This document shows positions 1 through 64,000 of a stretch of 64,000 bases of DNA, in pieces. Source of the DNA: a virus; the IMG/VR virus record IMGVR_UViG_3300042868_010462, positions 64,001 through 128,000 of that record; one strand, written 5' to 3'. Numbering within the stretch: position 1 is the first letter of the stretch; each line of letters begins with the position of its first letter. The notes under the pieces were generated by a model. The model was not told the origin of the DNA and ran no database searches. It was given only the letters and a program-made list of their open reading frames with translations. The position numbers and the translations under genes were made by a program.

Positions 1-306
1 TGAGGTCTTGTTTCAGGATTTTCGTATGGTGTAATTCTTTCAGGTTTTCTTCTTGGTTTTTCCTTTGGTTTTTCTGTTGGGGTTTTTGGTTTGGTCGCGG
101 GCTCTTTTACACCTGGTTCAGACATAAATTCAAAGTCCATCATATCCAAATCAAAATCTTCATCTTCCCCTTGAGGTCTTGTTTCAGGGTTTTCGTATGG
201 AGTTTCACGTGATGGTTTTCTTCTTGGTTTTTCCTTAGGTTTTTCAGTTGGAGTTTTAGGTTTTGTTGCTGGTTCTTTTACACCAGGTTCTGCCATAAAT
301 TCAAAA
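1..306 (-). repeat. Two copies of a ~135-bp coding repeat, period 171 bp
   Basis: FEFMAEPGVKEPATKPKTPTEKPKEKPRRKP..TPYENPETRPQ at ~172-306 and again at ~1-135, with mostly synonymous differences. Confidence 0.9.
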
Positions 307-1013
307 TCTTCTAACATTTCGGATTCACCAAAATAGAAATCCTCGTTAATTCTATTTTTTAATAAACCTAATAAATCCTTTTTAGTTATAGTTGGTTGTA
401 ATGATTCTTTAACCAATTTATCCAAATTCTTTTCTGTCATAAAATTTTCAAACGTTGGTCTCATCGACTTATTAACATTTTTTCCCATTTGAGATGCCGC
501 AACAGAACCTATTTTTTCCAAATAGTTTGCCATCGTGAAATTCTCCTTAGTTTCCTTCTTTTTGTATTTTACTGTTTTTTCAGGATGTTTTTTTTCTGGC
601 ATATTTTTATATTGTTTCTTTGATGTACTCTTAGAAAATTCTTTAGCCATTTTACACCATTTACAATCATCACTTTTACATTTGTTACAACGAGCCCAAA
701 ATAATCCTTGTTGTGCTTTTGACTCGAATTTTTCATCTAACTTATCATCCTCCATCATTTCAACAGTAGTTTTCCCATCCTTGTTTGATACTACAGCGTT
801 TTTTACGTCCATTGACCCACCAGGATTCAATGTGTAGATGTCAGTTGTCTTTGTTGATTTGGTCGCATTAACAGGTTGTGTTGTTTGTTCCTCAACCTTT
901 TTTTTGTTCATTCTTTCATACAATGCGTTTATTGTACTTTCATTTAATGATACAATAAAATCAGGAGTGAGACCACTATCCAATAAAAATCCAACTTTAT
1001 TATTAAGATTCAT
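1..1013 (-). CDS. Hypothetical protein (runs off window start) with internal Pro/Lys/Glu-rich duplication
   Basis: Manually read open frame from ATG at 1013 (MNLNNKVGFLLDSG...) to the window edge; not in the ORF track; overlaps the stop of 1003..1413. Confidence 0.8.
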   Translation of the reverse strand, partial: MNLNNKVGFLLDSGLTPDFIVSLNESTINALYERMNKKKVEEQTTQPVNATKSTKTTDIYTLNPGGSMDVKNAVVSNKDGKTTVEMMEDDKLDEKFESKAQQGLFWARCNKCKSDDCKWCKMAKEFSKSTSKKQYKNMPEKKHPEKTVKYKKKETKENFTMANYLEKIGSVAASQMGKNVNKSMRPTFENFMTEKNLDKLVKESLQPTITKKDLLGLLKNRINEDFYFGESEMLEDFEFMAEPGVKEPATKPKTPTEKPKEKPRRKPSRETPYENPETRPQGEDEDFDLDMMDFEFMSEPGVKEPATKPKTPTEKPKEKPRRKPERITPYENPETRP

Positions 1014-1413
1014 AAGAAAATTTTTTTTCAAATTCAAGGACTATATCCCTTTCATATAATTTATTTTTTACATTCTCCTCAGTTTCACCAAATCTGAAAA
1101 CTAATCTTTTAACTAAATCAAAATTAATTAACTCAGATTCATTTTCCCAACCTAAAGCTACAACATCATCTATTGTATCAATCATTGAAAAATAATCTGA
1201 TTTTTGTATGACTGATAGAGAAATTTTATCATTTTTTAAAACACCTACTTTTTTTATATGTTCTAAATCAGGTGGTAGTGGATAACCATTAGATGGTTTT
1301 GATTCCCACATTTCACCCCAAACATCAGTAATATTATCACTAAATATAAACTCGTAAATGTTATCACCTTTATAATTCGGACCTAATTCATTAACATATA
1401 TCAAATAGTTCAT
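1003..1413 (-). CDS. Hypothetical phage protein
   Basis: 136-aa ORF overlapping both neighbours (operon-like). Confidence 0.75.
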   Translation of the reverse strand: MNYLIYVNELGPNYKGDNIYEFIFSDNITDVWGEMWESKPSNGYPLPPDLEHIKKVGVLKNDKISLSVIQKSDYFSMIDTIDDVVALGWENESELINFDLVKRLVFRFGETEENVKNKLYERDIVLEFEKKFSYES

Positions 1414-2627
1414 ATCAATCTACCACTTGTTGTTACACCAAATTTTTCTCCTTCCATTTCAAAAACTAAAGTTCCCTTTTTGTTTTTACCAATAAGTTTA
1501 GCGGAGGGGTATTTGTTCAAAAATCTTTTTGAAGTTGATTCTTGTTTAAAGTTTTCGGATAACCTTTCCAACTTACTTTCATTAATATTTTTTGGAGTTT
1601 CATTGAAATACTTTTGTAATATTCTGTCAACTTTTGATTCAGATACACCATATCCCATTTCTTTCATCCTCATTTTGTGTTGACGTTCCTCAAAACTTTC
1701 TCTTCTTCCGTGTCTTGGGTACATTTCAGCCATTTCACCTTCTGGTGCAACTGGTATTTCAGGTTCAGGTAATTCTTCACCACCCATCTCAGGTTCAGGT
1801 AATTCCTCATCACTCATTTCAGGTTCTTCAATTTCTTCTCCCTCTTCAAATTTTGAAGTAATTTCTTCAATGTCGTCAGGTTCAAGTTTACTTAAGTCCA
1901 AAGCAGACAAAATTGAATTAATAACATATTTTACATCTTGGGATGACATATCATTATCTTCATCAGTACCAAATGTTCTAAGTTTTTGAGCTAATTTACC
2001 AGTAAGTTTTTGAATACTTTTGAAAGTAACAACATCTTCCTCTTGTGGAGTTTCACCCTCACCATCCATAGGAACTTCATCATCCATTGGCATCTCATCT
2101 GTCATAGGTTCTTCAGCAGGTAATGGTTCTTCGATAGGCATTTCAGTTTCAGGTGTTGCTGGTACAGCTGGTGGTGTCGCAGGTGCTGCTGGTGCTGGTG
2201 GAATTTGAGTTTCTTCTTGTTCATTGGTTTCACCACCTTTTACTAAAAAATATTTTTTGTCATCAATATTTTCTTGTTCGTTAAATAATGACAAGTTTCC
2301 TCTATAACCCTCATTTACATTTACCTCTTTCACAATAAGGTTTAAACGTTTCAATGCTTGTGAATAAGACGAATAATACTTTCTATTTTTCATCGGCTCA
2401 ATATATTCACTAACTGATTCGGTTAATCCTTTTTTAATAACATATCCATTTTTTTCTTTTGTGATATGATATGTATTTCCATCAGCTAAGGTTTTTGAAT
2501 ATTCTAAAGATTCACTCTCGTTAATTGACTGAGGTGTATTTAAATTATATTTAGAAATTTCCAAAATCCTTTGAATTTTTTCCATTCCTCCTAATTTTTC
2601 ACTACCAATAGGTTTTAATTTTCCCAT
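1410..2627 (-). CDS. Acidic Pro/Glu-rich protein, possible head/scaffold-associated
   Basis: 405 aa, low-complexity acidic middle, several I/L-x-E sites, TATTTAT motif upstream. Confidence 0.6.
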   Translation of the reverse strand: MGKLKPIGSEKLGGMEKIQRILEISKYNLNTPQSINESESLEYSKTLADGNTYHITKEKNGYVIKKGLTESVSEYIEPMKNRKYYSSYSQALKRLNLIVKEVNVNEGYRGNLSLFNEQENIDDKKYFLVKGGETNEQEETQIPPAPAAPATPPAVPATPETEMPIEEPLPAEEPMTDEMPMDDEVPMDGEGETPQEEDVVTFKSIQKLTGKLAQKLRTFGTDEDNDMSSQDVKYVINSILSALDLSKLEPDDIEEITSKFEEGEEIEEPEMSDEELPEPEMGGEELPEPEIPVAPEGEMAEMYPRHGRRESFEERQHKMRMKEMGYGVSESKVDRILQKYFNETPKNINESKLERLSENFKQESTSKRFLNKYPSAKLIGKNKKGTLVFEMEGEKFGVTTSGRLI

Positions 2628-2688
2628 ATTTCGATTTTTTTGTTATTATTTTTTATATATAAATATGTACAATTAATCAATTCTACAT

Positions 2689-3450
2689 TTACTCAATAGA
2701 AAGTTTATTATCTATAAGTTTTAAAGGTGTTTTATATAATTTGTCAATATACCCGTTTCTTCGTAATACTTTAAAAACCAAATTTTCCAAGCTCATTTCA
2801 CCACCCCCTTTTAAACCACTTAATCTAAACTTTTTAAGTTTATTTTTAAATTGATTTAGTGTTTTTTCGATTGTGTCAATATCTAGGTCTTCCATATTTT
2901 TTATCGAAGAATCAATAGTTCTCATCCATTGTTTAGATTTATTTTTTACATCTTTCAAATCCACTTTAAAATCAAACCTTTTGGGTGTTTTTAACCATTC
3001 ATCATTCAGTAACGAATAAACACCTCCACTGATACCTTGCATATCAGTATCCTCAATGAAAAACTCAACATCAAAACCAAACATTTTTACATCTCTTTTT
3101 TGATTGAAAATTACTTTTTTCAAATCAAAATATTCAACGTACATATCTTTAAGTTCATTGGAAAATTGTTTGTAATCAACTAATATGTGCACGTCAATGT
3201 CTGAGAACTTAGACCAATTATAGTTAGCTATTGAACCAACTACAATAATGTCATCAATAACAACGTCAATGTCCAAACTTTCAATAAATTGGTAAGTTAT
3301 CTCAAGTAAATTTTTTCTAACCTTTGGGTTTATTTTATATTTCTGACCTTCAGGGTCACCCATATGTTTTTCATTTGGTAGATACCATATTTTTGGATAC
3401 AACTGGTCTTGTATCTCGAAACTACTTAAAATATTTTCAATATTATCCAT
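2689..3450 (-). CDS. Nucleotidyltransferase, Pol-beta superfamily
   Basis: GS-x10-DxD motif (GSIANYNWSKFSDIDVH) plus a later acidic residue (DVEFF); likely start MDNIE at 3450. Confidence 0.75.
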   Translation of the reverse strand: MDNIENILSSFEIQDQLYPKIWYLPNEKHMGDPEGQKYKINPKVRKNLLEITYQFIESLDIDVVIDDIIVVGSIANYNWSKFSDIDVHILVDYKQFSNELKDMYVEYFDLKKVIFNQKRDVKMFGFDVEFFIEDTDMQGISGGVYSLLNDEWLKTPKRFDFKVDLKDVKNKSKQWMRTIDSSIKNMEDLDIDTIEKTLNQFKNKLKKFRLSGLKGGGEMSLENLVFKVLRRNGYIDKLYKTPLKLIDNKLSIE

Positions 3451-3485
3451 GTCTGATAAATATTCACATACATTGTAAATATACA

Positions 3486-3728
3486 TCAAACCTTTTTGTA
3501 CTTGTAATTTTTAGCGATGGTGGAACTAAAAAACTTACCTTGGGATTCCGATAACCTGAATCTAGTGTAAATTGTGTGCGGTACTTCATCATATTCATAT
3601 TTAGTTCCATTTTTGAATTCAACAATCATTTTTTTAGTTGCTGTATCATACTCACTTCTTACTAAATTACTTGATTGTACTTCATTTATAATTTTTGTAC
3701 CTACTATTTCTTCTTTTAATATTGCCAT
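3486..3728 (-). CDS. KTSC domain protein
   Basis: VQSSNL..EYD....MIVEFKNGTKYEYDEVP...Y..F..SESQGKFF matches the KTSC pattern. Confidence 0.85.
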   Translation of the reverse strand: MAILKEEIVGTKIINEVQSSNLVRSEYDTATKKMIVEFKNGTKYEYDEVPHTIYTRFRLSESQGKFFSSTIAKNYKYKKV

Positions 3729-3771
3729 TTTTTTAAATTTAAAAAACCCCCATTTATATCGGGGGTTAATG

Positions 3772-4209
3772 TTAATTAATTTTTTTTAATTCATCTCTAA
3801 TTTCTATAGCCCTTTCGAAATCTTGTTTTTCAATAGCTATTTCCATTTCCTTTTTGAGAGTTTCAATTTTCCCTTTGTTTTTCTGAAGTTCTTTTATTTC
3901 GTCTCTGATTTTAGCCGCTTGTTCAAAATCTTGGTTTTGGATACATTCGTTTAATTTAGTTTCCAAATCTCTCTTTGTATTTGAATTAGATGCTGACCAT
4001 TTTGTGTTAGGATTAATCACAAAATGAATTGAAGTGATAATACCATCCTTGGTCTTTCTAACTGAATTTCTCAATTTACTGAAATCAGTATTAAGTTCAT
4101 CGTACTTTAAGTTATCCAAGAAACTTTCCAGTGGAATTGATGGTTTATGTTTTCCACCGAAAATCTCGTCCAAAATTTTCTCAAATTTTTTATAAAAATC
4201 GTTATCCAT
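3772..4209 (-). CDS. Protein with two UVR (UvrB/UvrC) motifs, possible ClpC adaptor
   Basis: LNECIQNQDFEQAAKIRDEI and MEIAIEKQDFERAIEIRDEL; divergent from the clpC-like gene. Confidence 0.75.
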   Translation of the reverse strand: MDNDFYKKFEKILDEIFGGKHKPSIPLESFLDNLKYDELNTDFSKLRNSVRKTKDGIITSIHFVINPNTKWSASNSNTKRDLETKLNECIQNQDFEQAAKIRDEIKELQKNKGKIETLKKEMEIAIEKQDFERAIEIRDELKKIN

Positions 4210-4309
4210 AATAAATTGTTTGTTGTTAAGTTTATTTTACTTAGTATTGTACGAATTATATACCAATTAATTAAGATAATCAATAATGTCACTTTGTAAT
4301 TAAAAATAC

Positions 4310-4322
4310 TGACATTTTGTCA
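4310..4322. promoter_or_regulatory. Palindromic TGACA-N3-TGTCA operator upstream of clpC-like gene
   Basis: tgacattttgtca; the same palindrome lies upstream of dnaK (45621-45635). Confidence 0.6.
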
Positions 4323-4375
4323 TTACAAGATTGTTGAAAATACCAAATAAAACATTATTATTAAATAAAAAAGTT

Positions 4376-6406
4376 ATGATAGAATCTAAAGATGGAGATT
4401 ACTCAAGTAAAGGTAAGGGTGACACACCAGTATTAAACAACTTTGCAAAAGATTTGGTTAAACTTGCTGAAGAGGGAAAATTAGACCCTGTTGTAGGTAG
4501 AGATAGAGAAATAACAAGAATAGCCCAAATATTATCAAGAAGAAAGAAAAATAATCCAATTATAATCGGTGAACCAGGTTGTGGAAAAACCGCTATAGTA
4601 GAAGGTTTGGCCTTGAAAATATTGAATGGAGATTGTCCAAGAAATCTAATGGATAAAAGAATTATGTCCTTAGATATGACCTCAATTGTTGCGGGCACAA
4701 AATATAGAGGACAATTTGAGGAAAGAATGAAGGTGATTATAGAAGAACTACAAGCCGCCCCAAATATCATTTTGTTTATCGATGAAATCCATCAAATTGT
4801 TGGTGCGGGTAATTCATCAGGTTCGTTGGATGCCTCAAATATATTTAAACCAGCCTTAGCAAGAGGGGAAATCCAATGTATTGGTGCGACCACTTTGGAT
4901 GAATATAGAAAGAATTTTGAAAAAGATGGTGCATTAGAAAGACGATTCCAAAAAGTAATTGTTGACCCATCAACTAAAGATGAAACATTACAAATTTTAT
5001 TAAATGTCAAAGACAAATATGAAAATTACCATAAAGTAAATTATAGTGATGATGTACTTAAACTTTGTGTTGATTTAGCTGAAAGATATATTACAGATAG
5101 AGAATTTCCAGATAAGGCATTTGACATTATTGATGAAGTCGGAGCAAGAAGTCAGGTTGAAATTAAAATGCCTCAAATTGTGGAGGATTTGAAAACACAA
5201 GCACAAGAAATAAAAAAACAAAAAATAGATGTTGTAAAAAGTCAAAACTATGAACTGGCTGCAGATTTAAGAGATAAGGAAACAAAAATATTAGATAAGT
5301 TAGAAGAGGAAAAAAAGAAATTCGAATTTGATTTATTAAACAAAAAGAAAGAAGTTAGTGTAGAACTAGTTTATGAAGTTGTATCTAATATGACTAAGAT
5401 TCCAGTCTCAAAAATGGATTCTGATGAAACTAACAAACTTTCATCTCTTGATAACAATTTGGCTTCGAAAGTTATTGGACAATCAGAAGCTGTTCTTAAA
5501 ATCGCAAAAGCAATAAGGAGAAATAGATTGGGGATTAAAGACCCTAATAAACCAATTGGTTCATTTATTTTCTTAGGCTCAACAGGTGTGGGTAAAACTT
5601 ATTTAGCTAAACAATTAGCTAAGGAAATATTTGGTAGTGAAGAAAATCTAATCCGTGTTGATATGTCAGAATTCCAAGAAAAACATTCAATATCAAGATT
5701 AATTGGTTCACCTCCAGGTTACGTTGGTTACGATGAAGGGGGACAACTTACCGAACAAGTGAAAAATAAACCATATTCAGTTATTTTATTCGATGAAATT
5801 GAGAAAGCAAATAAAGACGTGTTTGCAACGTTACTCCAAGTTTTAGACGATGGACATCTTACTGATGGTCTTGGAAGAAAAATTAATTTCAAGAATTGTA
5901 TCATTATTATGACCTCAAACCTTGGTGTCAAAAAACTACAAGATTTTGGTACTGGTGTTGGATTCAAAACAAACGCGAATGTTTACATTGAAGAGGAACA
6001 TAAAAGGGATATGTTAAAAAAGGAATTGCAGAAATTCTTTGCCCCTGAATTCCTTAATCGTATTGATGAAATTATTGTTTTTAATACATTGAAGGAAGAC
6101 GAAGTAAAACAAATTGTTAAATTAGAGGTCGATAAACTAATTAAAAGATTAGAAGGTTTGAATTATAATATTTCTTGTGATGATTCAGTTTTAGAATTAA
6201 TTTCTAAAGTTGGTTTTGATGAAACATATGGTGCCAGACCAATCAAAAGAGCAATTCAAGATAAAATTGAAGATTTTGTATCAGAAGAGGTGTTAAATGG
6301 TAAAATTATAGAAAATGAACAATACATTCTAACCGTAGATAATGAAAGTATAATTTTCAAAGAAAAGGAAACCAAAAAAACCAAAAAGAAAAAAGGGACT
6401 GAATAG
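4376..6406 (+). CDS. clpC: ClpC/ClpB-family AAA+ chaperone lacking the N-terminal Clp repeat domain
   Basis: Two Walker A motifs (GEPGCGKT, GSTGVGKT), GTKYRGQFEER, PPGYVGY, UVR-type M domain (QNYELAADLRD), YGARP; likely start MIESK at 4376. Confidence 0.9.
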   Translation: MIESKDGDYSSKGKGDTPVLNNFAKDLVKLAEEGKLDPVVGRDREITRIAQILSRRKKNNPIIIGEPGCGKTAIVEGLALKILNGDCPRNLMDKRIMSLDMTSIVAGTKYRGQFEERMKVIIEELQAAPNIILFIDEIHQIVGAGNSSGSLDASNIFKPALARGEIQCIGATTLDEYRKNFEKDGALERRFQKVIVDPSTKDETLQILLNVKDKYENYHKVNYSDDVLKLCVDLAERYITDREFPDKAFDIIDEVGARSQVEIKMPQIVEDLKTQAQEIKKQKIDVVKSQNYELAADLRDKETKILDKLEEEKKKFEFDLLNKKKEVSVELVYEVVSNMTKIPVSKMDSDETNKLSSLDNNLASKVIGQSEAVLKIAKAIRRNRLGIKDPNKPIGSFIFLGSTGVGKTYLAKQLAKEIFGSEENLIRVDMSEFQEKHSISRLIGSPPGYVGYDEGGQLTEQVKNKPYSVILFDEIEKANKDVFATLLQVLDDGHLTDGLGRKINFKNCIIIMTSNLGVKKLQDFGTGVGFKTNANVYIEEEHKRDMLKKELQKFFAPEFLNRIDEIIVFNTLKEDEVKQIVKLEVDKLIKRLEGLNYNISCDDSVLELISKVGFDETYGARPIKRAIQDKIEDFVSEEVLNGKIIENEQYILTVDNESIIFKEKETKKTKKKKGTE

Positions 6407-6418
6407 TCCCTTTTTTTA

Positions 6419-7090
6419 TTATTTTATTAATTGTTTGAATCTATCAATTTCCTCTTTTAAATTTTCTTCTTTTTTCTTTTCCTCTGTACCCTTTGTTTCA
6501 CCTGTACTTGTTAAAGGACTTGTTGACTTCTTAGTTGTTGTAGTTGTTGTAGTATCAAAATCAACCACTTCAGGTTTACTCAAATCTTCTTCAGGACTCA
6601 TTTCATCCTTTGACATCATCAAATCTTTACCTATTTGCGCTCTCTTTGAACCAGGAACAACATCTAATCGTTGTCCGCTCAATTTTTCAGTAGATAAAAG
6701 ATTTATTTCACCTAAAGCTTTTTTGTAACCAGGAAAAAATGGTTCCCACTTTGTAATAACAAAATCCAAAAGTTTTAACAATCTCATTTTTTTCTCAGGT
6801 GCGATTGATAACTTATCAACTCTTGGTTTTAACTCCTTGAGTTCTTCCATAAATTTTTCAATGTCATCAAGTTCTTTAATTACTTTTTGACTTCTATTTT
6901 TAATTTTACTCAAAAATTTAAAATAACCAAAACTTTCACCTTTCATAAAACCTCTTACACCTTGGAAAAAGTCACTAGCTTTAGTACCACTTAGAATTTC
7001 GTCTAATTCTTCTGTTTGAGATTCAGTTTCTAAAATTATATTAGATAATCTTTCGATGTCACTTTCATTAATATTTCTATACTTACTCAT
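6419..7090 (-). CDS. Hypothetical protein with INESD leader and EEIDRFKQLIK C-terminus
   Basis: 223-aa ORF; TATTTAT at 7104-7110. Confidence 0.7.
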   Translation of the reverse strand: MSKYRNINESDIERLSNIILETESQTEELDEILSGTKASDFFQGVRGFMKGESFGYFKFLSKIKNRSQKVIKELDDIEKFMEELKELKPRVDKLSIAPEKKMRLLKLLDFVITKWEPFFPGYKKALGEINLLSTEKLSGQRLDVVPGSKRAQIGKDLMMSKDEMSPEEDLSKPEVVDFDTTTTTTTKKSTSPLTSTGETKGTEEKKKEENLKEEIDRFKQLIK

Positions 7091-7131
7091 AATTTTTTTA
7101 TTTATAAATATAGTAATATATGAAAAAAAAA

Positions 7132-7923
7132 TTATTTTTTAGTGTATTTTTTTGTACCCAACTCAGATATCATTTTCTTAGCAATATCCAAAGTATTATA
7201 TACATCATCAACAATTACATATTCGTGTTCTGTGTGATAGTTGTAATAACCAACAGCAAAGTTTATACAAGAAAAATCAAATAGTTGTTTAAGTGCGTAA
7301 ACATCAGTATAAGGGTGGGATTGGTATTTGTTTCGACTATTAAAACCCTCCGTTAATACTTTGTCACATTTATCGAAGAAATCACTACCCTTATCAAATA
7401 GTTTGACACCCATACAATACTCACTGACCATCCAATTACCAGGAGCATCAAATTGCATAACATAACCAACATTTGAGAAGAAATCTTTATCGGCTTTTTT
7501 TGACCCATGACATCCTGTTTCTTCTGATACAAAGAAAGCTGCTTTGACATTTGGTAATTGTTTTAATAACTCCAAACAAACATAAACACCACATTTATCA
7601 TCACCCCCAATTCCAGTTGGTAATCCTTGGTCATTAAACGCCTTCAAGGCCATCTTTAATTCGTTTTGGTCATTGGGTAACATCATCTCACGAATATTGA
7701 TTGTATCAAGCTCGTGAACGGTATCTGTGTGGGCAACAACACAAGGAAAATACTCAACCTCATCAGTTTGTTTGGTTGCATAAACATTCCCCATCTTATC
7801 AACAAAATAAGGGATATTATTTTCAACCATCCATTCGGTTAAAAATTGAATCATTAAATCCTCTTTATATGTTTTGGTGGGGACAGATAAAACCCTTTTT
7901 AAAAAACTAATATTTTGTTCCAT
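7132..7923 (-). CDS. M20/M28/M42-type metallopeptidase
   Basis: AHTDTV, GGDDKCG, SEETG and YHT zinc-ligand motifs. Confidence 0.85.
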   Translation of the reverse strand: MEQNISFLKRVLSVPTKTYKEDLMIQFLTEWMVENNIPYFVDKMGNVYATKQTDEVEYFPCVVAHTDTVHELDTINIREMMLPNDQNELKMALKAFNDQGLPTGIGGDDKCGVYVCLELLKQLPNVKAAFFVSEETGCHGSKKADKDFFSNVGYVMQFDAPGNWMVSEYCMGVKLFDKGSDFFDKCDKVLTEGFNSRNKYQSHPYTDVYALKQLFDFSCINFAVGYYNYHTEHEYVIVDDVYNTLDIAKKMISELGTKKYTKK

Positions 7924-7932
7924 AGAACAATA

Positions 7933-9327
7933 TTACACAATTCTTTTCAATCTTTTTACTAAACTTTCAAAAAGTTCTGGTGAATGTAAATAATTAGCAA
8001 ACTCTTCTATTGTGTAACTTCTTCTTTCACCTCTACCTGATGATTTATTCCAATGAACTATTACTACTTTTGAGTCGTCTTTTCTAATTTCCTCAACCCT
8101 AAATGAGTTATCTGTATTTGGTACTTTATATTGACCACCTATTTCATAACCCATATTGTTAAGTTTTTTCAATACATCAGCGTAGTTTTTGAAGGCTTCA
8201 AACTTCTCAGGTTCATCTTCTATTTCTTCTAATATTGTATCCAATTGGTCACCAACAACATCATTAAATTGTTCAAAATCAAAATCCCAACTATCCATAG
8301 CCACTTCATTATAATAACCAATATCTAAGTCCATTTCTTCACCCAATTCCTTAAATAGTTCAACAATTGTTGCTTGTTTACTTTGAGTTTTTTTATATAA
8401 ACTTAATAGGATATTTACGGTTGTCACATAATTTGTAAAAACACCTGATTTTCTGAAAACCCCATATTGTTGGAATACATCCGCAATATCTTTTATACCA
8501 ATTTCTTTGATTTTTTCTACTGCGGATTCGTTTCTTAATGAATTGTACTCATCAGCAATCCTTTCACCAACCACCGGAAAATTGGTATCTAAGAACTGAA
8601 CAACACTCTTATTATATTTATCCTCATCTTTGTCTTTTAAATCTTTTACACCAGGAATTAGAAATGAAACAATATCATCCAACTTTTTTTTGTTTTTATC
8701 ATCAAATGAACCAAACATATAACCTTCTTTCCAATCGTCCCAAGTCATATCACTAGGTATCAAATCAAAAGAACTACCATAATAACTATTTCCAAATATA
8801 GACCCCAATATCCTTGCATCCCATTCACCTTCTTTATAGTCAAAAAAAGATATATATTCATCAGCATCAAACATAAGTTGAATCATACTCTTACCAGGAT
8901 TCTTTTCGTTAAGTGTCATCCCATTTAAAGATTCATCAATGCTTCTCATATCCCATTTATCATATTTTTTACCCGCCTTAATTAATAACAACATTTCATA
9001 AGGGTTCTCAGGTTTAATGAACTCAACAAGTTTCGATTCTAATTGTGGATAATCCTCAATTACATCCATAAAGTTATTTACCATCCCATCAAAATCCAAC
9101 ACATCAGTATAGCCATTTCTTACTTGATTCAATACATAACTATTCTCACCATCTTTATCAACGATTAAATAGACATCACCATATCTATTGAACTTATTAT
9201 ATTCTCTCTTCAATTTTTCAGAAGCGTAGTAGTCCATAGCGTCATACCCTTTCACTTTGATAAATAAAACCTTATCATCCTCAAATTTAATCTCTGATTC
9301 TTCATCAGCTAATTCCTTCGGTGTCAT
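7933..9327 (-). CDS. Hypothetical protein
   Basis: 464-aa ORF with TATTTAT upstream. Confidence 0.75.
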   Translation of the reverse strand: MTPKELADEESEIKFEDDKVLFIKVKGYDAMDYYASEKLKREYNKFNRYGDVYLIVDKDGENSYVLNQVRNGYTDVLDFDGMVNNFMDVIEDYPQLESKLVEFIKPENPYEMLLLIKAGKKYDKWDMRSIDESLNGMTLNEKNPGKSMIQLMFDADEYISFFDYKEGEWDARILGSIFGNSYYGSSFDLIPSDMTWDDWKEGYMFGSFDDKNKKKLDDIVSFLIPGVKDLKDKDEDKYNKSVVQFLDTNFPVVGERIADEYNSLRNESAVEKIKEIGIKDIADVFQQYGVFRKSGVFTNYVTTVNILLSLYKKTQSKQATIVELFKELGEEMDLDIGYYNEVAMDSWDFDFEQFNDVVGDQLDTILEEIEDEPEKFEAFKNYADVLKKLNNMGYEIGGQYKVPNTDNSFRVEEIRKDDSKVVIVHWNKSSGRGERRSYTIEEFANYLHSPELFESLVKRLKRIV

Positions 9328-9405
9328 AAAAAATATTTTTCTTTATAAATACCTTGGTTTATTCATTATTTATATTTATCCTTGTATAAAGTTAATTGAA
9401 AATAT

Positions 9406-9784
9406 GGGGGTAATCTGGAATCGACTGACGTTGTTAGTTATTCGGGGCATGCCGGACCTGAACTAAGTCCGTTAAACTGGTTTGAAACGATACACGGCAA
9501 CGTTATCAACAAACTTTCTGCAGTAGGTTTAATCCGTGCTGAAGAAGCAGTAGTAGCCTAGTCAATAGGTTATCACTTTCGAGTCGGGGTGCATTAACTC
9601 AGGAACAGGAGCACTATAGGGTTGTCTAACTAATTCTCATCCCTAAAAATGAATTGGCTGATTTTTTTGGTTTTGGTAGTAATTAAAATCAAATAGCTCG
9701 GAACACTGCGAATAATGTTGTCCTAAGCATGTAGTCCTTAATAGTTAAGATGGACAGGAAGGAGTTCGAATCTCCGTGCCTCCA
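9406..9784 (+). ncRNA. ssrA: tmRNA; tag peptide (A)GNVINKLSAVGLIRAEEAVVA at 9496-9561
   Basis: 5' GGGGGTA...ATCGAC, 3' GGAGTTCGAATCTCC T-arm, TGCCTCC-A acceptor with G3:U70 pair, internal tag ORF ending VVA-TAG, followed by a terminator. Confidence 0.93.
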
Positions 9785-9792
9785 CCGTAGAC

Positions 9793-9823
9793 AAAAAAAC
9801 CCCTCTTTTTAGGAGGGGTTTGT
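9793..9823. terminator. Bidirectional intrinsic terminator
   Basis: aaaacccctc-tttt-aggaggggtttt hairpin between tmRNA and the converging ORF. Confidence 0.8.
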
Positions 9824-9825
9824 TG

Positions 9826-10194
9826 TTATAATACTTCTTTTTGATTTAATGACTTATCAATTCTTTTGTCTGTGTAACGAATTGAATCATCATATCTATC
9901 ATTCATCATTCTCACTAAGTTATCGGTATTCAACCTTGAATTCTCCTCGATTGTTTCAAACCTACGAAACACGGATTCAAATTCGTGTCTGTAATCATCC
10001 CTTTGACTATCGATACCACGATAAACATTTTCAAATTGTCGTTGAACGTTGTCAAACTCGAATCTATCGTTTTGTTTTATGACAGCAATTTGTCTTTCAA
10101 TTTTACTGACCCTGAACAAACCCCAAACAACAACTCCAACAAATGTTAAAGCAACCATCGAAAGCATACCCAAAGCAAAATAAGTAATTTCCAT
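9826..10194 (-). CDS. Membrane-anchored coiled-coil protein
   Basis: N-terminal TM helix followed by repeated helical segments. Confidence 0.65.
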   Translation of the reverse strand: MEITYFALGMLSMVALTFVGVVVWGLFRVSKIERQIAVIKQNDRFEFDNVQRQFENVYRGIDSQRDDYRHEFESVFRRFETIEENSRLNTDNLVRMMNDRYDDSIRYTDKRIDKSLNQKEVL

Positions 10195-10246
10195 AATAAT
10201 AAATTATTTAATCTTTATGTCCTAAGACATAAAAAATATAATATGA

Positions 10247-10741
10247 TTACTTAAGAAGTAAAAGGATAATTGAAGTGAATCCTACTGTAACCCCACCAAT
10301 ACTTAATCCTGTTAACCACTTGTTTCTGTTCTTAGCTTTCTTAAATTCAGTATTCAGTTCTTTGTACATAGCTTGTTGAGATTCATCAATCTTTTTGTAA
10401 CTACCAATAATTTTGTCCTTCTTTTCAATTTCTTTTCTCAACATATCACTCACACCTTGGGATTGGTCTAATGCAGTTTTGTACTGATTTTTAACCTCAA
10501 GACAATAATCTAATACACCATTACATTCTTTCAATTTACTTGTTACGATTTCTAAGGAATCATGTTCAATTGCTATTTGTATTGCAACCTTTCTATTGAT
10601 TGTAAAAAGTGTATCTCCATCTATAACAACTAAATCTATTTTAGGACTTACGGAATCTTTGTTACTTTTTGCCAAATCTTGTGCGTAAACCATCGAGCAG
10701 CTCATCATTAGTACTATTAGTAATAGCTTCAATCTTAACAT
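10247..10741 (-). CDS. Exported coiled-coil protein, spanin-like (outer component?)
   Basis: Signal peptide containing Cys, coiled coil, C-terminal TM; overlaps the upstream gene by 80 bp in another frame. Confidence 0.5.
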   Translation of the reverse strand: MLRLKLLLIVLMMSCSMVYAQDLAKSNKDSVSPKIDLVVIDGDTLFTINRKVAIQIAIEHDSLEIVTSKLKECNGVLDYCLEVKNQYKTALDQSQGVSDMLRKEIEKKDKIIGSYKKIDESQQAMYKELNTEFKKAKNRNKWLTGLSIGGVTVGFTSIILLLLK

Positions 10742-11018
10742 TGTTTTGAATTTTTAGTTGGTTTATTTTTGTTGATAAGTTTGACTCACTAATTCTAATA
10801 CCAGTAGTAAGTGCATTTAGTTGGGATTCCATAGTTTCCCTTTCAGTTTTCATAACTTCCAATTCTTTATATAAAGAATCAATAGCTTTTCTTTCAGCAT
10901 CTATTAGTTGTTGGTGGAGATTTCTAGTTTCCTTTGCGTTATAACTTATCAAATAACCCAAACCCATTCCAATAAACAAAATAGACGCCACAATAATTAA
11001 GGTGTGTTTCCAATTCAT
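10662..11018 (-). CDS. TM plus coiled-coil protein, i-spanin-like
   Basis: N-terminal TM, heptad-rich body, overlapping downstream gene. Confidence 0.5.
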   Translation of the reverse strand: MNWKHTLIIVASILFIGMGLGYLISYNAKETRNLHQQLIDAERKAIDSLYKELEVMKTERETMESQLNALTTGIRISESNLSTKINQLKIQNNVKIEAITNSTNDELLDGLRTRFGKK

Positions 11019-11151
11019 ATTATTTAGTTTTTTTATAATTATAATTTTAACAAAAAATTTTTCAACACCATTTGACTTCTTAAAGTTTAATGCGTATTTA
11101 TTAAGTGTTTAATAACTAAATCAAATTAAAATCTTAAATTTTTTAGACAAA

Positions 11152-11316
11152 ATGAGAAAATTACTTTTTGGAACAATCGTTGTTCTTAGCACTGTTCTTG
11201 CTTCTTGTGGAACTACTGCAGCTACTGAAGAAAAAACTACAACTACAGATTCTACAGCCGTTGAAACTACTACAGTTACAACTCCATCTGTTGATTCAGC
11301 TAAAGTTGAGAAATAG
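11152..11316 (+). CDS. Small Thr-rich lipoprotein (54 aa)
   Basis: Manually translated MRKLLFGTIVVLSTVLASCGTTAATEEKTTTTDSTAVETTTVTTPSVDSAKVEK; LASC lipobox; followed by a terminator. Confidence 0.8.
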   Translation: MRKLLFGTIVVLSTVLASCGTTAATEEKTTTTDSTAVETTTVTTPSVDSAKVEK

Positions 11317-11367
11317 TTATAATTTCTTACAAAAAATAAATCCCCACTTTTTAAGATGGGGATTTTT

Positions 11368-12012
11368 TTATTTTATAAGTTGTTTAATTCTTTGCACTTC
11401 CTCTTCTAAATTTTCTTTTTCTGCTTTTTTCCTTTTCATTCTATTTTGAAGATAAGTACCAGCCATTCCTAATAAATGAAAGGGGACTAAACCAACATCT
11501 AGTAAAGAAAGTTTACCAGGTTCATAAGTTTTTAAACCAGGTACATATTTTTCTTTCTTATTTTTTTCTTTTTGTTTTTCGAATTTATCTGAAGTTTCTT
11601 TGTCTTTAATTTGGATTTCCTTTTCTTTTGATACATTTTTTTCTTGTTTAGGTTCTGTTCTAAGATTTACACTACCAGTGAAGAATGGTGTTATCAATTG
11701 TTCCAAATTACCTGAATCTACAATTTCCATACTGAAAGGACTTGAACTTGTTTTACCTATAATTTCCCCCATTCTTACAGTATCCCCATTAGATTTATAT
11801 ATGTCACCTAATTCATAAAATTTAGTAGTATAAGTGTCTTTTGAAAAAAAGTGTTTAATTTTAACTAGTCCCTTCTTCTTATCAACACCATAAATCTTTC
11901 CATCAAAAGGGGCGTAAACATCAACACCATTTCTATAAGGGGTATAAGTCCATCTTTTGAATTTACTTGTATCTAAATTAGCATCTGTTGTTGGGGGATA
12001 AAATTTTACCAT
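11368..12012 (-). CDS. Degenerate M23-like peptidase domain protein with EEVQRIKQLIK tail
   Basis: VYAPFDGKI...VKIKH...GDTVRMGEIIGKT pattern; zinc ligands not evident. Confidence 0.55.
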   Translation of the reverse strand: MVKFYPPTTDANLDTSKFKRWTYTPYRNGVDVYAPFDGKIYGVDKKKGLVKIKHFFSKDTYTTKFYELGDIYKSNGDTVRMGEIIGKTSSSPFSMEIVDSGNLEQLITPFFTGSVNLRTEPKQEKNVSKEKEIQIKDKETSDKFEKQKEKNKKEKYVPGLKTYEPGKLSLLDVGLVPFHLLGMAGTYLQNRMKRKKAEKENLEEEVQRIKQLIK

Positions 12013-12016
12013 AAAT

Positions 12017-12622
12017 TTATTGTTTTAAATGATTCATCAAAACCCCACCTAAAGAACTTGCATGAACTGCGAGGTGATTTATGGTTTCCATATCCAATTT
12101 TGTTTTTCTCTTGGTAAAATCAATTCCTAGTGTACCAATGAATTTATTATCAATTGTTTTGATTGCGAAAATATATTGAGATTTACAAGCCGTTTCTTCG
12201 GCAATATACTTCAACCCATAAGTTGCAATTGTTTCATCCTTAAAATCAACAATTTCAATAACATCATTTTCGAATAACTGATTGATTGATTTGGTGAAGA
12301 GGTTTACAGGTAGGTTTTTGAAGGTATTTTGTTTTGAGGTGGCGTTAGGACCGACAGCTTCATAAATCATACTGAATTTGGCCATAGATTTGCCCGTAGG
12401 ATAAAAATTACCACCATTATGAAACTGAGTAACCCAAACTCTATCACAATTGATTTCTTCCCTGATGTGTTCGATTTTTGACATTACCAACTCCCCAACT
12501 TTAAGGGCATCGTGTAACATATCAGGTTTTTTCTTTTTCTTATCTAATAGATTTTTAACATATAACAATGTCACAGGTCCCATCACCCCTGTTATAAACG
12601 CTACAATAATATCTGATGACAT
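12017..12622 (-). CDS. TM plus GAF domain protein, T4 gpT-like holin candidate
   Basis: N-terminal TM, CDRVWVTQFHNGG and FIGTLGIDF GAF-like elements; near spanin-like genes. Confidence 0.55.
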   Translation of the reverse strand: MSSDIIVAFITGVMGPVTLLYVKNLLDKKKKKPDMLHDALKVGELVMSKIEHIREEINCDRVWVTQFHNGGNFYPTGKSMAKFSMIYEAVGPNATSKQNTFKNLPVNLFTKSINQLFENDVIEIVDFKDETIATYGLKYIAEETACKSQYIFAIKTIDNKFIGTLGIDFTKRKTKLDMETINHLAVHASSLGGVLMNHLKQ

Positions 12623-12699
12623 AAGGTTAAATATTTTTAGTTATTATAAACAATAAATATTAACCTTAAATAAAAAAAGTACAACACTAAGTTGTACTT

Positions 12700-13113
12700 C
12701 TATAATTTTGCTTGGAAATCACTTAATAATTCTTTTGTGAACTCAATTCCGTGTCGTTCTTGGAATGTACTTGTTAATCTATCTGTTGACAATCCTTGTT
12801 TTTTTAGTAGAAGATAAGCCATTAAGTCAGCATCAATTTCATCCTCATCATATCTGTTACCACCAGTGTGGCCTAAGATTAAGTGGGAGACTTCGTGTGC
12901 CTCAACGAATCGTAAATCATCAAAAGTCAAATCGGTATCAACAAAAAGTTCACCATCAATCATAATAGTTTTTGTCTTTGGGTAATAAAAACCAAAACCA
13001 TATTTGTCAAATAATCTTGTCATCATATCGTAATTCTCATTTTCTTTGAAAATTACAGAGATGGTAACATCATCAACAAAAACACTCGGATATGATATGA
13101 TATCTTGATTCAT
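12700..13113 (-). CDS. HExxH zinc metallopeptidase-like protein
   Basis: AHEVSHLILGH...EIDAD. Confidence 0.6.
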   Translation of the reverse strand: MNQDIISYPSVFVDDVTISVIFKENENYDMMTRLFDKYGFGFYYPKTKTIMIDGELFVDTDLTFDDLRFVEAHEVSHLILGHTGGNRYDEDEIDADLMAYLLLKKQGLSTDRLTSTFQERHGIEFTKELLSDFQAKL

Positions 13114-13189
13114 TTCTATTTTAATTTACACCACCCAAAACAAACTTTACCGAATGTTATTTTGGAAATGAAATTACAGATAAATTTTT

Positions 13190-13495
13190 TCATAATTCTT
13201 TTTCTTGATAAATATTACGGTCTGCGAATTTCAAACCATAATTCAAACCAATCATTGCCATTTGTCTCTTAGCAAAATCTTCGGTCATCTTCATCTTTTT
13301 CTTAACTTCTTTCACACCCCACTTTTGCCATTGGTCATATTGGTCTTCAGTTATTGTCCATTGAGCATACCAATCATCTTTTCTATCTTTGATATCTTCG
13401 AATGTAACATTATGACCTGCAAATTCGAACATCTTGTTAATGATGTCTATTAGTAATTGTTCTTTTTTTTGTTCGTATGATAATCTCTTAGCCAT
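13190..13495 (-). CDS. Hypothetical protein
   Basis: ORF co-directional with neighbours. Confidence 0.65.
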   Translation of the reverse strand: MAKRLSYEQKKEQLLIDIINKMFEFAGHNVTFEDIKDRKDDWYAQWTITEDQYDQWQKWGVKEVKKKMKMTEDFAKRQMAMIGLNYGLKFADRNIYQEKEL

Positions 13496-13515
13496 AGTAA
13501 TAATTATTTTAATTG

Positions 13516-13995
13516 TTATGAAAAATCAGTATAAGGTGCAACTCTTAAACCATCAATATATTGTTCTTTTTTTTCAAAATCGTGGGAGTATTGACGAGGA
13601 TGTTGTCTACGATATGTTTCCCCATCCAATCCATCAGGTTGTCCCCATTCTAAGGCCATTTTGATGAACTCCTCAACATCCATTTCTTTACCATATTCAT
13701 CAACTATTCTACCAGTTCGTATGAAGTTAAATAATTCCTCTTTGTTTGAATAATATTTGTTATCATTAAAATTCCATAAGAATTTCCATCCACTACTTCT
13801 TTTACCCAAGTGAATTGATGTGTCTTCAACAAACTTATCCCAATAAGAAATTTGTTCAGATTTATCATCAATTATTTTAAATTTATATATAATTGAGGAT
13901 GAAGATATATCTATATTTTTAATATCCTCAATAAGTTTAGATTTCTTTTCACCCATTTCTCGGACACTTGGTATTCTGTAGTAATTTGTTCCCAT
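13516..13995 (-). CDS. Hypothetical phage protein (MGTNYY...HLGKRSSGWKF)
   Basis: 159-aa ORF; TAnnTTTG at 14019-14026. Confidence 0.7.
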   Translation of the reverse strand: MGTNYYRIPSVREMGEKKSKLIEDIKNIDISSSSIIYKFKIIDDKSEQISYWDKFVEDTSIHLGKRSSGWKFLWNFNDNKYYSNKEELFNFIRTGRIVDEYGKEMDVEEFIKMALEWGQPDGLDGETYRRQHPRQYSHDFEKKEQYIDGLRVAPYTDFS

Positions 13996-14075
13996 TGTGA
14001 TATTGTTTTATTGTCTTACAAAAATAAAAAAACCCATTCTAATTTCAAAATCAAAATGGGTTTTTTTTAAAAATT

Positions 14076-14381
14076 TTATTGGGAAACTCTGAAAGACCAA
14101 TCTATTTCCCACTCTCTTTGACCACCACCATAACCTGTGTCGAAATAGATACCAACCATACTACATAAATGTTCAATTTCACGAACTTTACCTAAGTCAC
14201 CTTCACACTGAAGACCTAAACAAATAGTTTTCCATTCTGTTGAGGGTAATCTATCTGGTCTGTTATATTTTTCTTTTGTTTCAGGTGTTACTATAGAATC
14301 TTTGATTAATACTTCTATTCCTTGTTCTTTTAGTTCATCAACTTTCTTCATTAGAAAGTCATATGCTTCATTGATATTCAT
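14076..14381 (-). CDS. Hypothetical protein
   Basis: ORF ending at a terminator. Confidence 0.65.
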   Translation of the reverse strand: MNINEAYDFLMKKVDELKEQGIEVLIKDSIVTPETKEKYNRPDRLPSTEWKTICLGLQCEGDLGKVREIEHLCSMVGIYFDTGYGGGQREWEIDWSFRVSQ

Positions 14382-14637
14382 TTTTCTTTAAAATTTCTAT
14401 TAAACTATCTAAATTACTGCTATTAAAAAAATGTTTTTCAAACCCCTCATTTTCGAAATGTATAAATAACAATACTTCATCTTGTGGAAAAACATCTAAT
14501 ACAATCTTTCCGTTTCCAAAACTGAAGTTTATCTGTAGTTCATCATCGAAATTGATTTGAGTACCATATTCCTCTTTGAGGTGTGGTTTAATTTTATTCC
14601 AAACTTCGAGCTGAAACTTTGTTAAGTTGTGTATCAT
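14368..14637 (-). CDS. Hypothetical protein
   Basis: ORF overlapping neighbour. Confidence 0.6.
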   Translation of the reverse strand: MIHNLTKFQLEVWNKIKPHLKEEYGTQINFDDELQINFSFGNGKIVLDVFPQDEVLLFIHFENEGFEKHFFNSSNLDSLIEILKKNEYQ

Positions 14638-14728
14638 GCTTTTCTGTTATTTCTAATTCGTAAAGCTAAAATTATAAAAAGGGATGTAAGAATGCTTGCC
14701 ATAATAATGTTGTAGGTATCCATAAATA

Positions 14729-14989
14729 TTATAATTTATTGAAATCTTCCCTCATTTTTGAGAGTTGGTATTCCGTTGTTTTTCTTTCACTATCTAAGAT
14801 TGATTTGATAAAATCATCACCACCTAACTTGATAAAACGATTGATTTTAAAGTTACAAGTTGATGTCCCCTTTATCTCCATTTCCAATTTTTTTGACTCA
14901 ATTAAGTTATTGATTGTTGATAACTTGAACTCCAAATTAACTATTGTTTCTTTGAGTTTTTTTATCTCATTGTATTTTTCTTCTGTCAT
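14729..14989 (-). CDS. Hypothetical protein
   Basis: ORF in operon context. Confidence 0.6.
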   Translation of the reverse strand: MTEEKYNEIKKLKETIVNLEFKLSTINNLIESKKLEMEIKGTSTCNFKINRFIKLGGDDFIKSILDSERKTTEYQLSKMREDFNKL

Positions 14990-14995
14990 AATATT

Positions 14996-15487
14996 TTATA
15001 CTAATTGTAAGTTATTTTCTTCACAAAACCAATAGGGAACATCACGATTTTTCCAAGAAACAAAATCTTTTTTTGCACCAATATAATAGTTTCTATATGA
15101 TTGAATTACATCTTTAACCTTATATTCATCAGGCATTGCTTTGGGTGGTTCAGTGAAATCCTTATCCTTTACATTAATTGGATTCATTACACACCATTCA
15201 ATAACATCTTGTGATTTATGTCTTTTACCATAACGATAAGTGTATTCTTTACACAACTCCAACCCCAATTCACATAGGTAATAATAGTTAGATAATGACT
15301 CTCTAACCCATATTGAACAGGGGTGGTTTTTGTGTGATAATTTATATGGAATATCTAAACCTGAGTTTGTAACATGGTGAGCACCACACAAAAGTTGAGC
15401 CGCCTCCAATAGTTGTTTAACACAATGTTTATCACAATGATATCTTGCACACTTGATGACATCATAATCCAATAAAAAAATATTCAT
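14996..15487 (-). CDS. Pyrimidine-dimer glycosylase (DenV/endonuclease V)-related protein
   Basis: MNIFLLD...CARYHCDKH..KQLLEAAQLL...HKNHPCSIW...YRNYY...W..RDVPYW family pattern. Confidence 0.7.
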   Translation of the reverse strand: MNIFLLDYDVIKCARYHCDKHCVKQLLEAAQLLCGAHHVTNSGLDIPYKLSHKNHPCSIWVRESLSNYYYLCELGLELCKEYTYRYGKRHKSQDVIEWCVMNPINVKDKDFTEPPKAMPDEYKVKDVIQSYRNYYIGAKKDFVSWKNRDVPYWFCEENNLQLV

Positions 15488-15508
15488 AAATTGAGTGAAA
15501 ATAATTAA

Positions 15509-16477
15509 TTAATAGCTATACCTTTCAAAACTTTTCAACCCTGATTGACTCAAAACAATATCACCACATTTTATTAAATCCTCAATTATTTTTTTTGGAA
15601 TATATGGCGACTCCTTTTCAGTTATCACAACAAAGTTACTACCATATTTTTTAATTCCCAAACTTAACTTCAAAGAATTATCTTTATAATTCAATAAACT
15701 TGTGGGTTTTATCTCATAGATGGTTTTACCATCCGTAAAATCAGGATAATACATTTTACATCGGTTACCAATATTGTACTCAATACCATATTGATTATTC
15801 TCACAACTTTCATAAACTATACTACAATTATTAATTAAGAATGAAAGTTCCAAAGAACTTCTAAAATATAACCCTTTAAACCAACCATTTAAGTGTTTGG
15901 TGTTCATAGGATAACTTATAAATCTATCTTTATCTTTATTATTGGTATGAAATTGAATTAAAGAATCTTTAATTTTTCTTTTGGTTGTTTCATTATGATA
16001 TATCGTACCATTTCTTTTTTTTGAATCAATTATGTTTTTTTGCCATCCTTCTGTTCTAGGGCTTTTTTTCCCTTTATTACTTTCACTAATTCTAACAGAT
16101 ACCTCAATCATTTTTGATGGATTATCAACTCCAAACTTCTCCATCATTGTTTTTTTTCGTTGTAATTCCTTCTTTTTTTGGTCAGTACTTTCAATTCTTT
16201 TTTTAATAGTTGAATCACTTTGTTTTTTACCTTTCCAAAATCCTCGTTCAATTGATTTGTTTTTATCTCTACACTCCATTGAACAATTTTCCAAATAACC
16301 AACACTAAGATTTCTAAATGATGTCAAATTACCACATACAAAACATTTATCCCCATCAGCTTCCAATATATACTTGTCATAGTAATCTTTTGATGATATA
16401 TTATGTTTTGAGTTAAAGTGTGATGATAGAGCTTTTGGATTTTTGAACTCACAATCACATATTTTACATTTTTCCAT
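15509..16477 (-). CDS. Putative homing endonuclease (Zn finger, NUMOD3-like repeats, PD-(D/E)XK domain)
   Basis: CxxC..H..H, WKGKKQS and NKGKK repeats, FRSSLE...YYPDF...YEIKP. Confidence 0.7.
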   Translation of the reverse strand: MEKCKICDCEFKNPKALSSHFNSKHNISSKDYYDKYILEADGDKCFVCGNLTSFRNLSVGYLENCSMECRDKNKSIERGFWKGKKQSDSTIKKRIESTDQKKKELQRKKTMMEKFGVDNPSKMIEVSVRISESNKGKKSPRTEGWQKNIIDSKKRNGTIYHNETTKRKIKDSLIQFHTNNKDKDRFISYPMNTKHLNGWFKGLYFRSSLELSFLINNCSIVYESCENNQYGIEYNIGNRCKMYYPDFTDGKTIYEIKPTSLLNYKDNSLKLSLGIKKYGSNFVVITEKESPYIPKKIIEDLIKCGDIVLSQSGLKSFERYSY

Positions 16478-16560
16478 ATACTTTTTATTATAAATATATA
16501 GATGTTAAGAAAGGTTTCTAAAATCTTTCTGTTAATATGTCTATCAAAAAATATTCATTA

Positions 16561-16983
16561 TTATTTTTCTTGAATGGTGAACGGATGAACTTTCAATTTT
16601 GCGGTTTGTTCCTTATCCAAATGTTTTAAGAAACCATTAATATAATTAACAATATTAGCAGCTCCAACAGGATTGGCGGAGTGAACATATATTTGAGGGA
16701 AAGGACTTGTAAAGTTGTCCATATAGTGACCAACCAACCATTTTGCGGCATCATATCCAGTTTTTTCTTCGATGTTATCATAATCCAATATTCCTTTTTT
16801 AATTACATTTCTAAAATATTCCTCAACCGCAGTATCACCCAAATCGTGGTCAAATGAAATAACATCAACATTGTCCAAACCAAGTTCGTTAATCTTCTTG
16901 ATAAAAGCACCATAGTTTCTAACAACAATCCAATCTTTGTCATCAGGAGTTCTTTCATCATCCAAATAGATTTTATATTTCAT
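16561..16983 (-). CDS. Cyclic-phosphate-processing receiver-like domain protein
   Basis: IYLDDERTP, ISFDHDLG, TGYD, VHSANPVG motifs. Confidence 0.75.
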   Translation of the reverse strand: MKYKIYLDDERTPDDKDWIVVRNYGAFIKKINELGLDNVDVISFDHDLGDTAVEEYFRNVIKKGILDYDNIEEKTGYDAAKWLVGHYMDNFTSPFPQIYVHSANPVGAANIVNYINGFLKHLDKEQTAKLKVHPFTIQEK

Positions 16984-17137
16984 AGACCAGTTTTTTGTTT
17001 TTACGAGAATATTGTTTTGAACTTTTATGAACCTTGGTTATAGCAGAATAGCCATGGGGGTTCTTCTCTAAATATACCAATCGTGCACCATTTCCTATTG
17101 CATTGATTGTTATTTGGACTTTATTTTTCGTTTTCAT
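16973..17137 (-). CDS. Small basic protein (54 aa) with KVHKSSKQYSRK motif
   Basis: Manually translated; TAnnTTTG at 17158-17165; overlaps the next gene's start. Confidence 0.65.
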   Translation of the reverse strand: MKTKNKVQITINAIGNGARLVYLEKNPHGYSAITKVHKSSKQYSRKNKKLVYEI

Positions 17138-17176
17138 AATATTCTATGTTTGTCCAACAAATATAAAAACAATTTT

Positions 17177-17491
17177 CTATTCGTACAATTTTTTTCTAAC
17201 AAATTCTCCCAAATCAGCATCATTTGGATGATTCAATATTTCTTCCCTCTTTACACAATAAATCTGTTTTGATGGTAAATCATTTGCATCCATTTGATAA
17301 AAATCAACTAACTCAATAACTCTCATCAATTTGTGTGTGGTCTCACCAGTATCCCCCCATTCACTTATAACATGATATTTTTGTTCCCAACCTGAGGGGA
17401 GTATTTTAACTGAGAAAGGTTCAGCTTCACCATGCGGAAATATGGTGGTAATATTTGGTCTTTTTTTAACTACGAGATTCTTATTTTTCAT
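17177..17491 (-). CDS. Hypothetical protein
   Basis: 104-aa ORF. Confidence 0.6.
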   Translation of the reverse strand: MKNKNLVVKKRPNITTIFPHGEAEPFSVKILPSGWEQKYHVISEWGDTGETTHKLMRVIELVDFYQMDANDLPSKQIYCVKREEILNHPNDADLGEFVRKKLYE

Positions 17492-17696
17492 TGAAAAAAT
17501 GTTTTGATATTAGATAAGAAAATATAAGAATTATAATCTCACAGGTCAACAAGAAACAAATGGAAGTGTCCGCATACGAGTGATTCATAATTATACTTTT
17601 TACTTCCTCAAATTCGAATATATTGAATGTACTAAAATGATAAGCACCTAACATATAAAACATTAGGTTTAATACTAAAACAACACCGATTTTCAT
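17481..17696 (-). CDS. Small two-TM membrane protein
   Basis: Two hydrophobic segments. Confidence 0.55.
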   Translation of the reverse strand: MKIGVVLVLNLMFYMLGAYHFSTFNIFEFEEVKSIIMNHSYADTSICFLLTCEIIILIFSYLISKHFFNEK

Positions 17697-17724
17697 TTGA
17701 AATATAATTTTTAAGGTAAGTGAA

Positions 17725-17904
17725 TCAATCTCTGTTTCTCATATGAATTGGTAACATCCTATGCGTAGCAACCTTTTTTTTGAGATTTGGACTTTTCATT
17801 TTGTGTCTCAAACTTGCTTGTGGATATGAATGACAGGTAGGTCTTTGAAAGACAACACAAGAGGAAAGTGTTAAAAATAAAAATAGTATTAATATCTTTT
17901 TCAT
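17725..17904 (-). CDS. Small basic lipoprotein (59 aa)
   Basis: Manually translated MKKILILFLFLTLSSC...; LSSC lipobox. Confidence 0.6.
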   Translation of the reverse strand: MKKILILFLFLTLSSCVVFQRPTCHSYPQASLRHKMKSPNLKKKVATHRMLPIHMRNRD

Positions 17905-17998
17905 TATAATAAATATCCTACAAATCAGTATCTAAAAATCCAAACAAATAAAAAATTAACAGAACTAATAACATTATGTATAACATATAAATTTTTTG

Positions 17999-18075
17999 TA
18001 CCCCCTGAGAGAATCGAACTCTCAATCAAAACATCATCCTAAATGATGCGCGTCTACCTATTCCGCCAAGGGGGT
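17999..18075 (-). tRNA. tRNA-Leu(TAG), short variable region
   Basis: ACCCCCT/AGGGGGT acceptor; CATCA-TTTAGGA-TGATG anticodon arm; TTCGATT T-loop. Confidence 0.85.
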
Positions 18076-18082
18076 ATTTTTG

Positions 18083-18167
18083 TAGTCGGAGCGGGACTCG
18101 AACCCGCACGAACCTTTCGATTCAAAGGATTTTAAGTCCTTCGTGTCTGCCATTTCACCACCCAACC
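18083..18167 (-). tRNA. tRNA-Leu(TAA)
   Basis: AAGGA-CTTAAAA-TCCTT anticodon arm; long variable arm; GGTTCGAGTCC. Confidence 0.92.
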
Positions 18168-18171
18168 AACA

Positions 18172-18300
18172 TTACAATCCAAATCCCACCTTAATGAGAT
18201 AAACCAAACCTAGTACAATTATAGCCAACATCGTACCCGCAAACATCTGTGAAGAAAATTTAATTTGTTCTTCAGTTTTTCCTTGATTTTTGTTTTCCAT
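18172..18300 (-). CDS. Small membrane protein (42 aa)
   Basis: Manually translated MENKNQGK...GTMLAIIVLGLVYLIKVGFGL. Confidence 0.5.
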   Translation of the reverse strand: MENKNQGKTEEQIKFSSQMFAGTMLAIIVLGLVYLIKVGFGL

Positions 18301-18542
18301 CATAAAAATTTTTGAAAGTCCATAAAATGTTTATCAACCCACATTTTTCCTGTTACTTGTGTTGGATGTTCCGTTTTACTTTTATCGAATAATTCAGCCA
18401 TCGTTTTTCTTTCATTATCTAACTCATCCCAAAGATAAGATATCGCCAAGTTTAATTTCCGTTTTTCCTCAGTACCAACCTCGGACTCTCTGACAAGTTT
18501 TTCTAACTTTGCTATAACATTTTGAATGGGGGTGTTTTTCAT
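18300..18542 (-). CDS. Hypothetical protein (likely start MKNTP at 18542)
   Basis: ORF-track frame; its upstream extension overlaps another gene. Confidence 0.6.
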   Translation of the reverse strand: MKNTPIQNVIAKLEKLVRESEVGTEEKRKLNLAISYLWDELDNERKTMAELFDKSKTEHPTQVTGKMWVDKHFMDFQKFL

Positions 18543-18558
18543 CACAACTTTAATTTTT

Positions 18559-18735
18559 TTAATTGTTAATGTCAAGTTCCAACTGACTCTCACTAAATAT
18601 GTGCAACATTCCATTGTCGATTAATTCAGCAACAATTCTTGTGTCACCTGATGTTGTTTGAAATACCGCTACTACGATACCAGGGAACTTATACCCTTTT
18701 GGTTTGTAAACCTTGTCTCCTACTTTGAACTTCAT
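18559..18735 (-). CDS. Small SH3-like protein resembling DfrB/R67 dihydrofolate reductase
   Basis: Manually translated MKFKVGDKVYKPKGYKFPGIVVAVFQTTSGDTRIVAELIDNGMLHIFSESQLELDINN. Confidence 0.5.
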   Translation of the reverse strand: MKFKVGDKVYKPKGYKFPGIVVAVFQTTSGDTRIVAELIDNGMLHIFSESQLELDINN

Positions 18736-18741
18736 TTTTTT

Positions 18742-19146
18742 CTATTTTAAATAATTAACATGTATTGAATGAAAACCCTCACTCCTATTTATTTTCAATT
18801 CCATCCTTGAACCAGTAACATAATCAACCCAAACATTTTCACCAACTTTCACATATGGCTCCAAATCTTTATAAGATTTGTTTAACATCTTGATTGGTCT
18901 GTAAACACTCCAATTTGCACAATATTCTACCCCATTACTTTCAACAAAAATGAACCCATAACTTTCCAATTGTTTCTCGTCCATATACACAATATCATAA
19001 TAATAAGTAAAAATCTTTAACCCATCAATGAATTCTGTTTTGTGATTTGTACCTAGATTTTTTTCAATTTGTTGGGAAGATAAACCCAGTTGTGCAAATG
19101 TTAAAAATGGTAAAAATAATAATAGAAATAAAATCGTTTTTTTCAT
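18742..19146 (-). CDS. Exported hypothetical protein
   Basis: Signal peptide MKKTILFLLLFLPFLTFAQ. Confidence 0.65.
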   Translation of the reverse strand: MKKTILFLLLFLPFLTFAQLGLSSQQIEKNLGTNHKTEFIDGLKIFTYYYDIVYMDEKQLESYGFIFVESNGVEYCANWSVYRPIKMLNKSYKDLEPYVKVGENVWVDYVTGSRMELKINRSEGFHSIHVNYLK

Positions 19147-19160
19147 AATTTTTGTTTTAG

Positions 19161-19247
19161 TACACCCAGTAGGACTCGAACCTACAACGACCTTTCGGTA
19201 CCACTCCGCTTAGAAGGCGGGCATTCTTCCAATTGAATTATGGGTGC
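19161..19247 (-). tRNA. tRNA-Arg(TCT) with unusually long variable arm
   Basis: GCACCCA/TGGGTGT acceptor; CCGC-CTTCTAA-GCGG arm; extra GTGGTACCGAAAGGTC segment. Confidence 0.8.
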
Positions 19248-19350
19248 TAATCGATTGTCTTTCCAATCTGTCAGGTACTTCTATACCAATGAGACGAATT
19301 GTTTTTTTTTCAGTCGCATTACTTTCTGGAACTTCGTCAAAACCAAGTTG

Positions 19351-19431
19351 TAGTCAGTATAGGAATCGAACCCATATAATTTCATCTCAAGTCTAAGACT
19401 CGGAATTACTGTAACCACCCAGTGACTGACT
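19351..19431 (-). ncRNA. tRNA-like element 1 (AGTCAG acceptor family)
   Basis: AGTCAGT/ACTGACT-A acceptor and GGTTCGATTCC T-arm; no canonical D or anticodon arm. Confidence 0.6.
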
Positions 19432-19647
19432 TTCCCCCACCTTGAGATTACTGGTGAGTAGTTATTTCGGTTTTTATGCTATTCAAAAAACCTGTTGGGC
19501 ATCCCCACTGAAAAAAGTCACACATACGAAGGAGGGGGTGTGCTGCCGCCTTTAACCCTAAGAATCGGCATTCCGTTGTCCGATTTGAACGAGTTCATTG
19601 TTAAATGAGTCTTGAACCAAAGACTGCTGAGTATCTCTTACTCATTG
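19432..19647 (-). ncRNA. Candidate structured ncRNA (~215 nt)
   Basis: GC-enriched and non-coding, with several hairpins (GAGTA/TACTC, GTCTT/AAGAC, AATCGG/CCGATT, CACAC/GTGTG, GGTTTTT/AAAAACC, CACC/GGTG). Confidence 0.55.
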
Positions 19648-19754
19648 TAGTCAGGACAGGATTCGAACCTGTAAAATCTTTTATCTGGTTTAGGGTAGGT
19701 TCTATTCCTATCTCCTTCCAAAACATATAGCGTCTACCATTCCGCCACCTGACT
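19648..19754 (-). ncRNA. tRNA-like element 2 (AGTCAG acceptor family)
   Basis: AGTCAGG/CCTGACT-A acceptor, Leu-type D arm GCGGAATGGTAGACGC, ACAGGTTCGAATCCTGT T-arm, ~55-nt non-canonical insert. Confidence 0.7.
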
Positions 19755-19759
19755 AAATT

Positions 19760-20020
19760 TTAATTCAGTGCATCTATTTCCATACAATACAAACCGAACT
19801 CTTGTATTTCATCACCATATCTATACTTGTAAGTTCCCTCATAAATGTCGGGATAACTACTATCATAAGGAAAATAACCCAAGTATTCAACATCCTTATC
19901 TTCAAAGTAGGGTGGTAATCCCATATACTCATCCAAGAGTTGTTTGACCTTTTCAACTGTCGTTGCAGTTAGTACTGGGATTTTATCTTCCCTATCTACT
20001 ATAAGATATATTAGTGCCAT
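19760..20020 (-). CDS. Hypothetical protein
   Basis: 86-aa ORF between tRNA-like elements. Confidence 0.6.
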   Translation of the reverse strand: MALIYLIVDREDKIPVLTATTVEKVKQLLDEYMGLPPYFEDKDVEYLGYFPYDSSYPDIYEGTYKYRYGDEIQEFGLYCMEIDALN

Positions 20021-20391
20021 TGTTGTAAACTTTTATTTATATTAATTTTTGTCAATTTTTTTTTTCTTTTTTTTTTATTTTTTTCTTTTCCTTTTTTTTC
20101 TTTTATTTTTTTTTCTTTTGTTTTTACGACTTCCACCAAATCCATTTCTGGGTCAGATAATTCTTGATAACCAAACATTGAAAAGTCAGAAATATAAGAC
20201 CACCACTTTCCATCAAAAACATATCTTTCATGGTCTATTTTTGGTTTTTTATTGTCAATGCTTTTACCAAAATAAATTCCATCCCATCCATCTCTTTTCC
20301 CTTCTATTGGTGGATTACCCTTGATAATTTTTACTAATCTACCATCTCTACTCTTGTAAGTTTTACCTACTTCTAAAATTATATTTTCCAT
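20011..20391 (-). CDS. Hypothetical protein with Lys-rich tail (likely start MENIIL)
   Basis: LEVGKTYKSRDG N-terminus; the ORF-track extension runs through a tRNA-like element. Confidence 0.6.
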   Translation of the reverse strand: MENIILEVGKTYKSRDGRLVKIIKGNPPIEGKRDGWDGIYFGKSIDNKKPKIDHERYVFDGKWWSYISDFSMFGYQELSDPEMDLVEVVKTKEKKIKEKKGKEKNKKKRKKKLTKININKSLQQWH

Positions 20392-20423
20392 ATTTATAAT
20401 TTTTATTTTTTTAAATAAGTTAG

Positions 20424-20504
20424 TAGTCAGGACAGGATTCGAACTTGTGACGATAAACGCAGATGTGTACCTCATCTTGGCAGCTCCAATTCTGCCACCT
20501 GACT
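20424..20504 (-). ncRNA. tRNA-like element 3 (AGTCAG acceptor family)
   Basis: AGTCAGG/CCTGACT-A acceptor; GTTCGAAT T-loop; AGATG-AGGTACA-CATCT arm lacking U33. Confidence 0.7.
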
Positions 20505-20604
20505 TTGTTTGTTTAAACTTTTCGGTTTTCCTATTCAAAACCTTAACGTCAGGCAACAATCTAAGTGTCAGCCACTACTTGTGAATTATTAGGTGTCACA
20601 ACCA

Positions 20605-20835
20605 TTAGAAATATTTTCTTGTAAGATATTCATCAGTTCCTAAACTTGGTGCGTTGTTATTTTCATCTAAATGAAGAAACATAAATCCTTTGTAAGCGTT
20701 GGCTTCTAATAGAATCTTTTCAATCATTGTGATGATTCCAAGTTTTTCTTCCATCATAATGTTTGGATGGGCTAATTGTTCGTTAGCGAAGTTTTTAATC
20801 ATCTCAACTTGGATTGTTTTTTTCTCTTTAGCCAT
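20605..20835 (-). CDS. Hypothetical protein
   Basis: ORF with TAnnTTTG at 20858-20865. Confidence 0.65.
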   Translation of the reverse strand: MAKEKKTIQVEMIKNFANEQLAHPNIMMEEKLGIITMIEKILLEANAYKGFMFLHLDENNNAPSLGTDEYLTRKYF

Positions 20836-20920
20836 TGTGTTATTGTTTAAGTGTTCACAAATATAGAAATAGATTTTTAATTACACAACCTTTGATGAAT
20901 AATTTTGAGAAAAATATTTG

Positions 20921-20991
20921 AGCGGATAGTTGGTACTGCCCCAACTTATCTAGTTTGGAAGACTAGAACATTACTTTTATGCTATGCCCGC
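20921..20991 (-). tRNA. tRNA-Gly(TCC), non-canonical D and T loops
   Basis: GCGGGCA/TATCCGC-T acceptor; CTAGT-CTTCCAA-ACTAG; T-loop GGCAGTA. Confidence 0.8.
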
Positions 20992-20995
20992 TAAT

Positions 20996-21226
20996 TTACC
21001 TGAGATTCCAAATACCACCAGCAAAACACTTGAAGTCATTGTAACTTGTAACTCTTATAGGATTTTCTTCATATTTCCACCTATTACAAGTTATATAGAT
21101 TTCTCCTGTCCATTTATCCTTCTTGAGAAAGGTATAAATACCATTACGAGATTTGATATGGATTTTATCCCCATTTTTGAGGTTCTTAAACTGAGACAAT
21201 CTTATTTGTTCCATAAGTGATTCCAT
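20996..21226 (-). CDS. Hypothetical protein
   Basis: ORF between tRNAs. Confidence 0.6.
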   Translation of the reverse strand: MESLMEQIRLSQFKNLKNGDKIHIKSRNGIYTFLKKDKWTGEIYITCNRWKYEENPIRVTSYNDFKCFAGGIWNLR

Positions 21227-21243
21227 AGTATTTGAATAAAAAG

Positions 21244-21318
21244 TGGAGCCGGTATGAGGAATCGAACCCCATTATCTTGATTACAAGTCAAGCACATCAC
21301 CACTTATGCTTTACCGGC
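21244..21318 (-). tRNA. tRNA-Thr(TGT)
   Basis: GCCGGTA/TACCGGC-T-CCA; CTTGA-CTTGTAA-TCAAG. Confidence 0.92.
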
Positions 21319-21325
21319 ATTTATA

Positions 21326-21598
21326 TTATCTTCTTTTATAAACATAAGTTATTGTATCACCAATCTTATAAACATCATTTCTCTTGGTTATAACAAACTC
21401 GTCACAATCAGTTGAATAATGATATCTTTTCCCATATTCAATGGTGGATGGTGATTCTGTAACATAAAATGTATCTATTACACATCTTTTAACAATATCC
21501 CCATCTTCAATTTCATTATAGTTTGTTCTATTTAGAATTGAAGCTAATAAAACAAATGAAACAAAAAATAAAAACAAACAAGGAATTAAATATTTCAT
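21326..21598 (-). CDS. Hypothetical membrane-anchored protein
   Basis: N-terminal hydrophobic helix. Confidence 0.55.
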   Translation of the reverse strand: MKYLIPCLFLFFVSFVLLASILNRTNYNEIEDGDIVKRCVIDTFYVTESPSTIEYGKRYHYSTDCDEFVITKRNDVYKIGDTITYVYKRR

Positions 21599-21600
21599 CT

Positions 21601-21849
21601 TTAAACTTTTAACAAATAAATTAATAATGAACCCAAAGTATAACCAATACTGGAAGCCAAGGCCATCTTGATTCTTTCATTCCAATTCTTTGATTCAACC
21701 ATATAACCAACAAATGGTAATCCCAAAAATGGCCCGATACAAGCCCAAAAAATCATCATAAAATCTCTATCAGCAACCGTTGCAATATACATAGTTGCGG
21801 CCAACTCAATAACAAATGATGCGATACCAATTATAATATATTTTTTCAT
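21601..21849 (-). CDS. Small three-TM membrane protein
   Basis: Hydrophobic segments. Confidence 0.6.
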   Translation of the reverse strand: MKKYIIIGIASFVIELAATMYIATVADRDFMMIFWACIGPFLGLPFVGYMVESKNWNERIKMALASSIGYTLGSLLIYLLKV

Positions 21850-22442
21850 AAATGTTTAATTACCCAATCCGCAAACTTCTTTTGTCCTGATAAACTTACA
21901 TGAACCCCATCACCAGCATCTTTGAATGTTACAGATGTATCCTTTGGAATTATAAGACAATTTTTCAAACCTGTCTTTGGGTCAACCATCAATTTTTGAA
22001 ATTCAACATACCTTGCTCTACATCTATCAGTGGTCTCAGTACCATATACAGTTCTAACCATAACTTTGATGGGGTCATATCCAACAATAACAATCGGTTT
22101 AATCCCCCTCCTATTACAAGAATCAACCATCATCTGTATATTATTAACGGCACCCTGTAAGTTCACATAAGAAAAAGCATCATTACAACCCCCATAAATA
22201 AACACACTGGTAAACATTGAATCTCTCTTCAAATGGTCGTTAAGTGTTAATCTCATCCAATCCGTTCTCTTTCCACCACTTGATTTATTTAAACTCTGAT
22301 AACCGAATTCCTTGGCTACCATATCTTGCCAACCACCAGTATAACAAGTCAAACTATCACCGATGAATAATACCCTCAAAGGTGGGGTTGAAAAGGAAGT
22401 TAATAAAATAACACATAACAATAATAAACTAATTTTCTTCAT
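21846..22442 (-). CDS. Exported SGNH/GDSL hydrolase
   Basis: FIGDSLT, GGCND and DGVH motifs; signal peptide. Confidence 0.85.
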   Translation of the reverse strand: MKKISLLLLCVILLTSFSTPPLRVLFIGDSLTCYTGGWQDMVAKEFGYQSLNKSSGGKRTDWMRLTLNDHLKRDSMFTSVFIYGGCNDAFSYVNLQGAVNNIQMMVDSCNRRGIKPIVIVGYDPIKVMVRTVYGTETTDRCRARYVEFQKLMVDPKTGLKNCLIIPKDTSVTFKDAGDGVHVSLSGQKKFADWVIKHL

Positions 22443-22455
22443 AAAACAATTTTTT

Positions 22456-22533
22456 TGGTGGAGACAGTGAGAATCAAACTCACCTCACAGATATTGCAAA
22501 TATCCATCGCCAAGTCTTGGTACATGTGCCCCC
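22456..22533 (-). tRNA. tRNA-Ala(TGC), atypical D arm
   Basis: GGGGGCA/TGTCTCC-A-CCA with G3:U70; GGATA-TTTGCAA-TATCT. Confidence 0.82.
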
Positions 22534-22541
22534 ATTTTTAT

Positions 22542-23063
22542 TTATAACCCAATTTCCTCCAAAGGTAAAACCTCAAAGAAATATTTACAACCAACATCTG
22601 TTATATATTCAAAAACATCCTTATAACAATCTTTATTGAAAAAATTACTTAAGACATAATAGTACTCAACTTGGATACCGATTGGACTAAACAATTTTTT
22701 ATATTGTCTTTTTTTGAAATTACAAGTTTGTAATTTCTCATCAACAGAACCGGCACCATTTTGGTATTTCTTTTCAATTATGTAGATGGTATTCCCCACT
22801 AATATTGCAGCATCAGGTAAAAGTTTTTTACTGATAATCGTATTGTGGTCAATATTATATCTACTTAACAATTTTTTGTACAGACCATATTTCTCAAAAT
22901 ATTCACCGACAATTATACCATTTTTTACAATTTGGTCTTGATTATCCATCACATAATCACTTTGTTCCACTAACAATTTTTTTAGGTGTGTTGTAGCTTC
23001 AAAATGTAATCCGTTAACATTTGTGTTTGCACCCCCACCACTTTTGTTTGGCGTTCTATTCAT
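22542..23063 (-). CDS. PD-(D/E)XK nuclease-like protein
   Basis: LLPD...IIEKKYQ...GSVDEKLQT. Confidence 0.7.
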   Translation of the reverse strand: MNRTPNKSGGGANTNVNGLHFEATTHLKKLLVEQSDYVMDNQDQIVKNGIIVGEYFEKYGLYKKLLSRYNIDHNTIISKKLLPDAAILVGNTIYIIEKKYQNGAGSVDEKLQTCNFKKRQYKKLFSPIGIQVEYYYVLSNFFNKDCYKDVFEYITDVGCKYFFEVLPLEEIGL

Positions 23064-23079
23064 AGTTTTTCTTTTTTTG

Positions 23080-23164
23080 TGGTGGGAATGGAGGGATTCG
23101 AACCCCCTCAGCTAATACAAATGATTTACAGTCATCCCCGACTCTCCAGCTTCGGCGCACTCCC
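23080..23164 (-). tRNA. tRNA-Tyr(GTA)
   Basis: GATGA-CTGTAAA-TCATT; GGTTCGAATCC; encoded CCA. Confidence 0.9.
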
Positions 23165-23175
23165 ATTATAAATTG

Positions 23176-23250
23176 ATGCAGGAACGGGAGTCGAACCCGT
23201 ATGGTACGGCTTATGAGACCGAGCTGGAACCACTTCCAGTCCATCCTGCA
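23176..23250 (-). tRNA. tRNA-Met(CAT), atypical D arm
   Basis: TGCAGGA/TCCTGCA acceptor; CGGT-CTCATAA-GCCG. Confidence 0.8.
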
Positions 23251-23259
23251 TTGTGTTTG

Positions 23260-23331
23260 ACGCAAAGAAAGGAATCGAACCTTTTACCTTTGGGTTATGA
23301 GCCCAATGTGCAACCACTACACTTCTTTGCA
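23260..23331 (-). tRNA. tRNA-fMet(CAT)
   Basis: Three G:C pairs in the anticodon stem (TTGGG-CTCATAA-CCCAA); weak 1:72 pair. Confidence 0.85.
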
Positions 23332-23339
23332 TATATTTG

Positions 23340-23411
23340 TAGCCCGTAGGGGAGTCGAACCCCTCTTGCAAGAATGAAAATCTTGAGTCCTAGCCGATAG
23401 ACGAACGGGCC
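23340..23411 (-). tRNA. tRNA-Glu(TTC)
   Basis: GGCCCGT/ACGGGCT; CAAGA-TTTTCAT-TCTTG. Confidence 0.92.
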
Positions 23412-23422
23412 ATATTTGTTTG

Positions 23423-23496
23423 CGAGCTATAGGGGATTCGAACCCCTGGTCTTCAGCGTGACAAGCTGAAATGTTAAACCCCTACACCAATAGCTC
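23423..23496 (-). tRNA. tRNA-Asp(GTC)
   Basis: GAGCTAT/ATAGCTC-G; TCAGC-TTGTCAC-GCTGA. Confidence 0.92.
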
Positions 23497-23518
23497 TTTT
23501 GTATTAATTCTTCCCTCT

Positions 23519-23542
23519 ATGTCAATGAACTTTACAAAGTTA
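23519..23542 (-). promoter_or_regulatory. TAnnTTTG promoter plus boxA-like GTTCATTGACAT ahead of tRNA-Asp
   Basis: TAACTTTG at 23535-23542; GTTCATTGACAT at 23519-23530, identical to 29354-29365. Confidence 0.65.
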
Positions 23543-23549
23543 AACAATC

Positions 23550-24029
23550 TTATCCAATTTTCCAAGCACCATAGATAACTTTTTTTCTCTGTAGTGCATC
23601 TTCTGTGTTTCCAATTACAACTCCATCTTTGATTGTGAAAGCATGACCCTTGATTGTAACAATGTAAGTTCCTTTTGAATACTTTTCCAAGAACTTAGCT
23701 GTTGTCATATTTCTCAAAACATTTCTTCCTTTCACCTCAACCCAATATGCCATTTGAATATCTTCTCTAATTGGTGTAACACCTTTACGATTGAACTTTA
23801 TCTGTTTTGACGCAAGTGTATTCATAGTTAAACCAAAGAGTGCAGTCCCTTGTCTATTTTTTCTACCAAAAACCTCTGCCACTTTTTTGTGAGCATAGTC
23901 GTAAGTAACTCCAAACGCTGAAGCAAAGGCTCTGACGACACAATCGTCTTTCTCACTTTGAGCTAACTTCGATTCTGCAATCCCTTTGATGGCGACTGAT
24001 GATGATATGTATGGTGTTTTCGTTTTCAT
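23550..24029 (-). CDS. Hypothetical phage protein (DCVVRA...H motif)
   Basis: 159-aa ORF; TAnnTTTG at 24034-24041. Confidence 0.7.
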   Translation of the reverse strand: MKTKTPYISSSVAIKGIAESKLAQSEKDDCVVRAFASAFGVTYDYAHKKVAEVFGRKNRQGTALFGLTMNTLASKQIKFNRKGVTPIREDIQMAYWVEVKGRNVLRNMTTAKFLEKYSKGTYIVTIKGHAFTIKDGVVIGNTEDALQRKKVIYGAWKIG

Positions 24030-24073
24030 ATTACAAAGTTACAAAACCATTTTTAATTTCCAAACTTTGTGAT

Positions 24074-24109
24074 AAAAAAAAATCCATCTTTTTTTACGAA
24101 GATGGATTT
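24074..24109 (-). terminator. Attenuator-type intrinsic terminator after leader A
   Basis: AAATCCATCTT-loop-AAGATGGATTT-T-run; the 5' arm is complementary to GGAGATGG in the leader. Confidence 0.8.
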
Positions 24110-24136
24110 GACATTATTAACACTCAAAACTTAAGT

Positions 24137-24208
24137 TCATACCATCTCCATCCGAGGATTTCTACCCTCAGCTCCAGTCGTTAAGTCCATATAGAGATTG
24201 CGTTTCAT
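24137..24208 (-). CDS. Leader peptide A, MKRNLYMDLTTGAEGRNPRMEMV
   Basis: 23-aa ORF 27 nt upstream of the terminator; composition matches the downstream tRNA array. Confidence 0.75.
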   Translation of the reverse strand: MKRNLYMDLTTGAEGRNPRMEMV

Positions 24209-24267
24209 TGAATTTCTTACTATTTTTTTATTAAATATAATGATATAACGGAAAAGTGTCAAGTATG

Positions 24268-24579
24268 TTACAAAAAAGATGAAATAATTTGTGCTACTTT
24301 ATATCCTGTGAAGGCTCCCAATGCCGCAGAACCTGGTAAAACAAAGAACTTACCGAATAAACTTTCATATTTTGACCTATTAACGATGTATGAAATTAGG
24401 ATATAATAAAGAAAGAAGTTAATCAGTACAGCAATATCGATTTCCTTGGCCATAAAGACAACAATCGAGTTTCCAAAGAACCCCCAACTGAAGTTTATTA
24501 ATGTCTCCCTGATTAATTCCCAAACTGATGTATTGGCATCAGCAACCTTAATTTCCCTTGTAAATAAATTATTTTTCAT
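24268..24579 (-). CDS. Membrane protein
   Basis: Three hydrophobic segments. Confidence 0.65.
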   Translation of the reverse strand: MKNNLFTREIKVADANTSVWELIRETLINFSWGFFGNSIVVFMAKEIDIAVLINFFLYYILISYIVNRSKYESLFGKFFVLPGSAALGAFTGYKVAQIISSFL

Positions 24580-25085
24580 CCTATAAAATCGTCAAATCCG
24601 TTGTTACTTAAAAAATCGTTATCTTCATCTATTTCTCTTATCTCGAACTCAAAACTTGATACATTACAAACTACATCTTTAGTGAATGTTTCGTGTATAT
24701 AATCAAAGTCATCTGGAGATATTTGAACTTGTTCATCTTTAAATAATTTGAAAAGTTCCTTTGTATTTCTGTAAAGATTTGGGTATTGATAAGTTTTCAA
24801 AATACCATCCATTTCGAATACTTCAAATCTTTTGTAAAAATTATCGTTGTACATTAGAATATGTTCCTGAGCCCACTCATTAACAACTTGAAGAATGAAT
24901 GTCTTTAAACCCTGCATACAAGCTACCCTATAGTCCTCATATTGTTGTTCAACAGTTAAACTACCAATCTCAACATCATCAACCTCTTCTTCATATTTGG
25001 CAATTGTATCCAAGGCCAACATCTGTAATTCATCCCAATTTGTTTGATGTATTTTATAAAAGTTTACAACTACCATTTCTTTCAT
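24576..25085 (-). CDS. Hypothetical protein
   Basis: 169-aa ORF. Confidence 0.65.
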   Translation of the reverse strand: MKEMVVVNFYKIHQTNWDELQMLALDTIAKYEEEVDDVEIGSLTVEQQYEDYRVACMQGLKTFILQVVNEWAQEHILMYNDNFYKRFEVFEMDGILKTYQYPNLYRNTKELFKLFKDEQVQISPDDFDYIHETFTKDVVCNVSSFEFEIREIDEDNDFLSNNGFDDFIG

Positions 25086-25105
25086 TATTAAAGTGTTATT
25101 TAATT

Positions 25106-25747
25106 TTATTCCTTCGAATCTGTATCGTAAAACATTAAGTCAGAGTCTTCGGTTGCCCATTTATTATGTCCTTCACAATTATAATAATCTAAATTAACTA
25201 GATAATCAGGTTTCTCAGGAAAATCTTTTGTGACAAAAGAAGGTTCATTCCATCTTATTCTATTGTTGGGTTGTAAGGCAATTTGTCCATTATCTAATAA
25301 GATGATGTGATGACACTTGTGTTCCATAGGGTCTTCTGACAATGTTAAATCAGTATTCATATCACTTGAACCCCAGTTAATTGTGCCAAAATAATTTCCA
25401 TCATACCATTTCTTATCTTTCATAAAAACTGAAACCCGCATCCCATATACAAAACTAAGTTGAATGAGGGAAAAGTTATATGAAAAACAATTCCATAATT
25501 GCAGAAAATGAAAAGACAAATCAGGATTTGGTGTCTCAGGTTTTGTCAATAGTGCATGAGATGGTAATTTGTCTCTCATTACACCATTGTTCAATAAAAC
25601 CTGAAACAAAACCGCCTGGTTTGGCATACACCGAATCGAAGTAACAATTCCTTCTGTAAACTCACCAAATCCTTTTTGGTGCTGATACATATATTCATTT
25701 CGAACATAAACTTTAAGTGGGAAAAAATTACTTTCGATATAAGCCAT
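25106..25747 (-). CDS. Hypothetical phage protein
   Basis: 213-aa ORF (VYVRNEY, LQLWNCFS, HKCHH, QPNNRIRW). Confidence 0.7.
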   Translation of the reverse strand: MAYIESNFFPLKVYVRNEYMYQHQKGFGEFTEGIVTSIRCMPNQAVLFQVLLNNGVMRDKLPSHALLTKPETPNPDLSFHFLQLWNCFSYNFSLIQLSFVYGMRVSVFMKDKKWYDGNYFGTINWGSSDMNTDLTLSEDPMEHKCHHIILLDNGQIALQPNNRIRWNEPSFVTKDFPEKPDYLVNLDYYNCEGHNKWATEDSDLMFYDTDSKE

Positions 25748-25749
25748 AA

Positions 25750-26070
25750 TTAACTTGTTGGTATGTCATTTGAGCCATACTCTCTTATTAAATAGTCGGT
25801 AAAATCTTCTACACTTTCAACATTGAACTCAACTTCTTCGTGCCAGATTTTTTTATCAACATCATCATATAACCACCAGCCAACTAAGTCCTGAATCCAT
25901 CCGAATTGTTCGTCTTGTTTTTTTCTGAGGAGGGTCGGAATACTTTTTTCAAGTTGAGGAGTGGTGTTGTTAAGCTCAAGTAAATCAACTCCCAAACCAT
26001 AGAGCCTATGTATCTTTTCATCGTATTCTTTAATTTTTAACAAAGTTTCGATTATGTATTCTCGTACCAT
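25750..26070 (-). CDS. Hypothetical protein
   Basis: 106-aa ORF. Confidence 0.65.
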   Translation of the reverse strand: MVREYIIETLLKIKEYDEKIHRLYGLGVDLLELNNTTPQLEKSIPTLLRKKQDEQFGWIQDLVGWWLYDDVDKKIWHEEVEFNVESVEDFTDYLIREYGSNDIPTS

Positions 26071-26078
26071 TATAAGTA

Positions 26079-26267
26079 TTATTTAAGTTGTTTGAAATAT
26101 TTTGGAATTATTATCATACTACTGATGTAAAATGCAATAAACATTACACCATAAACTAATCCCTCGTTGAAATAGATACCCAAAACATATTTACTAATCA
26201 ATAGCTGGGGTATCATAATCAAAAAGAAAACTAAAAAAGAAAAGAACACAGTTACAAATGTTTTCAT
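26079..26267 (-). CDS. Small two-TM protein
   Basis: Hydrophobic 62-aa ORF. Confidence 0.55.
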   Translation of the reverse strand: MKTFVTVFFSFLVFFLIMIPQLLISKYVLGIYFNEGLVYGVMFIAFYISSMIIIPKYFKQLK

Positions 26268-26296
26268 CTCATTTTATTTTGTGGTTAAATAATTTG

Positions 26297-26369
26297 CAGG
26301 TCCCCAAGGATTCGAACCCTGACCGGATAGGTTGGAGCTATCAATGCTAAGCCATTACACTAGAGACCC
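26297..26369 (-). tRNA. tRNA-Trp(CCA)
   Basis: GATAG-CTCCAAC-CTATC; GGTTCGAATCC. Confidence 0.9.
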
Positions 26370-26404
26370 ATATATTTGCTTACTATTACAAAGATAAGAA
26401 AAAA

Positions 26405-27139
26405 TTAAAACTTTTTATATTTTTTATCCCAATTTTCAATCCTTTTTAAAAGTTCTTCCATTGTTATTGACGAATTATCCTTTTTTATTGAATTATCTGA
26501 GAATAATAATAGATTACAATTCGCAGGATGGGATATAATCTTTGGGTTAATCTTATTTCGAAAACCATCCATCACAGAATACATATGGTCTTTACTTACC
26601 CCTTTCAAATTATTCCGTTTGTTTGTTGGTGAATACCATCCATATTGTTCAACTAAAGATAAATCAAATTCATCTTTAAAATCTTGGATGTCAAACTTAA
26701 AAAAACAAGATGGTCTATAATACTCGTAATATGTTAATTTACAATCATTACATATTATTTTCAACTTTTCAGTTACCTCATTAATTGAACAAATCTTACA
26801 AATCTTTTTAGTTTTAATCTTTTCCTTTCTGGGCTTGTTTTTTAAGGTCTCTGAAATCTTTTTTTTAGTTTCTTCAGTCAGTTTTCTATTTCTATTATTA
26901 TACTGTATAGCACAAGAAGATGAACAAAAGGTATTAGGTTTACTAAAATATTTTTCAAATTCCTTTTTACAATTTTTACAAACTTGATTTTCCTTGTATA
27001 TAACTTTTAAATTCAATCTACCCATTTTACAATTGATAGATTTGTAAGTCGTTCCCATAATTTCAGCAATATCACCAGGTCTATAACCCTTCTCGACAAG
27101 TGAAACTAATTGTTTTATATTTTCATCATTCCATTTCAT
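26405..27139 (-). CDS. Putative HNH-type homing endonuclease
   Basis: HTH-like N-terminus, CxxC..FCSSSC, LTEETKKKISE (NUMOD3-like), SKDH...HPANC...N..K. Confidence 0.7.
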   Translation of the reverse strand: MKWNDENIKQLVSLVEKGYRPGDIAEIMGTTYKSINCKMGRLNLKVIYKENQVCKNCKKEFEKYFSKPNTFCSSSCAIQYNNRNRKLTEETKKKISETLKNKPRKEKIKTKKICKICSINEVTEKLKIICNDCKLTYYEYYRPSCFFKFDIQDFKDEFDLSLVEQYGWYSPTNKRNNLKGVSKDHMYSVMDGFRNKINPKIISHPANCNLLLFSDNSIKKDNSSITMEELLKRIENWDKKYKKF

Positions 27140-27191
27140 ATATATAAATATCTAAGAAATGAGGAAAAGTAAAGAATCGAACTTTTTTTTG

Positions 27192-27265
27192 AGGTCGGGG
27201 AGGGAATCGAACCCCCCTAAAAATGATTTTGCAGGTCATTGCCTAAACCACTCGGCCACCCGACC
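27192..27265 (-). tRNA. tRNA-Cys(GCA)
   Basis: GGTCGGG/CCCGACC-T; CTGCAAA loop. Confidence 0.88.
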
Positions 27266-27283
27266 TTAATATTTCTTTTTTAT

Positions 27284-27410
27284 CCCCCAACTTCACCCCA
27301 CTCGTCAGTGGGGGAGTGGTTAGGTTGAGTCCGAACTTATACCTTGGGCTATTCGTTGGACAAAAAGACCACAGCAAGTGAGCAGTTCTAATGGGATGCT
27401 TCGTGGTACA
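27284..27410 (-). ncRNA. Candidate structured ncRNA between tRNA-Lys and tRNA-Cys
   Basis: GC-enriched and non-coding; ACCAC/GTGGT, AGCA/TGCT and CCCCACT-GACG-AGTGGGG stems. Confidence 0.45.
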
Positions 27411-27417
27411 TTGAATG

Positions 27418-27492
27418 TGACCCTGGTGAGACTCGAACTCACGCTCCCTAAATTAAAAGTTTAGTGCTTTAAACCAACTAAGCCACAGGGTC
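27418..27492 (-). tRNA. tRNA-Lys(TTT)
   Basis: GACCCTG/CAGGGTC-A; CTAAA-CTTTTAA-TTTAG. Confidence 0.9.
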
Positions 27493-27493
27493 A

Positions 27494-27799
27494 TTAATCA
27501 AATTTTCTATTAGGATTCATTCCTCTCTTATAGTTCACACACAATCTATCTTTATCATCAAAGAAAGTATTGACCATTGGTGTGCCCAATTTTATACCAC
27601 AACCATCAGGTGCGAAACTACATAAACTTCTTGCACGACCATCCAAGTTTACATCTTCCAATAATCTCCACTCAATTCCTGTCTCCACATCATAAACATA
27701 ATCACCATCTCTCAATACATAAAGTTGGTTGTATCTGTTTCTCATTGATTCATAAAACTTCGCTGACATAGTGTTCATTAAAATTAAAACTTTCAACAT
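27494..27799 (-). CDS. Hypothetical protein
   Basis: ORF between tRNAs; start uncertain. Confidence 0.55.
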   Translation of the reverse strand: MLKVLILMNTMSAKFYESMRNRYNQLYVLRDGDYVYDVETGIEWRLLEDVNLDGRARSLCSFAPDGCGIKLGTPMVNTFFDDKDRLCVNYKRGMNPNRKFD

Positions 27800-27822
27800 A
27801 ATTCGGTTGATTGAATGGTTAA

Positions 27823-28035
27823 CTAATCCTGTCTAATTACATTCCCAAATCTACACAAAAGATTCATATATTTTACTGTTTCCATCAAATAATTTTGATT
27901 TTTATCCATTAAAATAACAACCTCCATATCAATAATTGCTCTTACCTGAACCTCCTTGTTGTTGGGATTGTCATCACCAAAATCAATAATTAAGTTGTCA
28001 CCAACTTTAAACTCACCAATTTTTACCTTTTCCAT
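27823..28035 (-). CDS. Hypothetical protein
   Basis: 70-aa ORF. Confidence 0.55.
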   Translation of the reverse strand: MEKVKIGEFKVGDNLIIDFGDDNPNNKEVQVRAIIDMEVVILMDKNQNYLMETVKYMNLLCRFGNVIRQD

Positions 28036-28050
28036 AATAAATATTTTTTG

Positions 28051-28125
28051 TTGTTCCGGTGAGGCTCGAACTCACGACTTCTACGGTATCAGCATAGTAC
28101 TCTAAACCAACTGAGTTACGGAACA
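28051..28125 (-). tRNA. tRNA-Ile(GAT)
   Basis: TGTTCCG/CGGAACA; CTATG-CTGATAC-CGTAG. Confidence 0.9.
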
Positions 28126-28132
28126 ATGTTTG

Positions 28133-28206
28133 TGGTTCCATCAGGATTTGAACCTGAAACCCCTCCGTTATGAGCGGAAAGCTCTAACCACTTGAGCTAT
28201 AGAACC
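28133..28206 (-). tRNA. tRNA with CAT anticodon, probably Ile2 (lysidine, reads ATA)
   Basis: GGTTCTA/TGGAACC-A; TCCG-CTCATAA-CGGA; Ile2-like body (TAGCTCAAGTGGTTAGAGC), adjacent to tRNA-Ile; identity inferred. Confidence 0.75.
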
Positions 28207-28220
28207 TTAAAAAAAATTTG

Positions 28221-28292
28221 TATGGGTGACCGGATTTGAACCGATGACCACTAATTCCCAAAATTAGCATTCTACCTCTGAACTACACCCAT
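28221..28292 (-). tRNA. tRNA-Pro(TGG)
   Basis: CTAAT-TTTGGGA-ATTAG; GGTTCAAATCC. Confidence 0.88.
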
Positions 28293-28295
28293 ATA

Positions 28296-28445
28296 TTAAA
28301 CAATTAAACCATATATAATTCCACATAGAAGAACAATTAGAAAAATAAGTCCTACTAAGAATAGGTCTGAGTTTCGTTTGAAGTGAGACAAAACTAAGAA
28401 TAATATTCCAATTATCAAAAACAAAAGACCAATTAATAATAACAT
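28296..28445 (-). CDS. Small two-TM protein (49 aa)
   Basis: Manually translated MLLLIGLLFLIIGILFLVLSHFKRNSDLFLVGLIFLIVLLCGIIYGLIV; fits between two tRNAs. Confidence 0.5.
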   Translation of the reverse strand: MLLLIGLLFLIIGILFLVLSHFKRNSDLFLVGLIFLIVLLCGIIYGLIV

Positions 28446-28462
28446 AATTTAATTTTTTTTTG

Positions 28463-28556
28463 CGGAGAACAGAGGTCTCGAACCCACACACCAGCTCATC
28501 ACCGATGACATCTGATTTTCAAGACCAGGCCGATACCAATTTCGGTTGACTTTTCC
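28463..28556 (-). tRNA. tRNA-Ser(TGA), imperfect acceptor and T stems
   Basis: CTGGT-CTTGAAA-ATCAG; long variable arm; G73. Confidence 0.7.
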
Positions 28557-28564
28557 GTATTGTT

Positions 28565-28641
28565 TGGTGGTATGATGGGACTCGAACCCACACATACATC
28601 ATCCACAATGATGTCCCTCTACCAATTGGGGTACATACCAC
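28565..28641 (-). tRNA. tRNA-His(GTG)
   Basis: G-1:C73 pair; CATCA-TTGTGGA-TGATG. Confidence 0.92.
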
Positions 28642-28649
28642 ATATAGTT

Positions 28650-28725
28650 TGGTGGTGATGATTGGAATCGAACCAATATTAAACGATTTTCAGTCGTTCG
28701 CCTTGACCAACTTGGCAACATCACC
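28650..28725 (-). tRNA. tRNA-Phe(GAA)
   Basis: GGTGATG/CATCACC-A-CCA; AACGA-CTGAAAA-TCGTT. Confidence 0.92.
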
Positions 28726-28735
28726 ATAAAGTTTT

Positions 28736-28799
28736 GAGTAAGTATCCACCACGTTTAAGGCTGGCTGTGGACAGTGCTACCTACGACCTTTCCTTACTC
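28736..28799 (-). ncRNA. Candidate 64-nt structured RNA at the start of a tRNA transcript
   Basis: GAGTAAG/CTTACTC closing stem; inner TCCAC/GTGGA; begins just after TAACTTTG (28805-28812). Confidence 0.45.
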
Positions 28800-29034
28800 T
28801 TCTACAAAGTTACCATTTTTTTTTAATTTCCAAATATCTTTGTAAGTTTTTTTTAAAGTGGTCAAAATCCACCACTTTAAGTTATTACTACACAATCCAT
28901 AAAATGGTAAAAACCAATTAATGTAAAACTTGAACAATAAATTATTTTAAAAAAAATTTTGAATTTTACTTGGATGTATGGTATTTGTTTTGTTTCTTTG
29001 TTAAACATTATTTCACTACTAAAAATTTAAAATT

Positions 29035-29157
29035 ATGAACACACAATTGAGCACAACTTCAAAAATTATTGTTGGAATTATTTCTGTTGTATTATTATAC
29101 AACGCTACTTACCTACTAGGAATTGTTGTAGGTTTTTTACAAGGTATTTTGGGTTAA
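29035..29157 (+). CDS. Small hydrophobic protein (40 aa), opposite strand to the tRNA array
   Basis: MNTQLSTTSKIIVGIISVVLLYNATYLLGIVVGFLQGILG, followed by a long hairpin. Confidence 0.45.
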   Translation: MNTQLSTTSKIIVGIISVVLLYNATYLLGIVVGFLQGILG

Positions 29158-29264
29158 AATTATTCTTTTAAAAGTAGAATTCGGATTTTATTTAAAAGTT
29201 CGAATTCTACTTTTATTATCTCTATTTCATTATACCAGGTAATAAAATCCCTCACTTTAGAATG

Positions 29265-29337
29265 TTCCCCCTGATGGAATCGAACCACCATCCTCAGAAT
29301 CAAAATCTGATGTAATCAACCATTATACCAAGAGGGA
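29265..29337 (-). tRNA. tRNA-Gln(TTG)
   Basis: TCCCTCT/AGGGGGA; TCAGA-TTTTGAT-TCTGA. Confidence 0.9.
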
Positions 29338-29353
29338 GTATTATTTTACCACG

Positions 29354-29365
29354 ATGTCAATGAAC
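29354..29365 (-). promoter_or_regulatory. boxA-like element GTTCATTGACAT
   Basis: Directly after the attenuator T-run and before tRNA-Gln; exact copy at 23519-23530. Confidence 0.6.
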
Positions 29366-29397
29366 AAAAAAAACCCTGAACTTTATGGTTCAGGGTT
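29366..29397 (-). terminator. Attenuator-type intrinsic terminator after leader B
   Basis: AACCCTGAAC-loop-GTTCAGGGTT-T-run; the 5' arm is complementary to ATGGTTGGGG...TTCTA in the leader. Confidence 0.82.
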
Positions 29398-29421
29398 CTA
29401 CTATCAAAAAATTATTAACAA

Positions 29422-29529
29422 TTATAATTCTATAGAATTTCCCCAACCATTACAAACACTCGGCTTTGACCAACAATTGCTAAATTGTGGCTGAACCGAT
29501 ATGTTAATATGTTTGAAGAAATTTTTCAT
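29422..29529 (-). CDS. Leader peptide B, MKNFFKHINISVQPQFSNCWSKPSVCNGWGNSIEL
   Basis: 35-aa ORF 24 nt upstream of the terminator; composition matches the downstream tRNA array. Confidence 0.78.
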   Translation of the reverse strand: MKNFFKHINISVQPQFSNCWSKPSVCNGWGNSIEL

Positions 29530-29576
29530 TTTTTTAGTTTGTTTATAAGTATTGCGAAATTAATAAAAAGTTTGGC

Positions 29577-29890
29577 TCAGAATGATTTTTTTCCAAAGTT
29601 GCAATTTTGTTTAGTTTGCTGAACTCATTCTTTATAACCTAAATTGACAGGATAGTGTTTGGTCAAATTTACAAGTTTTGATGTTTAAAGATTGCTGAAT
29701 CTATCCCTCGTTCTATATAACGTAAATATAATTAAAAAGTTTCAAAAAGAAAAGAAAATTGGAAAAATTGGTTTCAGTATGGGTTTTTTGTTGAAGTTTA
29801 TTTCCGTGCGATTGGAAAAATGAGTCAACAACTCAGCCTTGTGTTCGAATGATTCAATATTTGTATCTTAGTTTGCTGGAATCATACTTT
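29577..29890 (-). ncRNA. Three related stem-closed RNA-like elements with a CAGCAA motif (29577-29633, 29648-29708, 29774-29890)
   Basis: AGAATGA/TCATTCT, GGATAG/CTATCC and AGTATG/CATACT closing stems, each followed by TT(C)CAGCAA and ending in CTG. Confidence 0.6.
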
Positions 29891-29913
29891 ATAAACCAAT
29901 TTTTCCTTTTCTC

Positions 29914-31311
29914 TTAGATTTCGATGATTGAGTATCTCTCTGAATTGATTGTCTCATTCATAATAGATACTGGTGTCATCTGTTTTCCACCCAATACTGA
30001 CTTTACAATACTTGGTGAAAGACCTGAGATTAATGCAGTCCCCGATTCATCACATCTAACAGGAAAGTTTTTATTCCTTGATTGAATATTCCAAAATATG
30101 ATTTGTGGTAATGAATAGCCACTTTCATCATACATTCTTCTTATCATCTGAATCGCACTTTCAGAGTGACGTGAAGCTTGGTTAAATTCCATATCAGACA
30201 TAATCAATATCTTAGAAGGCATATCTTCAGGTGATACACTATGTTTGATAGCTTGATTAAGAATAAGTTCGAATACTTTTTCTAAGTTAGTACTCATACC
30301 CCAATCCGCAACTAACATTTGGTCGTAGCGTTCTTTAAGTGTCCCCGAAACCTTTTCAAGTTGGGGCTTTTCAGAGAAAGTAATGAAAGAATCTTTGAAA
30401 ACTCCTTCATTTCTTTCTGAGATATATAAACCTAAAGAAACTGCTACATCCAAACAACTAATACTACCAGAAACTATTGAACTCATTGAACCTGACACAT
30501 CAACTACAGGTAAAATTCTTTCAGTTGTACCTTCCATAAAGTTTGGTAAAGCTTTCCATTGCTCGTTTGCCAATTCCCAACTACCTTGTTTCATTGTTTG
30601 AACAATGTTATAAGGATATATAGCACCAGCATTCACTTTGGTTTCACCTTTCTTTAGTTTTTCTAAATACTCAGTGAATCCAGTTGTGTCGTGTTTAGCA
30701 AAAGCCTTTGTGTATCTACCCATAGCCAAAGATGGAGTTTTTGAGTACTCAATCTCAGTCCATTGGTTTGCACACATCTTTTGTTCGACAGTGTTGGAAA
30801 CTCCTACCAATAATTTACGGAGGTTTTTAGGGGTGGTATTCAATGCTTTTCTAATTGCGTTGAAAATAACACCCTTTCTTGGTATCCACTTTGCACATAG
30901 TCCATTTTCTACAATAAGACCACTTACAAACATTCTGGTCGCCTCAGCTTCCAACTCGGTACCAAAAAGAACTGAAAGGTCATCCCATCTACCAAAGTAT
31001 GGTATTGCTTGGATGTTCTTTTGAACAACATTTGGATGATTCTCCACAAGATACTTGATGATATCTCGGAAGATTTGTCTTTCACCTGCTCCACCTCTTA
31101 CATCTCTAACCCAAAATAGGATTTTCAATGCTGACAACGGATTCTCATTGAAAGCTTTTGAGAATGTTGAGATAAGTCTTTCCTTATCTTGTTTTCTCAT
31201 AGCACCAATAGTAAAGAATAGGTTTACACATTCGTTCAAAGTTGAAGAATTAGTTACCATTCCATTTTCCGTGTAAGTGTCCTCTGATTGTAAGGCATCA
31301 ATGAAGTTCAT
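29914..31311 (-). CDS. DUF2828-type (TROVE/Ro60-like) protein with C-terminal vWA domain
   Basis: TENG, RDVRGGAGER, GRWDDL, AKWIPR, DVSGSM MIDAS motif, SDMEF, IFWN. Confidence 0.8.
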   Translation of the reverse strand: MNFIDALQSEDTYTENGMVTNSSTLNECVNLFFTIGAMRKQDKERLISTFSKAFNENPLSALKILFWVRDVRGGAGERQIFRDIIKYLVENHPNVVQKNIQAIPYFGRWDDLSVLFGTELEAEATRMFVSGLIVENGLCAKWIPRKGVIFNAIRKALNTTPKNLRKLLVGVSNTVEQKMCANQWTEIEYSKTPSLAMGRYTKAFAKHDTTGFTEYLEKLKKGETKVNAGAIYPYNIVQTMKQGSWELANEQWKALPNFMEGTTERILPVVDVSGSMSSIVSGSISCLDVAVSLGLYISERNEGVFKDSFITFSEKPQLEKVSGTLKERYDQMLVADWGMSTNLEKVFELILNQAIKHSVSPEDMPSKILIMSDMEFNQASRHSESAIQMIRRMYDESGYSLPQIIFWNIQSRNKNFPVRCDESGTALISGLSPSIVKSVLGGKQMTPVSIMNETINSERYSIIEI

Positions 31312-31371
31312 ATCGTTTCGTTTAATTGTGTTTTAAAACTTAAGTAATCGTTTTTGATTTGTCAAGGACTT

Positions 31372-31548
31372 TTAAATCTTTTTTACTTCGTATTTGTAAC
31401 CTGAGTCGGAATTAGTTTCGAAAAGATTCTTCATATTTTCAGCCTCCTCAATAGTTTCAAATTCTAATACTTCACATTGTGTATCAACTAATACAACAGG
31501 TAAAGTCGTATTGTGGTCTGTTTTGATGTGTTTTACAATAATATACAT
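31372..31548 (-). CDS. Hypothetical protein (58 aa)
   Basis: Manually translated MYIIVKHIK...YEVKKI. Confidence 0.55.
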   Translation of the reverse strand: MYIIVKHIKTDHNTTLPVVLVDTQCEVLEFETIEEAENMKNLFETNSDSGYKYEVKKI

Positions 31549-31550
31549 AA

Positions 31551-31823
31551 TTAAAATCGTTTTGCAATATTCTCAATTATATCAATTTCCTCATCTGTTA
31601 GAGTTAACCGATTACTTCTAATTTTTTCTATGGTTTCGTACCATAAGGTGTCATTAAGTGATAAATTTTGTGTTTGGGTATAAGTAGTAAGTGTTTTTGG
31701 TAAACTACCATCTTCAACCAAATAACGAATTAGTTTTTCGATTTCTCTACCTGAACATGAGTCAACAAATTCTTCAACATCAATATCTACTTCAGCTTCT
31801 ACATCTTGATAAAAGGTTGGCAT
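31551..31823 (-). CDS. Hypothetical protein
   Basis: ORF in operon. Confidence 0.65.
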   Translation of the reverse strand: MPTFYQDVEAEVDIDVEEFVDSCSGREIEKLIRYLVEDGSLPKTLTTYTQTQNLSLNDTLWYETIEKIRSNRLTLTDEEIDIIENIAKRF

Positions 31824-31827
31824 AATT

Positions 31828-32205
31828 TTAATTTTTTAAATCTTGTATTTGAATTAATTTTTCTGTCACTTGTTCAGGTGTGAGGTAACCTATGACATCA
31901 TCAGTTATTGGTGTAGTATAGGTTAATTCACCATTTTTGTCAAGTACAGCCATTTCATATAAACCCATCTTTCCACCATAGGACATTGGATGGGAAACCA
32001 CTGAAGCACCATAACCATTTTCGAACATAGTTACACTTCTTACACCACTCATAGGATGGGGTGTGAATTGGATATCTTCAAATTTTTTGTACTTCAAGTC
32101 AAGTTCATCAATTAATCGTTGATAGGATAAACCTGTTACTTTGGATGTTTCTACTATACCATTTTCAGTATAGAATTGTTTCATTTTTTCTTTTGGATTA
32201 CTCAT
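31828..32205 (-). CDS. Hypothetical phage protein
   Basis: FENGYGASVV...SYGG..GLYEMAVL...YTTPITDDVIGYL. Confidence 0.7.
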   Translation of the reverse strand: MSNPKEKMKQFYTENGIVETSKVTGLSYQRLIDELDLKYKKFEDIQFTPHPMSGVRSVTMFENGYGASVVSHPMSYGGKMGLYEMAVLDKNGELTYTTPITDDVIGYLTPEQVTEKLIQIQDLKN

Positions 32206-32839
32206 ATATGTTCAAAGTGTTTTTACATTTTTTACAAAAAAGACCAGTATCATAATCATCATTATTTATAGCCATTACACAAGATAAATCGTCACAATGT
32301 TTCAAACCAAGAATGTGACCTAACTCGTGTACCATAGTTTCTTTTATAAACCCATTACCCACTCTTACCGATATATTAAAACCTGTGGAATATCCTCTAA
32401 CATAATCTCTTATATTACTATCAAACAATCTTTTATCTGTCAAGAAAACAACTGAGGTATATTCTGAATATGTTTGTAATAACTTTTGATTATCCATAAT
32501 TTCAGTCAAATTACCAAAATCATCTGTAATCATAAATTCACTGATTGATTCTATTTGTGAGTGATATTCAAAATCAACTTTAATACCTTGGGAACTAAAA
32601 ATATTGATAACCTCATTTATTGTATCTTGTAACTCATCAATATTTACATCACCCAAACAAATTATCTTGAATGACCGATTTATTTTAATATTATCGAATA
32701 CCCTTACATTATGTGATGAAGAATCAAATTGTGTAGGATTTGGTTGTTCGGTAACATCCTTAGCTAAATTATCAAAGTTAACATCCTTCAAAATGTAGAT
32801 GAAAAATACAACAACAGCAAGATTCAATAATGTTTTCAT
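32198..32839 (-). CDS. Archaemetzincin-like zinc metallopeptidase, membrane-anchored
   Basis: HELGHILGLKHC...CVM...FCKKC. Confidence 0.8.
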   Translation of the reverse strand: MKTLLNLAVVVFFIYILKDVNFDNLAKDVTEQPNPTQFDSSSHNVRVFDNIKINRSFKIICLGDVNIDELQDTINEVINIFSSQGIKVDFEYHSQIESISEFMITDDFGNLTEIMDNQKLLQTYSEYTSVVFLTDKRLFDSNIRDYVRGYSTGFNISVRVGNGFIKETMVHELGHILGLKHCDDLSCVMAINNDDYDTGLFCKKCKNTLNIYE

Positions 32840-32941
32840 ATGATTTATTTCTTTTGATTATACAAATGTAGTAAAAGTTTTTGATAACTAGTTATTCTTT
32901 CAAAAAAAAATATTTATAATTGAAAGAAAAAAAATATTCAT

Positions 32942-33433
32942 ATGGAAAAGGTACTAGTATTGAATGCGGATTTTACACCTATTAATGTAACTAGTGTTTA
33001 TAAAGGATTTACTTTAGTAAGTAAAGGAAAAGCTGAAGTGTTAAAAGCGAGTGACAAACCCTTATTATCAGGTATGGGTGAATTTATACGTCCATTAATT
33101 ATCAGATTATTAAACTTTGTCAAGTTCAGAGTTCATAAATTGAAAATCAATAGACATAGATTATATAAACGTGATGGTCACGAATGTACTTATTGTGGAA
33201 GTAAAAGAAACCTTACAATAGACCATATTATACCAAAATCTAAAGGTGGACAAAATACTTGGATGAACTTAGTAACTTGTTGTTCATCTTGTAATAGATT
33301 GAAGGGTGATAGAACACCAGACGAGGCAAATATGAAAATGAATATTAAACCTTATGAACCAACTATATTTTCAGATATAATCAATTCATCAGTTGGGGAT
33401 ATTTGGGAAGAATTCAAAACAACATTCTATTAA
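32942..33433 (+). CDS. HNH endonuclease (McrA-like)
   Basis: VLVLNAD, RDGHECTYCG, TIDHIIPKSKGG..W.NLVTCC..CN..K. Confidence 0.88.
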   Translation: MEKVLVLNADFTPINVTSVYKGFTLVSKGKAEVLKASDKPLLSGMGEFIRPLIIRLLNFVKFRVHKLKINRHRLYKRDGHECTYCGSKRNLTIDHIIPKSKGGQNTWMNLVTCCSSCNRLKGDRTPDEANMKMNIKPYEPTIFSDIINSSVGDIWEEFKTTFY

Positions 33434-33536
33434 ACACAAAAGGACGTGTAAACGTCCTTTTGGTAGATGTTGGATACCTCCCTTTCTTTAGTCGAGTTTA
33501 TCCCATGTGAGTCCTACCTCACAGGTTTCTTTAAAA

Positions 33537-35252
33537 TTATTTTTTTCCAAAAATACTTGATAAAACATTTCCACCTTTACCTTCTAGGTATGGACAAACA
33601 ATTTTATCACCAATAAAGTTCTTAATTGATTGGAATATTTCACTTTCTTCACCTAATTCGAATAGAGTGTTTTCGATAAAACTTCCAACCATAGTTTTTC
33701 CACCAATACTTTTTGTCGCTTCAGCCGCAATAGTTTCCATTACACTTTTTGTGATTAAACCTGAAACAAATCTACAATCACTTAATTTAGGGAAGTCAGC
33801 TGGTGTTAGGTTTGTAATTGTTTTTAAAATTAAAGTACCCAAAGTTCCTTTAGGGTCGATACCCATTGTTTTTAGGATACCACCTGCTATAGTTTCAATA
33901 ACGGTTGACATTAAACCTCCACCTGCAGCACCCTTTAGACCTGATAAAAAGTCACCACCTTTTCCACTTGTAAAAAAATTAGTGAGGTTTGATAATAAAC
34001 CCATCTGTTCACTGATTATCATTTCATCAAACCCCTCGTTTCTCAATCTTACCATTTCACCCAATAAACAATCAGCTAATAGTTCAATATCCTTTCTATT
34101 CTTTACCTCAATACTTTCGAAAATGAATTCAATTCTTTTTCTTACTTCTCTTCCTTCAGTAATAAACTTCTTTGTTTTTTGAATTTTCAATCTTGTTAAA
34201 CTTTCTGATACTAGTGTAGAAAGTTCATCATTCTTTGATTCTTTAAGGCTATAATTTAATATATTACCTTGTCCACCTCTAATTTTTATTCGTTGCATAT
34301 ATTGTATTTTATCTTTAAGACCAGGAAAATTTATTGCAGTTGAACAATTTCTTACAATTGGTTTTATTTTGTCAATAGTGTTTTGGTTAATTGGAATTTC
34401 TTTTTGAATCAATTCGTAATAGGACAAAATTAGGTTTCTACAATCTTTTTTGTTAGCCCCTTTACCTAGTTTTTCTACCAATGATAAGGTTTTACTATAA
34501 ATCTGTTTAGGGGAAAAATCAGACATAGGCTTACAAAGTTTAGTACCTTTTTCAAAGTAATCAGGATACTTAATGTCGATGTCGATAATGTCGTCAGGTC
34601 CCTTTTCAGGTTCAGGTACTGAACAAATCTCGTACCCCGAAAACTCAGGAAGTGCTAAAATTCTTATTTGTTCATCTTCCATTTTTTTAATTCCAACCCC
34701 CTTCTTTTTAGTTTTCCACATATAGAATGGTCTATTAGAACTAACTAAATCATCCATATATTGTTGTAATCCTTTTACAACATTATAATACATACCACCA
34801 GGTTTTAAGTCTGGGTCTTTCGCAACATCAGTTATATCATAATTTAATATGCCATTACCTTGTACACTTGCAAATTGTTTCCAACCTAAACTATTTTCTA
34901 AAGCTGATAACAATTCTTGTTGAACTTTTGATGTCTCAGGATTTGTTCGTTCTAACAAAGCATAACAACTCCATTTTGAAGTTCTAGCTACTTTACCTGT
35001 TTTATCATTTGTTGTACGATATTCTAAAGTGTAATCTGGTTTGTAATAAACAAACTTGTTGTTCGCGTTTTCAGGTTTTTTACTCAAAGCCGAAATAACT
35101 AATTCATTTGTTTCTGGATGTTGAGTAATTACATATCCTTCAGGGAAACAATTCGCCGCGGCAGCTGCTCTCAAAACTGGGTTTTCTATAGCTTTGAACT
35201 TTTCTAAAGGTTCATCTTGTTTATATTGTTCGAAAATTTTATACTTATTCAT
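33537..35252 (-). CDS. Hypothetical protein, possible virion/ejected protein
   Basis: 571-aa ORF; TATTTAT upstream. Confidence 0.7.
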   Translation of the reverse strand: MNKYKIFEQYKQDEPLEKFKAIENPVLRAAAAANCFPEGYVITQHPETNELVISALSKKPENANNKFVYYKPDYTLEYRTTNDKTGKVARTSKWSCYALLERTNPETSKVQQELLSALENSLGWKQFASVQGNGILNYDITDVAKDPDLKPGGMYYNVVKGLQQYMDDLVSSNRPFYMWKTKKKGVGIKKMEDEQIRILALPEFSGYEICSVPEPEKGPDDIIDIDIKYPDYFEKGTKLCKPMSDFSPKQIYSKTLSLVEKLGKGANKKDCRNLILSYYELIQKEIPINQNTIDKIKPIVRNCSTAINFPGLKDKIQYMQRIKIRGGQGNILNYSLKESKNDELSTLVSESLTRLKIQKTKKFITEGREVRKRIEFIFESIEVKNRKDIELLADCLLGEMVRLRNEGFDEMIISEQMGLLSNLTNFFTSGKGGDFLSGLKGAAGGGLMSTVIETIAGGILKTMGIDPKGTLGTLILKTITNLTPADFPKLSDCRFVSGLITKSVMETIAAEATKSIGGKTMVGSFIENTLFELGEESEIFQSIKNFIGDKIVCPYLEGKGGNVLSSIFGKK

Positions 35253-35273
35253 ATCCTAATTTAACTATAAATA

Positions 35274-36812
35274 TTATATGTCTTTTGCAAATCCTGCTGT
35301 AGGTAATGCAGAACCTTCAGGTGCAGCACCACAATCTTTCATAATTTTATCATATACTGATGTTGTAAGGATTTCACCATAACCCTTTTCCACCATTTTT
35401 TCTTTTAATGTTGGTGTAAACTTACCATCAATTGTGACTTCCAAACAACTTTGGACTCTCTTTATTTTATCATTAATACAACCAACTTCAAATGGGAAAT
35501 CATCACATTTATTATACATAATTTGTTTTTTCAGTCCATCAGGTCCTAACAGAGCACCAAATAAACCTAATGATTTTTTTTCAGATTCACCAGATTTAAC
35601 TTTTCCATCTGGTGTACAAGAATATGATGAAACCTCCTCAGTTTTGGGGTCAATTTTTTTACCATTATCAAACCACACAAAACCACCACCTTCATAAACT
35701 ATAGTACCATCACTTGTTTTCTTTTGTTTTACATTCTTAGACAACGCAACACAAGGATATTTTTTCCAACTTTCAGGCACGTCTTTAAGTAATTCAGTAG
35801 CTGACTTAGATTTTTCAGATTTCTTAGTTTCTTTATTAGCGGCCTTTTGTCCCGCTGAAATATCTGAACTTATTTTAGTAAGACCATTATACGCATATTT
35901 TGCCATATCACCTAACCATTTTATACCTAACTTACTTGAAAAGTAAGCTACACTTTCACCAATATAAGTTGCTAATTTTCCAATACCTTTAGAAATTGTT
36001 TGGATTACTTTTCCAAATGTGCCCTTCCCGGCCAACGTTCCTAATCCATAAAAGTTAGTCAAACCTTTTGTATATGCTCCTAAACCTTTAGCTAAAGCTG
36101 GTGCCAATAATGATACAATATCAACTATGATATCTGAAATACTCCATTTTTTTCCAGACATCATTTTATAGATATCATAAATTAATAACGCTCCAAAAAT
36201 TATTACGTTAGGGATTGTTCCTATTACAGGGATGAATGATACACCAGTCAAAACAGCTACCCCCAAAAATGAGGTTGCGATTGTTCTTAAACCTTCCATA
36301 AAACAATCAATATATCCACTACCTTTAGCACAAGTAAATGCTTTTGAAATCGTAGATTTTATATTATCCCAACCCCATTGTAACCAAGTTCTTTCTAATA
36401 TTAGTGAGTCAATCAACCTTTCAGCATATAAAGTATTTAAACCTTTCCAACTATTTTCAAAAACTTTTCTTAAATCAGTTCTATCTGAACTTTCATTGAT
36501 AAACAAAAGATTTTTTCCATATTTATTTTCCCACTCATTAATCACAGAAATTTGATTTTTGATACTCCCAATATTCATTGATTCATATAGGAACTTTCTT
36601 GCGGAATAAATATAATCATTCTCATTTATCAATCCCATATCAAATTTAACTTGGAGATTTTCCTTTAAAATATCGAGACCTAATTTTAGATTCTGAGAGT
36701 TATATTCGAGGATATTTTCATTTTCATCTAATGAAATTTTTACAATACCTTTATCAGTGAAAAAATATTGTAAATCATATGTTATACTTTGTATTTTTAA
36801 TTCCGTATTCAT
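35274..36812 (-). CDS. Hypothetical protein with hydrophobic helices and C-terminal PG-binding-like segment
   Basis: IKRVQSCLEVTIDGKFTP near the C-terminus. Confidence 0.65.
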   Translation of the reverse strand: MNTELKIQSITYDLQYFFTDKGIVKISLDENENILEYNSQNLKLGLDILKENLQVKFDMGLINENDYIYSARKFLYESMNIGSIKNQISVINEWENKYGKNLLFINESSDRTDLRKVFENSWKGLNTLYAERLIDSLILERTWLQWGWDNIKSTISKAFTCAKGSGYIDCFMEGLRTIATSFLGVAVLTGVSFIPVIGTIPNVIIFGALLIYDIYKMMSGKKWSISDIIVDIVSLLAPALAKGLGAYTKGLTNFYGLGTLAGKGTFGKVIQTISKGIGKLATYIGESVAYFSSKLGIKWLGDMAKYAYNGLTKISSDISAGQKAANKETKKSEKSKSATELLKDVPESWKKYPCVALSKNVKQKKTSDGTIVYEGGGFVWFDNGKKIDPKTEEVSSYSCTPDGKVKSGESEKKSLGLFGALLGPDGLKKQIMYNKCDDFPFEVGCINDKIKRVQSCLEVTIDGKFTPTLKEKMVEKGYGEILTTSVYDKIMKDCGAAPEGSALPTAGFAKDI

Positions 36813-36815
36813 TGT

Positions 36816-37061
36816 CTAAAGTAGTGTATTTGCTTTACCTCTCGTTATTTTATAGACATCTCTCCATTTAGTTAAACCAATGGGATTTGCTAAACCCCTT
36901 GTTGCGCCTGATTCCCACTTAGTAACGGTTGGGTATTTTGTACCTCCACCAGTACCACCTCCACCTGCTGGTGCGTCTTGTTCATCAATTTCACCATCAT
37001 TTTTTTTGGTTGTGTATCTTTTCATCAAAGAAATAAGAGTATCTATTTCGTATTGTCCCAT
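36816..37061 (-). CDS. Hypothetical protein
   Basis: Two TKW...TRG.AN repeats. Confidence 0.65.
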   Translation of the reverse strand: MGQYEIDTLISLMKRYTTKKNDGEIDEQDAPAGGGGTGGGTKYPTVTKWESGATRGLANPIGLTKWRDVYKITRGKANTLL

Positions 37062-37369
37062 TAAAAAATTTCAGGTTTAGGTAATTTATCTATAAATAGA
37101 ACGAAATATTCATTTAGGAATGAAAGGATTTCATTTTCATCAACAAATAAGTCATCATCCTCAAAATCTTCATAATATTCATCATTATCTTCTTCAAATA
37201 ATTCATCAGGTATATCATTATGAAATTTATAACCAAAATCAGAAATGTCGATAAATGGTATTTTTGTCTCTCTACACATTTCTTCAGAATCAGTGTTAGT
37301 TCTAAAAGTAACTTCTAATACTTCTTCCAAATTATTCAGATGAAATGTTATTACTTCTACAATTTCCAT
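37061..37369 (-). CDS. Acidic hypothetical protein
   Basis: ORF in operon. Confidence 0.65.
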   Translation of the reverse strand: MEIVEVITFHLNNLEEVLEVTFRTNTDSEEMCRETKIPFIDISDFGYKFHNDIPDELFEEDNDEYYEDFEDDDLFVDENEILSFLNEYFVLFIDKLPKPEIF

Positions 37370-37370
37370 T

Positions 37371-37907
37371 TTAGTAATTTTTAAATTTTTTAAACATTTC
37401 TAATGTTTTGTTGACTTGCTCTTGTAATGGTTCAACCATCTCCTCATCTAAATTTTCGTCAAAACCCAATACTGAAATTTTACTGAATGATGGTTCATCA
37501 TCTTCATCATCAAAATGTAATTCATATGTAACCTCGTCATCTTCATCATCAAATGTTCCGTGTTCCATATCAGAACTACTATCACCAATCATATCTCTAC
37601 CATCAAAACCAACATATTCTGACTCAAATTCATCATCAGGGCCACCAAAATCAAATGAAATATCAGGTAAGTATTTTGCACCTGTCATTGCATCAGATTC
37701 GTTGATATTCATATTTGTATATGTTTTGACAACACCCTTGTTACTTACAGTAAGACCTTGTTTGTCATTTGCAAAATCTTGGACATATAATGGTTGTTGA
37801 TTTATTTGTTGTCCATATGTGGTCACGAAACCATCATAAACCTTTCTGTGTTGGTCTAAAATATCATTTCGTTCTGCTTGGTTCATTTTGAAAAAATAAG
37901 CGTTCAT
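37371..37907 (-). CDS. Acidic hypothetical protein
   Basis: ORF in operon. Confidence 0.7.
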   Translation of the reverse strand: MNAYFFKMNQAERNDILDQHRKVYDGFVTTYGQQINQQPLYVQDFANDKQGLTVSNKGVVKTYTNMNINESDAMTGAKYLPDISFDFGGPDDEFESEYVGFDGRDMIGDSSSDMEHGTFDDEDDEVTYELHFDDEDDEPSFSKISVLGFDENLDEEMVEPLQEQVNKTLEMFKKFKNY

Positions 37908-37910
37908 ATT

Positions 37911-39377
37911 TTAAATTTTATTAAGTTGATTTTGTATTTCCTGAGAATTAGGAATATTTTTTGTTTTTAGTAATTCAGCTATTTTTTTCGCTGTCAATCT
38001 ATCCATTTTACCAATTGAGGTTGTTAATCCATTATCTGTTTGGAATTTTTTTAATTGTTCTTGTGTTTCAGCACCAAATTTTCCATCCGCACCAAATCTA
38101 GCTAACTTATATCCTAACAATTGTAACCCATCTTGGAATGTTTTTACATTCCCTTGAATAGTGTAAGCACCAGTATCACCTTCAAATTCAGCAACCTCTT
38201 CACCCATAAATGCTAATGATTCTGCAGATGTTTGGTCAGGGTTAGCATCAGGTATACTATTTAGTATATCATAATTTATATCACTACCATCACTATTTAA
38301 CAAATCAGCAGTTCTTTTGACAAAAAATGGAACTGCAACAGAATACCCTCTTCTACTCCAAGGTGCTCCAATGGCATCTTTCGTAAATTTCTCGATAGAC
38401 ATTTCTGCGGGTATTTTTTCACCATTTTTTGAAATATAAGTAACAAGTACTTTAGAATCGGTGACATTATCAATCATTATTTTGTCCGTTTTGAAGGCAG
38501 CACCTTTTAAACGATAAGTTTTACCAGGAACAAACCCCAACTTCCTCAAAAAAAGAGGACCACTTTTTATTTTTGGTAATTTTTTAAAGAAGTTTTGCAA
38601 CCTAACTTTAAGTTGTTTACTTAATGTTAGTTGTCCTAGTTCTTTTGCTGTTGTTTTCAACAAACCAGGTTTTTTAACAACATCATCGGCAGTGGCTTTA
38701 ACTCCAGGTGTTTTTGTACCTTTAGCTTTTGCCAAAACACCATCAAAAATAGTTTTTACTCTATCGTAAAATTTTTGAATATACTTGGATATATTATCTC
38801 CATGTTTACCTAAAATATTTCTAGCTAACTTTGATTGTAATGCTTTTTGAAGTAAATTTTTTATACCACCAAGAATTGTTCCTAAATTTTTTCCAATAAT
38901 TTCTAACGCGCCCAAAACAGCCTTTGAAGCAAATCCTCTACCTGTTTTTATTGCATTTTTTAAAACTGGGGCAACAGCTTGTAGTGGACCGGGTAATATT
39001 ACAAAAGCAAAAGTTATTGCTGCCATAGTGTATAGTGAATCTCTCTCCTCAGCAGGTTTAAATTGAGCTTCTATAATGTAACTGAGGGCATTCAAAGCAT
39101 CTACGATAGCTCCTGAACCGGGAATTACGAAGTCCATTCCAGCAGACAATAAATCAGCCCCTGTATGAAGAATATCACTGATACTCCAACCTTCCATAAT
39201 TGGAACTTCTTCACCTGTTTGACAAGAATATATTTTGTTTTCATACATAATATATTTTCCATCAGGTGTGTACTTACACTCTAACAATTTTTGTAAAGGT
39301 CTTACCTCATCCTTTACGATACCATATAAATTTAAAATATGACTTCTATCTGATTCAGAAATTATAAACTTTTGCAT
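37911..39377 (-). CDS. IISES-leader protein with C-terminal peptidoglycan-binding domain
   Basis: VKTFQDGLQLLGY....GADGKFGAETQEQLKKFQTDNGL. Confidence 0.75.
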   Translation of the reverse strand: MQKFIISESDRSHILNLYGIVKDEVRPLQKLLECKYTPDGKYIMYENKIYSCQTGEEVPIMEGWSISDILHTGADLLSAGMDFVIPGSGAIVDALNALSYIIEAQFKPAEERDSLYTMAAITFAFVILPGPLQAVAPVLKNAIKTGRGFASKAVLGALEIIGKNLGTILGGIKNLLQKALQSKLARNILGKHGDNISKYIQKFYDRVKTIFDGVLAKAKGTKTPGVKATADDVVKKPGLLKTTAKELGQLTLSKQLKVRLQNFFKKLPKIKSGPLFLRKLGFVPGKTYRLKGAAFKTDKIMIDNVTDSKVLVTYISKNGEKIPAEMSIEKFTKDAIGAPWSRRGYSVAVPFFVKRTADLLNSDGSDINYDILNSIPDANPDQTSAESLAFMGEEVAEFEGDTGAYTIQGNVKTFQDGLQLLGYKLARFGADGKFGAETQEQLKKFQTDNGLTTSIGKMDRLTAKKIAELLKTKNIPNSQEIQNQLNKI

Positions 39378-39418
39378 ATTGTTTTTTTTTAATAAATACT
39401 ATAAACTATTTTGTTTAA

Positions 39419-39715
39419 TCAAATGTTATCCAATAATTGTTTTTTTGTTATGGTATAACTTTCTTCTATTTTTTTCTTTTTCTTTTTTTTGTTAAAATCT
39501 TTTTCATACATCCACTTATCAGCATCTTCTAATAAATTATAAGTTCTGCCATTATCCCATTTGACATTATATTGTTTGTGTCCAAACACAACTACATATG
39601 GATTATTAAACTTATCTATAGGAACAACAACACCTCCTTCGTAAGTCATATTTGGTTCACCTTCCATAGTTAGTAGAATAACTCTATCACCAACCTTTAA
39701 TTCTGGATTAATCAT
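39419..39715 (-). CDS. Hypothetical SH3-like protein
   Basis: LKVGDRVIL...VKWDNGR. Confidence 0.6.
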   Translation of the reverse strand: MINPELKVGDRVILLTMEGEPNMTYEGGVVVPIDKFNNPYVVVFGHKQYNVKWDNGRTYNLLEDADKWMYEKDFNKKKKKKKIEESYTITKKQLLDNI

Positions 39716-39758
39716 AATTTTAGTTTTGTATATAAATATTTATACAATATTTATTATT

Positions 39759-40382
39759 ATGAAAATTATAATCACCGAACAACAAAAAAGAATAATTATC
39801 ACTGAAAGTACTGGTGAGGAACTTGGTAATTTAATCAAACAAAATACTGAAAGGGTAAAAAAAATTGTAAATGAAGCTCAAGACCAAATTGGTATGAACT
39901 TACAATTTTTATTAACTTGGGGTGCTGGTATTGGTGGTTTTATGGGTCCTGTTGAAGATTTCGTAAGAGGAAAATATCCTGAGATTGATGAGAACGAGTT
40001 AGTTTTAATTTTGATTGGTATAATTGCAACATATTTTATAGACAACAAAAAAATTGTTACAAAAATCTATACAAAAATACAAGAGGATGGTTTGAGTGGG
40101 ATTTTTGATAGAATATTGAAAAAAACTGATACATTCACAAATACATTTATCAATTTTATTGATAGCTTGGGTTTAACTTTCCACAAAATAACAAATATGT
40201 TAAGCTATACTTTTATTATCCCAATATTACCTATGATATATCAAATGGTTGAAGATGGAAGTACTGAAAATGTGGATTTGAAACAATTAGCTATCAGAAT
40301 TATTAGTTTTACAGGTTTAACACTTTCAGGTATCATCTTCAAAGAATTATTATCCAAATTAGTTAAAAGATTCAAATCATAA
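39759..40382 (+). CDS. IIITEQQ-leader membrane protein
   Basis: Likely start MKIIITEQQ at 39759; several TM helices. Confidence 0.7.
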   Translation: MKIIITEQQKRIIITESTGEELGNLIKQNTERVKKIVNEAQDQIGMNLQFLLTWGAGIGGFMGPVEDFVRGKYPEIDENELVLILIGIIATYFIDNKKIVTKIYTKIQEDGLSGIFDRILKKTDTFTNTFINFIDSLGLTFHKITNMLSYTFIIPILPMIYQMVEDGSTENVDLKQLAIRIISFTGLTLSGIIFKELLSKLVKRFKS

Positions 40383-40434
40383 TATTTGAGTTTTCAAGAT
40401 TTATATTTTATCCTTAAATCAAAAAGGATAAATT

Positions 40435-41460
40435 ATGCAAAAATTCGACTTTAAGGACATTACACTAGTTCCTGAAACAATTTCCACAATATCATCAAGA
40501 AGTGAAATTAATATTTTCACACCAGAGGGGTCTCTCCCAATCATAGTTAGTCCAATGGACACTGTAGTTAACAAAGAAAATTACGAAATATTCCTAGATG
40601 AAAACCTTGAGGTATGTTTACCTAGAGGTGAAAGGCCATACTACGACAATACATTTTGGTCAATTTCTTTATCAGACTTTGAATTAATGATACATAAACA
40701 TAAAACTTATGGTACTATGGTTCATCAAAAAAGGATATTGGTTGATATTGCAAATGGTCATATGTCAAAACTATATGACTTGTGTAAGTATTTCACTGAA
40801 AATATGAAAAGTACAAACCAATTAATGATTGGAAATATTGCAAATCCTAATACATACGAGTTATTTGCCGAACTTGGTGTCGATTATATTAGAGTTGGTA
40901 TTGGTGGTGGTTCAGGATGTTTAACTTCAGCAAATACTGGTGTGCATTATCCAATGGCTTCTTTAATATCAGAGTGTTATAACATCAAAAAGAAAAGAGG
41001 TTATACAACAAATATTGTTGCTGATGGTGGATTTAGAAACTATGATGATATTATCAAAGCATTAGCCCTTGGTGCCGATTATGTGATGTTAGGTGGAGTA
41101 TTAAACAAAACATTGGAATCTTGTTCTCCTGTTTATTTAGGTAAACTCATTCCATTAAATGAAAATACCTCCAAATATGTTTGGAATAATTTCAAATTCC
41201 TTAGAAAGTTTATGTATAAGAAATTTAGAGGAATGAGTACAAAAGAAGTACAAAGAAAGTGGGGTAAAAATAAGTTGATTACATCTGAGGGTATTACGAA
41301 ATACAATAAGGTAGAATATACATTAGATAAATGGATTGAAAATCTTGTAGACTATCTAAAATCAGCAATGTCTTATACTAATTCAAAAACACTTGAGGAG
41401 CTCAAAGAAACCGAATATGTGTTTATAACAGAAAATGCTTTGAAAAGATTTAATAAGTAA
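40435..41460 (+). CDS. guaC: GMP reductase / IMPDH family
   Basis: SPMDTV, DIANGH, RVGIGGGSGCLT, ADGG, ALALGADYVMLG, FRGMS; no CBS domains. Confidence 0.8.
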   Translation: MQKFDFKDITLVPETISTISSRSEINIFTPEGSLPIIVSPMDTVVNKENYEIFLDENLEVCLPRGERPYYDNTFWSISLSDFELMIHKHKTYGTMVHQKRILVDIANGHMSKLYDLCKYFTENMKSTNQLMIGNIANPNTYELFAELGVDYIRVGIGGGSGCLTSANTGVHYPMASLISECYNIKKKRGYTTNIVADGGFRNYDDIIKALALGADYVMLGGVLNKTLESCSPVYLGKLIPLNENTSKYVWNNFKFLRKFMYKKFRGMSTKEVQRKWGKNKLITSEGITKYNKVEYTLDKWIENLVDYLKSAMSYTNSKTLEELKETEYVFITENALKRFNK

Positions 41461-41462
41461 TA

Positions 41463-41738
41463 TCAAACAAAGGTAATCAGGACTTTTAATTCTTGATTAC
41501 CTTTTATTACTCTATGATATACACCTTCAGGTATATAATACTTTTCACCAATAACTAATTTTTTAGGGAATTCGTTGTCCATTTGTAAAAACCAATCATC
41601 CCCATCCAATATTTCAACTAATCTATTTTCCCTATCACGATGCCATTTTAATTCCTCATCGTCAACATCAGGTGAAAATGTTCTTAATCGTTTATTACCA
41701 ATTATTTCTTGTTCGAAAGGTAGTTTTTCCATTACCAA
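41463..41738 (-). CDS. Cupin-like phage protein
   Basis: WHRD.ENR.VE...YHRVIKG. Confidence 0.6.
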   Translation of the reverse strand: MVMEKLPFEQEIIGNKRLRTFSPDVDDEELKWHRDRENRLVEILDGDDWFLQMDNEFPKKLVIGEKYYIPEGVYHRVIKGNQELKVLITFV

Positions 41739-42358
41739 CTAGCACTTGACTTTAAACCCAATTTTTTTGCGTGTCGACCAACATTACAACTCCAATAACC
41801 AGCAGTTGTTCTATCTTTCTTTTGGTCACACTTATGTCTTGCTCTAAATGATTTTGCTGCTTTTGGATTTCTATTTCTCACCTTTAGGTTGGGGTCACCA
41901 AATGTTACTTTCTTGATTGTTCCTTTTGGTGTTTTAACATATACCGCAAACTTTTTAGGTCCTCCTGGTGTTCTAAATGGTGAATTAAGTTTAACATTTT
42001 TTCCGTGATGTTTTGCTTCAAACAATAATTCTTCAACTTCCTCTTCATACATTGGAGCATCTAACCATACCTCATCCCCATTTTCTAATAAAACTTTTTT
42101 ACCTAAATCTGACTCAACCAACCAAGTGTCCTCTTCATTCAATTCTATTTTACCATCATAATATAAGTTTCTTACCTCATTAATTAACTTAAAATATTTC
42201 TCAGAGTATATTCTAAAAATATTTTCATTCAATGGAATCTTATTTTCCAAATGATATTTTAAATCCTCAGAAATCATACAATGTTCAGTCAATTTCATTA
42301 CCGGATTTAGTGATTCTCTTAGAACTTTCTTTATTAAGTTATCTAACTTGGTACTCAT
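41732..42358 (-). CDS. Phage protein with KKFAVYV...FGDP...SFRARHKC domain
   Basis: Basic C-terminal domain ending TAGYWSC. Confidence 0.7.
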   Translation of the reverse strand: MSTKLDNLIKKVLRESLNPVMKLTEHCMISEDLKYHLENKIPLNENIFRIYSEKYFKLINEVRNLYYDGKIELNEEDTWLVESDLGKKVLLENGDEVWLDAPMYEEEVEELLFEAKHHGKNVKLNSPFRTPGGPKKFAVYVKTPKGTIKKVTFGDPNLKVRNRNPKAAKSFRARHKCDQKKDRTTAGYWSCNVGRHAKKLGLKSSASW

Positions 42359-42422
42359 ATATTTTGTTTTTAAAATAAATATCCTTATATTAGTAATGAT
42401 ATTTTATAATCACAATTAATAA

Positions 42423-42653
42423 ATGACTATGTTACTAATTTTATTTTTAATCGTTCATACCTTTATAAGAATATACATTTTTGCTAAAGTATTTTATCTA
42501 ATGTGTATGACTTATTATTATCCCGAAACATATCCTATTTCATTATTAACTTGGTGGATTTATTTTTTAATTTTTGATATATGGATTGACCATTTATTGA
42601 ATAACAAAAAAATAGAAAAAGTAATAGAAAAAAAAGATGAGTCCATCGATTGA
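42423..42653 (+). CDS. Small membrane protein
   Basis: Two hydrophobic segments. Confidence 0.55.
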   Translation: MTMLLILFLIVHTFIRIYIFAKVFYLMCMTYYYPETYPISLLTWWIYFLIFDIWIDHLLNNKKIEKVIEKKDESID

Positions 42654-42703
42654 GGGATTTTTTTATTTTGTTAATCTTGTTATATTTATAAAGAAAAAAG
42701 TTT

Positions 42704-43231
42704 ATGAAAGGTTACAATATAAAAGAATCTAATATACGTAAAGTTATCCGACAAAAATTAATGGAACAAATGGAAACGTCTGAACCAAAGGAAGAAAAAA
42801 AAGTTAGATGTGTTCCTGAAAATATTATGCCATTGGAGGAAATTGTAGGAAATGCTGGAGAGTATGTAACATACGCACCTGGTGTTACAAAAAGAAAAAT
42901 GGGAGTTAATTCTATGGTAGATACTTTAGGTATTTTGAATAATTTAAGATTATTCAAAGACATCAAAGATGGTGGTTCTCACTTAGCTTACGATATGATG
43001 CACCATTTAAATAAGTTCAGAAACAAAAATTATTACGATGAAACAACAGGTGGTTGTAATAAAGCTATGGACAAAATTATTGAATTATACAAAGAAAACG
43101 AACACGGAACTGAACTTGTTAAAGATATTGAGAGAGTTTTAAATCTTCAAACTAAAGATGATGAATTAACTCCATCACCAAGAGCGAAAGAATACCTGAA
43201 AAGAGCTTTGGCTTTAGTTAAAGGTGAATAA
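42704..43231 (+). CDS. Hypothetical protein with IKES..LMEQ leader
   Basis: TATTTAT at 42683-42689. Confidence 0.7.
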   Translation: MKGYNIKESNIRKVIRQKLMEQMETSEPKEEKKVRCVPENIMPLEEIVGNAGEYVTYAPGVTKRKMGVNSMVDTLGILNNLRLFKDIKDGGSHLAYDMMHHLNKFRNKNYYDETTGGCNKAMDKIIELYKENEHGTELVKDIERVLNLQTKDDELTPSPRAKEYLKRALALVKGE

Positions 43232-43342
43232 TCTAACCTCTTAGGAGGACTATTAGGACCGTTTGCTGTTACGGCAACAAAAAAAGAGGACATCGCTACG
43301 TCCTCTTTTTCTTTTATATCCTATTTATTAAGAAAATTTACT

Positions 43343-43639
43343 ATGAAAAACAAACTATTTTTCGGATGGGAAAATATTAAATGGTTAATTAGAGAAGTTA
43401 CTAATATGTATTCATCTAAAGAATCATTTTTTTCCAAAAAAAGGATTGAGTCCGGAATCGCTTTCATCATTGCACAATGGGGAATGATTTTCTTTTTATT
43501 AGAAAAACATTCAGTTCTAACAATGACTGATTTGATTATGTGGGCAGGTGTTGAGTTTGCAATCTCAGGTTATATTATTCACCAAATCCAAAAAGAAAAG
43601 AAAACTGAAGAACAAAAAGAAGAAACCCCCAACGAATAG
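43343..43639 (+). CDS. Two-TM protein, holin-like candidate
   Basis: SKKR followed by two TM helices and a charged tail. Confidence 0.5.
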   Translation: MKNKLFFGWENIKWLIREVTNMYSSKESFFSKKRIESGIAFIIAQWGMIFFLLEKHSVLTMTDLIMWAGVEFAISGYIIHQIQKEKKTEEQKEETPNE

Positions 43640-43655
43640 TCAGGGGTTTTTTGTT

Positions 43656-45521
43656 TTACTTTACTTCTTCAAACTCTACATCTGAACCTGTAAAACCATC
43701 AGTGTTTTCAGTTTGTTCACTCACATTACTATAAAGTTCTTGGGTAATTTTTTGCATAATTGAATTAACATTATCTAACGCAGGGTCAATTTTTTCAATT
43801 TCACCAGTGTTTTTAGCCTCTTTTAATTCCTCCAAACCTTTTTTAACTTCTTCTTTGTGTTCATCAGAGATTTTTTCATCCAAATCCTTCAAAGTTTTCT
43901 CAATATTAAAGATTGTACTATCAGCCTCATTGATTTTTTCAGCTTTTTCTTTAGCTAATTTATCACTTTCAGCATTTTCCTCAGCTTCTCTCTTCATTCT
44001 GTCGATTTCTTCTTGTGAAAGTCCAGATGATGACTCAATTCTAATCGTTTGTTGTTTGTTTGTTCCCTTGTCTAAGGCCGAAACATTGATAATACCATTT
44101 GCATCGATGTCAAAAGTAACTTCGATTTGAGGAATACCTCTCATTGATGGTGGAATACCATCTAAATGGAATCTACCAATAGTTCTGTTGTCTTTTGCCA
44201 TTGGTCTTTCACCTTGTATTACGTGAATTTCAACAGAAGGTTGATTATCTACCGCAGTTGAGAAGATTTGTGACTTTTTGGTTGGAATTGTTGTATTTGC
44301 TTCGATTAATCTTGTCATTACACCACCCATTGTCTCAATTCCTAATGAAAGTGGGGTAACATCCAATAAAAGAACATCTTTTACATCACCAGCTAATACA
44401 CCACCTTGAATCGCAGCACCCAAAGCAACAACTTCGTCAGGATTTACACCTTTTGACGCTTCTTTTCCGAAAAACTTCTTAACTGCTTCTTGAATTGCAG
44501 GGATTCTAGTAGAACCACCAACCAAAATAACCTCATCAATGTCATTAATTGTCAATCCAGCGTTTTTAAGAGCTGATTTACAAGGTGCAATCGTTCTTTC
44601 AACCAATTTATCAATAATTTGTTCAAACTTTGCTCTTGTAAGTGTTTTTACAAGGTGTTTTGGTTGATTATCAATTACCATAAAGTAAGGTAAGTTAATT
44701 TCAGTACTTTGAGATGAAGATAATTCAATTTTTGCCTTCTCAGCTGCCTCTCTTAACCTTTGGATTGCCATAGAATCATCATTCCAAGCACCATTGTTCT
44801 CATTTTTGAACTCGTTTTTTAACCAATCAGAAATAGCATTGTCAAAGTCATCACCACCTAAGTGTGTATCACCATCGGTTGATAATACTTCAAATACACC
44901 ACCACCTAATTCTAGTACAGATACATCGTGTGTACCCCCACCACAGTCAAAAACAACGATTTTAGAGTCCTTGTTTTTCTTATCAAGACCATAAGCAAGA
45001 GCAGCTGCAGTTGGTTCATTGATAATTCTCTTAACTTTCAGACCCGCAATCTCACCAGCTTCTTTTGTTGCTTGTCTTTGAGCATCATTGAAGTAAGCAG
45101 GAACTGTGATAACGGCTTCAGTTACTTCTTGACCCAAATAATCTTCAGCAGTTTGTTTCATTTTCTGTAACACCATTGCTGAGATTTCTTGAGGTGAGAA
45201 TTGTTTATCATCAATCTCTACTCTTGGGGTGTTGTTTTTCCCTTTTACGACCTTATAAGGAACTCTCTTAACCTCTGACTTGGTTTCGTCATAATTTGAG
45301 CCCATAAAGCGTTTGATTGAATAAATTGTTTTGTCAGGATTGGTTACAGCTTGTCTTTTTGCTGGGTCTCCAATCTTTCTTTCACCATTGTCAACAAATC
45401 CAATGATTGAAGGGGTTGTTCTTTTACCTTCATTGTTTGTTATTACAATTGGTTCTCCATTTTCCATTACGGCTACACACGAGTTTGTAGTCCCTAAATC
45501 GATTCCAATAATTTTACTCAT
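43656..45521 (-). CDS. dnaK: DnaK/Hsp70 chaperone
   Basis: [42 protein letters not shown]; likely start MSKII at 45521. Confidence 0.97.
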
Positions 45522-45620
45522 ATTTTGTTCGTTTTTGTTTGAATTATATTGTTTATTTTTTATGTAGTCAATTCTACTCACAAACATTTGTTATAAAAAA
45601 TTAATCCAAACCTTTTTAAC

Positions 45621-45635
45621 CTGACAAATTGTCAG
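45621..45635. promoter_or_regulatory. Palindromic CTGACA-N3-TGTCAG operator upstream of dnaK
   Basis: ctgacaaattgtcag; shared with the clpC-like upstream region. Confidence 0.6.
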
Positions 45636-45726
45636 TTTTAATGACAAAACATAATTTTTTTTATTATTTTTATAAAAAAATTGATTTTTCTAAAATCTTA
45701 TCGTATTTATTCCTAAAAGAAAAAAA

Positions 45727-45762
45727 ATGGACATCAATCTAAACAACATATACAATTTTTAA
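45727..45762 (+). CDS. Asn-rich leader peptide MDINLNNIYNF
   Basis: 11 codons, 4 of them Asn, immediately before a terminator and the AsnRS-like gene. Confidence 0.65.
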   Translation: MDINLNNIYNF

Positions 45763-45767
45763 TTCAT

Positions 45768-45797
45768 AACCCCCTTATTATTAGGGGGCTTTTTTTT
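45768..45797 (+). terminator. Intrinsic terminator in the 5' leader of the AsnRS-like gene
   Basis: CCCCCT-tattatt-AGGGGG-c-TTTTTTTT. Confidence 0.75.
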
Positions 45798-45827
45798 ATA
45801 AACCAATAAACAAAATTAATAACAAAA

Positions 45828-46661
45828 ATGAAAAACACACAAATCTACAACGAGTTAGTACAAAAGATGAGAAACTTTTTCCAAGCCAAAGGTTTCTTGG
45901 AGGTTCCAACACAATCTAGACTTTCAATCCTTGCCGCTTGTGAAAATCCACATAGCATCACAAAATTTGAATATTCAGGTGAAATTTGGCCTTTACCACA
46001 AACAGGTCAAATGTGGTTGGAATATGAATTACTTCTAAATCCTGAATTTCCTGGTGTATATTGTATCTCCACATCATACAGACAAGAAGCAAACCCAATC
46101 CCTGGTCGTCACGACTTAATCTTCCCTATGTTCGAAGTTGAAACAAAAGGAACTAAAGAAGATATGGTTAAACTTCAAGCGGAAATGTTAGAATATTTGG
46201 GATTTGATATTCCAATAGTTGTAGATTATAATGAACTTTGTGAAAAATACGGAACTGAAATCCTTGAAGCTGAACACGAAACAAAAATGTGGAATGAAAT
46301 CGGTGATTCTATCTCACTTCAAAACTTCCCATTGAGAACAAATCCTTTTTGGAATATGCAAAAGGGTGAAGGTGACAAATTCCAAAAGGTTGATGTTATC
46401 CTTTTCGGTCAAGAAACAATCGGTTCTGCTGAAAGAAGTTGTGATAAAGAAAGTATGAAAGAAATGTTCTACACAATCGAAGGTGGGAACTACTCAGCAA
46501 AACTTTTTGAATTATTTGGTAAGGAAAGAGTAGAAAAAGAATTGGAACATTTCTTATCTTTGGATTTCTTCCCAAGATTTGGATGGGGTTGTGGCCTTAC
46601 AAGATTGGCAAGAGCTTATGAATTGAATCTTACAAAAAAACTTACTGAAGCAATCATTTAA
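45828..46661 (+). CDS. Class II aaRS catalytic-core protein (AsnRS-derived, archaeal-type asparagine synthetase-like)
   Basis: GFLEVPT (motif 1), SYRQE...RH...FPMFE (motif 2), ETIGSAER, GWGCGLTRL (motif 3); no anticodon-binding domain. Confidence 0.75.
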   Translation: MKNTQIYNELVQKMRNFFQAKGFLEVPTQSRLSILAACENPHSITKFEYSGEIWPLPQTGQMWLEYELLLNPEFPGVYCISTSYRQEANPIPGRHDLIFPMFEVETKGTKEDMVKLQAEMLEYLGFDIPIVVDYNELCEKYGTEILEAEHETKMWNEIGDSISLQNFPLRTNPFWNMQKGEGDKFQKVDVILFGQETIGSAERSCDKESMKEMFYTIEGGNYSAKLFELFGKERVEKELEHFLSLDFFPRFGWGCGLTRLARAYELNLTKKLTEAII

Positions 46662-46663
46662 TT

Positions 46664-46849
46664 ATGGCGAAAAAACTAAACCCTGAACCTCAAATGACAC
46701 AAGATACCAAATCAGAAGTTGTTATAGACCACGGAGATATCATCCAAATATGGAAATATGACAAAAAATTGGGTAGAAATGCCTATGAAGTGGAAAATGT
46801 TTATAAAGGGGAAGCTAAGTTTAGTAAATTAAAAAAGGGGTCGAAATAG
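46664..46849 (+). CDS. Hypothetical protein
   Basis: 61-aa ORF ending in a terminator. Confidence 0.55.
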   Translation: MAKKLNPEPQMTQDTKSEVVIDHGDIIQIWKYDKKLGRNAYEVENVYKGEAKFSKLKKGSK

Positions 46850-46861
46850 ACCCCCTTTTTT

Positions 46862-47539
46862 TTATTCTTTTTCCTCTTTTCCTGAGTATTTAACCCCCAT
46901 TATTGTACCGATTATACTAAATGCGTTAGTTAATAATATACCTAACATATTTGACCAAGTAGAACCAATCATTTGTGTATCTTTGTTTATTACTAAAGCC
47001 AAAATATACATAAATGTGGTTATAATACCGATAGATATAATAACACCTAATGCAATTCTCACGATGTTACCAATTAATTCGGTTTGTTTTTTCTTTTGTA
47101 GAACATCCAAATCATTAACCGCTGCAGTTTTGGCTTCTTCTGCTTGGATTCTTGCTAATTCTGACTTGGCCATCTCTTGTTGAAGTTCCACACTCATTCT
47201 TTGGTTGTCTTGTTGCCAAGCAAGTAACTCTCTATTTTGAACTTCGAAAGTCATTTTTGCCTCCTCAACCTCTTTCAAAGAAACTTGGAGTTCATCCATT
47301 ATTCTTTGATTTTCAGTATTGAGTTCAATTAGTTCTTTGTTCTTTTCCTGAACTTGTTTTGTTATTTCTAACCTTTTTTTTCTTGTTTCTTTATCTTTAT
47401 CCTTACAATTCTCAACATATTTAGCAAAATCAGGGTCATCTGAAGAGTCAATAATCTTCAAAATATTACCTTCTAAACCAATATTTTTCTTTTCGAGTAA
47501 TTCTATTAACTCTTGTTTTGTTTCCTTATTAAATTTCAT
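46862..47539 (-). CDS. Coiled-coil protein with two C-terminal TM helices
   Basis: Stop/start overlap with the response regulator gene. Confidence 0.7.
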   Translation of the reverse strand: MKFNKETKQELIELLEKKNIGLEGNILKIIDSSDDPDFAKYVENCKDKDKETRKKRLEITKQVQEKNKELIELNTENQRIMDELQVSLKEVEEAKMTFEVQNRELLAWQQDNQRMSVELQQEMAKSELARIQAEEAKTAAVNDLDVLQKKKQTELIGNIVRIALGVIISIGIITTFMYILALVINKDTQMIGSTWSNMLGILLTNAFSIIGTIMGVKYSGKEEKE

Positions 47540-47973
47540 TATTTATACACCTTAAATGAGGCAGTTCTTTTTTTATAGCCTTCATAATCTTTTTTGAATT
47601 CTTCTAATCTAGGTTCGATATCATCAGATTTTATAATCCAAAATTGTGCGCCAGCTTGAACAGCTTTAGCTTGTTCTTCAGGTTCATTAGATGAGGATAT
47701 AATCCCTATAACCACATTATTACCATACTCAAAGTTAATCTTTCTAATCAATTCTATACCATCAAAGGAAGAACCAATTATATTTAAATCAACAAATACA
47801 CACTCAGGTCTATCTGAATAATCACCACCCAACCATTTTTGAAAAAGTTTAGCGGCTTCATCAGAACTATTCAATGATTTTAGTGATAAACTAATATCTA
47901 ATAAAGAACAAGCGTCTTCAAAAACTAAATGGAACAAGTCCTCATCATCTACCAACATTAACGAATCAATCAT
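47539..47973 (-). CDS. Single-domain response regulator (receiver)
   Basis: LMLVDDED, PECVFVDLN, DGIELI, ISSS, AGAQFWIIK. Confidence 0.88.
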   Translation of the reverse strand: MIDSLMLVDDEDLFHLVFEDACSLLDISLSLKSLNSSDEAAKLFQKWLGGDYSDRPECVFVDLNIIGSSFDGIELIRKINFEYGNNVVIGIISSSNEPEEQAKAVQAGAQFWIIKSDDIEPRLEEFKKDYEGYKKRTASFKVYK

Positions 47974-47987
47974 TTTTTGTTTTTTTT

Positions 47988-50111
47988 TTATTTTATGTTT
48001 ATTTTCATTTTAGTACCAATATCATTTTTTTCACATGTAATTTCAAATCCGTGTTCTTCTAAAATTGCAACACAAATATTTAACCCTAATCCTGTACCAC
48101 TCTCTTTTTGTCCTTCTTTTCTTGTATATGGTTTTGATAAATGGTCGAAATCTTGTTGAGTGATTCCTCTACCATTATCTTGTATTATTAACAAATCCCC
48201 CTCCATAAATATTTTAACAAATTTCGTATCAGAATCGTTATATTTCAAACCATTTCTTATCAGATTATCAATTGATGTACAAAACAATGACTCATTCACA
48301 TCTTTAGTTATTAATTCCTCGATATGAACCTGACTTTTGTATGAGGTTGTTGTTAAGTAACTTTCTAAAATACTTTTTAGATTACATTCTGTTTTATTTA
48401 ATACAACATCTTTTTTTACTAAGTTTGTAAATTCATAAACACCTTTATAAACTTTTTGAGCATGGCTCAACCCATCTTTAATCATTTTAAATGGTGCTGT
48501 TATTTTTAACTCCTCTATTTGTTCAATAGTTAATCTTCGTTCTAATGAACTAACTCCCCTAGGTATGTATGTGTTAATACCTGAGTGCATATCGTGTCTT
48601 AGAATCTTTGCTGCGTGTTCTAAATAAGTGTTCTTTTTCTCAATTTCTATTGATTGTGTAATTCTATCAGTTATATCTGTTGCAATTTTCATTACTCTTT
48701 GTACTTTACCATCTATATCAAATACAGGATTATATGAAGCTTGAATCCAAACTTTGTTTTTATCTTTAGTAAACCTTAAAAACTCATCAGTAACATATTC
48801 TCCACTTTTTAACAATTTCCAAAACTCTTTATATTCAGGAGATTTTGAATATTCCTTTGAAACAAAAATCTTATGATGTTTACCTTTTAATTCTTTTTCT
48901 TCATAACCCATTTTTTCACAGAATAAACTATTAGCAAACATAATTTTACCATCCAAATCAAACTCAATAACCATATTCGATGTATTAATAGCATTCATCC
49001 TATTTTTTATATCAATTTCTTTTTTCTTGACTTCTGTTACATCATATCTGATTGACATATACCCCAAAAACTTACCATTTTCATCAAAATCACCTTTTAT
49101 ATATGAATCAACCCAATATAAGTTACCATTTTTATCCCTATTTGTAACAATCTCATTCCAAATCTTTTTCTCAACGACAACATCTTTGTACATATTAGCC
49201 CAAAACTCCTTGGGATGTTTACCCGAATTAACAATACTATGGTCTTTTCCTCTTACTTCATCTAAAGACCATCCAGATACTTCCTCAAACTTTTTATTTA
49301 CATATGTTATTCTACCTTTATTGTCCGCTTTAGAAACCAAAACAGATGTATCAACAAACTTTTCGAACTCTTGTAAATTACCTCTCAAAATATTACTTTC
49401 TTTAACCGAATAAGCAAAAGAATATAGTGATGATAACATTTGAGCAAAGTTAACTTCTAATCCAATCCATTCCCTTAATGTTTTACTCTCAATACACACA
49501 ACACCAATTACATCGCCTCTGTACATAATTGGAACATCCAACATAGATTTAATACCAAGGGGTTTCAAATACCCTTCAACAAAACAATATGTTGCGGTAT
49601 GAGTTTCAGCATTGTTTGCAATAATAATCGGATTGATTTCTAAGTGTTCAAAATAGGCGATAAAATCTTTTTTATACATTTCCGCCCCACTATACCATTC
49701 ATCTTCTTTTTTAATATAAAGTTGTTGACAGATAATTGAGGTTTTATCTGAATTATATAACCAAATTGAACATCTATCAGCATCAATTGATTCTGTTACT
49801 TCCTTTGTTAAAGTTTTTGCCCCATCCTTTACATTTCCTTGATAAAATAATGAATTGTGTGATTGTGATATAAGAACTTTGTTAAGTTTTTTGGAGTATT
49901 GTGTTAATTTTATATTATGTTTTAATTTATTAGTATATTCTTTTACCAAGATTGAAAAGAATGGTAAAAAAACAATAAAACAAGATAATTCAATTATTTT
50001 GATTAATTGTAGTGCGTCATTTATAAAAAATAATGAAATCATCTTCATTATAAAGAAAATTGACATAATTAAAACTGAAAAGTAAATAGAAATTTTAACC
50101 TTGATTGACAT
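47988..50111 (-). CDS. Membrane sensor histidine kinase (2TM-GAF-PAS-PAS-HisKA-HATPase)
   Basis: ADRCSIW GAF, two PAS/PAC repeats, LRHDMHSG, NLIRNGLKY, DNGRGI, GTGLGL. Confidence 0.9.
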   Translation of the reverse strand: MSIKVKISIYFSVLIMSIFFIMKMISLFFINDALQLIKIIELSCFIVFLPFFSILVKEYTNKLKHNIKLTQYSKKLNKVLISQSHNSLFYQGNVKDGAKTLTKEVTESIDADRCSIWLYNSDKTSIICQQLYIKKEDEWYSGAEMYKKDFIAYFEHLEINPIIIANNAETHTATYCFVEGYLKPLGIKSMLDVPIMYRGDVIGVVCIESKTLREWIGLEVNFAQMLSSLYSFAYSVKESNILRGNLQEFEKFVDTSVLVSKADNKGRITYVNKKFEEVSGWSLDEVRGKDHSIVNSGKHPKEFWANMYKDVVVEKKIWNEIVTNRDKNGNLYWVDSYIKGDFDENGKFLGYMSIRYDVTEVKKKEIDIKNRMNAINTSNMVIEFDLDGKIMFANSLFCEKMGYEEKELKGKHHKIFVSKEYSKSPEYKEFWKLLKSGEYVTDEFLRFTKDKNKVWIQASYNPVFDIDGKVQRVMKIATDITDRITQSIEIEKKNTYLEHAAKILRHDMHSGINTYIPRGVSSLERRLTIEQIEELKITAPFKMIKDGLSHAQKVYKGVYEFTNLVKKDVVLNKTECNLKSILESYLTTTSYKSQVHIEELITKDVNESLFCTSIDNLIRNGLKYNDSDTKFVKIFMEGDLLIIQDNGRGITQQDFDHLSKPYTRKEGQKESGTGLGLNICVAILEEHGFEITCEKNDIGTKMKINIK

Positions 50112-50185
50112 AATTGATAACTTTTTTTTATATAAATACTAACTGAACCTAGTTAATTGGTATTTATAAAAAAAACTATAAAACT

Positions 50186-50989
50186 ATGTTAAAAATCGGT
50201 TCACAAGGAGAATTAGTTAAACAACTCCAAACAAAATTAGGCGTTACTGCCGATGGTGCATTCGGTCCTGGTACTGACAAAGCACTTAAAGAATGGCAAA
50301 CTAAAAATGGTTTAGTTGCTGATGGTATTGCAGGTCCTGCAACACTTGAGAAAATGGGGGTATCTCTTCCAAAAGTCGAAAAAGAGACATTAAAATTGGA
50401 CAAACTTAAAGGACAAATTCCTGATTCAGTAATCAATGAAATTAATGCCAATGGTGAAAAGTTCGGTATTATCACGAATTTGAGATTGACACACTTTTTA
50501 GCACAATGTTCAACAGAATCAGGTAACTTCAAAGCTGTTAATGAGAATCTTAATTACTCAAAGGATGGTTTGATGAAAATTTTTCCAAAGTATTTTCCTG
50601 GTAACTTAGCTGAATCTTACGCTTATAAACCTGAGAAAATTGCATCTCGTGTTTATGGAAGTAGATTGGGTAATGGTGATGAAACAACTAAAGAAGGTTG
50701 GAAATATCGTGGAGCAGGTTTTATACAGTTGACAGGAAAAGACAACTTCAAAAAATTTGGTGAGTTTTTAGGTGAAGATTTAGTAACAAATCCAGACTTA
50801 GTTGCAACGAAATACCCTTTAACTTCCGCAGCATTCTTTTTCAATAGTAACAATCTTTGGTCTGTTTGCGACCGTGGTACTGGTGAAGATGTTGTAACAG
50901 AAGTAAGTAGAAGAGTAAATGGTGGATTCAATGGTTTAGACCACAGAAAACACGAGTTCAAAAGATTCGAAAAATTACTTTTAGCTTAA
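50186..50989 (+). CDS. Endolysin: PG-binding domain plus GH19 domain
   Basis: LKIGSQGELVKQLQ...ADGIAGPAT; HFLAQCSTESG, ENLNYS, YRGAGFIQLTGKDN, VNGGFNGL. Confidence 0.9.
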   Translation: MLKIGSQGELVKQLQTKLGVTADGAFGPGTDKALKEWQTKNGLVADGIAGPATLEKMGVSLPKVEKETLKLDKLKGQIPDSVINEINANGEKFGIITNLRLTHFLAQCSTESGNFKAVNENLNYSKDGLMKIFPKYFPGNLAESYAYKPEKIASRVYGSRLGNGDETTKEGWKYRGAGFIQLTGKDNFKKFGEFLGEDLVTNPDLVATKYPLTSAAFFFNSNNLWSVCDRGTGEDVVTEVSRRVNGGFNGLDHRKHEFKRFEKLLLA

Positions 50990-51025
50990 AAAAATTAAAC
51001 CCCACTTTTTAGGTGGGGTTTTTTA

Positions 51026-51706
51026 TTATAAGAACTCAATTTCGTTTGTCTCAGGATTCCATTCGATTGTAAGTGGTTTGTGATGGTAATTATAACTTTC
51101 ATTTAATACTGCGGCATTAATGTAGTGAGTGTCACCATCAAATGTGTAACCATATCCTGTGTGAATGTGTCCACACACATGAATCTTTGGTTTAATTTCT
51201 TTGATTCTATCAGTCAATAATTCACAACCAAGATTTTCAGGTCTACCAATTACTTTATCAACATAACCATAAGCAGGTCCGTGAGTAATTAATATGTCTG
51301 TATTATTTGGAATGTTACCCCACTTTTCTTTTAACTCATAACCATTCCTTGGAAGATTGAATGCCCAATTATAAAACTCAGGTTGCCAAGGACTACCATA
51401 AACACTTACAAGTTTTTCACCCACCAATACTTCATTATCTTCTATATATGTTATGTCACTATAGAAGTCCAAGATTTCTTTTACTTTCTCAGTATTGATT
51501 TGGAATCCCCAATCGTGGTTACCCGCAATGAATACTTTGTGAGTGTAATTGTCCAAACTATTGTACCATTTACAGAACTCACGAATTTCGTGTTCATAAC
51601 CCATAGAAGATATATCACCAGCATGGATTAACAAATCACCACCAGGTAAATCATCAGTAACAAACTTGTGTTTGTTGTGTGTGTCAGATATAAATGTTAT
51701 TTTCAT
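51026..51706 (-). CDS. Calcineurin-like metallophosphoesterase
   Basis: SDTH, HAGD, AGNHD, THGP, GHIH. Confidence 0.9.
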   Translation of the reverse strand: MKITFISDTHNKHKFVTDDLPGGDLLIHAGDISSMGYEHEIREFCKWYNSLDNYTHKVFIAGNHDWGFQINTEKVKEILDFYSDITYIEDNEVLVGEKLVSVYGSPWQPEFYNWAFNLPRNGYELKEKWGNIPNNTDILITHGPAYGYVDKVIGRPENLGCELLTDRIKEIKPKIHVCGHIHTGYGYTFDGDTHYINAAVLNESYNYHHKPLTIEWNPETNEIEFL

Positions 51707-51769
51707 AATTGTTGTATTGTCTTTATTTTAATACAAATATAAAGATATTTATGAATAAAAAATACAAAA

Positions 51770-52750
51770 ATGAAAACAATTATTAGATTAACAGAAAATG
51801 ATTTATACAAAATTGTTAAGAGAGTAATCTCAGAACAAGTAAGTGATGAAAACAAAGCAGGAAATTACCTTAAAAATAGTGTCCCATATTCTTTCAAAGG
51901 TCTATTTCCAATAAGACCAGATGTACAAAGTGCAACAATAACCTTCGATAGAACCCTTGGTAACATACCATCACCTCAAATTACCAAACAACCTATCAAT
52001 GTTGCAGGTATTGAAAATGGTGTTCATTTTTTTATTAAAGATGAATCAGAAAGTCTGAAGTCTTATTTGAACTCCGTTTTGACTATGAACCTAAATAGTC
52101 TTGCAGGAAAACTAACAATAAATGGACAACCTTTAGACCAAGGGAGACCAGTTGACGAACCAAATGTAGGACCTACTTTTTACACAATTAGTAATGAGTT
52201 TAATAAATTGATTGGTGACCTTTCTTCAGGATTAGGTTTGTCAGGAAATCTGAACCCAAACAACGTTATGACATTTGTTAATTCAGTACCATCTATGACT
52301 AGAGATGAATTAAATAATATTATGAGAGCTGTAGAAAGTTTCAGAAAAGCATTCGGAAACTTCAAGACTGAGTTTGAAAAAAAGGGTGTTCAAGGACTTG
52401 ATTTAGGTAAATTTTCTAACGTTGAAAAATATGGTCAAGCTTACTTTGGTGATAAAATGCAAGTGTATCTAACATTACAAGTTGATGATACAGGTGATGA
52501 CCAATTGGATTCTAAATATGAAACATTCCGTGATATGATTGGACAACAATATTTGGAATTTGTAAAAAATGGAATAAAACAGAATAACATTTTTATACCT
52601 TCTTTAGAATCATTGTTTAAGGCGAGTCCAAGAATTAAAAACGAAATTGATAAAGGCGGTATTGGGGGAATGAACAAACTAAATCCTAAAATAAGTAAAC
52701 TTGTTGTTGTGGTTTATTCACCAAATCCTGGAGGTGTAGAACTTGCTTAA
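51770..52750 (+). CDS. LTENDL-leader hypothetical protein
   Basis: MKTIIRLTENDLYKIVKRVISEQ; TATTTAT at 51746-51752. Confidence 0.75.
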   Translation: MKTIIRLTENDLYKIVKRVISEQVSDENKAGNYLKNSVPYSFKGLFPIRPDVQSATITFDRTLGNIPSPQITKQPINVAGIENGVHFFIKDESESLKSYLNSVLTMNLNSLAGKLTINGQPLDQGRPVDEPNVGPTFYTISNEFNKLIGDLSSGLGLSGNLNPNNVMTFVNSVPSMTRDELNNIMRAVESFRKAFGNFKTEFEKKGVQGLDLGKFSNVEKYGQAYFGDKMQVYLTLQVDDTGDDQLDSKYETFRDMIGQQYLEFVKNGIKQNNIFIPSLESLFKASPRIKNEIDKGGIGGMNKLNPKISKLVVVVYSPNPGGVELA

Positions 52751-52783
52751 AATATAAAAACACTACTTACGTAGTGTTTTTTT

Positions 52784-53506
52784 TTACCATTCCTTGTCTT
52801 GGAAGTCTGTGTAGTAAACCTTATTAGTGTAGTTAAATGAAAACTTTTCATTCTTGATTAGAGTTTTACAATAGTCTTTGTTTGGAAGTGATTTAGATAA
52901 GTAACTCATAAATGTTCTATCAATCCAAGCGGCTAATACATCATCCTTGTCATTACTATTGATATTCATCTTTTCTTCTGAGGATAGTGAATTGAACCAA
53001 GTCATAGCTAATGTGTAACTTTTATCAGTTATTCTATCAAAGTGAACTTCAACAGACTCAACTAATCTACCATTGTAAATCAACTCCACTCTAAAATCAT
53101 ACTTTGTTTTGTACTCAACAATACTATCAACGTAGAAAATAGAAAAAGGAATGTAATTCAAAGAATAATTTACCTTTTGATTCAAGTCAATTTTTAATCT
53201 TGTGGTATTGAAAGAAATGAAACTAGGTTTTGAATGATTGTCAATTGAAAAAACAGAATTAACCTCAGTTACATATTTTTGGGCATCAACAAACATAATA
53301 TCATCACCATCGAAGTAATGTTTGTTTTTATTAACATCATTACCTTCAGCAATGTACAATTTGTTAGTTCTTATGATACCATTAGTAACATCAGAAATTG
53401 TGTCAATTGATTTAGATGGTAATGTTAAATCACCTACCATCATTGTAACTTGACAAAAAATAGATGTGGAAACCAAAAATGAAAGGAATAAAATACTTGT
53501 TCTCAT
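52784..53506 (-). CDS. Exported hypothetical protein
   Basis: Signal peptide. Confidence 0.65.
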   Translation of the reverse strand: MRTSILFLSFLVSTSIFCQVTMMVGDLTLPSKSIDTISDVTNGIIRTNKLYIAEGNDVNKNKHYFDGDDIMFVDAQKYVTEVNSVFSIDNHSKPSFISFNTTRLKIDLNQKVNYSLNYIPFSIFYVDSIVEYKTKYDFRVELIYNGRLVESVEVHFDRITDKSYTLAMTWFNSLSSEEKMNINSNDKDDVLAAWIDRTFMSYLSKSLPNKDYCKTLIKNEKFSFNYTNKVYYTDFQDKEW

Positions 53507-53584
53507 AATCTCATCGTTTTTTTTTACAAGATAAACATATTTATTATAAAATAATAGAAAATAAAAAAAATTAAAAAATAAATT

Positions 53585-53962
53585 ATGAGAAGAACTGTAA
53601 GATTAACTGAAAGTGATTTAGTTAAATTAGTAAAAAGAGTAATCAGTGAACAAGCAACAAGTTGTATGGAACCATTACAATCTCATTTAGAGGGTATGAT
53701 GAACTTAGGTCCTAATTTCAAAGAAGGCCAAAAGAAACCATATAGAGATTTGCTTATTCAAAATTGTAGTGCTCTTGAAAGTTACATAAAAAGTAACCCT
53801 AATGTACAATTTGGTACAGAAACATTAAAAGCAAATAAGACAGCATTTGCATGTGTAACTTCTGTTAATTTTGGCAACAAAGAAGAGGATAAAGATATGG
53901 CTGTTGCTTTAGCTAAAGTTGGGGCTTTTGTAAATTGTGTAAAAGGTTCTGGTGGTAAATAA
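53585..53962 (+). CDS. LTESDL-leader hypothetical protein
   Basis: MRRTVRLTESDLVKLVKRVISEQ; TATTTAT at 53538-53544. Confidence 0.75.
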   Translation: MRRTVRLTESDLVKLVKRVISEQATSCMEPLQSHLEGMMNLGPNFKEGQKKPYRDLLIQNCSALESYIKSNPNVQFGTETLKANKTAFACVTSVNFGNKEEDKDMAVALAKVGAFVNCVKGSGGK

Positions 53963-54020
53963 AAAAAAAGGATAATTATTATAAAAAAAACGAACTTAAA
54001 CTAAGTTCGTTTTTTTTTAT

Positions 54021-54509
54021 TTAATCGAAGTGTGTTACTAAATAATCATTCTTTTGACTATAATATATAGACACAAAAAACATCTTTTTTTCTGATGAGT
54101 TCTTTGATTTATATTCTATTACGATTCTTTCACCTTTATCCGATAAAAAATGTCTTGAGCTATGATAAGGAGTTCCCTCTTCATACAAAAAGGTTAAAAA
54201 TAAAAATTTTTTTTCGATATCAGAATTACTATTAAGCACCAATAGATTTTCATATTCATAAAAAGTAATTAAATTATTTTGTTCCTCAATTATTCTATCA
54301 TCATCGAGTGTACGTATTTGTTTTATGTTAGAATCCAAAGTGTCTATTCTACTATCAATTAAATCAGTTTTATTAAAATAAAAACCAATTTCTTTGAGTC
54401 CTTCTAATTCTAATGAATCCCATGTTGGTTCAGAATTAGGTATTCTTGATTGAGAATTAATATTTTGGGATGTAAAAACGAACAAGAAAAATAAAATTAA
54501 ATTTTTCAT
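54021..54509 (-). CDS. Exported hypothetical protein
   Basis: Signal-peptide-like N-terminus. Confidence 0.6.
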   Translation of the reverse strand: MKNLILFFLFVFTSQNINSQSRIPNSEPTWDSLELEGLKEIGFYFNKTDLIDSRIDTLDSNIKQIRTLDDDRIIEEQNNLITFYEYENLLVLNSNSDIEKKFLFLTFLYEEGTPYHSSRHFLSDKGERIVIEYKSKNSSEKKMFFVSIYYSQKNDYLVTHFD

Positions 54510-54572
54510 ACTTACTAATATTATATGTTTATAAATAAATTATATATACTCAAAAAAAAAGTTTTAGAAAAT

Positions 54573-55130
54573 TTAATCCCACCAACCTCTCATACCAGAA
54601 CCATCAAATTGGTCATCCCAATCTTTTTCCTTGTCGAACTTATCGTAGTCTTGTCCCTTCAATATTTCCCACAATTCATTCCATTCTTCATTTTCAAGCT
54701 CAGTAACCCTATTGAAATATTTGTTGTTGAATTCTTTTTCTTCATCAGAATCATAGTCAACTAGTTCAAAATAATCAGGTTTATCCTCACAAGGAACAAA
54801 TTCGATTTTACTGGTATTGTAACCTCTACCCAATTCTTTTTCAACGATGTCAAAGTATCTGTCCTCACGGATATTCTTTAGGATTTCAACAACTCTGTTC
54901 ATTTTATCAACTTTCTTGAATCGTGGTTTTTCTACCTCATTTCCTTTCACCTTGAGGTTTTTAGCCATATGTTCAGTAGATATCTCAATGAACCTCAAAG
55001 TCCCATTATAATCCCACCAGTGATGATTCCATAGGGCTTTTCTAAATCTCCAAATGTTTTTTAAAAAGTTAGGTAAATCTTTGAATAGGAATATTCGCAA
55101 TTCATCATACCAAGTATATCCGTAAGCCAT
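54573..55130 (-). CDS. Hypothetical phage protein
   Basis: 185 aa, ends MRGWWD. Confidence 0.7.
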   Translation of the reverse strand: MAYGYTWYDELRIFLFKDLPNFLKNIWRFRKALWNHHWWDYNGTLRFIEISTEHMAKNLKVKGNEVEKPRFKKVDKMNRVVEILKNIREDRYFDIVEKELGRGYNTSKIEFVPCEDKPDYFELVDYDSDEEKEFNNKYFNRVTELENEEWNELWEILKGQDYDKFDKEKDWDDQFDGSGMRGWWD

Positions 55131-55145
55131 AAATTTTTGTTTTGA

Positions 55146-55400
55146 TTAAAATAAGAAAAATTGTGAAATGTTTGAAAGAAAGTTCCCTTTCTTTTTTCGT
55201 GTTTTAGAAAGTTTACCTTTTTTTTCTTTTTCGAAATTGGAACTAAGTTGCCCCATCTGTTTGTCAGTTAATTCTTTGTTCCATTTTTTGACATACAACT
55301 CGAACAATCTTTCAGTTGTTCTCACTTGTTCTTCGTTCTGACAAGAATCAAGAACTTTCATAACCCAAGTGTATTGATTTAGTAACTCGTGCTTTGTCAT
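55146..55400 (-). CDS. Hypothetical protein
   Basis: 84-aa ORF. Confidence 0.6.
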   Translation of the reverse strand: MTKHELLNQYTWVMKVLDSCQNEEQVRTTERLFELYVKKWNKELTDKQMGQLSSNFEKEKKGKLSKTRKKKGNFLSNISQFFLF

Positions 55401-55457
55401 TTCGATTTATTTTATTGGGTGAACAAATATTTCTCAGACAAAGATAAGTTTTATAAT

Positions 55458-55760
55458 CTAATCCTCAAAATATTTTACATATTTTTTTATTGTTTGTCTT
55501 CTTTTTTTGTCGTCCACATCCGCAAATACATCAACAAGTAAATTATCAATTTTATCAATCAACTTTTTAAAGTTACCTCTTACAGGAACTGACTTGTCAT
55601 CAACTAAAATCCTATATTTACCAAAGTATTCCTGAAATTCTGTTGGAACTTCATTGACTGGAAAATTTCTCCTCAAATAAACTAAAACTTTATCGTCAGC
55701 TTCTGTGTATTTGGCAAGTATATCCTCTTTTTCTTCTTCTGTAAGTACTATTCTTTTCAT
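55458..55760 (-). CDS. LTEEE-leader hypothetical protein
   Basis: Likely start MKRIVLTEEEK at 55760. Confidence 0.65.
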   Translation of the reverse strand: MKRIVLTEEEKEDILAKYTEADDKVLVYLRRNFPVNEVPTEFQEYFGKYRILVDDKSVPVRGNFKKLIDKIDNLLVDVFADVDDKKRRQTIKKYVKYFED

Positions 55761-55808
55761 ATTTATATAAATATTGATGATTATAACAAATTTACTTATT
55801 TTAATCAA

Positions 55809-56084
55809 ATGAAGAAAGGATTATGGATTTTATTGAATAAAGTTTTCAAAAAGGATTTAGAGCTTCTTTATGGTATAGGTAGTGATGTAGAAATAACTAA
55901 CATTATATTCAGTACAAATAATAAAATTCACGTGATTAGTTGTAAGTTAAAAATCGGAGATGTTAAGTTGTATGAAGACATAGGTGAAACAGGTTTAAAT
56001 TATCTATTTGAAGAATCTTGGAAGTATTTGGGATTTTATGATAAAAATTTTATGCTACAAATATCTTTTGATTTGACATTTTAA
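55809..56084 (+). CDS. Hypothetical protein
   Basis: 91-aa ORF. Confidence 0.6.
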   Translation: MKKGLWILLNKVFKKDLELLYGIGSDVEITNIIFSTNNKIHVISCKLKIGDVKLYEDIGETGLNYLFEESWKYLGFYDKNFMLQISFDLTF

Positions 56085-56128
56085 ATTAATGTGATTATTA
56101 TTCATTCAATAAAACATTACAATTTAAA

Positions 56129-56554
56129 ATGAAAAAAATTCAAGTAGGTGACACCGTTATAGTCAATTATACAGGAAGATTGGAAGATGGGACAATCTTT
56201 GATTCTTCACTTAATGAGGGACGTGAACCATTAACATCAACATTAGGTCAAGGTCAACTCATTTCAGGTTTTGAGGATGGTTTAATTGATATGGTAGTTG
56301 GTGAGACAAAAACAATCGAAATTGAACCTGAGAATGCCTATGGCAATTATCAATCAGAAATGATTACAATAGTATCCAAGAGTCAAGTACCTGAAACAAT
56401 ACAAGTTGGTGAAACCCTCCAAGGAAACACACCTAATGGACCGATTATTGTAAAAGTAATTGAAGTGACTGATGATTCAGTAACTTTGGATGCTAACCAT
56501 CCTCTTGCAGGAAAAAAATTAATCTTTGATTTGGAAGTTATGGGTATTTCTTAG
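56129..56554 (+). CDS. FKBP-type peptidyl-prolyl isomerase (SlyD/SlpA-like)
   Basis: VNYTGRLEDGTIFDSS...GQLISGFE...PENAYG...DANHPLAGKKLIF. Confidence 0.92.
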   Translation: MKKIQVGDTVIVNYTGRLEDGTIFDSSLNEGREPLTSTLGQGQLISGFEDGLIDMVVGETKTIEIEPENAYGNYQSEMITIVSKSQVPETIQVGETLQGNTPNGPIIVKVIEVTDDSVTLDANHPLAGKKLIFDLEVMGIS

Positions 56555-56568
56555 GAAATACCTTTTTT

Positions 56569-56955
56569 TTATTCATACATATACTTTTCATCATTTGGGA
56601 ACTCTTTCTCAAACAACTTTATTAATCTTGCTGAATATGCGTTAGCCTCATCCTCATTAATTCCACCAATGTCAGGTCCTCTTTCTCTTCCCAAAATTGT
56701 CATTTGATATTCATGAATCCATTCATGAGCTAATGTTCTCAATATATCTCGATTCATCCTACCTGATGTTAATACTTTCAAGGTATGATTGGTGTTCCTA
56801 GACCCAGTAGTCATTACACCTTCCCTTTCACCAAGTAATTCAATAGTCAAGTCGTATTTTAAAGGGTAATTCTTTTGAATGAATTTAATAAACTCCAAAT
56901 ACAACTTATGTGTGGTCTTTTTTTTATCGTCTTTAAATACAATTTTGACTTTCAT
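56569..56955 (-). CDS. HExxH metallopeptidase-like protein
   Basis: RTLAHEWIHEYQ...EDEANA. Confidence 0.65.
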   Translation of the reverse strand: MKVKIVFKDDKKKTTHKLYLEFIKFIQKNYPLKYDLTIELLGEREGVMTTGSRNTNHTLKVLTSGRMNRDILRTLAHEWIHEYQMTILGRERGPDIGGINEDEANAYSARLIKLFEKEFPNDEKYMYE

Positions 56956-57023
56956 ATCTATAAATATCATTTATTATAATTAAAATAAACAATGAATTAT
57001 TGATATTTATTTAAAAAAGTGTT

Positions 57024-58319
57024 GTGAAAAAAATTGTCATTTCTGAAGAAGAAAAAAAACATATAAAAGGTCTATACAAAATTAATGAACAAGGAAAATC
57101 TCCTTTAGACATTATTTTTAGTACAGCATTAGATAAATTAGAAAAATTTAGAAGAGGTGAAATTGACCCTGAAGATATGACAACATCTGATTCAACATCC
57201 GATAGTAGTGAATATGATTCTTCATTAGTATCAAGTTTCGAACCTGGAGAATTTTTTGTACATCCAAATGCTGAATCTTTTAAAATTACTTACGGACCAT
57301 CAGCAATAAAATTAAATTCACCCTCTGAATTGTTACTTAAAAGTATTTTTGCTCAAGCAAATACATCAAATTTGAAAGTTACAAGTACTTTAAGAACGTA
57401 TGAAGACCAAGCGAGAGTTAATAAACAAAATAGTAGGTCAAATATAGCATCTTGGTATGGACAAGATGTGGTAAATGTTTGGGATAAATATATGTCAGGT
57501 GAATTAACACAAAAACAATATGCTGATTTTTTAGAAGATAGAGATAAAAAAAGAGGTAAAGTTTTAAGTAACCATATACCTGGATTTGCTATCGATGTTG
57601 CACCATATAGTGAACAATTTGCAAGTGCCGCAGAAAAATTAATGAAAACCCCAAACTCTGGGATAAGAAAGGTTCTAAGAGAAAAGAATAATAACGCTGT
57701 TCACATAGAATTCAATTTTCCTGTGACAGATAAAGGTGGTATTGGCACGATTCCAAAAATGCCATCAAAAAAAGAAGAAAAAAGATTTGATAAACAAATG
57801 TCTAAGGGGGGTATCATTGTTGATAAAAATAATAATACATCAAATTATGCAATTGTTTTCGGTGGTTCACCAAGTAGTTCATATGGTGCTCAGTTTATGT
57901 TTGATAAAGGTTCAAAAATACTTTCAGACAAAAATGTAGTTTATAGTAATTTTGAAAATTCATTGGACAATGTTTTGAATCAGATTAAATTACAAGACCC
58001 TAAGGCTAAAATAACTTCAGTAAGTGGATTTTCAGCTGGTGGTAAAAATGCTTGGGAGGCAGCAACTAAAGGTTATAAGGTGGGTTTAATTGACCCAGTT
58101 GTACCTGATTTTGCAACTCAATTTGTTGGTTCTAATTTTAATGGTGAATTACCCTCAAACATCAAAATGATATCAAGACAAGAAAATTGGTCGGGGCAAT
58201 TTAGAAAACATGGTGAAAGATTAAAAAACTTAGAGTCGACTCAACCTGAGGTACGAAGAAATGTTAAACATGCCGATATGCCAAGTCAATTTTTTAGTGA
58301 CTTTAAAAACTTTGTGTAA
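57024..58319 (+). CDS. ISEEE-leader protein with M15-like peptidase and alpha/beta-hydrolase-like domains
   Basis: TSTLRT..DQ, SNH...AIDV, VHIEF; GFSAG nucleophile elbow. Confidence 0.65.
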   Translation: MKKIVISEEEKKHIKGLYKINEQGKSPLDIIFSTALDKLEKFRRGEIDPEDMTTSDSTSDSSEYDSSLVSSFEPGEFFVHPNAESFKITYGPSAIKLNSPSELLLKSIFAQANTSNLKVTSTLRTYEDQARVNKQNSRSNIASWYGQDVVNVWDKYMSGELTQKQYADFLEDRDKKRGKVLSNHIPGFAIDVAPYSEQFASAAEKLMKTPNSGIRKVLREKNNNAVHIEFNFPVTDKGGIGTIPKMPSKKEEKRFDKQMSKGGIIVDKNNNTSNYAIVFGGSPSSSYGAQFMFDKGSKILSDKNVVYSNFENSLDNVLNQIKLQDPKAKITSVSGFSAGGKNAWEAATKGYKVGLIDPVVPDFATQFVGSNFNGELPSNIKMISRQENWSGQFRKHGERLKNLESTQPEVRRNVKHADMPSQFFSDFKNFV

Positions 58320-58331
58320 AAATATTAAATT

Positions 58332-59168
58332 ATGTCAAGAAGAATGATAATCTCAGAAAATGAGAAAAATAGAATCAAAAGTTTGTATAAAATAATTGAA
58401 CAAGAAATAAATCCTTTAGATATTATTTTTAAAACCGCAATGAAAAAACTAGATGATTATAGAAGTGGTAAAATTTCACCTGATGCCGATAATAAAGATA
58501 CCGAATCAGATACTGAAATCGATGATAAAACTACTCCGTATAAATCAAGTGGTAAAGGCGATTTTTATGACATAACAAAAAAGGTTATTGAAAATTTTGA
58601 AGGCGGTTATTGGAATCCTGAATGTGCTGGTTATCCAGGTTCAAAACATCCTCGTAAAACAGGAATGTATAGTAGGTCAGGTGAAACAATGTTCGGATTG
58701 GATAGAGAAGCAGGTAAGATTGAAGATATATCCTCAGATGGAAAAAAATTCTTTCAGTTGATTGATGACCAAAAAGAAAAGATGGGTATGGATAATTTTT
58801 GTAAAAAATGGACTTGGAATTATAGGGGTGGTGAAATTAAAAATCAATTACTTGATTTAGCAGTAAAAACTATGAAAAGTTTGTTTGATAAAAATTCAAA
58901 AAATTATTTATCTGAAAAAGCAAGAAATATTGTAAATAATAGTAATCCATTATTATTACACTTCTCATACGCCACGTGGAATGGTCCTGGTTTCTTCAAA
59001 GATTTTGCAAAAAGTATTAATAAAGGTGTTGATGAAGGCAAATCAGAGAAGGAATTAGTCAAAATCGCTAAAAACGATAGAGACAGAAGATTAGGTGGTG
59101 GTGCATGGGCTAAAGCAAACGAAAAGGTAAAAGCTCTCATTGATAAAGAAGCCTCAGGTATAGTATAA
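58332..59168 (+). CDS. ISENE-leader protein with lysozyme-like (GH108-like) domain
   Basis: FEGGY...SGETMFGLDR; N-terminus paralogous to the preceding gene. Confidence 0.6.
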   Translation: MSRRMIISENEKNRIKSLYKIIEQEINPLDIIFKTAMKKLDDYRSGKISPDADNKDTESDTEIDDKTTPYKSSGKGDFYDITKKVIENFEGGYWNPECAGYPGSKHPRKTGMYSRSGETMFGLDREAGKIEDISSDGKKFFQLIDDQKEKMGMDNFCKKWTWNYRGGEIKNQLLDLAVKTMKSLFDKNSKNYLSEKARNIVNNSNPLLLHFSYATWNGPGFFKDFAKSINKGVDEGKSEKELVKIAKNDRDRRLGGGAWAKANEKVKALIDKEASGIV

Positions 59169-59170
59169 AA

Positions 59171-59410
59171 TTATTCTTTTCGACAATAAGGTACTTTACC
59201 TGAAGGGTCTTGTAGTACAACTCCGAATTCTGTTTTAATTTCAGTAGGATTAGGTGGATTTTTAACACTCGAACATAACGATAAGTTCTCATATGTTTTT
59301 TTATCCAACTTTTTAGTGGTTGTTGTTGTTACAACACCTTGTTCCATTAATCTATTTTTTTCAATTAAAACATTTCTTTCTTGTATGAGTTTTGTTTTTC
59401 TGTATGACAT
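59171..59410 (-). CDS. Hypothetical protein
   Basis: ORF with TATTTAT upstream. Confidence 0.6.
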   Translation of the reverse strand: MSYRKTKLIQERNVLIEKNRLMEQGVVTTTTTKKLDKKTYENLSLCSSVKNPPNPTEIKTEFGVVLQDPSGKVPYCRKE

Positions 59411-59435
59411 ATTGTTTTTAAATATAAATATATAT

Positions 59436-59621
59436 CTAACTCAATAATCTTTTAACCTGTTCCATAATTTGTACTTGTCTTCGTTCCAAATCATTAATTC
59501 TTTGTTTTTGTTGATTAGACAACTCCAAACTTTCACCTTTTATTCTATTTATTTCATTAAATAATTTGGTATGTTCATTTAGTAAACTACCATAAATTTG
59601 AGCTTTTTGTTCTTCAGTCAT
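59436..59621 (-). CDS. Small coiled-coil protein
   Basis: 61-aa ORF. Confidence 0.55.
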   Translation of the reverse strand: MTEEQKAQIYGSLLNEHTKLFNEINRIKGESLELSNQQKQRINDLERRQVQIMEQVKRLLS

Positions 59622-59623
59622 TT

Positions 59624-60124
59624 TTGTATTTTATGTTTTTTATCAAAAAATATGAGTTTTATATAAAACTTAGTGTTATTATACTATCAATAATACAACC
59701 ATTTATTCTTTTGTCAATATGTGGTGAATTATGGTCTTTATCAAGTTATTGGAGAACACCACTTCAACCAATGTTCATAATAATAAACGCAGCCACAAGT
59801 TACTTCTTCTTTAGTACAGACAAATGGTTGGTACCTTCGATTCTGTTATTACTTCTGACTGCGTTTTCTTTAGACCTATACCCAACAACACATAATATTA
59901 TTGCAGGTCTTTTCTTTCTCTCTTGTTCCTATCCTCTTATGACATTAAAAAGATTCCAATTTTTTGGTATTCTTTATTATATGTCAATATTTGTATTGTT
60001 GTATTCAGGTATGTTGTGGTTCGAGATTTATTGTGTTTTAATACTGGGGTCATACCATCTTACAATACTTTTATATAAACATCATTTAGATAAATTAAGA
60101 GAAGAATCACATAACAAATCATAA
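59624..60124 (+). CDS. Multi-pass membrane protein
   Basis: About six hydrophobic helices; SLSSYW motif. Confidence 0.65.
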   Translation: MYFMFFIKKYEFYIKLSVIILSIIQPFILLSICGELWSLSSYWRTPLQPMFIIINAATSYFFFSTDKWLVPSILLLLLTAFSLDLYPTTHNIIAGLFFLSCSYPLMTLKRFQFFGILYYMSIFVLLYSGMLWFEIYCVLILGSYHLTILLYKHHLDKLREESHNKS

Positions 60125-60714
60125 CTTTGATTAATTTGATGTTTAATAATCAATTCATCATAACGCCATAACTCGTATTTTTCTATAACCATACCAATGT
60201 GTTTCCAATATTCACCAAATCCATAACCTTTACAATGATTTGTCCAATATTTCCAATTTTTACCAACAGCGTGTTTGTAATATTTCTTAAGAAATAAAGC
60301 ATGGTCTTCAAATGATTCAGAGAAACTTTCATACTTTCTCCATTTTGTTCCACCCAAAGATACATAATAATCACCATCGTACAATTCTTTATAATACTTC
60401 ATACCGAATAGATTATTTGCATTCTTTGCAATTGGTGAATACCCACCCCCACTTTCAGCTATCGCTTGTGCTAATTGAACACTTGTAGGTATACCATGTT
60501 CTAAGTGATAGTACATTGCAATTTCGTGGTAATTATCACAAAATTTACTATACGGGTGTTTTCGATTTATTTTCACCTTGTTTGATAATTGTATTGCTAC
60601 AACATCATTGTGAACTTTCTTTTCAACCTCCGAAGAAACTGAAATTTTTTGTGGACTATTAGAATCCAAGGAAACCAACAAGAACCACAAAATGATTGCA
60701 ATTATCTTTTTCAT
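60082..60714 (-). CDS. GH73 glucosaminidase (FlgJ-like), exported
   Basis: GIPTSVQLAQAIAESGGG...NNLFGMK...WRKYESFSESFEDH. Confidence 0.85.
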   Translation of the reverse strand: MKKIIAIILWFLLVSLDSNSPQKISVSSEVEKKVHNDVVAIQLSNKVKINRKHPYSKFCDNYHEIAMYYHLEHGIPTSVQLAQAIAESGGGYSPIAKNANNLFGMKYYKELYDGDYYVSLGGTKWRKYESFSESFEDHALFLKKYYKHAVGKNWKYWTNHCKGYGFGEYWKHIGMVIEKYELWRYDELIIKHQINQSYDLLCDSSLNLSK

Positions 60715-60800
60715 TTTGTTTTTTGTTTTTGTAAAACCACAATTCGTTTTACCCCATTACATTATAAATATAATAGTTAAGTAAGTAAAGCCACAAAGTG

Positions 60801-61259
60801 TTAAACTGGATAAACTGCGTTGATTTGGAGTTGGTAAGTTTTTTCAAACCAAGCTTTCAACATTTTTTCGAAAAGTTCTTTACCAAAAGCACCTGAAACA
60901 TTCTTAAGTTCCCAAGCATGATATTCTAAATTGTAATCGTCTGAATTGTCTACTGGTAATACTTTAAACACATATTCATCGTCTTCCCAATCTATTTCAG
61001 GGTCAACATAATAAACATATGCTTGGTATATATCATAAGTCTTAAAATCTTCATACTCCCTCTGAACTTCAATTAGATTTTCATACTTCTCCATCATAGA
61101 ATCAAACAAGTTTTTTAATCTTTCTTCCTTGTTTTCATTAACAAACTTTAACTTATTTGTAATTCTAAATTCATTTTTATTAAGTTGATGATGAAGTTCC
61201 CAGTTATGAATTGAGTTATTGTATTCTTCCAATAATATTTTTTTAATTATCTTTTTCAT
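60801..61259 (-). CDS. Hypothetical protein with IKKILLEE leader
   Basis: 152-aa ORF. Confidence 0.65.
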   Translation of the reverse strand: MKKIIKKILLEEYNNSIHNWELHHQLNKNEFRITNKLKFVNENKEERLKNLFDSMMEKYENLIEVQREYEDFKTYDIYQAYVYYVDPEIDWEDDEYVFKVLPVDNSDDYNLEYHAWELKNVSGAFGKELFEKMLKAWFEKTYQLQINAVYPV

Positions 61260-61262
61260 CTA

Positions 61263-61949
61263 TTAGGATATAAATAAATTGTATTCTTGTTCTCTTCTAT
61301 TTGCTAATCCCTCTGTTGTACCAATATAAAAAGTTTTCACAAGTTCAGCAGCTTTTTTTGTATTACCTTTTTTTAGTTCTTGTATAAATCTAGATTTTCT
61401 CATACTTGTACATCCAGCATTGAATGTCATTGAAACCATAGCATCAAATTGTCCTTGAGTTAATTTATAAGTTTTTAAATCATTTTTTTTCCATTCATCC
61501 ATTATTCGTCTGATACAACCAATAGCATCGCCAGAATCTTGAACCAAAAAATCTTCAGCTTGTTTTTTGGTTATTTTCATACCAACCCTAACACCATCGG
61601 TATGACCATATCCAATCGTTGGTATTCCCCTTGAGTCAAGATATCCTACCAACTTAGGTTGTTTTACCCCACCAATTCTATTTGCTGCGTCACCCTCCCA
61701 TTCTCTAACTATTTTTTTGTAATCATTTGTTATATTCATAACAGAACCATCCATCAATTGTTTCCCACTAATTTTCTGTGGTTCAGGATTGGCAATACCT
61801 TTTGGTTTTACCTTTTTTGTTGTTTCTATTTTTTTCTGAGAAGGTCTTTGAATCCCCACCATTTTATATGGGTCAGTTATATTTCCAATCGTTTTATTTA
61901 CTTGTTGTAAAATATTATCGTATTGTTGTTCAGTAATTATAATTTTCAT
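61263..61949 (-). CDS. IIITEQQ-leader GH24 phage lysozyme
   Basis: WEG...YLDSRGIPTIGYGHT, QFDAMVSMTFNAG, GLANRREQE. Confidence 0.88.
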   Translation of the reverse strand: MKIIITEQQYDNILQQVNKTIGNITDPYKMVGIQRPSQKKIETTKKVKPKGIANPEPQKISGKQLMDGSVMNITNDYKKIVREWEGDAANRIGGVKQPKLVGYLDSRGIPTIGYGHTDGVRVGMKITKKQAEDFLVQDSGDAIGCIRRIMDEWKKNDLKTYKLTQGQFDAMVSMTFNAGCTSMRKSRFIQELKKGNTKKAAELVKTFYIGTTEGLANRREQEYNLFIS

Positions 61950-62034
61950 AAATGAATTTTACAATAAATATCACAAATAAAAATCCCCACCTTATTGATG
62001 GGGATGTGTCTGATAAATAGTTTAAAATTTATAA

Positions 62035-62946
62035 TTATAAAAGTATTGATTTTCCGTTGAATCTTCTTGCTTCAAAAAGTATATCTAATGTTGTCTCACC
62101 TTCGAAACTGAAATACCTTTCAAACATTTCACTCATTAAACCACCCAAGAATCCAGTAACATTACCTGCAGCCTTAGAAATACCACTACCAATATCACTT
62201 GCGGTTTTCGAAATTTGTGAACCAACATTTTGGGCTGTTTTTTTTGCTGTCTGATAAGCACCTGAAGCTAAAGATTTAGCTTGTTCCCAAGTTTTACCAA
62301 CCTGTGCTTGAACTGTTGACCATTGTTGTTTAAGATAATCTCCGACCAAATTAGCAATTGTACCTATTTTAGATGCTCCACTTAATACTGCAGCATAAAT
62401 CTTGGAACCAAATTGTTTTGCTTGACCAATAATCCATTTACCTAAGGTTACTGATGAATCTTTAAGGTTAGAAAGTTGTTGTCCTACATATTGAGCACCC
62501 TTATCAATTAATATACCACCAGCTTTTAAAGTATCTACTGATTTCTTACCTAATTCAGTTGCCCCCCCAATAACTAATTTACCTGTTGATGATAATAATT
62601 TTAATAAAGCATCGGATGTGGCTTTAGCTATTCTATAAACACCTTTACCAATCAACCAAATAACTGCAGCACCATATATTACAATTGTAAAGGTAATGTT
62701 ACCCAAAGTCACAATAGTTTGTTTACCAGCTTTCATTACTTGTTGTGCTCCACTAGATATAGCTTGACCGGCTACCTGAGCACCTTGTTTTACCGCAGTT
62801 ACCGCCTGACCTACAGCTTGTTTTGTTGCTTGAGCGGCCTTTTGACCTTGTTGTTGTCCTGCTTGATAAGATGTTGTTTGTTCGTCTATTATTTTTTTTA
62901 TTAATCTTGTCAAATCAGATTCAGTTAGAGTTATAATCCTTTTCAT
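62035..62946 (-). CDS. LTESDL-leader Ala/Gln/Gly-rich helical protein
   Basis: Amphipathic repeats and one TM segment. Confidence 0.7.
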   Translation of the reverse strand: MKRIITLTESDLTRLIKKIIDEQTTSYQAGQQQGQKAAQATKQAVGQAVTAVKQGAQVAGQAISSGAQQVMKAGKQTIVTLGNITFTIVIYGAAVIWLIGKGVYRIAKATSDALLKLLSSTGKLVIGGATELGKKSVDTLKAGGILIDKGAQYVGQQLSNLKDSSVTLGKWIIGQAKQFGSKIYAAVLSGASKIGTIANLVGDYLKQQWSTVQAQVGKTWEQAKSLASGAYQTAKKTAQNVGSQISKTASDIGSGISKAAGNVTGFLGGLMSEMFERYFSFEGETTLDILFEARRFNGKSILL

Positions 62947-63010
62947 TTTTATACTTTTTATAATTTTATTATTGTCTATAAATATATCATAAAAATAAAA
63001 AAATTACCCA

Positions 63011-63403
63011 TTATAAATTCAATATACCATCCTTGACTATTGTTTCATTTGGTAACCAAATCTTTATCTCAAAATTTTCAACCAGTTCCAATTCACCAAT
63101 TTTTATTTTATCCTTTAGGTTTGGTAAAGTTATAATCAATGTTTGATTATTAATCTGACTTTCAAAATTATATCGACCATTTTTTGCCAAAACATCCAAA
63201 ATTTCATACCTAAGATTTGTTTTAACCATCAATTCCACCCTAACATATGTCTTGTCCCAAGTTAAAACAGATTTTTTACACTCCAAAGGGAATACAACCT
63301 CATTCACATTTACATTAAAAGACCTAATTAATGTTTTCTCGGATTGTCCAAAAGAGATATAACTACCAAGTAAAAAAACTAACAACAGAATTAAATTTTT
63401 CAT
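63011..63403 (-). CDS. Exported hypothetical protein
   Basis: Signal peptide; TAnnTTTG at 63433-63440. Confidence 0.65.
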   Translation of the reverse strand: MKNLILLLVFLLGSYISFGQSEKTLIRSFNVNVNEVVFPLECKKSVLTWDKTYVRVELMVKTNLRYEILDVLAKNGRYNFESQINNQTLIITLPNLKDKIKIGELELVENFEIKIWLPNETIVKDGILNL

Positions 63404-63529
63404 AATAAGATTTTTTTTAATCGTTTATAGTTCAAATATAACTATAAATATCAAAAAAACAAATAAAATTCTGTGGATTACTTCAAAAATTGTAATTAAA
63501 AACCCACTCTTACTCAGGTGGGGTTTAAT

Positions 63530-63979
63530 TTACCTATAATAAAATTTATTTTGTATGAATTGTTCAATTATATCCCAATTATCTGAGTAATAATCTTCGT
63601 TGGAAATATACGATGGCTCAAACTCATAATCATAATCTCTACCATCGTGAAATTCTTGCATACTTCCTGTCAATTCAAACATTTCACCATTATCTAATTC
63701 CTTTGTGAATGTGACATCATCACCATCAAATTCAACATTACCATAAAACTTTTGTTCAAAATGAACTTGGATTGGGAAACTCTTACTGAAAATATTTTTT
63801 AATTCATTATGTAATTGAACTTTGATAGCATTTTCTCTTTTGAAACTTTCCTCACCAGGAAGAATAATCTCAAGCATCTTGCCTGTGAAGTAAACATCAA
63901 CAATTTCATTCTTAAATGATTTCTTGACATATCTTATTACAGCATCTTCAAATTGACTTTCAGTTATTATAATTTTCAT
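63530..63979 (-). CDS. IIITESQ-leader hypothetical protein
   Basis: Likely start MKIIITESQ at 63979. Confidence 0.7.
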   Translation of the reverse strand: MKIIITESQFEDAVIRYVKKSFKNEIVDVYFTGKMLEIILPGEESFKRENAIKVQLHNELKNIFSKSFPIQVHFEQKFYGNVEFDGDDVTFTKELDNGEMFELTGSMQEFHDGRDYDYEFEPSYISNEDYYSDNWDIIEQFIQNKFYYR

Positions 63980-64000
63980 TCCCCACAATTTTTAATAAAT

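Follow-up and report, generated by a model that had tools for sequence, protein, structure and literature searches.

Organization of the two tRNA blocks and their leaders

The analyzed DNA (the window) comprised 64,000 nt of IMGVR_UViG_3300042868_010462, positions 64,001–128,000, from a giant lake-water phage with an apparently Bacteroidota-type host. All tRNA genes in the window lie on the minus strand; ARAGORN called 19 with default settings, and four more (Ser(UGA), Gly(UCC), a 107-nt tRNA-like gene, and a possible tRNA(UUA)) were retrieved using Rfam and relaxed ARAGORN searches. The genes are arranged in two syntenic blocks, A and B, both interspersed with protein genes and each headed by a short ORF (leader) followed by an intrinsic terminator (Table 1). 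As reconstructed from relatives, the ancestral block B comprised 14 tRNAs, namely the set in the window and Asn, Arg(ACG), Ser(GCU), and Val, which the window has lost. An earlier note on this sequence stated that no amino acid was common to both arrays, which holds within the window; in relatives, Arg is found in both blocks (ACG in B and UCU in A), and Val or Gln is now and then present in both. The Ala tRNA that it assigned to array A was not found in the window, and Ala(UGC) occurs in block A of relatives.

Table 1. Coordinates of the tRNA blocks, leaders, terminators, and promoter-like sites in the window.
Feature	Position	Strand	Description
tRNA block A	17998..23496	−	Asp, Glu, Met, Met, Tyr, Thr, Gly(UCC), Tyr-like gene, 107-nt tRNA-like gene, Arg(UCU), Leu(UAA), Leu(UAG)
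Possible tRNA(UUA)	19350–19431	−	Rfam / relaxed ARAGORN
tRNA-like gene, 107 nt	19648–19754	−	Rfam / relaxed ARAGORN
Second Tyr-like gene	20423–20504	−	ARAGORN
Gly(UCC)	20921–20991	−	Rfam / relaxed ARAGORN
TAACTTTG box and second GTTCATTGACAT copy	23519..23542	−	Just upstream of tRNA-Asp
Host-type promoter	24034..24066	−	Directly behind terminator A; TTTG, 19 nt, TAACTTTG; drives 159-codon ORF 23550–24029
Intrinsic terminator A	24074..24109	−	Stem shows compensatory change in divergent relative
Leader A ORF	24137..24208	−	23 codons; stop 24137–24139; internal ATG of 41-codon TTG frame
Region 2, leader A	24142..24153	−	Antiterminator strand, ORF 3' end; 8–10 bp with terminator 5' arm
Roster segment, leader A	24161..24196	−	Codons 5–16; overlaps region 1 (24191–24198) and part of inner hairpin (24154–24169)
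Promoter-like site, leader A	24234..24262	−	TTGACA, 17 nt, TATATT; 11/12 matches
tRNA block B	26296..29337	−	Gln, Phe, His, Ser(UGA), Pro, Ile2(CAU), Ile, Lys, Cys, Trp
Ser(UGA)	28462–28555	−	Rfam / relaxed ARAGORN
tRNA-Gln(UUG)	29264..29337	−	First gene of block B; sole tRNA immediately behind terminator B
Motif GTTCATTGACAT, 12 nt	29354..29365	−	Between terminator B and tRNA-Gln
Intrinsic terminator B	29366..29399	−	12-bp stem, 6-nt loop, 8-T run
Leader B ORF	29422..29529	−	35 codons including ATG; stop 29422–29424
Region 2, leader B	29433..29451	−	Antiterminator strand in ORF; codons 27–33
Roster segment, leader B	29470..29526	−	Codons 2–20; doubles as 5' arm and tip hairpin of leader stem

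Both hexamers of the promoter-like site of leader A were kept in all relatives despite diverging flanking genes. All four TAnnTTTG sites that the earlier note had named downstream of the terminators were present. A TTTG / TAnnTTTG promoter ahead of tRNA-Phe was conserved, and in two relatives a promoter of the kind seen behind terminator A occupied the interval from that terminator to tRNA-Asp, where no protein gene intervenes. Exact copies of GTTCATTGACAT occurred at two places in the window, each upstream of the first tRNA of a block. The spacer between terminator B and tRNA-Gln contained no TAnnTTTG box, and tRNA-Gln alone had no recognizable promoter of its own. As host-type promoters, conserved behind terminator A and before tRNA-Phe, lie downstream and protein genes interrupt the arrays, the leaders can contribute to the expression of the arrays without gating it and are not sole gates.

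Leader B adjoins a gene whose family is annotated as RNA-binding protein and which is accompanied by repeated hairpin RNAs. In relatives where another gene separates the two, the leader B module was unchanged.

Composition and conservation of the leaders

The composition reported in the earlier note was reproduced exactly: leader A contains all nine block-A amino acids and none of Q/F/H/S/I/C/W, and leader B all nine block-B amino acids and none of D/Y/T/A/R. The restriction is concentrated in a front segment of each ORF, hereafter the roster, whose limits (codons 2–20 in B and 5–16 in A) were set after the data had been seen. In the window, all 19 roster residues of leader B were of block-B types. 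Under strict wobble rules, 18 of the 19 codons had a cognate tRNA in the ancestral block B; 12 of its 14 species were represented, among them both Ile tRNAs and those for the two Ser codon classes, and a six-frame scan of all other places in the window found no equal match. The Asn and Val residues of leader B, for which the window has no tRNA, correspond to tRNAs present in block B of relatives.

Across nine leader B variants, 166 of 171 residues in codons 2–20 belonged to block-B types, compared with 57 of 104 past codon 20 and a proteome fraction of 0.55. Seven extra variants from metagenomes had 18–19 block-B residues of 19; across the 16 peptide variants, codons 2–20 consisted of 97–100% block-B amino acids, versus approximately 55% beyond codon 20. 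Among the 13 variable columns of the roster, 31 of 34 states remained within the block-B set. Variable columns numbered 8, 11, and 12 at codon positions 1, 2, and 3, respectively; the substitutions were not concentrated at third positions. It is the composition that is kept and not the peptide sequence. The roster uses Ile, Val, Phe, Trp, Asn, Gln, and Ser; except for a single Leu in one of the variants, it lacks Leu, Met, Tyr, Asp, and Glu, and Thr is confined to two variable columns. Chemically similar residues are divided by block membership, and chemistry does not account for the split. AGA, a codon read by the block-A tRNA, makes up some of the Arg codons in leader B variants.

Linkage to the tRNAs was assessed in 43 contigs (19 viral and 24 metagenomic) retrieved by the tRNA-Gln sequence alone, a search blind to the leader. 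In all 43, tRNA-Gln was accompanied by leader B and its terminator, even behind a different upstream gene. Leader A was found wherever block A followed and, in two relatives, immediately before tRNA-Asp; more distantly related copies of the upstream gene, which have no tRNAs there, were not accompanied by it. The conservation in relatives anticipated by the earlier note was thus observed, and both leaders stay at the block heads despite gene insertions. Its expectation that leader codons would track array content was not supported by recent tRNA losses, which the leaders did not follow: one lineage retains the full leader B roster although its block B is reduced to Gln, Pro, Ile2, Cys, and Trp, and the window itself has lost four block-B tRNAs.

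Leader A had the same length and stop position in 9/9 variants, with TGA and TAA interchanged, and its intergenic region was better conserved than the flanking genes. Codons 5–16 were of block-A types at 12/12 positions in eight of the nine variants and at 11/12 in the ninth. In a divergent variant (69% identical), all seven changed residues stayed within the block-A set (p = 0.006). Leader A also retains Lys, Asn (twice), and Pro, and its strict codon match of 11/22 was equalled at 94 further sites within the window. The front of each leader is restricted to the amino acids of its own block, for B at the codon level as well; the strict codon match of A is ordinary. Leader B is the strong case and leader A the weaker one.

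The composition was evaluated against several null models. Given the proteome composition, the probabilities were 8e-6 for leader B and 7e-4 for leader A; when the nucleotides of each leader were shuffled under the condition that the frame stay open, they rose to 3e-4 and 2e-3, so base composition accounts for part of the bias. A six-frame scan of the window returned 26 B-like segments of 27,793 and 18 A-like segments of 40,692.

Terminators and alternative pairing

The stem energy of terminator B ranged from −14.5 to −17.1 kcal/mol across variants. The 5' arm of each terminator had been described as complementary to the 3' part of its ORF, and this pairing (with region 2) was indeed the best duplex available to the arm, at −14.7 kcal/mol for leader B (matched by 3/300 shuffles) and −13.1 kcal/mol for leader A (5/300). 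In every variant of both leaders, the best partner of the arm was the homologous ORF site, with energies of −9 to −15 kcal/mol. The antiterminator helix of leader B was paired in 92% of cells versus 19–56% when the partner was slid, and five of its eight pairs varied on one side only. In the divergent leader A, changes in the terminator 5' arm were matched in both region 2 and the terminator 3' arm.

The region of leader B was strongly structured (z = −5.4), and its tip hairpin (29470–29490) was preserved through A-U, G-U, and G-C changes; the inner hairpin of leader A showed a compensatory change from G-C to A-U. Region 2 of leader B was held by the ORF front in every unconstrained full-length fold, and that of leader A was likewise sequestered in the full-length folds of the main clade; pairing of regions 1 and 2 of leader A was not seen in the divergent variant. 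Both modules thus have the anatomy claimed for a ribosome-mediated attenuator, that is, a short ORF with an internal segment that can pair with the 5' arm of the terminator and is sequestered by a segment further upstream.

Folding with ribosome-masked segments, which the earlier note had proposed, did not release the antiterminator: the terminator persisted in all equilibrium folds with the ribosome footprint masked, and the switch must therefore be kinetic. The energies of the E. coli trp leader suggest a kinetic switch there too. When the nascent RNA of leader A was folded up to the terminator loop, the antiterminator formed.

Proposed attenuation and its alternatives

The observed modules, conserved, linked to block heads, and matching their blocks in composition, point to ribosome-mediated transcription attenuators of the trp type feeding extra transcription into the tRNA blocks, a reading to which we assign a probability of about 0.6. 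The phage would then probably raise tRNA transcription when the codons of a block are decoded slowly. A short transcript would begin just upstream of each leader (a promoter-like site was recognized for leader A only). With smooth translation of the leader, or none, region 2 would be covered by the ribosome or held by region 1 at the ORF front, and the terminator would form and end transcription. A ribosome lingering in the roster would leave region 2 free as the terminator 5' arm emerges; pairing of the two would let the polymerase read on into block B, beginning with tRNA-Gln, or in the direction of tRNA-Asp and block A. With a roster whose codons are apparently almost all decoded by tRNAs of the same block, the outcome would be homeostatic feedback on those tRNAs, of both host and phage, atop a basal level from the host-type promoters within the arrays. 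Leader translation, ribosome stalling, transcriptional read-through, and the effect size are predictions from sequence. As each roster codon is present only one to five times, a stall would need a severe shortage, and with stalls late in the leader B roster, region 1 may be uncovered and pair with region 2 again, which would count against the model.

The leaders could instead be independent small genes for a micropeptide or small RNA, each with its own promoter and terminator and unrelated to tRNA supply, the tRNAs using their own promoters and the composition and pairing arising by chance or as side effects of base composition and RNA structure. We regard this as unlikely, even though it agrees with the canonical host-type promoters behind terminator A and ahead of tRNA-Phe, the strong structure of both leader regions, the ordinary codon match of leader A, the share of the bias due to base composition, and the persistence of unchanged leaders where tRNAs were lost; a small RNA gene would also have its own conserved promoter and outconserve its flanks, as leader A does. 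Small genes of this kind do not account for a restriction that is confined to the front of leader B, holds in variants found independently of the leader, separates chemically similar residues by block, and survives shuffling of the leader's own nucleotides. The even spread of substitutions over codon positions is unlike that of a sequence-conserved peptide, the site for pairing with the terminator arm is homologous throughout the variants of A and B, tRNA-Gln has no recognizable promoter, and an unrelated phage, phiCbK, has the same layout.

Conserved alternative pairing would equally be expected of conditional terminators sensing something else, such as translation capacity or ribosome availability, or a factor acting in trans (the neighboring RNA-binding protein, a phage protein, or uncharged tRNA), with the roster secondary. 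Single-copy codons are weak amino-acid-specific sensors, the leaders outlast tRNA loss unchanged, and the gene beside leader B, with its hairpin RNAs, would supply a candidate factor. We nevertheless consider this quite improbable: a general translation sensor needs no block-specific codons, and the leaders use nearly complementary sets matching their own blocks; searches gave no match to T-boxes or any other known riboswitch family, and the module is unchanged where the RNA-binding protein gene is separated from it. Most doubtful is the version in the earlier note, in which the leaders survey host tRNAs for anticodon-nuclease attack and act as an OR gate inducing replacements upon cleavage of any of them. 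Published work shows that tRNAs encoded by phages can stand in for host tRNAs cut by defence nucleases, and the attenuator anatomy and roster are compatible with such a role, but nothing in the sequence points to nucleases, and both the OR gate and the nuclease link are speculation. Shortage from phage-driven host shut-off or codon-usage mismatch would act alike, basal promoters would already express most of the arrays, and the roster also names tRNAs that the phage no longer carries. The modules themselves were confirmed as described, at the heads of the tRNA blocks, and the earlier interpretation is overall partly supported.

Attenuation by the leader peptide, if it operates here, would resemble that of amino-acid operons in its short translated ORF (here predicted) with regulatory codons at the front, in a segment pairing with either the ORF front or the terminator 5' arm, and in a terminator thermodynamically stronger than the antiterminator. 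Enterobacterial leaders respond to one amino acid (trp, his, leu, and phe) or several (Thr and Ile for thr; Leu, Val, and Ile for ilvGMEDA). Unlike these runs of one to three amino acids, the phage rosters list 9 to 12, mostly once or twice each; tRNA genes rather than those for biosynthetic enzymes lie behind the terminator, further promoters lie downstream, and the element is borne by a phage of an apparently Bacteroidota-type host. In E. coli, the pheST attenuator controls phenylalanyl-tRNA synthetase through Phe codons only; it likewise subjects the translation apparatus to leader-peptide attenuation and senses charged tRNA via decoding speed, whereas here the tRNAs themselves would be controlled and many are listed. 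T-boxes are also conditional terminators answering to the state of specific tRNAs, but they bind uncharged tRNA directly and require no translation; the phage leaders have a conserved ORF and matched no T-box or other Rfam family. We found no paper describing leader-peptide attenuation of tRNA genes, and such control, if true, would be a kind of regulation not described for these genes.

A partial look at Caulobacter phage phiCbK revealed a similar arrangement, of unrelated sequence and in a different host. A short ORF, containing a near-copy of the terminator 3' arm, ends approximately 35 nt before an annotated terminator, which precedes a tRNA block (Phe, Val, Ile, Ile, Val, Gln, and Gln). 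The core of this ORF is likewise written in codons of its block, namely those for Phe and Ile and, for Gln and Val, each of the two codon classes.

tRNA blocks and their leader modules

The window, whose G+C content is ~30%, belongs to a viral record of 148 kb that derives from lake-water metagenomes, and its tRNA genes are all on the minus strand. ARAGORN identified 19 tRNAs in the window, and Rfam and relaxed ARAGORN calls supplemented these. The tRNAs fall into two blocks, A and B, separated by a gap of 2.8 kb, and their order is conserved among relatives, which are pieces of phages of ~300 kb (completeness estimates of 19-48%). Block A in the relatives comprises Asp, Leu, Glu, Met, Met, Tyr, Gly, Ala, Thr, Arg(UCU), and Leu; block B comprises Gln, Phe, His, Ser(UGA), Asn, Arg(ACG), Ser(GCU), Pro, Ile2, Ile, Lys, Val, Cys, and Trp. 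The Ala tRNA listed for the window in the earlier note was not found there, and the relatives have one. The 107-nt tRNA-like gene and the Tyr-like gene have their acceptor and T arms in common, and the former may carry an insertion; the anticodon of the possible tRNA(UUA) would read the stop codon UAA.

Two leader-terminator modules heading the tRNA blocks were confirmed. Leaders A and B are short ORFs, each with an intrinsic terminator downstream, and compensatory changes were observed in both terminator stems. The features are collected in the table.

Features of the leader modules, tRNA blocks, and neighbouring elements (window coordinates unless a locus is named)
Feature	Position	Strand	Remark
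Leader B ORF	29422-29529	-	35 codons
Terminator B	29366-29399	-	12 bp
12-nt motif before tRNA-Gln	29354-29365	-	first copy of the 12-mer
tRNA block B	26296-29337	-	interrupted by protein genes
Leader A promoter-like site	24234-24262	-	TTGACA, 17 nt, TATATT; sigma-70-like
Leader A ORF	24137-24208	-	23 codons
Terminator A	24074-24109	-	followed by host-type promoter and 159-codon gene
Second promoter box, carrying the other copy of the 12-nt motif	23519-23542	-	upstream of tRNA-Asp; 12-mer at 23519-23530
tRNA block A	17998-23496	-	interrupted by protein genes
Host-type promoters	24034-24066, 28805-28840	-	near-identical
Ser(UGA) tRNA	28462-28555	-	added by Rfam/relaxed ARAGORN
Gly(UCC) tRNA	20921-20991	-	added by Rfam/relaxed ARAGORN
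107-nt tRNA-like gene	19648-19754	-	added by Rfam/relaxed ARAGORN
Possible tRNA(UUA)	19350-19431	-	relaxed ARAGORN/Rfam
Tyr-like gene	20423-20504	-
tRNA-like element	28736-28799	-	~64 nt
ORF inside block B	26405-27139	-	244 codons
DUF2828 gene with hairpin elements	29574-31311	-	465 codons
Further hairpin-element locus	L011:3600-3970
Further hairpin-element locus	L012:2470-2630
Further hairpin-element locus	L014:3680-3975
Hsp70/DnaK gene	43656-45587	-	full length
Asn-rich ORF, terminator, and synthetase-like gene	45727-46661	+

Promoters of two classes were recognized: on the one hand the sigma-70-like site before leader A, together with a shared TATATTTA box upstream of some leader B variants, and on the other the near-identical host-type TTTGGAAA ... 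TAnnTTTG sites of the 159-codon gene and the tRNA subclusters. Several of these subclusters have upstream promoters of the Bacteroidota kind (TTTG, about 19 nt, TAnnTTTG), from which we infer a Bacteroidota-type host. Conserved host-type promoters are located after terminator A and before tRNA-Phe, host-type promoters also precede other subclusters, and for the arrays as a whole, leader and terminator do not stand between a sole promoter and the regulated genes. The leaders are therefore at most an added input above a basal level, which fits the caveat of the earlier note that attenuation would be an extra input. tRNA-Gln is the one gene without a recognisable promoter, and its spacer contains no TAnnTTTG box. 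The exact 12-mer GTTCATTGACAT has just two copies in the 64 kb. Each precedes the leading tRNA of its block by ~20-25 nt, and the motif is conserved in relatives; its possible roles include a promoter element, a signal for processing, and a 5' leader in the precursor.

Conservation and amino-acid content of the leaders

Leader B and its terminator were present in every contig retrieved by the tRNA-Gln sequence alone (19 viral and 24 metagenome contigs), also where the upstream gene differs. The frame was open in 43 of the 43 anchored contigs, which hold 16 peptide variants of 28-35 codons with all length changes in frame. Leader A, with 23 codons and an unchanged stop position in nine variants, was found in all relatives with block A, directly before tRNA-Asp in two of them; it was absent beside those more distantly related copies of the upstream gene that have no tRNAs there. 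In a metatranscriptome contig of one relative, 126 other letters replace the leader A stretch (24094-24223) while both flanks align, and thus additional divergent leader A variants exist. DNA searches retrieved no close relatives of the leader regions among isolated phages. A 16-nt spacer pattern search of viral contigs yielded mostly chance matches, from which six real relatives were filtered out.

The front codons of each leader are restricted to the amino-acid types of its own block (hereafter the roster; codons 2-20 in leader B and codons 5-16 in leader A), limits that were picked post hoc and of which the whole-ORF tests are independent. For leader B, all codons from 2 to 20 were of block-B types in five of the nine variants from viral contigs, and the remaining four had 17-18 of 19, giving 166 of 171 residues in the set, and past codon 20 the share (57/104) equalled the proteome background of 0.55. 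Among the 13 variable columns of the roster, 31 of 34 states were within the set, and every new state brought by the metagenome variants was also in it. Ile, Val, Phe, Trp, Asn, Gln, and Ser are used in the roster, from which Met, Tyr, Asp, and Glu are missing altogether; a single Leu is present, and Thr appears at two columns. This division is not chemical, as look-alike residues are almost excluded. Under strict wobble, 18 of the 19 codons in the leader B of the window have a cognate tRNA in the ancestral block B; they cover 12 of its 14 tRNAs, among them the two Ser classes and the two Ile tRNAs, and a six-frame scan of the window revealed no equal match elsewhere.

For leader A, eight of nine variants had block-A types at 12 of 12 positions across codons 5-16, and the ninth had them at 11 of 12. 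In a variant only 69% identical, the changed residues were all in the set (7/7, p = 0.006). Over the whole of leader A, only about 75% of the residues were in the set, and its strict codon match (11/22) was ordinary, being equalled at 94 other places in the window. The regulatory-codon match thus holds at the codon and amino-acid levels for leader B and at the amino-acid level only for leader A. The probabilities for B and A were 8e-6 and 7e-4 under a proteome-composition null, 3e-4 and 2e-3 under shuffles of the leader's own bases that kept the frame open, and about 1e-3 and 4e-4 per window position in the six-frame scan.

The statements of the earlier note on the amino-acid content of both leaders were exact on recount, and the Asn and Val codons of leader B that it had set aside have their tRNAs in block B of the relatives. 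The conservation on which it had made its reading depend was borne out, with leader B in all 43 tRNA-Gln contigs and leader A wherever block A is present. Its expectation that leader codons would track the tRNA content of the array failed for tRNA losses: a lineage with only five block-B tRNAs retains the full leader B roster, and the window itself is without the Asn, Arg(ACG), Ser(GCU), and Val tRNAs of the ancestral block B.

Leader RNA pairing and the case for attenuation

The best ORF partner of the terminator's 5' arm was the same homologous site near the 3' end of the ORF (region 2) in every variant of either leader, with a pairing energy of -9 to -15 kcal/mol. For this antiterminator helix in leader B, 92% of the cells were paired, compared with 19-56% when the partner was slid; five of the eight pairs change, on one side only and with no double compensatory change. 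For leader A, a change in the terminator of the divergent relative has counterparts in the 3' arm and in the ORF segment alike, a three-way match. Region 2 of leader B was held by the front of the ORF (region 1) in every unconstrained full-length fold, with partners that differ among variants, and no fixed-column helix between regions 1 and 2 could be defined; the sequestering pairing, a candidate anti-antiterminator, is not alignable column by column. Region 2 of leader A was held by the ORF front in the main clade, and this was not seen in the divergent A variant. In the predicted fold of nascent leader A RNA ending at the terminator loop, region 2 paired with the terminator arm. In equilibrium folds with a masked ribosome footprint, which bear neither for nor against a kinetic switch, the terminator was never displaced, and therefore a switch, if there is one, must be kinetic. 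Relatives of the region are covered by metatranscriptome contigs of four runs, which resolve neither transcript ends nor read-through; stretches that these contigs leave uncovered carry no information.

Ribosome-mediated attenuation is the best-supported explanation of both modules, and we assign it a probability of roughly 0.6; leader B makes a strong case and leader A a moderate one. If the ORFs were independent small-protein genes under purifying selection on the peptide, substitutions should concentrate at third codon positions. The variable columns at positions 1, 2, and 3 numbered 8, 11, and 12 in leader B and 4, 4, and 6 in leader A, an approximately equal distribution indicating that composition is conserved and not peptide sequence, and the leaders matched no PHROG family. 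The architecture of a T-box riboswitch (specifier loop, T-box sequence, and stem I) found no Rfam match at permissive thresholds, and neither leader matched any known Rfam family at these thresholds. Nothing in the sequence supports the link to anticodon nucleases proposed in the earlier note, and the surveillance role it describes is an inference.

The purpose and regulation of the many tRNA genes of large phages are still debated, and codon-usage compensation, host tRNA decay, and escape from tRNA-cleaving defences have been proposed as reasons for them. Our literature searches turned up no paper on the control of phage tRNA genes by leader peptides. If attenuation is the correct reading, the phage gauges decoding speed codon by codon and tunes tRNA transcription to match, attenuation extends beyond amino-acid and synthetase genes to tRNA genes, and the number of regulatory amino acids per leader rises from one to three up to a dozen. 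Such a leader would be a compact natural sensor of tRNA availability. Composition that is kept while the sequence is free is an unusual pattern and a useful signature for spotting such leaders elsewhere.

A comparable arrangement was found in Caulobacter phage phiCbK, in which a short ORF stops ~35 nt upstream of an annotated terminator that is followed by a tRNA block (Phe, Val, Ile, Ile, Val, Gln, and Gln). In its core, this ORF draws on codons for Phe and Ile and, for Gln and Val, on the two codon classes of each, and the ORF holds a near-copy of the terminator's 3' arm. At the Pro-Lys-Leu-Ser block of phiCbK, the preceding annotated 45-residue gene has only about half block-type residues. 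We consider it possible, at slightly less than even odds, that roster leaders are a general, convergent form of closed-loop control by which tRNA-rich phages manage their own tRNA supply, recurring in unrelated Caulobacter and Bacteroidota phages. Each block would lie behind a translated test track that lists its tRNAs, and in this clade track B would carry up to 12 amino acids and both Ser and Ile isoacceptor classes.

Neighbouring genes and RNA elements

An 11-codon ORF with four Asn codons stops just before a strong terminator, and ~40 nt past this terminator begins a gene of 277 codons, in which Pfam recognizes the core of a class II aminoacyl-tRNA synthetase (tRNA-synt_2, 1e-15). The locus resembles a classical Asn attenuator placed before an AsnA-like gene; if so, the phage employs leader-peptide attenuation elsewhere too.

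The ORF inside block B has weak NUMOD3 and HTH/homing-endonuclease-like matches, and mobile endonuclease genes may explain the array interruptions and the differences between relatives. Between a host-type promoter and tRNA-Phe lies an element with a 7-bp terminal stem, conserved in all relatives, that is tRNA-like in appearance and was called by neither ARAGORN nor Rfam.

Beside leader B, three hairpin elements that share one design come after the 465-codon gene (Pfam DUF2828 and DUF7788; PHROG 850, 'RNA-binding protein'). In each, a stem of 6-7 bp leads into a conserved single-stranded part around TTCAGCAA and a variable loop, after which the complementary stem and TG follow. The stems vary among copies yet remain complementary. 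The hairpins matched no Rfam family at permissive thresholds, and literature searches on DUF2828 gave nothing useful. A PDB sequence search with the 465-residue protein returned no significant hit, so that 'Ro60-like' is not confirmed for it, and we regard a 'Ro60/Y-RNA-like' pairing of gene and hairpins as a lead. The same hairpins flank the homologous gene in relatives, where protein identity is only 44-57%, and riverine metatranscriptome contigs cover both the gene and the hairpin elements. The phage also encodes a full-length Hsp70/DnaK (Pfam HSP70, 5e-258).

Follow-up and report, generated by a model that had tools for sequence, protein, structure and literature searches.

The reasons for which phages carry tRNA genes, and the use to which these are put, are an open question, and we know of nothing on the regulation of tRNA arrays beyond their promoters. 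The question takes a concrete form in a giant phage of Bacteroidota, where a 23-codon open reading frame (ORF) and an intrinsic terminator stand ahead of a tRNA gene block: does this cassette control the tRNA genes behind it, and what would it sense? The DNA analyzed (the window) is a stretch of 64,000 nt of virus DNA, positions 64,001-128,000 of IMG/VR record IMGVR_UViG_3300042868_010462, whose parent record is 147.9 kb long with an estimated completeness of about half. The phage has a G+C content of ~30%, and its minus strand carries at least 21 tRNA genes, identified by ARAGORN, Rfam, and our own reading of the sequence. Searches of deposited phages revealed no close relatives, the only matches being to tRNAs, and Rfam detected no known RNA family above threshold in the array region or in the cassette.

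We find that the cassette is probably a ribosome-mediated leader-peptide transcription attenuator, which would read the decoding speed on codons served by the tRNAs of the block that it precedes (block A). The initial annotation had proposed an attenuator here, and that interpretation is supported by the conservation of the cassette, by covariation in its antiterminator, and by a link between leader composition and block tRNAs that extends across phages.

A leader ORF and a terminator at the head of a tRNA block

The cassette and the elements behind it lie on the minus strand in the following order.

24232..24263, minus strand: promoter-like box cTTG-N20-TATATTTA, also readable as TTGACA-N17-TATATT
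24239-24232, minus strand: TATATTTA motif, upstream of leader ORF A
24137..24208, minus strand: leader ORF A, 23 codons plus TGA, with its ATG at 24208 and its stop at 24139-24137
24161..24196, minus strand: proposed sensor core LYMDLTTGAEGR, codons 5-16, with a block-A tRNA for 12 of 12 residues
24191..24197, minus strand: segment 1, UCUCUAU, possible anti-antiterminator partner of AUGGAGA
24152..24171, minus strand: internal 8-bp hairpin CUGAGGGU-AGAA-AUCCUCGG, from folding
24142..24149, minus strand: segment 2, GGAGAUGG, 5' strand of the antiterminator helix, within codons 20-23
24098..24105, minus strand: segment 3, CCAUCUUC, common to the antiterminator and the 5' arm of the terminator
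24074..24109, minus strand: intrinsic terminator, with an 11-bp stem (24109-24080), an 8-nt loop, and a U-run to 24074
24034..24064, minus strand: host-type (Bacteroidetes) promoter TTTG-N19-TAACTTTG, immediately following the terminator
23550..24029, minus strand: 159-aa gene matching phrog_3754 (function unknown), between the attenuator and the tRNAs
23542-23535, minus strand: second -7 box, TAACTTTG, preceding tRNA-Asp
23530-23519, minus strand: boxA-like 12-mer GTTCATTGACAT, at the head of the tRNA transcript
17998..23496, minus strand: tRNA block A, interspersed with small genes, its first tRNA being tRNA-Asp (23496)

The spacer between the stop codon of the ORF and the terminator stem is 27 nt long and A/U-rich, and GGAGAUGG is complementary to CCAUCUUC over 8 bp with one G:U. 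Both features had been read from the sequence in the initial annotation, together with a TATTTA-type motif upstream, which is present as TATATTTA at 24239-24232, and the 159-aa gene (24029-23550) between the attenuator and the first tRNA; all four were borne out. A 103-aa gene ends at 24268, just upstream of the cassette.

The box at 24232..24263 is the region's best sigma-70-type match (11 of 12 positions). Although this match is real, the promoter type of the host phylum is a different one, and we therefore read the element as a putative cTTG-N19/20-TATATTTA promoter-like box, the spacing of which fits that of Bacteroidetes -33/-7 promoters. The cTTG-N20-TATATTTA box is kept in all W-clade variants (the W clade being the group of relatives to which the window belongs), and the TATATTTA box is also found upstream of leader-B-type ORFs, which were not chosen by that motif. 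Leader B of the window (29529-22, as written) is a second small ORF, which heads the upstream array.

The tRNA genes of block A are arranged in the order Asp, Glu, Met, Met, Tyr, Ala, Thr, Gly, two atypical tRNAs, Arg(UCU), Leu(UAA), and Leu(UAG). Two of them were missed by ARAGORN: tRNA-Gly(UCC) at 20991-20921, which is an Rfam tRNA match, and tRNA-Ala(UGC) at 22533-22456, where Rfam gives a weak tmRNA match only and where our own reading of the sequence finds a G3:U70 pair and an encoded CCA.

Conservation of the cassette and covariation of its RNA helices

Cassettes related to that of the window were collected at two levels. ORF-based patterns retrieved the W-clade variants, and the W-clade sample, assembled by pattern and protein searches, comprises 14 different cassette versions from about 20 viral or metagenome contigs. 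For the wider family, occurrences of the box with ATGAAA behind it were collected, and those with a short ORF and a terminator were retained; the full sample amounts to 32 distinct cassettes, W clade included, from several dozen phage and metagenome contigs. Since members of the family are related by descent, counts across them do not represent independent events. Individual relatives are denoted below by L numbers.

A search for disrupted ORFs was negative, in that the start, the frame, and the position of the stop are intact in 32 of 32 distinct cassette versions. Six synonymous and about nine nonsynonymous changes have accumulated in the ORF within the W clade, with zero frameshifts and zero new stops, and the stop codon has changed between TGA and TAA, at the same position, in two different lineages. 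Family-wide, the ORF is 22 to 25 codons long, and the terminator lies 21 to 31 nt past its stop. The cassette is 93 to 95% identical to that of L005, compared with about 70 to 80% in the flanks; between clades, the 159-aa protein is 72% identical while the leader ORF differs at 1 of 72 nt. Codons 11-13 are the sole variable patch among W-clade relatives: in L030, Thr and Ala are swapped, which still yields Thr/Ala/Gly, and in L046 the patch reads Ile(ATA)-Ala-Thr.

The position of the cassette is equally constant. In the W clade it always stands ahead of a block starting with tRNA-Asp, and in the family all cassettes sit between two groups of tRNA genes, always at the head of a tRNA block. Pattern matches with a tRNA within 1.2 kb consisted of 18 cassettes with an intact ORF and 7 unrelated longer genes, and degenerate or broken copies of the cassette were not seen among them. 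Phages with an only ~50% identical homologue of the 159-aa protein have no cassette before that gene, but one of them, L047, possesses a second terminator inside its tRNA region, preceded by the same box and a 22-codon ORF.

Might the terminator simply mark the ordinary end of the operon upstream, the ORF before it having arisen by chance? The 103-aa gene ends near enough for this, but the cassette sequence is kept where the upstream gene has been replaced (L012, L016, and L019) as well as where the 159-aa gene downstream is absent (L009, L016, and L019), in which case it abuts tRNA-Asp. The cassette is more conserved than either neighbor, and the composition of its ORF is the most extreme among 667 small ORFs of the genome (see below), so that this explanation appears to us extremely improbable.

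The third codon positions of the ORF are as conserved as the rest of it, and far more so than those of neighboring genes, which shows a constraint on the RNA itself and not on the peptide alone. The pairing proposed as antiterminator joins the last codons of the ORF to the 5' terminator arm; the initial annotation had noticed it in the window, and it is backed by covariation in the family. The cores of the terminator arm differ by subgroup (CCAUCU, CCCUCU, CCCUCUU, CCAUUU, or GCCCGAA), and when the ORF was paired with the 5' arm, the strongest duplex mapped to the final ~12 nt of the ORF for 19 of 22 representatives. Own ORF-arm pairs have a mean energy of -10.06 kcal/mol versus -6.99 kcal/mol for cross-type pairs (permutation p = 5e-5 over items; rank 4 of 720 when each arm type is represented once). 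In a MAFFT alignment of 21 family sequences used for covariation analysis, 94% of the cells of the antiterminator helix are paired, versus 45 to 69% when the partner is slid, and its covariation score was reached by no shuffle. The terminator has 92.6% of its cells paired and four covarying pairs across the family. Single-sequence shuffle tests of the antiterminator duplex were modest (p = 0.003 to 0.5); support for the antiterminator comes from the position of the duplex and from covariation.

In the antiterminator helix, pair 17:67 is U:A in 13 sequences and G:C in 6, a compensatory change whose U-to-G step changes a Met codon to Arg; base pairing was therefore kept rather than the peptide. 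This observation bears on the possibility that the locus is a stand-alone small-protein gene, the 23-aa peptide being its product and the terminator ending the gene and insulating the tRNA block. The retention of the ORF everywhere would be expected of such a gene, as would the ordered motif that the family peptides share, namely an MKNL-type start, a central Gly-Gly or Ala-Glu, and a final Val. A selected peptide, however, would not lead to third positions as conserved as the others, to a Met-to-Arg change that tracks the terminator arm, or to nonsynonymous changes as common as synonymous ones within close groups, nor would its function explain the match of codons to isoacceptors described in the next section. 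We regard a small-protein gene as quite improbable. The shared motif also qualifies the expectation, stated in the initial annotation, that the leaders would conserve composition rather than order: composition is conserved, but the order of the peptide is partly conserved as well.

Folding predictions are compatible with two alternative structures. The minimum free energy fold of the full leader (-32.0 kcal/mol) contains the UCUCUAU:AUGGAGA pairing, the internal hairpin, and the terminator, and the antiterminator form lies only 2.7 kcal/mol above this terminator fold at equilibrium, so that an attenuation model rests on kinetics. Nascent RNA without the 3' arm is predicted to fold into the antiterminator (-27.6 kcal/mol), and masking of a ribosome at the stop codon yields the terminator fold. 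In L046, an AAT-to-AAC change converts a G:U to a G:C in the internal hairpin.

Segment 1 may act as an anti-antiterminator. Its pairing with AUGGAGA belongs to the minimum free energy fold and is invariant in the W clade, which leaves it without covariation, and a clear counterpart of segment 1 was not found in other family members. An inner helix, CUCUA:UGGAG, was considered and rejected, as it is broken in L025 and L030. We also considered descent of the cassette from a tRNA, suggested by a T-arm-like hairpin and a 7-bp acceptor-like pairing; ARAGORN and the tRNA model gave no support to it.

These structures, along with a leader fold z-score of -2.4 and the very high conservation at the nucleotide level, could also be taken to mean that the cassette is a noncoding RNA (a small RNA or a translation-independent RNA switch) of which the ORF is a by-product. 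The best Rfam score, however, owes itself to the terminator and, at 24 bits, falls short of the cut-off of 54. A by-product would hardly keep its start, frame, and stop through many substitutions and through in-frame lengths of 22 to 25 codons, or undergo two stop-to-stop changes at one position. A noncoding RNA is in our judgment very improbable, even more so than a small-protein gene.

Leader codons and the tRNAs of the block

If the leader ORF is read as part of an attenuator, its codons should bear some relation to the genes under control. Seventeen of the 22 noninitiator residues of leader ORF A have a tRNA in block A, a count that had been given in the initial annotation and that holds, although it depends on tRNA-Gly and tRNA-Ala, the two genes missed by ARAGORN. 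Against the phage's own amino acid frequencies, the match has a binomial P of 0.005, and among the 667 ATG-initiated ORFs of 18 to 45 codons in the genome it is reached by leader A only. A block-A tRNA exists for each of the 12 residues of the core, which the initial annotation had described as listing every amino acid of the array. The G-rich sequence of the core could partly reflect RNA pairing needs.

At the level of codons the match is weaker than the initial annotation had implied. The exact cognate codons that it had listed (GAC, TTA, GGA, AGA, and ATG) are present, but standard pairing accounts for 11 codons of leader A, another 4 depend on four-way U34 wobble, which four codons of the core require, and CGC and CGG are unreadable by tRNA-Arg(UCU). 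Five or six positions are without a block-A tRNA: Lys, His/Arg-CGC, two Asn, Pro, and Arg-CGG. Tandem runs of a single codon are absent from leader A, where the amino acids are scattered, occurring one to three times each, and where the longest repeat is Thr-Thr.

The relation between leader and block extends beyond the window. Leader-terminator-block units were extracted automatically from 20 regions, and the same design was seen in every phage examined, with a third such unit in L163/L164. In the window, no other of the 24,310 possible 8/9 splits of the tRNAs separates the residues of leader A from those of leader B as well as the real two-array division does. Residues specific to a block are enriched in its own leader, with an odds ratio >1 in 11 of 11 two-leader phages (window, p = 7e-6). 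Nearly all amino acids of a block are represented in its leader, as in examples with 16 of 16, 14 of 14, 13 of 13, 12 of 12, and 11 of 11; for leader A of the window the count is 8 of 8. Leaders of family A fit their own blocks better than those of other members (p = 1e-4, with the W clade counted once), while the cross-phage permutation of family B leaders against blocks was not significant (p = 0.24).

Moves of tRNAs from one block to another are mirrored by differences between the leaders. The W clade has Tyr, Thr, Arg(UCU), and Leu(UAG) in block A, and its leader A carries Tyr, two Thr, an AGA, and a CTC codon, all of which leader B lacks; array B of relatives carries tRNA-Asn and tRNA-Val. 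In L163/L164, the block carries Phe, Thr, Asn, and Arg, precisely the residues in which its leader is rich. An exception is L046, with Ile (ATA) in the core yet no recognized tRNA-Ile in the block.

The choice among synonymous codons provides the sharpest test, because peptide function cannot explain a match at this level. The counts that follow include related sequences, and the CTN association spans at least three separate lineages. CTN Leu codons occur in family A only in lineages in which tRNA-Leu(UAG) is seen in block A, that is, in the W clade (the window, L012, and L117), L163/L164, L165/L166, and L167/L103. Seven family-A leaders whose block is without tRNA-Leu(UAG) never use CTN (TTR, 26 of 26). 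Leader B of six phages uses CTN for 13 of 13 Leu codons, and Leu(UAG) is seen in block B in five of these six; the genome-wide CTN share of Leu codons is 25%. Isoleucine behaves in a similar manner, leader A having 12 ATA and 3 ATY codons and leader B 6 ATA and 24 ATY codons (p = 2e-4), a split that matches the presence of tRNA-Ile(UAU)/CAU in block A and of tRNA-Ile(GAU) in block B.

These data also bear on what an attenuator at this locus would sense. It could be coupled to translation in a general way, reporting translation capacity or the coupling of ribosome and polymerase (for instance, upon host shut-off or ribosome shortage) rather than the block-A tRNAs. The geometry of the switch requires nothing but a lagging ribosome, the first codons (Lys, His/Arg, and Asn) and several later ones are unserved by block A, and tandem regulatory codons are absent, as would be expected under this explanation. 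It leaves unexplained, however, why leaders fit their own block better and why synonymous Leu and Ile codons track the isoacceptor of the block. A general sensor is unlikely in our estimation, although it has a better chance than any of the other alternatives weighed here.

The proposed switch, its known counterparts, and its genomic setting

An attenuator responsive to the tRNAs of block A would work as follows. The promoter-like box would start a short transcript, and the 23-codon ORF would be translated while the transcript is being synthesized. The last four codons, which contain GGAGAUGG, would be able to pair with the 5' arm of the terminator, located 27 nt further on. A ribosome moving as fast as the polymerase would reach the stop codon and cover segment 2, upon which the terminator would form and transcription would end. 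A ribosome lagging on the upstream codons would leave segment 2 free to pair with the terminator arm, allowing read-through into the 159-aa gene and then into the boxA-headed tRNA block. Since these upstream codons (Leu, Tyr, Met, Asp, Thr, Gly, Ala, Glu, and Arg) would mostly be read by block-A tRNAs, the circuit would raise tRNA transcription when the tRNAs are short; its net effect would be negative feedback, with slow decoding of those codons giving more of those tRNAs. The anatomy of the cassette, its conservation, the covariation of the antiterminator, and the match of leader codons to block tRNAs across phages are observed; we infer the translation of the ORF, the direction of the switch, the size of its response, and the relevance of read-through in the window.

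The model with the best support is kinetic and ribosome-mediated, and the switch would work like the classical leader-peptide attenuators and the pheST leader. The leaders trpL, hisL, and thrL and the multivalent ilv leaders are enterobacterial leader-peptide attenuators of amino acid biosynthetic operons. Leader A resembles them in its short ORF, its intrinsic terminator, and an antiterminator overlapping the 5' terminator arm on one side and the 3' end of the ORF on the other, and slow decoding of regulatory codons would likewise result in read-through. In contrast to these systems, phage tRNA genes rather than enzymes lie behind the switch, about nine amino acids appear once or twice each in place of a run of a single codon, and the host phylum is Bacteroidota, in which, to our knowledge, leader-peptide attenuators have been little studied. 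Leader A differs from the classical attenuators further in that a promoter follows the terminator in the window and in that the 1:2 anti-antiterminator pairing is unsupported outside the W clade.

In E. coli pheST, an aminoacyl-tRNA synthetase is controlled through a run of Phe codons in the pheM leader. There, too, a component of the translation machinery is controlled by the speed at which cognate leader codons are translated, whereas the product under the control of leader A would be the tRNAs themselves, and many codons would be monitored. T-box riboswitches sense tRNA status and choose between terminator and antiterminator upstream of translation-related genes, but the T-box binds tRNA directly and has no ORF, unlike the cassette with its conserved ORF. 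A T-box covariance model gave no match in a 221-nt stretch even at E up to 10, and the cassette is not a T-box. In mycobacteria, short leaderless ORFs with Cys codons are reported to act as attenuators (bioRxiv 10.1101/834739). In that system, which also lies outside the classical enterobacterial cases, the codon content of a small ORF reportedly couples amino acid or tRNA supply to downstream expression as well, the differences being a single amino acid, biosynthetic targets, and another phylum and mechanism.

In our literature search, neither attenuators for tRNA genes nor the box sequence turned up in any paper. We lean, with slightly less confidence than for the attenuator itself, toward the view that giant phages of Bacteroidota keep their tRNAs in blocks, each headed by a switch whose ORF is a checklist of the codons served (leader A of the window being one such ORF), and that the arrangement is a codon-resolved homeostat that discriminates down to the isoacceptor and the first control of this kind for tRNA genes. 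If so, the phage would monitor the host tRNA pool through decoding speed on the codons that its array serves, and would top up on demand a pool that may be depleted by host shut-off or by tRNA-cleaving defenses. Leader-peptide attenuation would then extend to tRNA genes, to multicodon checklists, and to Bacteroidota. As the cassettes are short, modular, and naturally present in many forms, the sensors could be reused as codon-specific translation reporters.

The consequences of read-through would depend on the promoters behind the terminator. Promoters of the Bacteroidetes type TTTG-N18-21-TAnnTTTG number 21 in the genome versus 5.1 expected. The one at 24064-24034 falls into an extended promoter family together with sites at 28834 and 15662, and W-clade relatives possessing the 159-aa gene retain it; a near-consensus host-type promoter after the terminator is a feature of the window and of every W-clade relative. 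With this promoter behind the terminator and a second one before tRNA-Asp, block A is here independent of read-through, and in the window the switch can only add to block-A transcription. That the cassette is nevertheless strongly conserved argues for its continued function despite two downstream promoters.

The arrangement in many relatives is simpler, GTTCTTTGACATATTGG following the terminator directly and leading on to the first tRNA without an intervening host-type promoter. In L047, L087, L136, L168, and L169, the boxA-like box and the tRNA come directly after the terminator in a gap free of host-type promoters, so that the tRNA block is reachable there only via read-through of the terminator. 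Other relatives and the whole W clade have a host-type promoter inserted ahead of the boxA-like box.

The box itself is also found in rRNA operons of Bacteroidota. The 17-mer of the relatives has matches in more than 120 genomes, almost all of them Bacteroidota, which indicates a Bacteroidota host, and in 3 of 3 rrn loci checked (Pedobacter, Flavihumibacter, and Niabella) it is located past the spacer tRNAs and immediately ahead of the 23S gene. This site in the 16S-23S spacer is the classical position of the spacer boxA of rrn operons. The window's 12-mer at 23530-23519 differs from the box of the relatives by one base and, judging by its position and identity, is probably a local form of an rrn-type boxA, the NusB/NusE site. 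Its 17-mer relative shares the location of that site in the spacer before 23S; in the phage, the 12-mer is a separate element downstream of the attenuator and not part of the switch.

Leader B and the boxA-like signal

Leader B, a candidate attenuator that heads the upstream tRNA block, combines a 35-codon ORF with a terminator, which is directly followed by a boxA-like 12-mer and then by tRNA-Gln; no promoter was found from the terminator to tRNA-Gln. In the relatives L008 and L014, the first 23 codons of the leader differ by six synonymous versus one non-synonymous change. Judged from sequence comparison, divergence of leader B among relatives is of the coding type. In distant phages, too, homologues of this leader stand at the head of the first tRNA block.

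Leader elements and promoter copies
29422-29529, minus strand: leader B ORF
29399-29370, minus strand: leader B terminator
29354-29365 and 23519-23530, minus strand: identical copies of the 12-mer GTTCATTGACAT
~17050-17360 of the joined, reversed stretch of L163/L164, reverse strand: third leader-terminator unit
28834, 24064 and 15662, minus strand: extended promoter family, TTTGGRAATTAAAAA...GGT...TAACTTTG

The 12-mer precedes the first tRNA in both window arrays. In all three Bacteroidota rrn operons checked, its 17-mer form, taken from relatives, is part of the 16S-23S spacer and directly precedes 23S. This match points to a putative rrn-type antitermination signal and to Bacteroidota as the probable phage host. 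Two of the three promoter copies lie within the tRNA region.

The third leader-terminator unit belongs to a complete 299-kb phage (L163/L164), where it precedes tRNAs for Lys, Val, Ile, Ser, His, Tyr, Pro, Trp, and Cys. Its leader is devoid of Phe, Arg, and Gln, and the tRNAs for these three amino acids are located in another block of the same phage.

Protein genes among the tRNA genes

Protein genes
23550-24029, minus strand: 159-aa protein, phrog_3754, a PHROG with no assigned function
25106-25747, minus strand: 213-aa protein, matching a PHROG labelled ferredoxin (1e-67)
26405-27139, minus strand: 244-aa protein, with weak NUMOD3 and GcrA-like matches

Homologues of the 159-aa protein, some only ~50% identical, are found within the tRNA arrays of several relatives, and Cys30, His47, and His129 are invariant in an alignment of five close homologues. 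The protein may be a tRNA-related enzyme. The gene for the 244-aa protein, which is flanked by tRNA-Trp and tRNA-Cys, may represent an insert of the homing-endonuclease type.

Atypical tRNA genes and a conserved intergenic stretch

Two atypical tRNA-like genes have, as drawn, the same acceptor stem.

Atypical tRNA-like genes
19648-19754, minus strand: tRNA-like gene
20423-20504, minus strand: tRNA-like gene

In one of the pair, 29 nt are inserted into the anticodon loop, and the assignment of this gene to the Gln or Leu type is uncertain; for the second, the call is Tyr(GUA) at a weak 30 bits. By our own reading, a gene for tRNA-Ala(UGC) lies on the minus strand at 22456-22533; the tRNA contains a G3:U70 pair, and its CCA is encoded. 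ARAGORN made no call for it there, and Rfam returned only a weak tmRNA match. A conserved stretch of ~170 nt without a tRNA call lies between tRNA genes in two relatives (L036:2630-2800 and L039:2680-2880) and may be another structured RNA.

Follow-up and report, generated by a model that had tools for sequence, protein, structure and literature searches.

Leader-peptide attenuation has so far been described for amino-acid operons and for one synthetase operon. Leaders reading a single amino acid are represented by trpL, hisL, leuL and pheL, multivalent ones by the ilvGMEDA leader, with its Leu, Val and Ile codons, and by the thr leader, with Thr and Ile codons, and the synthetase case is the pheM leader, which attenuates the phenylalanyl-tRNA synthetase operon pheST of E. 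coli. The enterobacterial amino-acid-operon leaders have in common with the phage locus described here a short ORF, apparently translated in the phage, with codons cognate to what the operon supplies, alternative pairings that form a protector, an antiterminator or a terminator, and a stop codon so placed that a ribosome finishing the ORF would block the antiterminator. With pheM the locus shares leader-peptide attenuation of the translation apparatus rather than of biosynthesis, and with the T-box riboswitch a competing antiterminator through which tRNA status acts on terminator read-through.

Full-text searches of the literature returned recent work on tRNA-cleaving defences and on phage tRNAs as counter-measures, but no account of tRNA genes or phage tRNA arrays controlled by leader-peptide or ribosome-mediated attenuation. 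A trp-operon-style switch on tRNA genes is apparently undescribed, and would be a known mechanism in a new use. The original prediction placed such a switch, with a 35-residue leader peptide (leader B), ahead of a phage tRNA array (array B). This reading is supported by the coding constraint on the leader, the RNA switch, the class of the adjacent boxA and the existence of unrelated leader families. We consider it probable that the element is a ribosome-mediated (leader-peptide) transcription attenuator which reports the decoding of the codons served by its own tRNA array.

The locus and the coding constraint on leader ORF B

The stretch of DNA analysed (64 kb, hereafter the window) belongs to an IMG/VR phage contig of 147.9 kb, of which it covers bases 64001-128000. 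The contig has a G+C content of ~30% and an estimated completeness of ~50%. The 19-21 tRNA genes of the contig are all located on the minus strand and all within 17998-29337 of the window. Two tRNAs on this strand were detected with Rfam only, one at 19648-19754 with an apparent insertion or intron of ~29 nt, and one at 20921-20991 with the anticodon TCC (Gly), as read by eye, and an odd T-arm. The phage also has a tmRNA gene (9406-9787; Rfam, 90 bits), which is encoded on the plus strand and thus opposite to the tRNA arrays. Promoters of the form TTTG, 18-20 nt, TAnnTTTG, together with translation starts devoid of a Shine-Dalgarno sequence, indicate a host from the Bacteroidota. The coordinates of the features of the locus are collected in Table 1.

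Table 1. Features of the leader B locus, array B and the companion leader A module in the window.
Feature	Position	Strand	Remarks
Promoter-like element, Bacteroidota type	29566..29597	minus	Read from the sequence; putative function
Leader ORF B	29422..29529	minus	35 codons and stop; no Shine-Dalgarno; 5' leader A-rich
Sensor codons 2-23	29461..29526	minus	A stall here would leave segment 2 free
Protector (1:2) hairpin	29436..29523	minus	Minimum free energy (MFE) folds; same topology in six close variants
Segment 2, antiterminator 5' arm	29433..29451	minus	Core ATGGTTGGGG at 29441-29450
Intrinsic terminator (predicted)	29366..29399	minus	12-bp stem, 6-nt loop, T8 run
boxA-like element (GTTCATTGACAT and conserved ..TGGTA)	29338..29365	minus	Fills the gap from the T-run to tRNA-Gln
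tRNA-Gln(ttg)	29264..29337	minus	First array gene after the putative attenuator
Internal consensus promoter (TTTG, N18, TAACTTTG)	28805..28834	minus	Between tRNA-Gln and tRNA-Phe
Rest of array B	26296..28725	minus	Phe, His, sub-threshold Ser(tga), Pro, CAT, Ile, Lys, Cys, Trp
Leader A module	24080..24208	minus	Leader of 23 codons 24137-24208, terminator 24080-24109; ahead of array A

The amino acids assigned to array B were Gln, Phe, His, Ser, Pro, Ile, Lys, Cys and Trp. The tRNA genes behind this list were recovered, except that tRNA-Ser(tga) (~28462-28555, minus strand) is a weak call, obtained with ARAGORN at a lowered threshold only and with 22 bits in Rfam. The tRNA with a CAT anticodon is probably tRNA-Ile2, and small ORFs are interspersed among the tRNA genes of the array.

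Homologous modules were retrieved from IMG/VR by means of the neighbouring gene and degenerate DNA patterns. Nine distinct variants of the unit ORF, terminator, boxA and tRNA-Gln were found among related phages; beyond the known relatives, a 14-base core pattern gave chance matches only, and a three-block pattern returned five contigs already known plus noise and nothing further. In the closest relative, L003, the array additionally contains tRNA-Asn(gtt), tRNA-Val(tac), tRNA-Arg(acg) and tRNA-Ser(gct), and compared with it the window phage has lost these Asn, Val, Arg and Ser(gct) tRNAs. Upstream of leader B lies a DUF2828/DUF7788 gene. Between this DUF2828 (Ro60/TROVE-like) gene and the leader, at 29574-29906 (minus strand), two to three copies of a related motif were observed, two of which are 76% identical over 59 nt.

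The putative promoter of the leader consists of TTTG (29594-29597), a 20-nt spacer and AAACTTTT (29566-29573), and lies ~37 nt upstream of the ATG; the region 5' of the ORF is conserved in the relatives, and further consensus promoters of this type are present in the array. Translation of the ORF gave the peptide of the original prediction, and a recount of codons 2-26 (25 residues) confirmed that 20 belong to the array B set, that the remaining five are Asn or Val and that none belongs to the array A set. The reported use of both ATT and ATA for Ile and of the synonymous pairs AAA/AAG, TTC/TTT, CAG/CAA and CCA/CCG was likewise found. When leaders B and A were compared by their residues in the array B versus the array A set, the counts were 20/0 and 2/16, respectively (Fisher, p = 6.9e-9).

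Since the array of the relatives holds tRNA-Asn and tRNA-Val, which the window phage has lost, the five Asn and Val residues cease to be foreign to the set. All 22 residues of sensor codons 2-23 are served by array B tRNAs of either the window phage or its closest relative. In L003 itself the array set covers every one of the 22 sensor residues, and the leader contains 11 of the 12 array amino acids. Five to nine sensor codons are affected by the absence of Asn and Val tRNAs from the window contig and by the sub-threshold status of its Ser tRNA. A comparable state was seen in an L176-type relative, the array of which has lost the Phe, His, Asn and Lys tRNAs and the leader of which retains the corresponding codons. 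Most amino acids occur one to three times in leader B, which is devoid of codon runs such as those of hisL or pheL, and its sensitivity to any single tRNA would rely on ribosomes stalling at single codons.

Over the nine variants, pN/pS of leader ORF B was 0.42 in frame versus 1.25 and 1.22 in the other two frames, and synonymous changes ran across an invariant peptide core of eight residues. This coding-type conservation indicates that leader ORF B is translated, as far as can be judged in silico. A noncoding sRNA was considered as an alternative and rejected, conservation and roster match both being specific to the frame of the ORF.

The predicted RNA switch and the boxA-like element

A predicted intrinsic terminator with a hairpin of -16.9 kcal/mol separates the leader ORF from the tRNA genes; it is kept in all relatives, with changes compensated. 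Its 5' arm (29385-29399) is common to the antiterminator. The original prediction had paired the 3' segment of the leader with this arm, and the duplex, which extends to the start of the loop, was obtained with -14.0 kcal/mol. Segment 2 comprises nucleotides 79-97 of the ORF and ends 9-16 nt upstream of the stop codon. Segment 2 and the two terminator arms, 5' and 3', change together in L202, L242 and L275. Co-variation was read from a duplex analysis of each sequence, the MAFFT alignment A2 having misaligned segment 2 in L005 and L275. The ATGGTT motif close to the end of the ORF is invariant even in L005, where it stands in another reading frame and is followed directly by the stop; the motif is therefore constrained as RNA, in line with the original prediction for this segment.

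In the untranslated RNA the 5' half of the ORF is predicted to pair with the 3' half, segment 2 included, and the fold of the untranslated leader, consisting of this ORF hairpin and the terminator, had z = -5.9 versus shuffled sequence. A stalled ribosome was mimicked by masking the RNA to 13 nt past codon 8, 14 or 20 and withholding the 3' arm of the terminator. Under this constraint, pairing of segment 2 with the terminator 5' arm was the MFE structure in 6/6 close variants, as the attenuator reading anticipates; without the mask, the same six B-family variants gave the ORF hairpin and the terminator instead. Folding therefore predicts a protector pairing in the six B-family variants, which comprise the window and five relatives, and a mutually exclusive antiterminator in the window and its relatives. 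At equilibrium the terminator outcompetes the antiterminator, ribosome mask included, and control must therefore be kinetic. The terminator likewise wins at equilibrium in the trp attenuator.

Searches against Rfam gave no T-box match in the whole window, nor in 28250-29560 at E up to 1, and no match to the leader families over 29338-29560, whether the gathering threshold or an E limit of 1 was applied. Over the terminator only weak, chance-level sRNA matches were obtained.

As originally noted, a boxA-like site (12-mer, 29354-29365) abuts the T-run, and the same motif class was found at the rRNA genes of Bacteroidota genomes. The exact 12-mer occurs twice in the 64-kb window, at 29354-29365 and at 23519-23530 (minus strand), the latter before tRNA-Asp, and both copies lie just upstream of the first tRNA of an array. 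The tRNA-Gln gene starts 17 nt after the 12-mer, and in every B-family variant tRNA-Gln is the first tRNA, 17-21 nt past the boxA motif. By its length the interval between the T-run and tRNA-Gln has no room for a promoter. A sigma-70 promoter in the boxA region was considered and rejected, TTGACA being present without a -10 hexamer at workable spacing and the rrn data explaining the motif.

An extended motif, GTTCTTTGACRTNNTGGTA, was scanned in GTDB with one genome per species; the window copy departs from it by a single substitution within the 12-mer (A for T). The matches listed were overwhelmingly from Bacteroidota. Among them, 22 lay 34-174 nt upstream of the 23S 5' motif, often after a spacer tRNA, four lay 128-235 nt upstream of the 16S 5' end, and 14 were at the ends of contigs, where matches would be expected if rRNA operons had collapsed in the assembly. 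Leader and spacer positions before 16S and 23S are the classical boxA positions, and the location of the GTDB matches at them therefore supports assignment of the motif behind the T-run to the Bacteroidota rrn boxA class. Its role behind the attenuator, including the loading of Nus factors, would be that of an rrn boxA. Further boxA-class copies in Bacteroidota (L308-L427, GTDB genomes) share an upstream block starting with TAGTGTCC; no 16S or 23S neighbour of these copies was found using simple motifs, and they possibly represent another rRNA-operon position.

Leader families ahead of other phage tRNA arrays

IMG/VR was scanned with the terminator sequence alone and, separately, with a pattern combining the G-rich stem end, the T-run and boxA. 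The former scan brought up two unrelated leader families. In L183, a leader ORF of 32 codons contains 13/13 amino acids of its 14-tRNA array. In L185 and L194, an ORF of 36 codons (1600-1710 in L185) precedes an array of ten tRNAs; 22 of the 23 residues before the antiterminator arm are drawn from the eight amino acids of the array, and the AGA codons of the leader match tRNA-Arg(tct). The latter scan gave 136 matches, 100 of which have a tRNA on the same strand within 80 nt. From these IMG/VR scans, 75 non-identical leader modules ahead of tRNA arrays were collected, falling into 35 peptide clusters. Nearly all modules have an ORF of 20-45 codons, usually with a Met-Lys start, and their geometry is constant, with the stop 25-44 nt upstream of the terminator and the end of the antiterminator arm 0-21 nt upstream of the stop.

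The match between leader roster and array was evaluated on the 19 clusters having at least six tRNAs in a compact array. Against their own arrays the leaders reached a precision of 0.70, a recall of 0.96 and F of 0.80, versus 0.51, 0.77 and 0.59, respectively, against the arrays of other clusters, and none of 100,000 permuted pairings of leaders and arrays attained the observed match. Single families compared with random peptides of phage composition gave p values down to 5e-6. The match was specific to the frame of the ORF (F 0.80; 0.54-0.56 when the other frames or the reverse complement were read, p ~4e-6 to 1e-5). It extended to codon boxes: where the array tRNAs serve a single one of the two boxes of Arg, Leu or Ser, the box so served accounted for 39 of the 56 leader codons for these amino acids, versus 27.5 expected from local codon usage in a hand calculation. 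Putative regulatory codons cognate to the products of the downstream tRNA genes are present both in the window and in these families.

The pairing potential was retained as well. Many different terminator arm sequences occur among the 33 clusters compared, and each ORF has, in its 3' part, a complement of 8-10 nt to its own arm. The mean own-arm duplex was -11.9 kcal/mol, versus -7.1 for shuffled sequence (p = 6e-9) and -5.0 for the 5' part of the ORF (p = 1e-6). This comparison across unrelated leader families is the strongest evidence for an attenuator. Just upstream of a leader preceding a Pro/Lys/Cys/Trp array, a tRNA with a CTA anticodon (amber suppressor; Pyl according to ARAGORN) was observed in L193 (1640-1714) and L190 (8314-8388); it may bear on the use of stop codons in these phages.

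The companion leader A has homologues in L036, L165, L176 and L244. That of L176 is reordered in sequence and keeps the same amino-acid set, and that of L244 stands directly before boxA and a Thr/Leu/Glu/Asp/Leu/Gly/Ala array, all six amino acids of which it contains.

Among cultured phages, a blastn search with two modules and the boxA junction against 50,697 phage records returned tRNA similarity only and no leader, and there was no leader at the matched site of phage C48C1 or at the matched sites of a Lak megaphage. In Prevotella phage Lak-B1 (L307, 120253-127280), a consensus promoter at ~3440-3525 is followed ~30 nt later by a boxA-like TTGTTCTTTGAAAT with no leader ORF, which shows that the boxA module can occur by itself. 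In phiCbK, the annotation places a terminator after gp083 (45 aa), and next comes a Pro/Pro/Lys/Lys/Leu/Leu/Leu/Ser/Ser array. All 4/4 array amino acids are present in gp083, and by hand count 23/44 of its residues are in the set, which is suggestive of a similar leader.

Proposed switch, alternative readings and comparison with known systems

In the attenuator reading, transcription would start upstream of the 35-codon ORF. If the ORF were not translated, its two halves would pair with each other (1:2), the terminator (3:4) would form and transcription would end at the T-run. With smooth translation the ribosome would reach segment 2 near the stop and keep it from the terminator 5' arm, and termination would follow again. 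When a tRNA is scarce, the ribosome would stall at any of codons 2-23, covering segment 1 and leaving segment 2 free; this segment would pair with the newly made terminator 5' arm (2:3), and RNA polymerase would read through. It would then transcribe the rrn-type boxA, probably becoming termination-resistant, and continue into tRNA-Gln and the rest of the array. The new tRNAs would relieve the stall, and through this negative feedback the phage would probably express the array only while ribosomes are held up by a shortage of its tRNAs. The scheme presumes coupling of ribosome and polymerase; to our knowledge, transcription-translation coupling has not been established in Bacteroidota.

Array B has a second transcription route. 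In all close relatives, tRNA-Gln is followed by a hairpin and a consensus promoter, then by a ~70-nt element and tRNA-Phe, and the internal promoter of the window has the same place in L003, L004, L005 and L177. Since this promoter after tRNA-Gln is conserved, transcription of the array as a whole cannot be gated by the attenuator alone. Only tRNA-Gln is without a promoter of its own in sight among the array B genes, and in the window lineage strict dependence on read-through appears limited to it, the rest having the second route. For array A, one or more promoters of Bacteroidota type lie between the leader A terminator and tRNA-Asp; with promoters after tRNA-Gln and before tRNA-Asp, most of each array can therefore be transcribed without read-through.

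Several other elements were observed in these intervals. The ~70-nt element between the internal promoter and tRNA-Phe (28726-28804, minus strand) is near-invariant, with homologues at 8815-8893 in L003, 8087-8163 in L004, 9338-9416 in L005 and 10274-10352 in L177. It has a closing stem of 7-8 bp (GAGTAAG/CTTACTC) and is conserved above the level of the leader; neither a terminator nor an Rfam match was found in 28726-28804. Between tRNA-Gln and the internal promoter, the segment 29035-29215 holds a plus-strand ORF for 40 hydrophobic residues and an inverted repeat of 20 bp. The relatives have only ~130-160 nt between tRNA-Gln and this promoter, and the content of the segment looks like an insertion in the window phage. 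Between the leader A terminator and the boxA of tRNA-Asp lies an ORF of 159 aa (23550-24029, minus strand) with its own consensus promoter, which is not present at the corresponding place in L176.

The second route bears on the possibility that the element of the window phage is a relic or insulator, i.e., that an ancestral attenuator of a compact array now terminates upstream transcription, with tRNA-Gln made from leaky read-through, function having been lost after ORF and promoter insertions. The promoter internal to the array after tRNA-Gln, the plus-strand ORF and long inverted repeat inserted between them and the loss of the Asn, Arg, Ser(gct) and Val tRNAs relative to L003 would agree with such a history. 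We nevertheless regard it as unlikely, because ORF, segment 2, terminator and boxA are intact and under purifying selection across nine variants that share the internal promoter, and because tRNA-Gln stays directly behind the switch in every variant. The same layout, a strong terminator followed by further promoters, resembles a self-contained unit, and the peptide core is conserved in sequence and order, beyond composition, as would be seen if this were simply a small phage gene that has a terminator of its own, a functional 35-aa product and an incidental position before tRNA-Gln. This explanation seems very improbable, since it accounts neither for unrelated ORFs that hold the amino acids of their own arrays, nor for the complement to its own terminator arm in each ORF, nor for the out-of-frame ATGGTT of L005; Rfam, moreover, has no family match for the DNA.

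A further reading accepts a translation-dependent switch and takes it to report general translation or amino-acid status and not the supply of array tRNAs. Any stall, including one caused by amino-acid starvation, would flip the same RNA switch, and single codons per amino acid favour a broad over a specific sensor. Such a device would not need a roster fitted to its array. The permutations nevertheless show an array-specific match, which reaches down to codon boxes, and we hold this reading to be quite unlikely.

If the attenuator reading is correct, phages would gauge, codon by codon, how well the infected cell can decode and would tune their tRNA supply by feedback. This would bear on what phages gain from having tRNA genes, be it a response to codon bias, to the decay of host tRNAs or to defences that target tRNAs. 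The leader appears to list the amino acids of its array like a roster, attenuation appears to act on the tRNA genes themselves, and this architecture is common, dozens of unrelated leader families being found in IMG/VR phages. It would also provide an annotation rule for hundreds of unannotated mini-ORFs and a natural, compact multi-input translation sensor usable in synthetic biology. More tentatively, roster attenuators might serve as an inducible counter-defence, an OR gate over up to 17 tRNA species. The arrays would then be near-silent until a listed codon became slow to read, whereupon polymerase modified at boxA would turn on the whole array. The trigger could be a host anticodon nuclease or other tRNA-degrading immunity of the PrrC, PARIS or retron kind, or the infection-driven decay of host tRNAs. 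Should this conjecture hold, the leaders would be the first virus-encoded sensors of tRNA-targeting immunity.

Compared with the known systems, the phage leaders differ from the enterobacterial ones in what they regulate, namely tRNAs instead of enzymes, and in what they read, listing up to 17 amino acids mostly one to three times each, whereas the enterobacterial leaders contain runs of one to three amino acids. They are also phage-borne and of Bacteroidota type, with no Shine-Dalgarno sequence and with an rrn boxA directly after. The T-box binds uncharged tRNA and involves neither ribosome nor ORF, whereas here the sensor would be a translated ORF. With rrn antitermination the locus shares a motif of 12-19 nt behind the T-run, of the class found before Bacteroidota 16S and 23S genes. 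This Bacteroidota rrn boxA class is now defined, and phages have borrowed the motif class; the difference is that the candidate site, as judged by its sequence, here stands at the head of an array of phage tRNA genes and directly follows a terminator that would be conditional. Finally, the pheM leader senses one amino acid and controls a synthetase, whereas here the products are tRNAs and the loop would close directly on tRNA supply.
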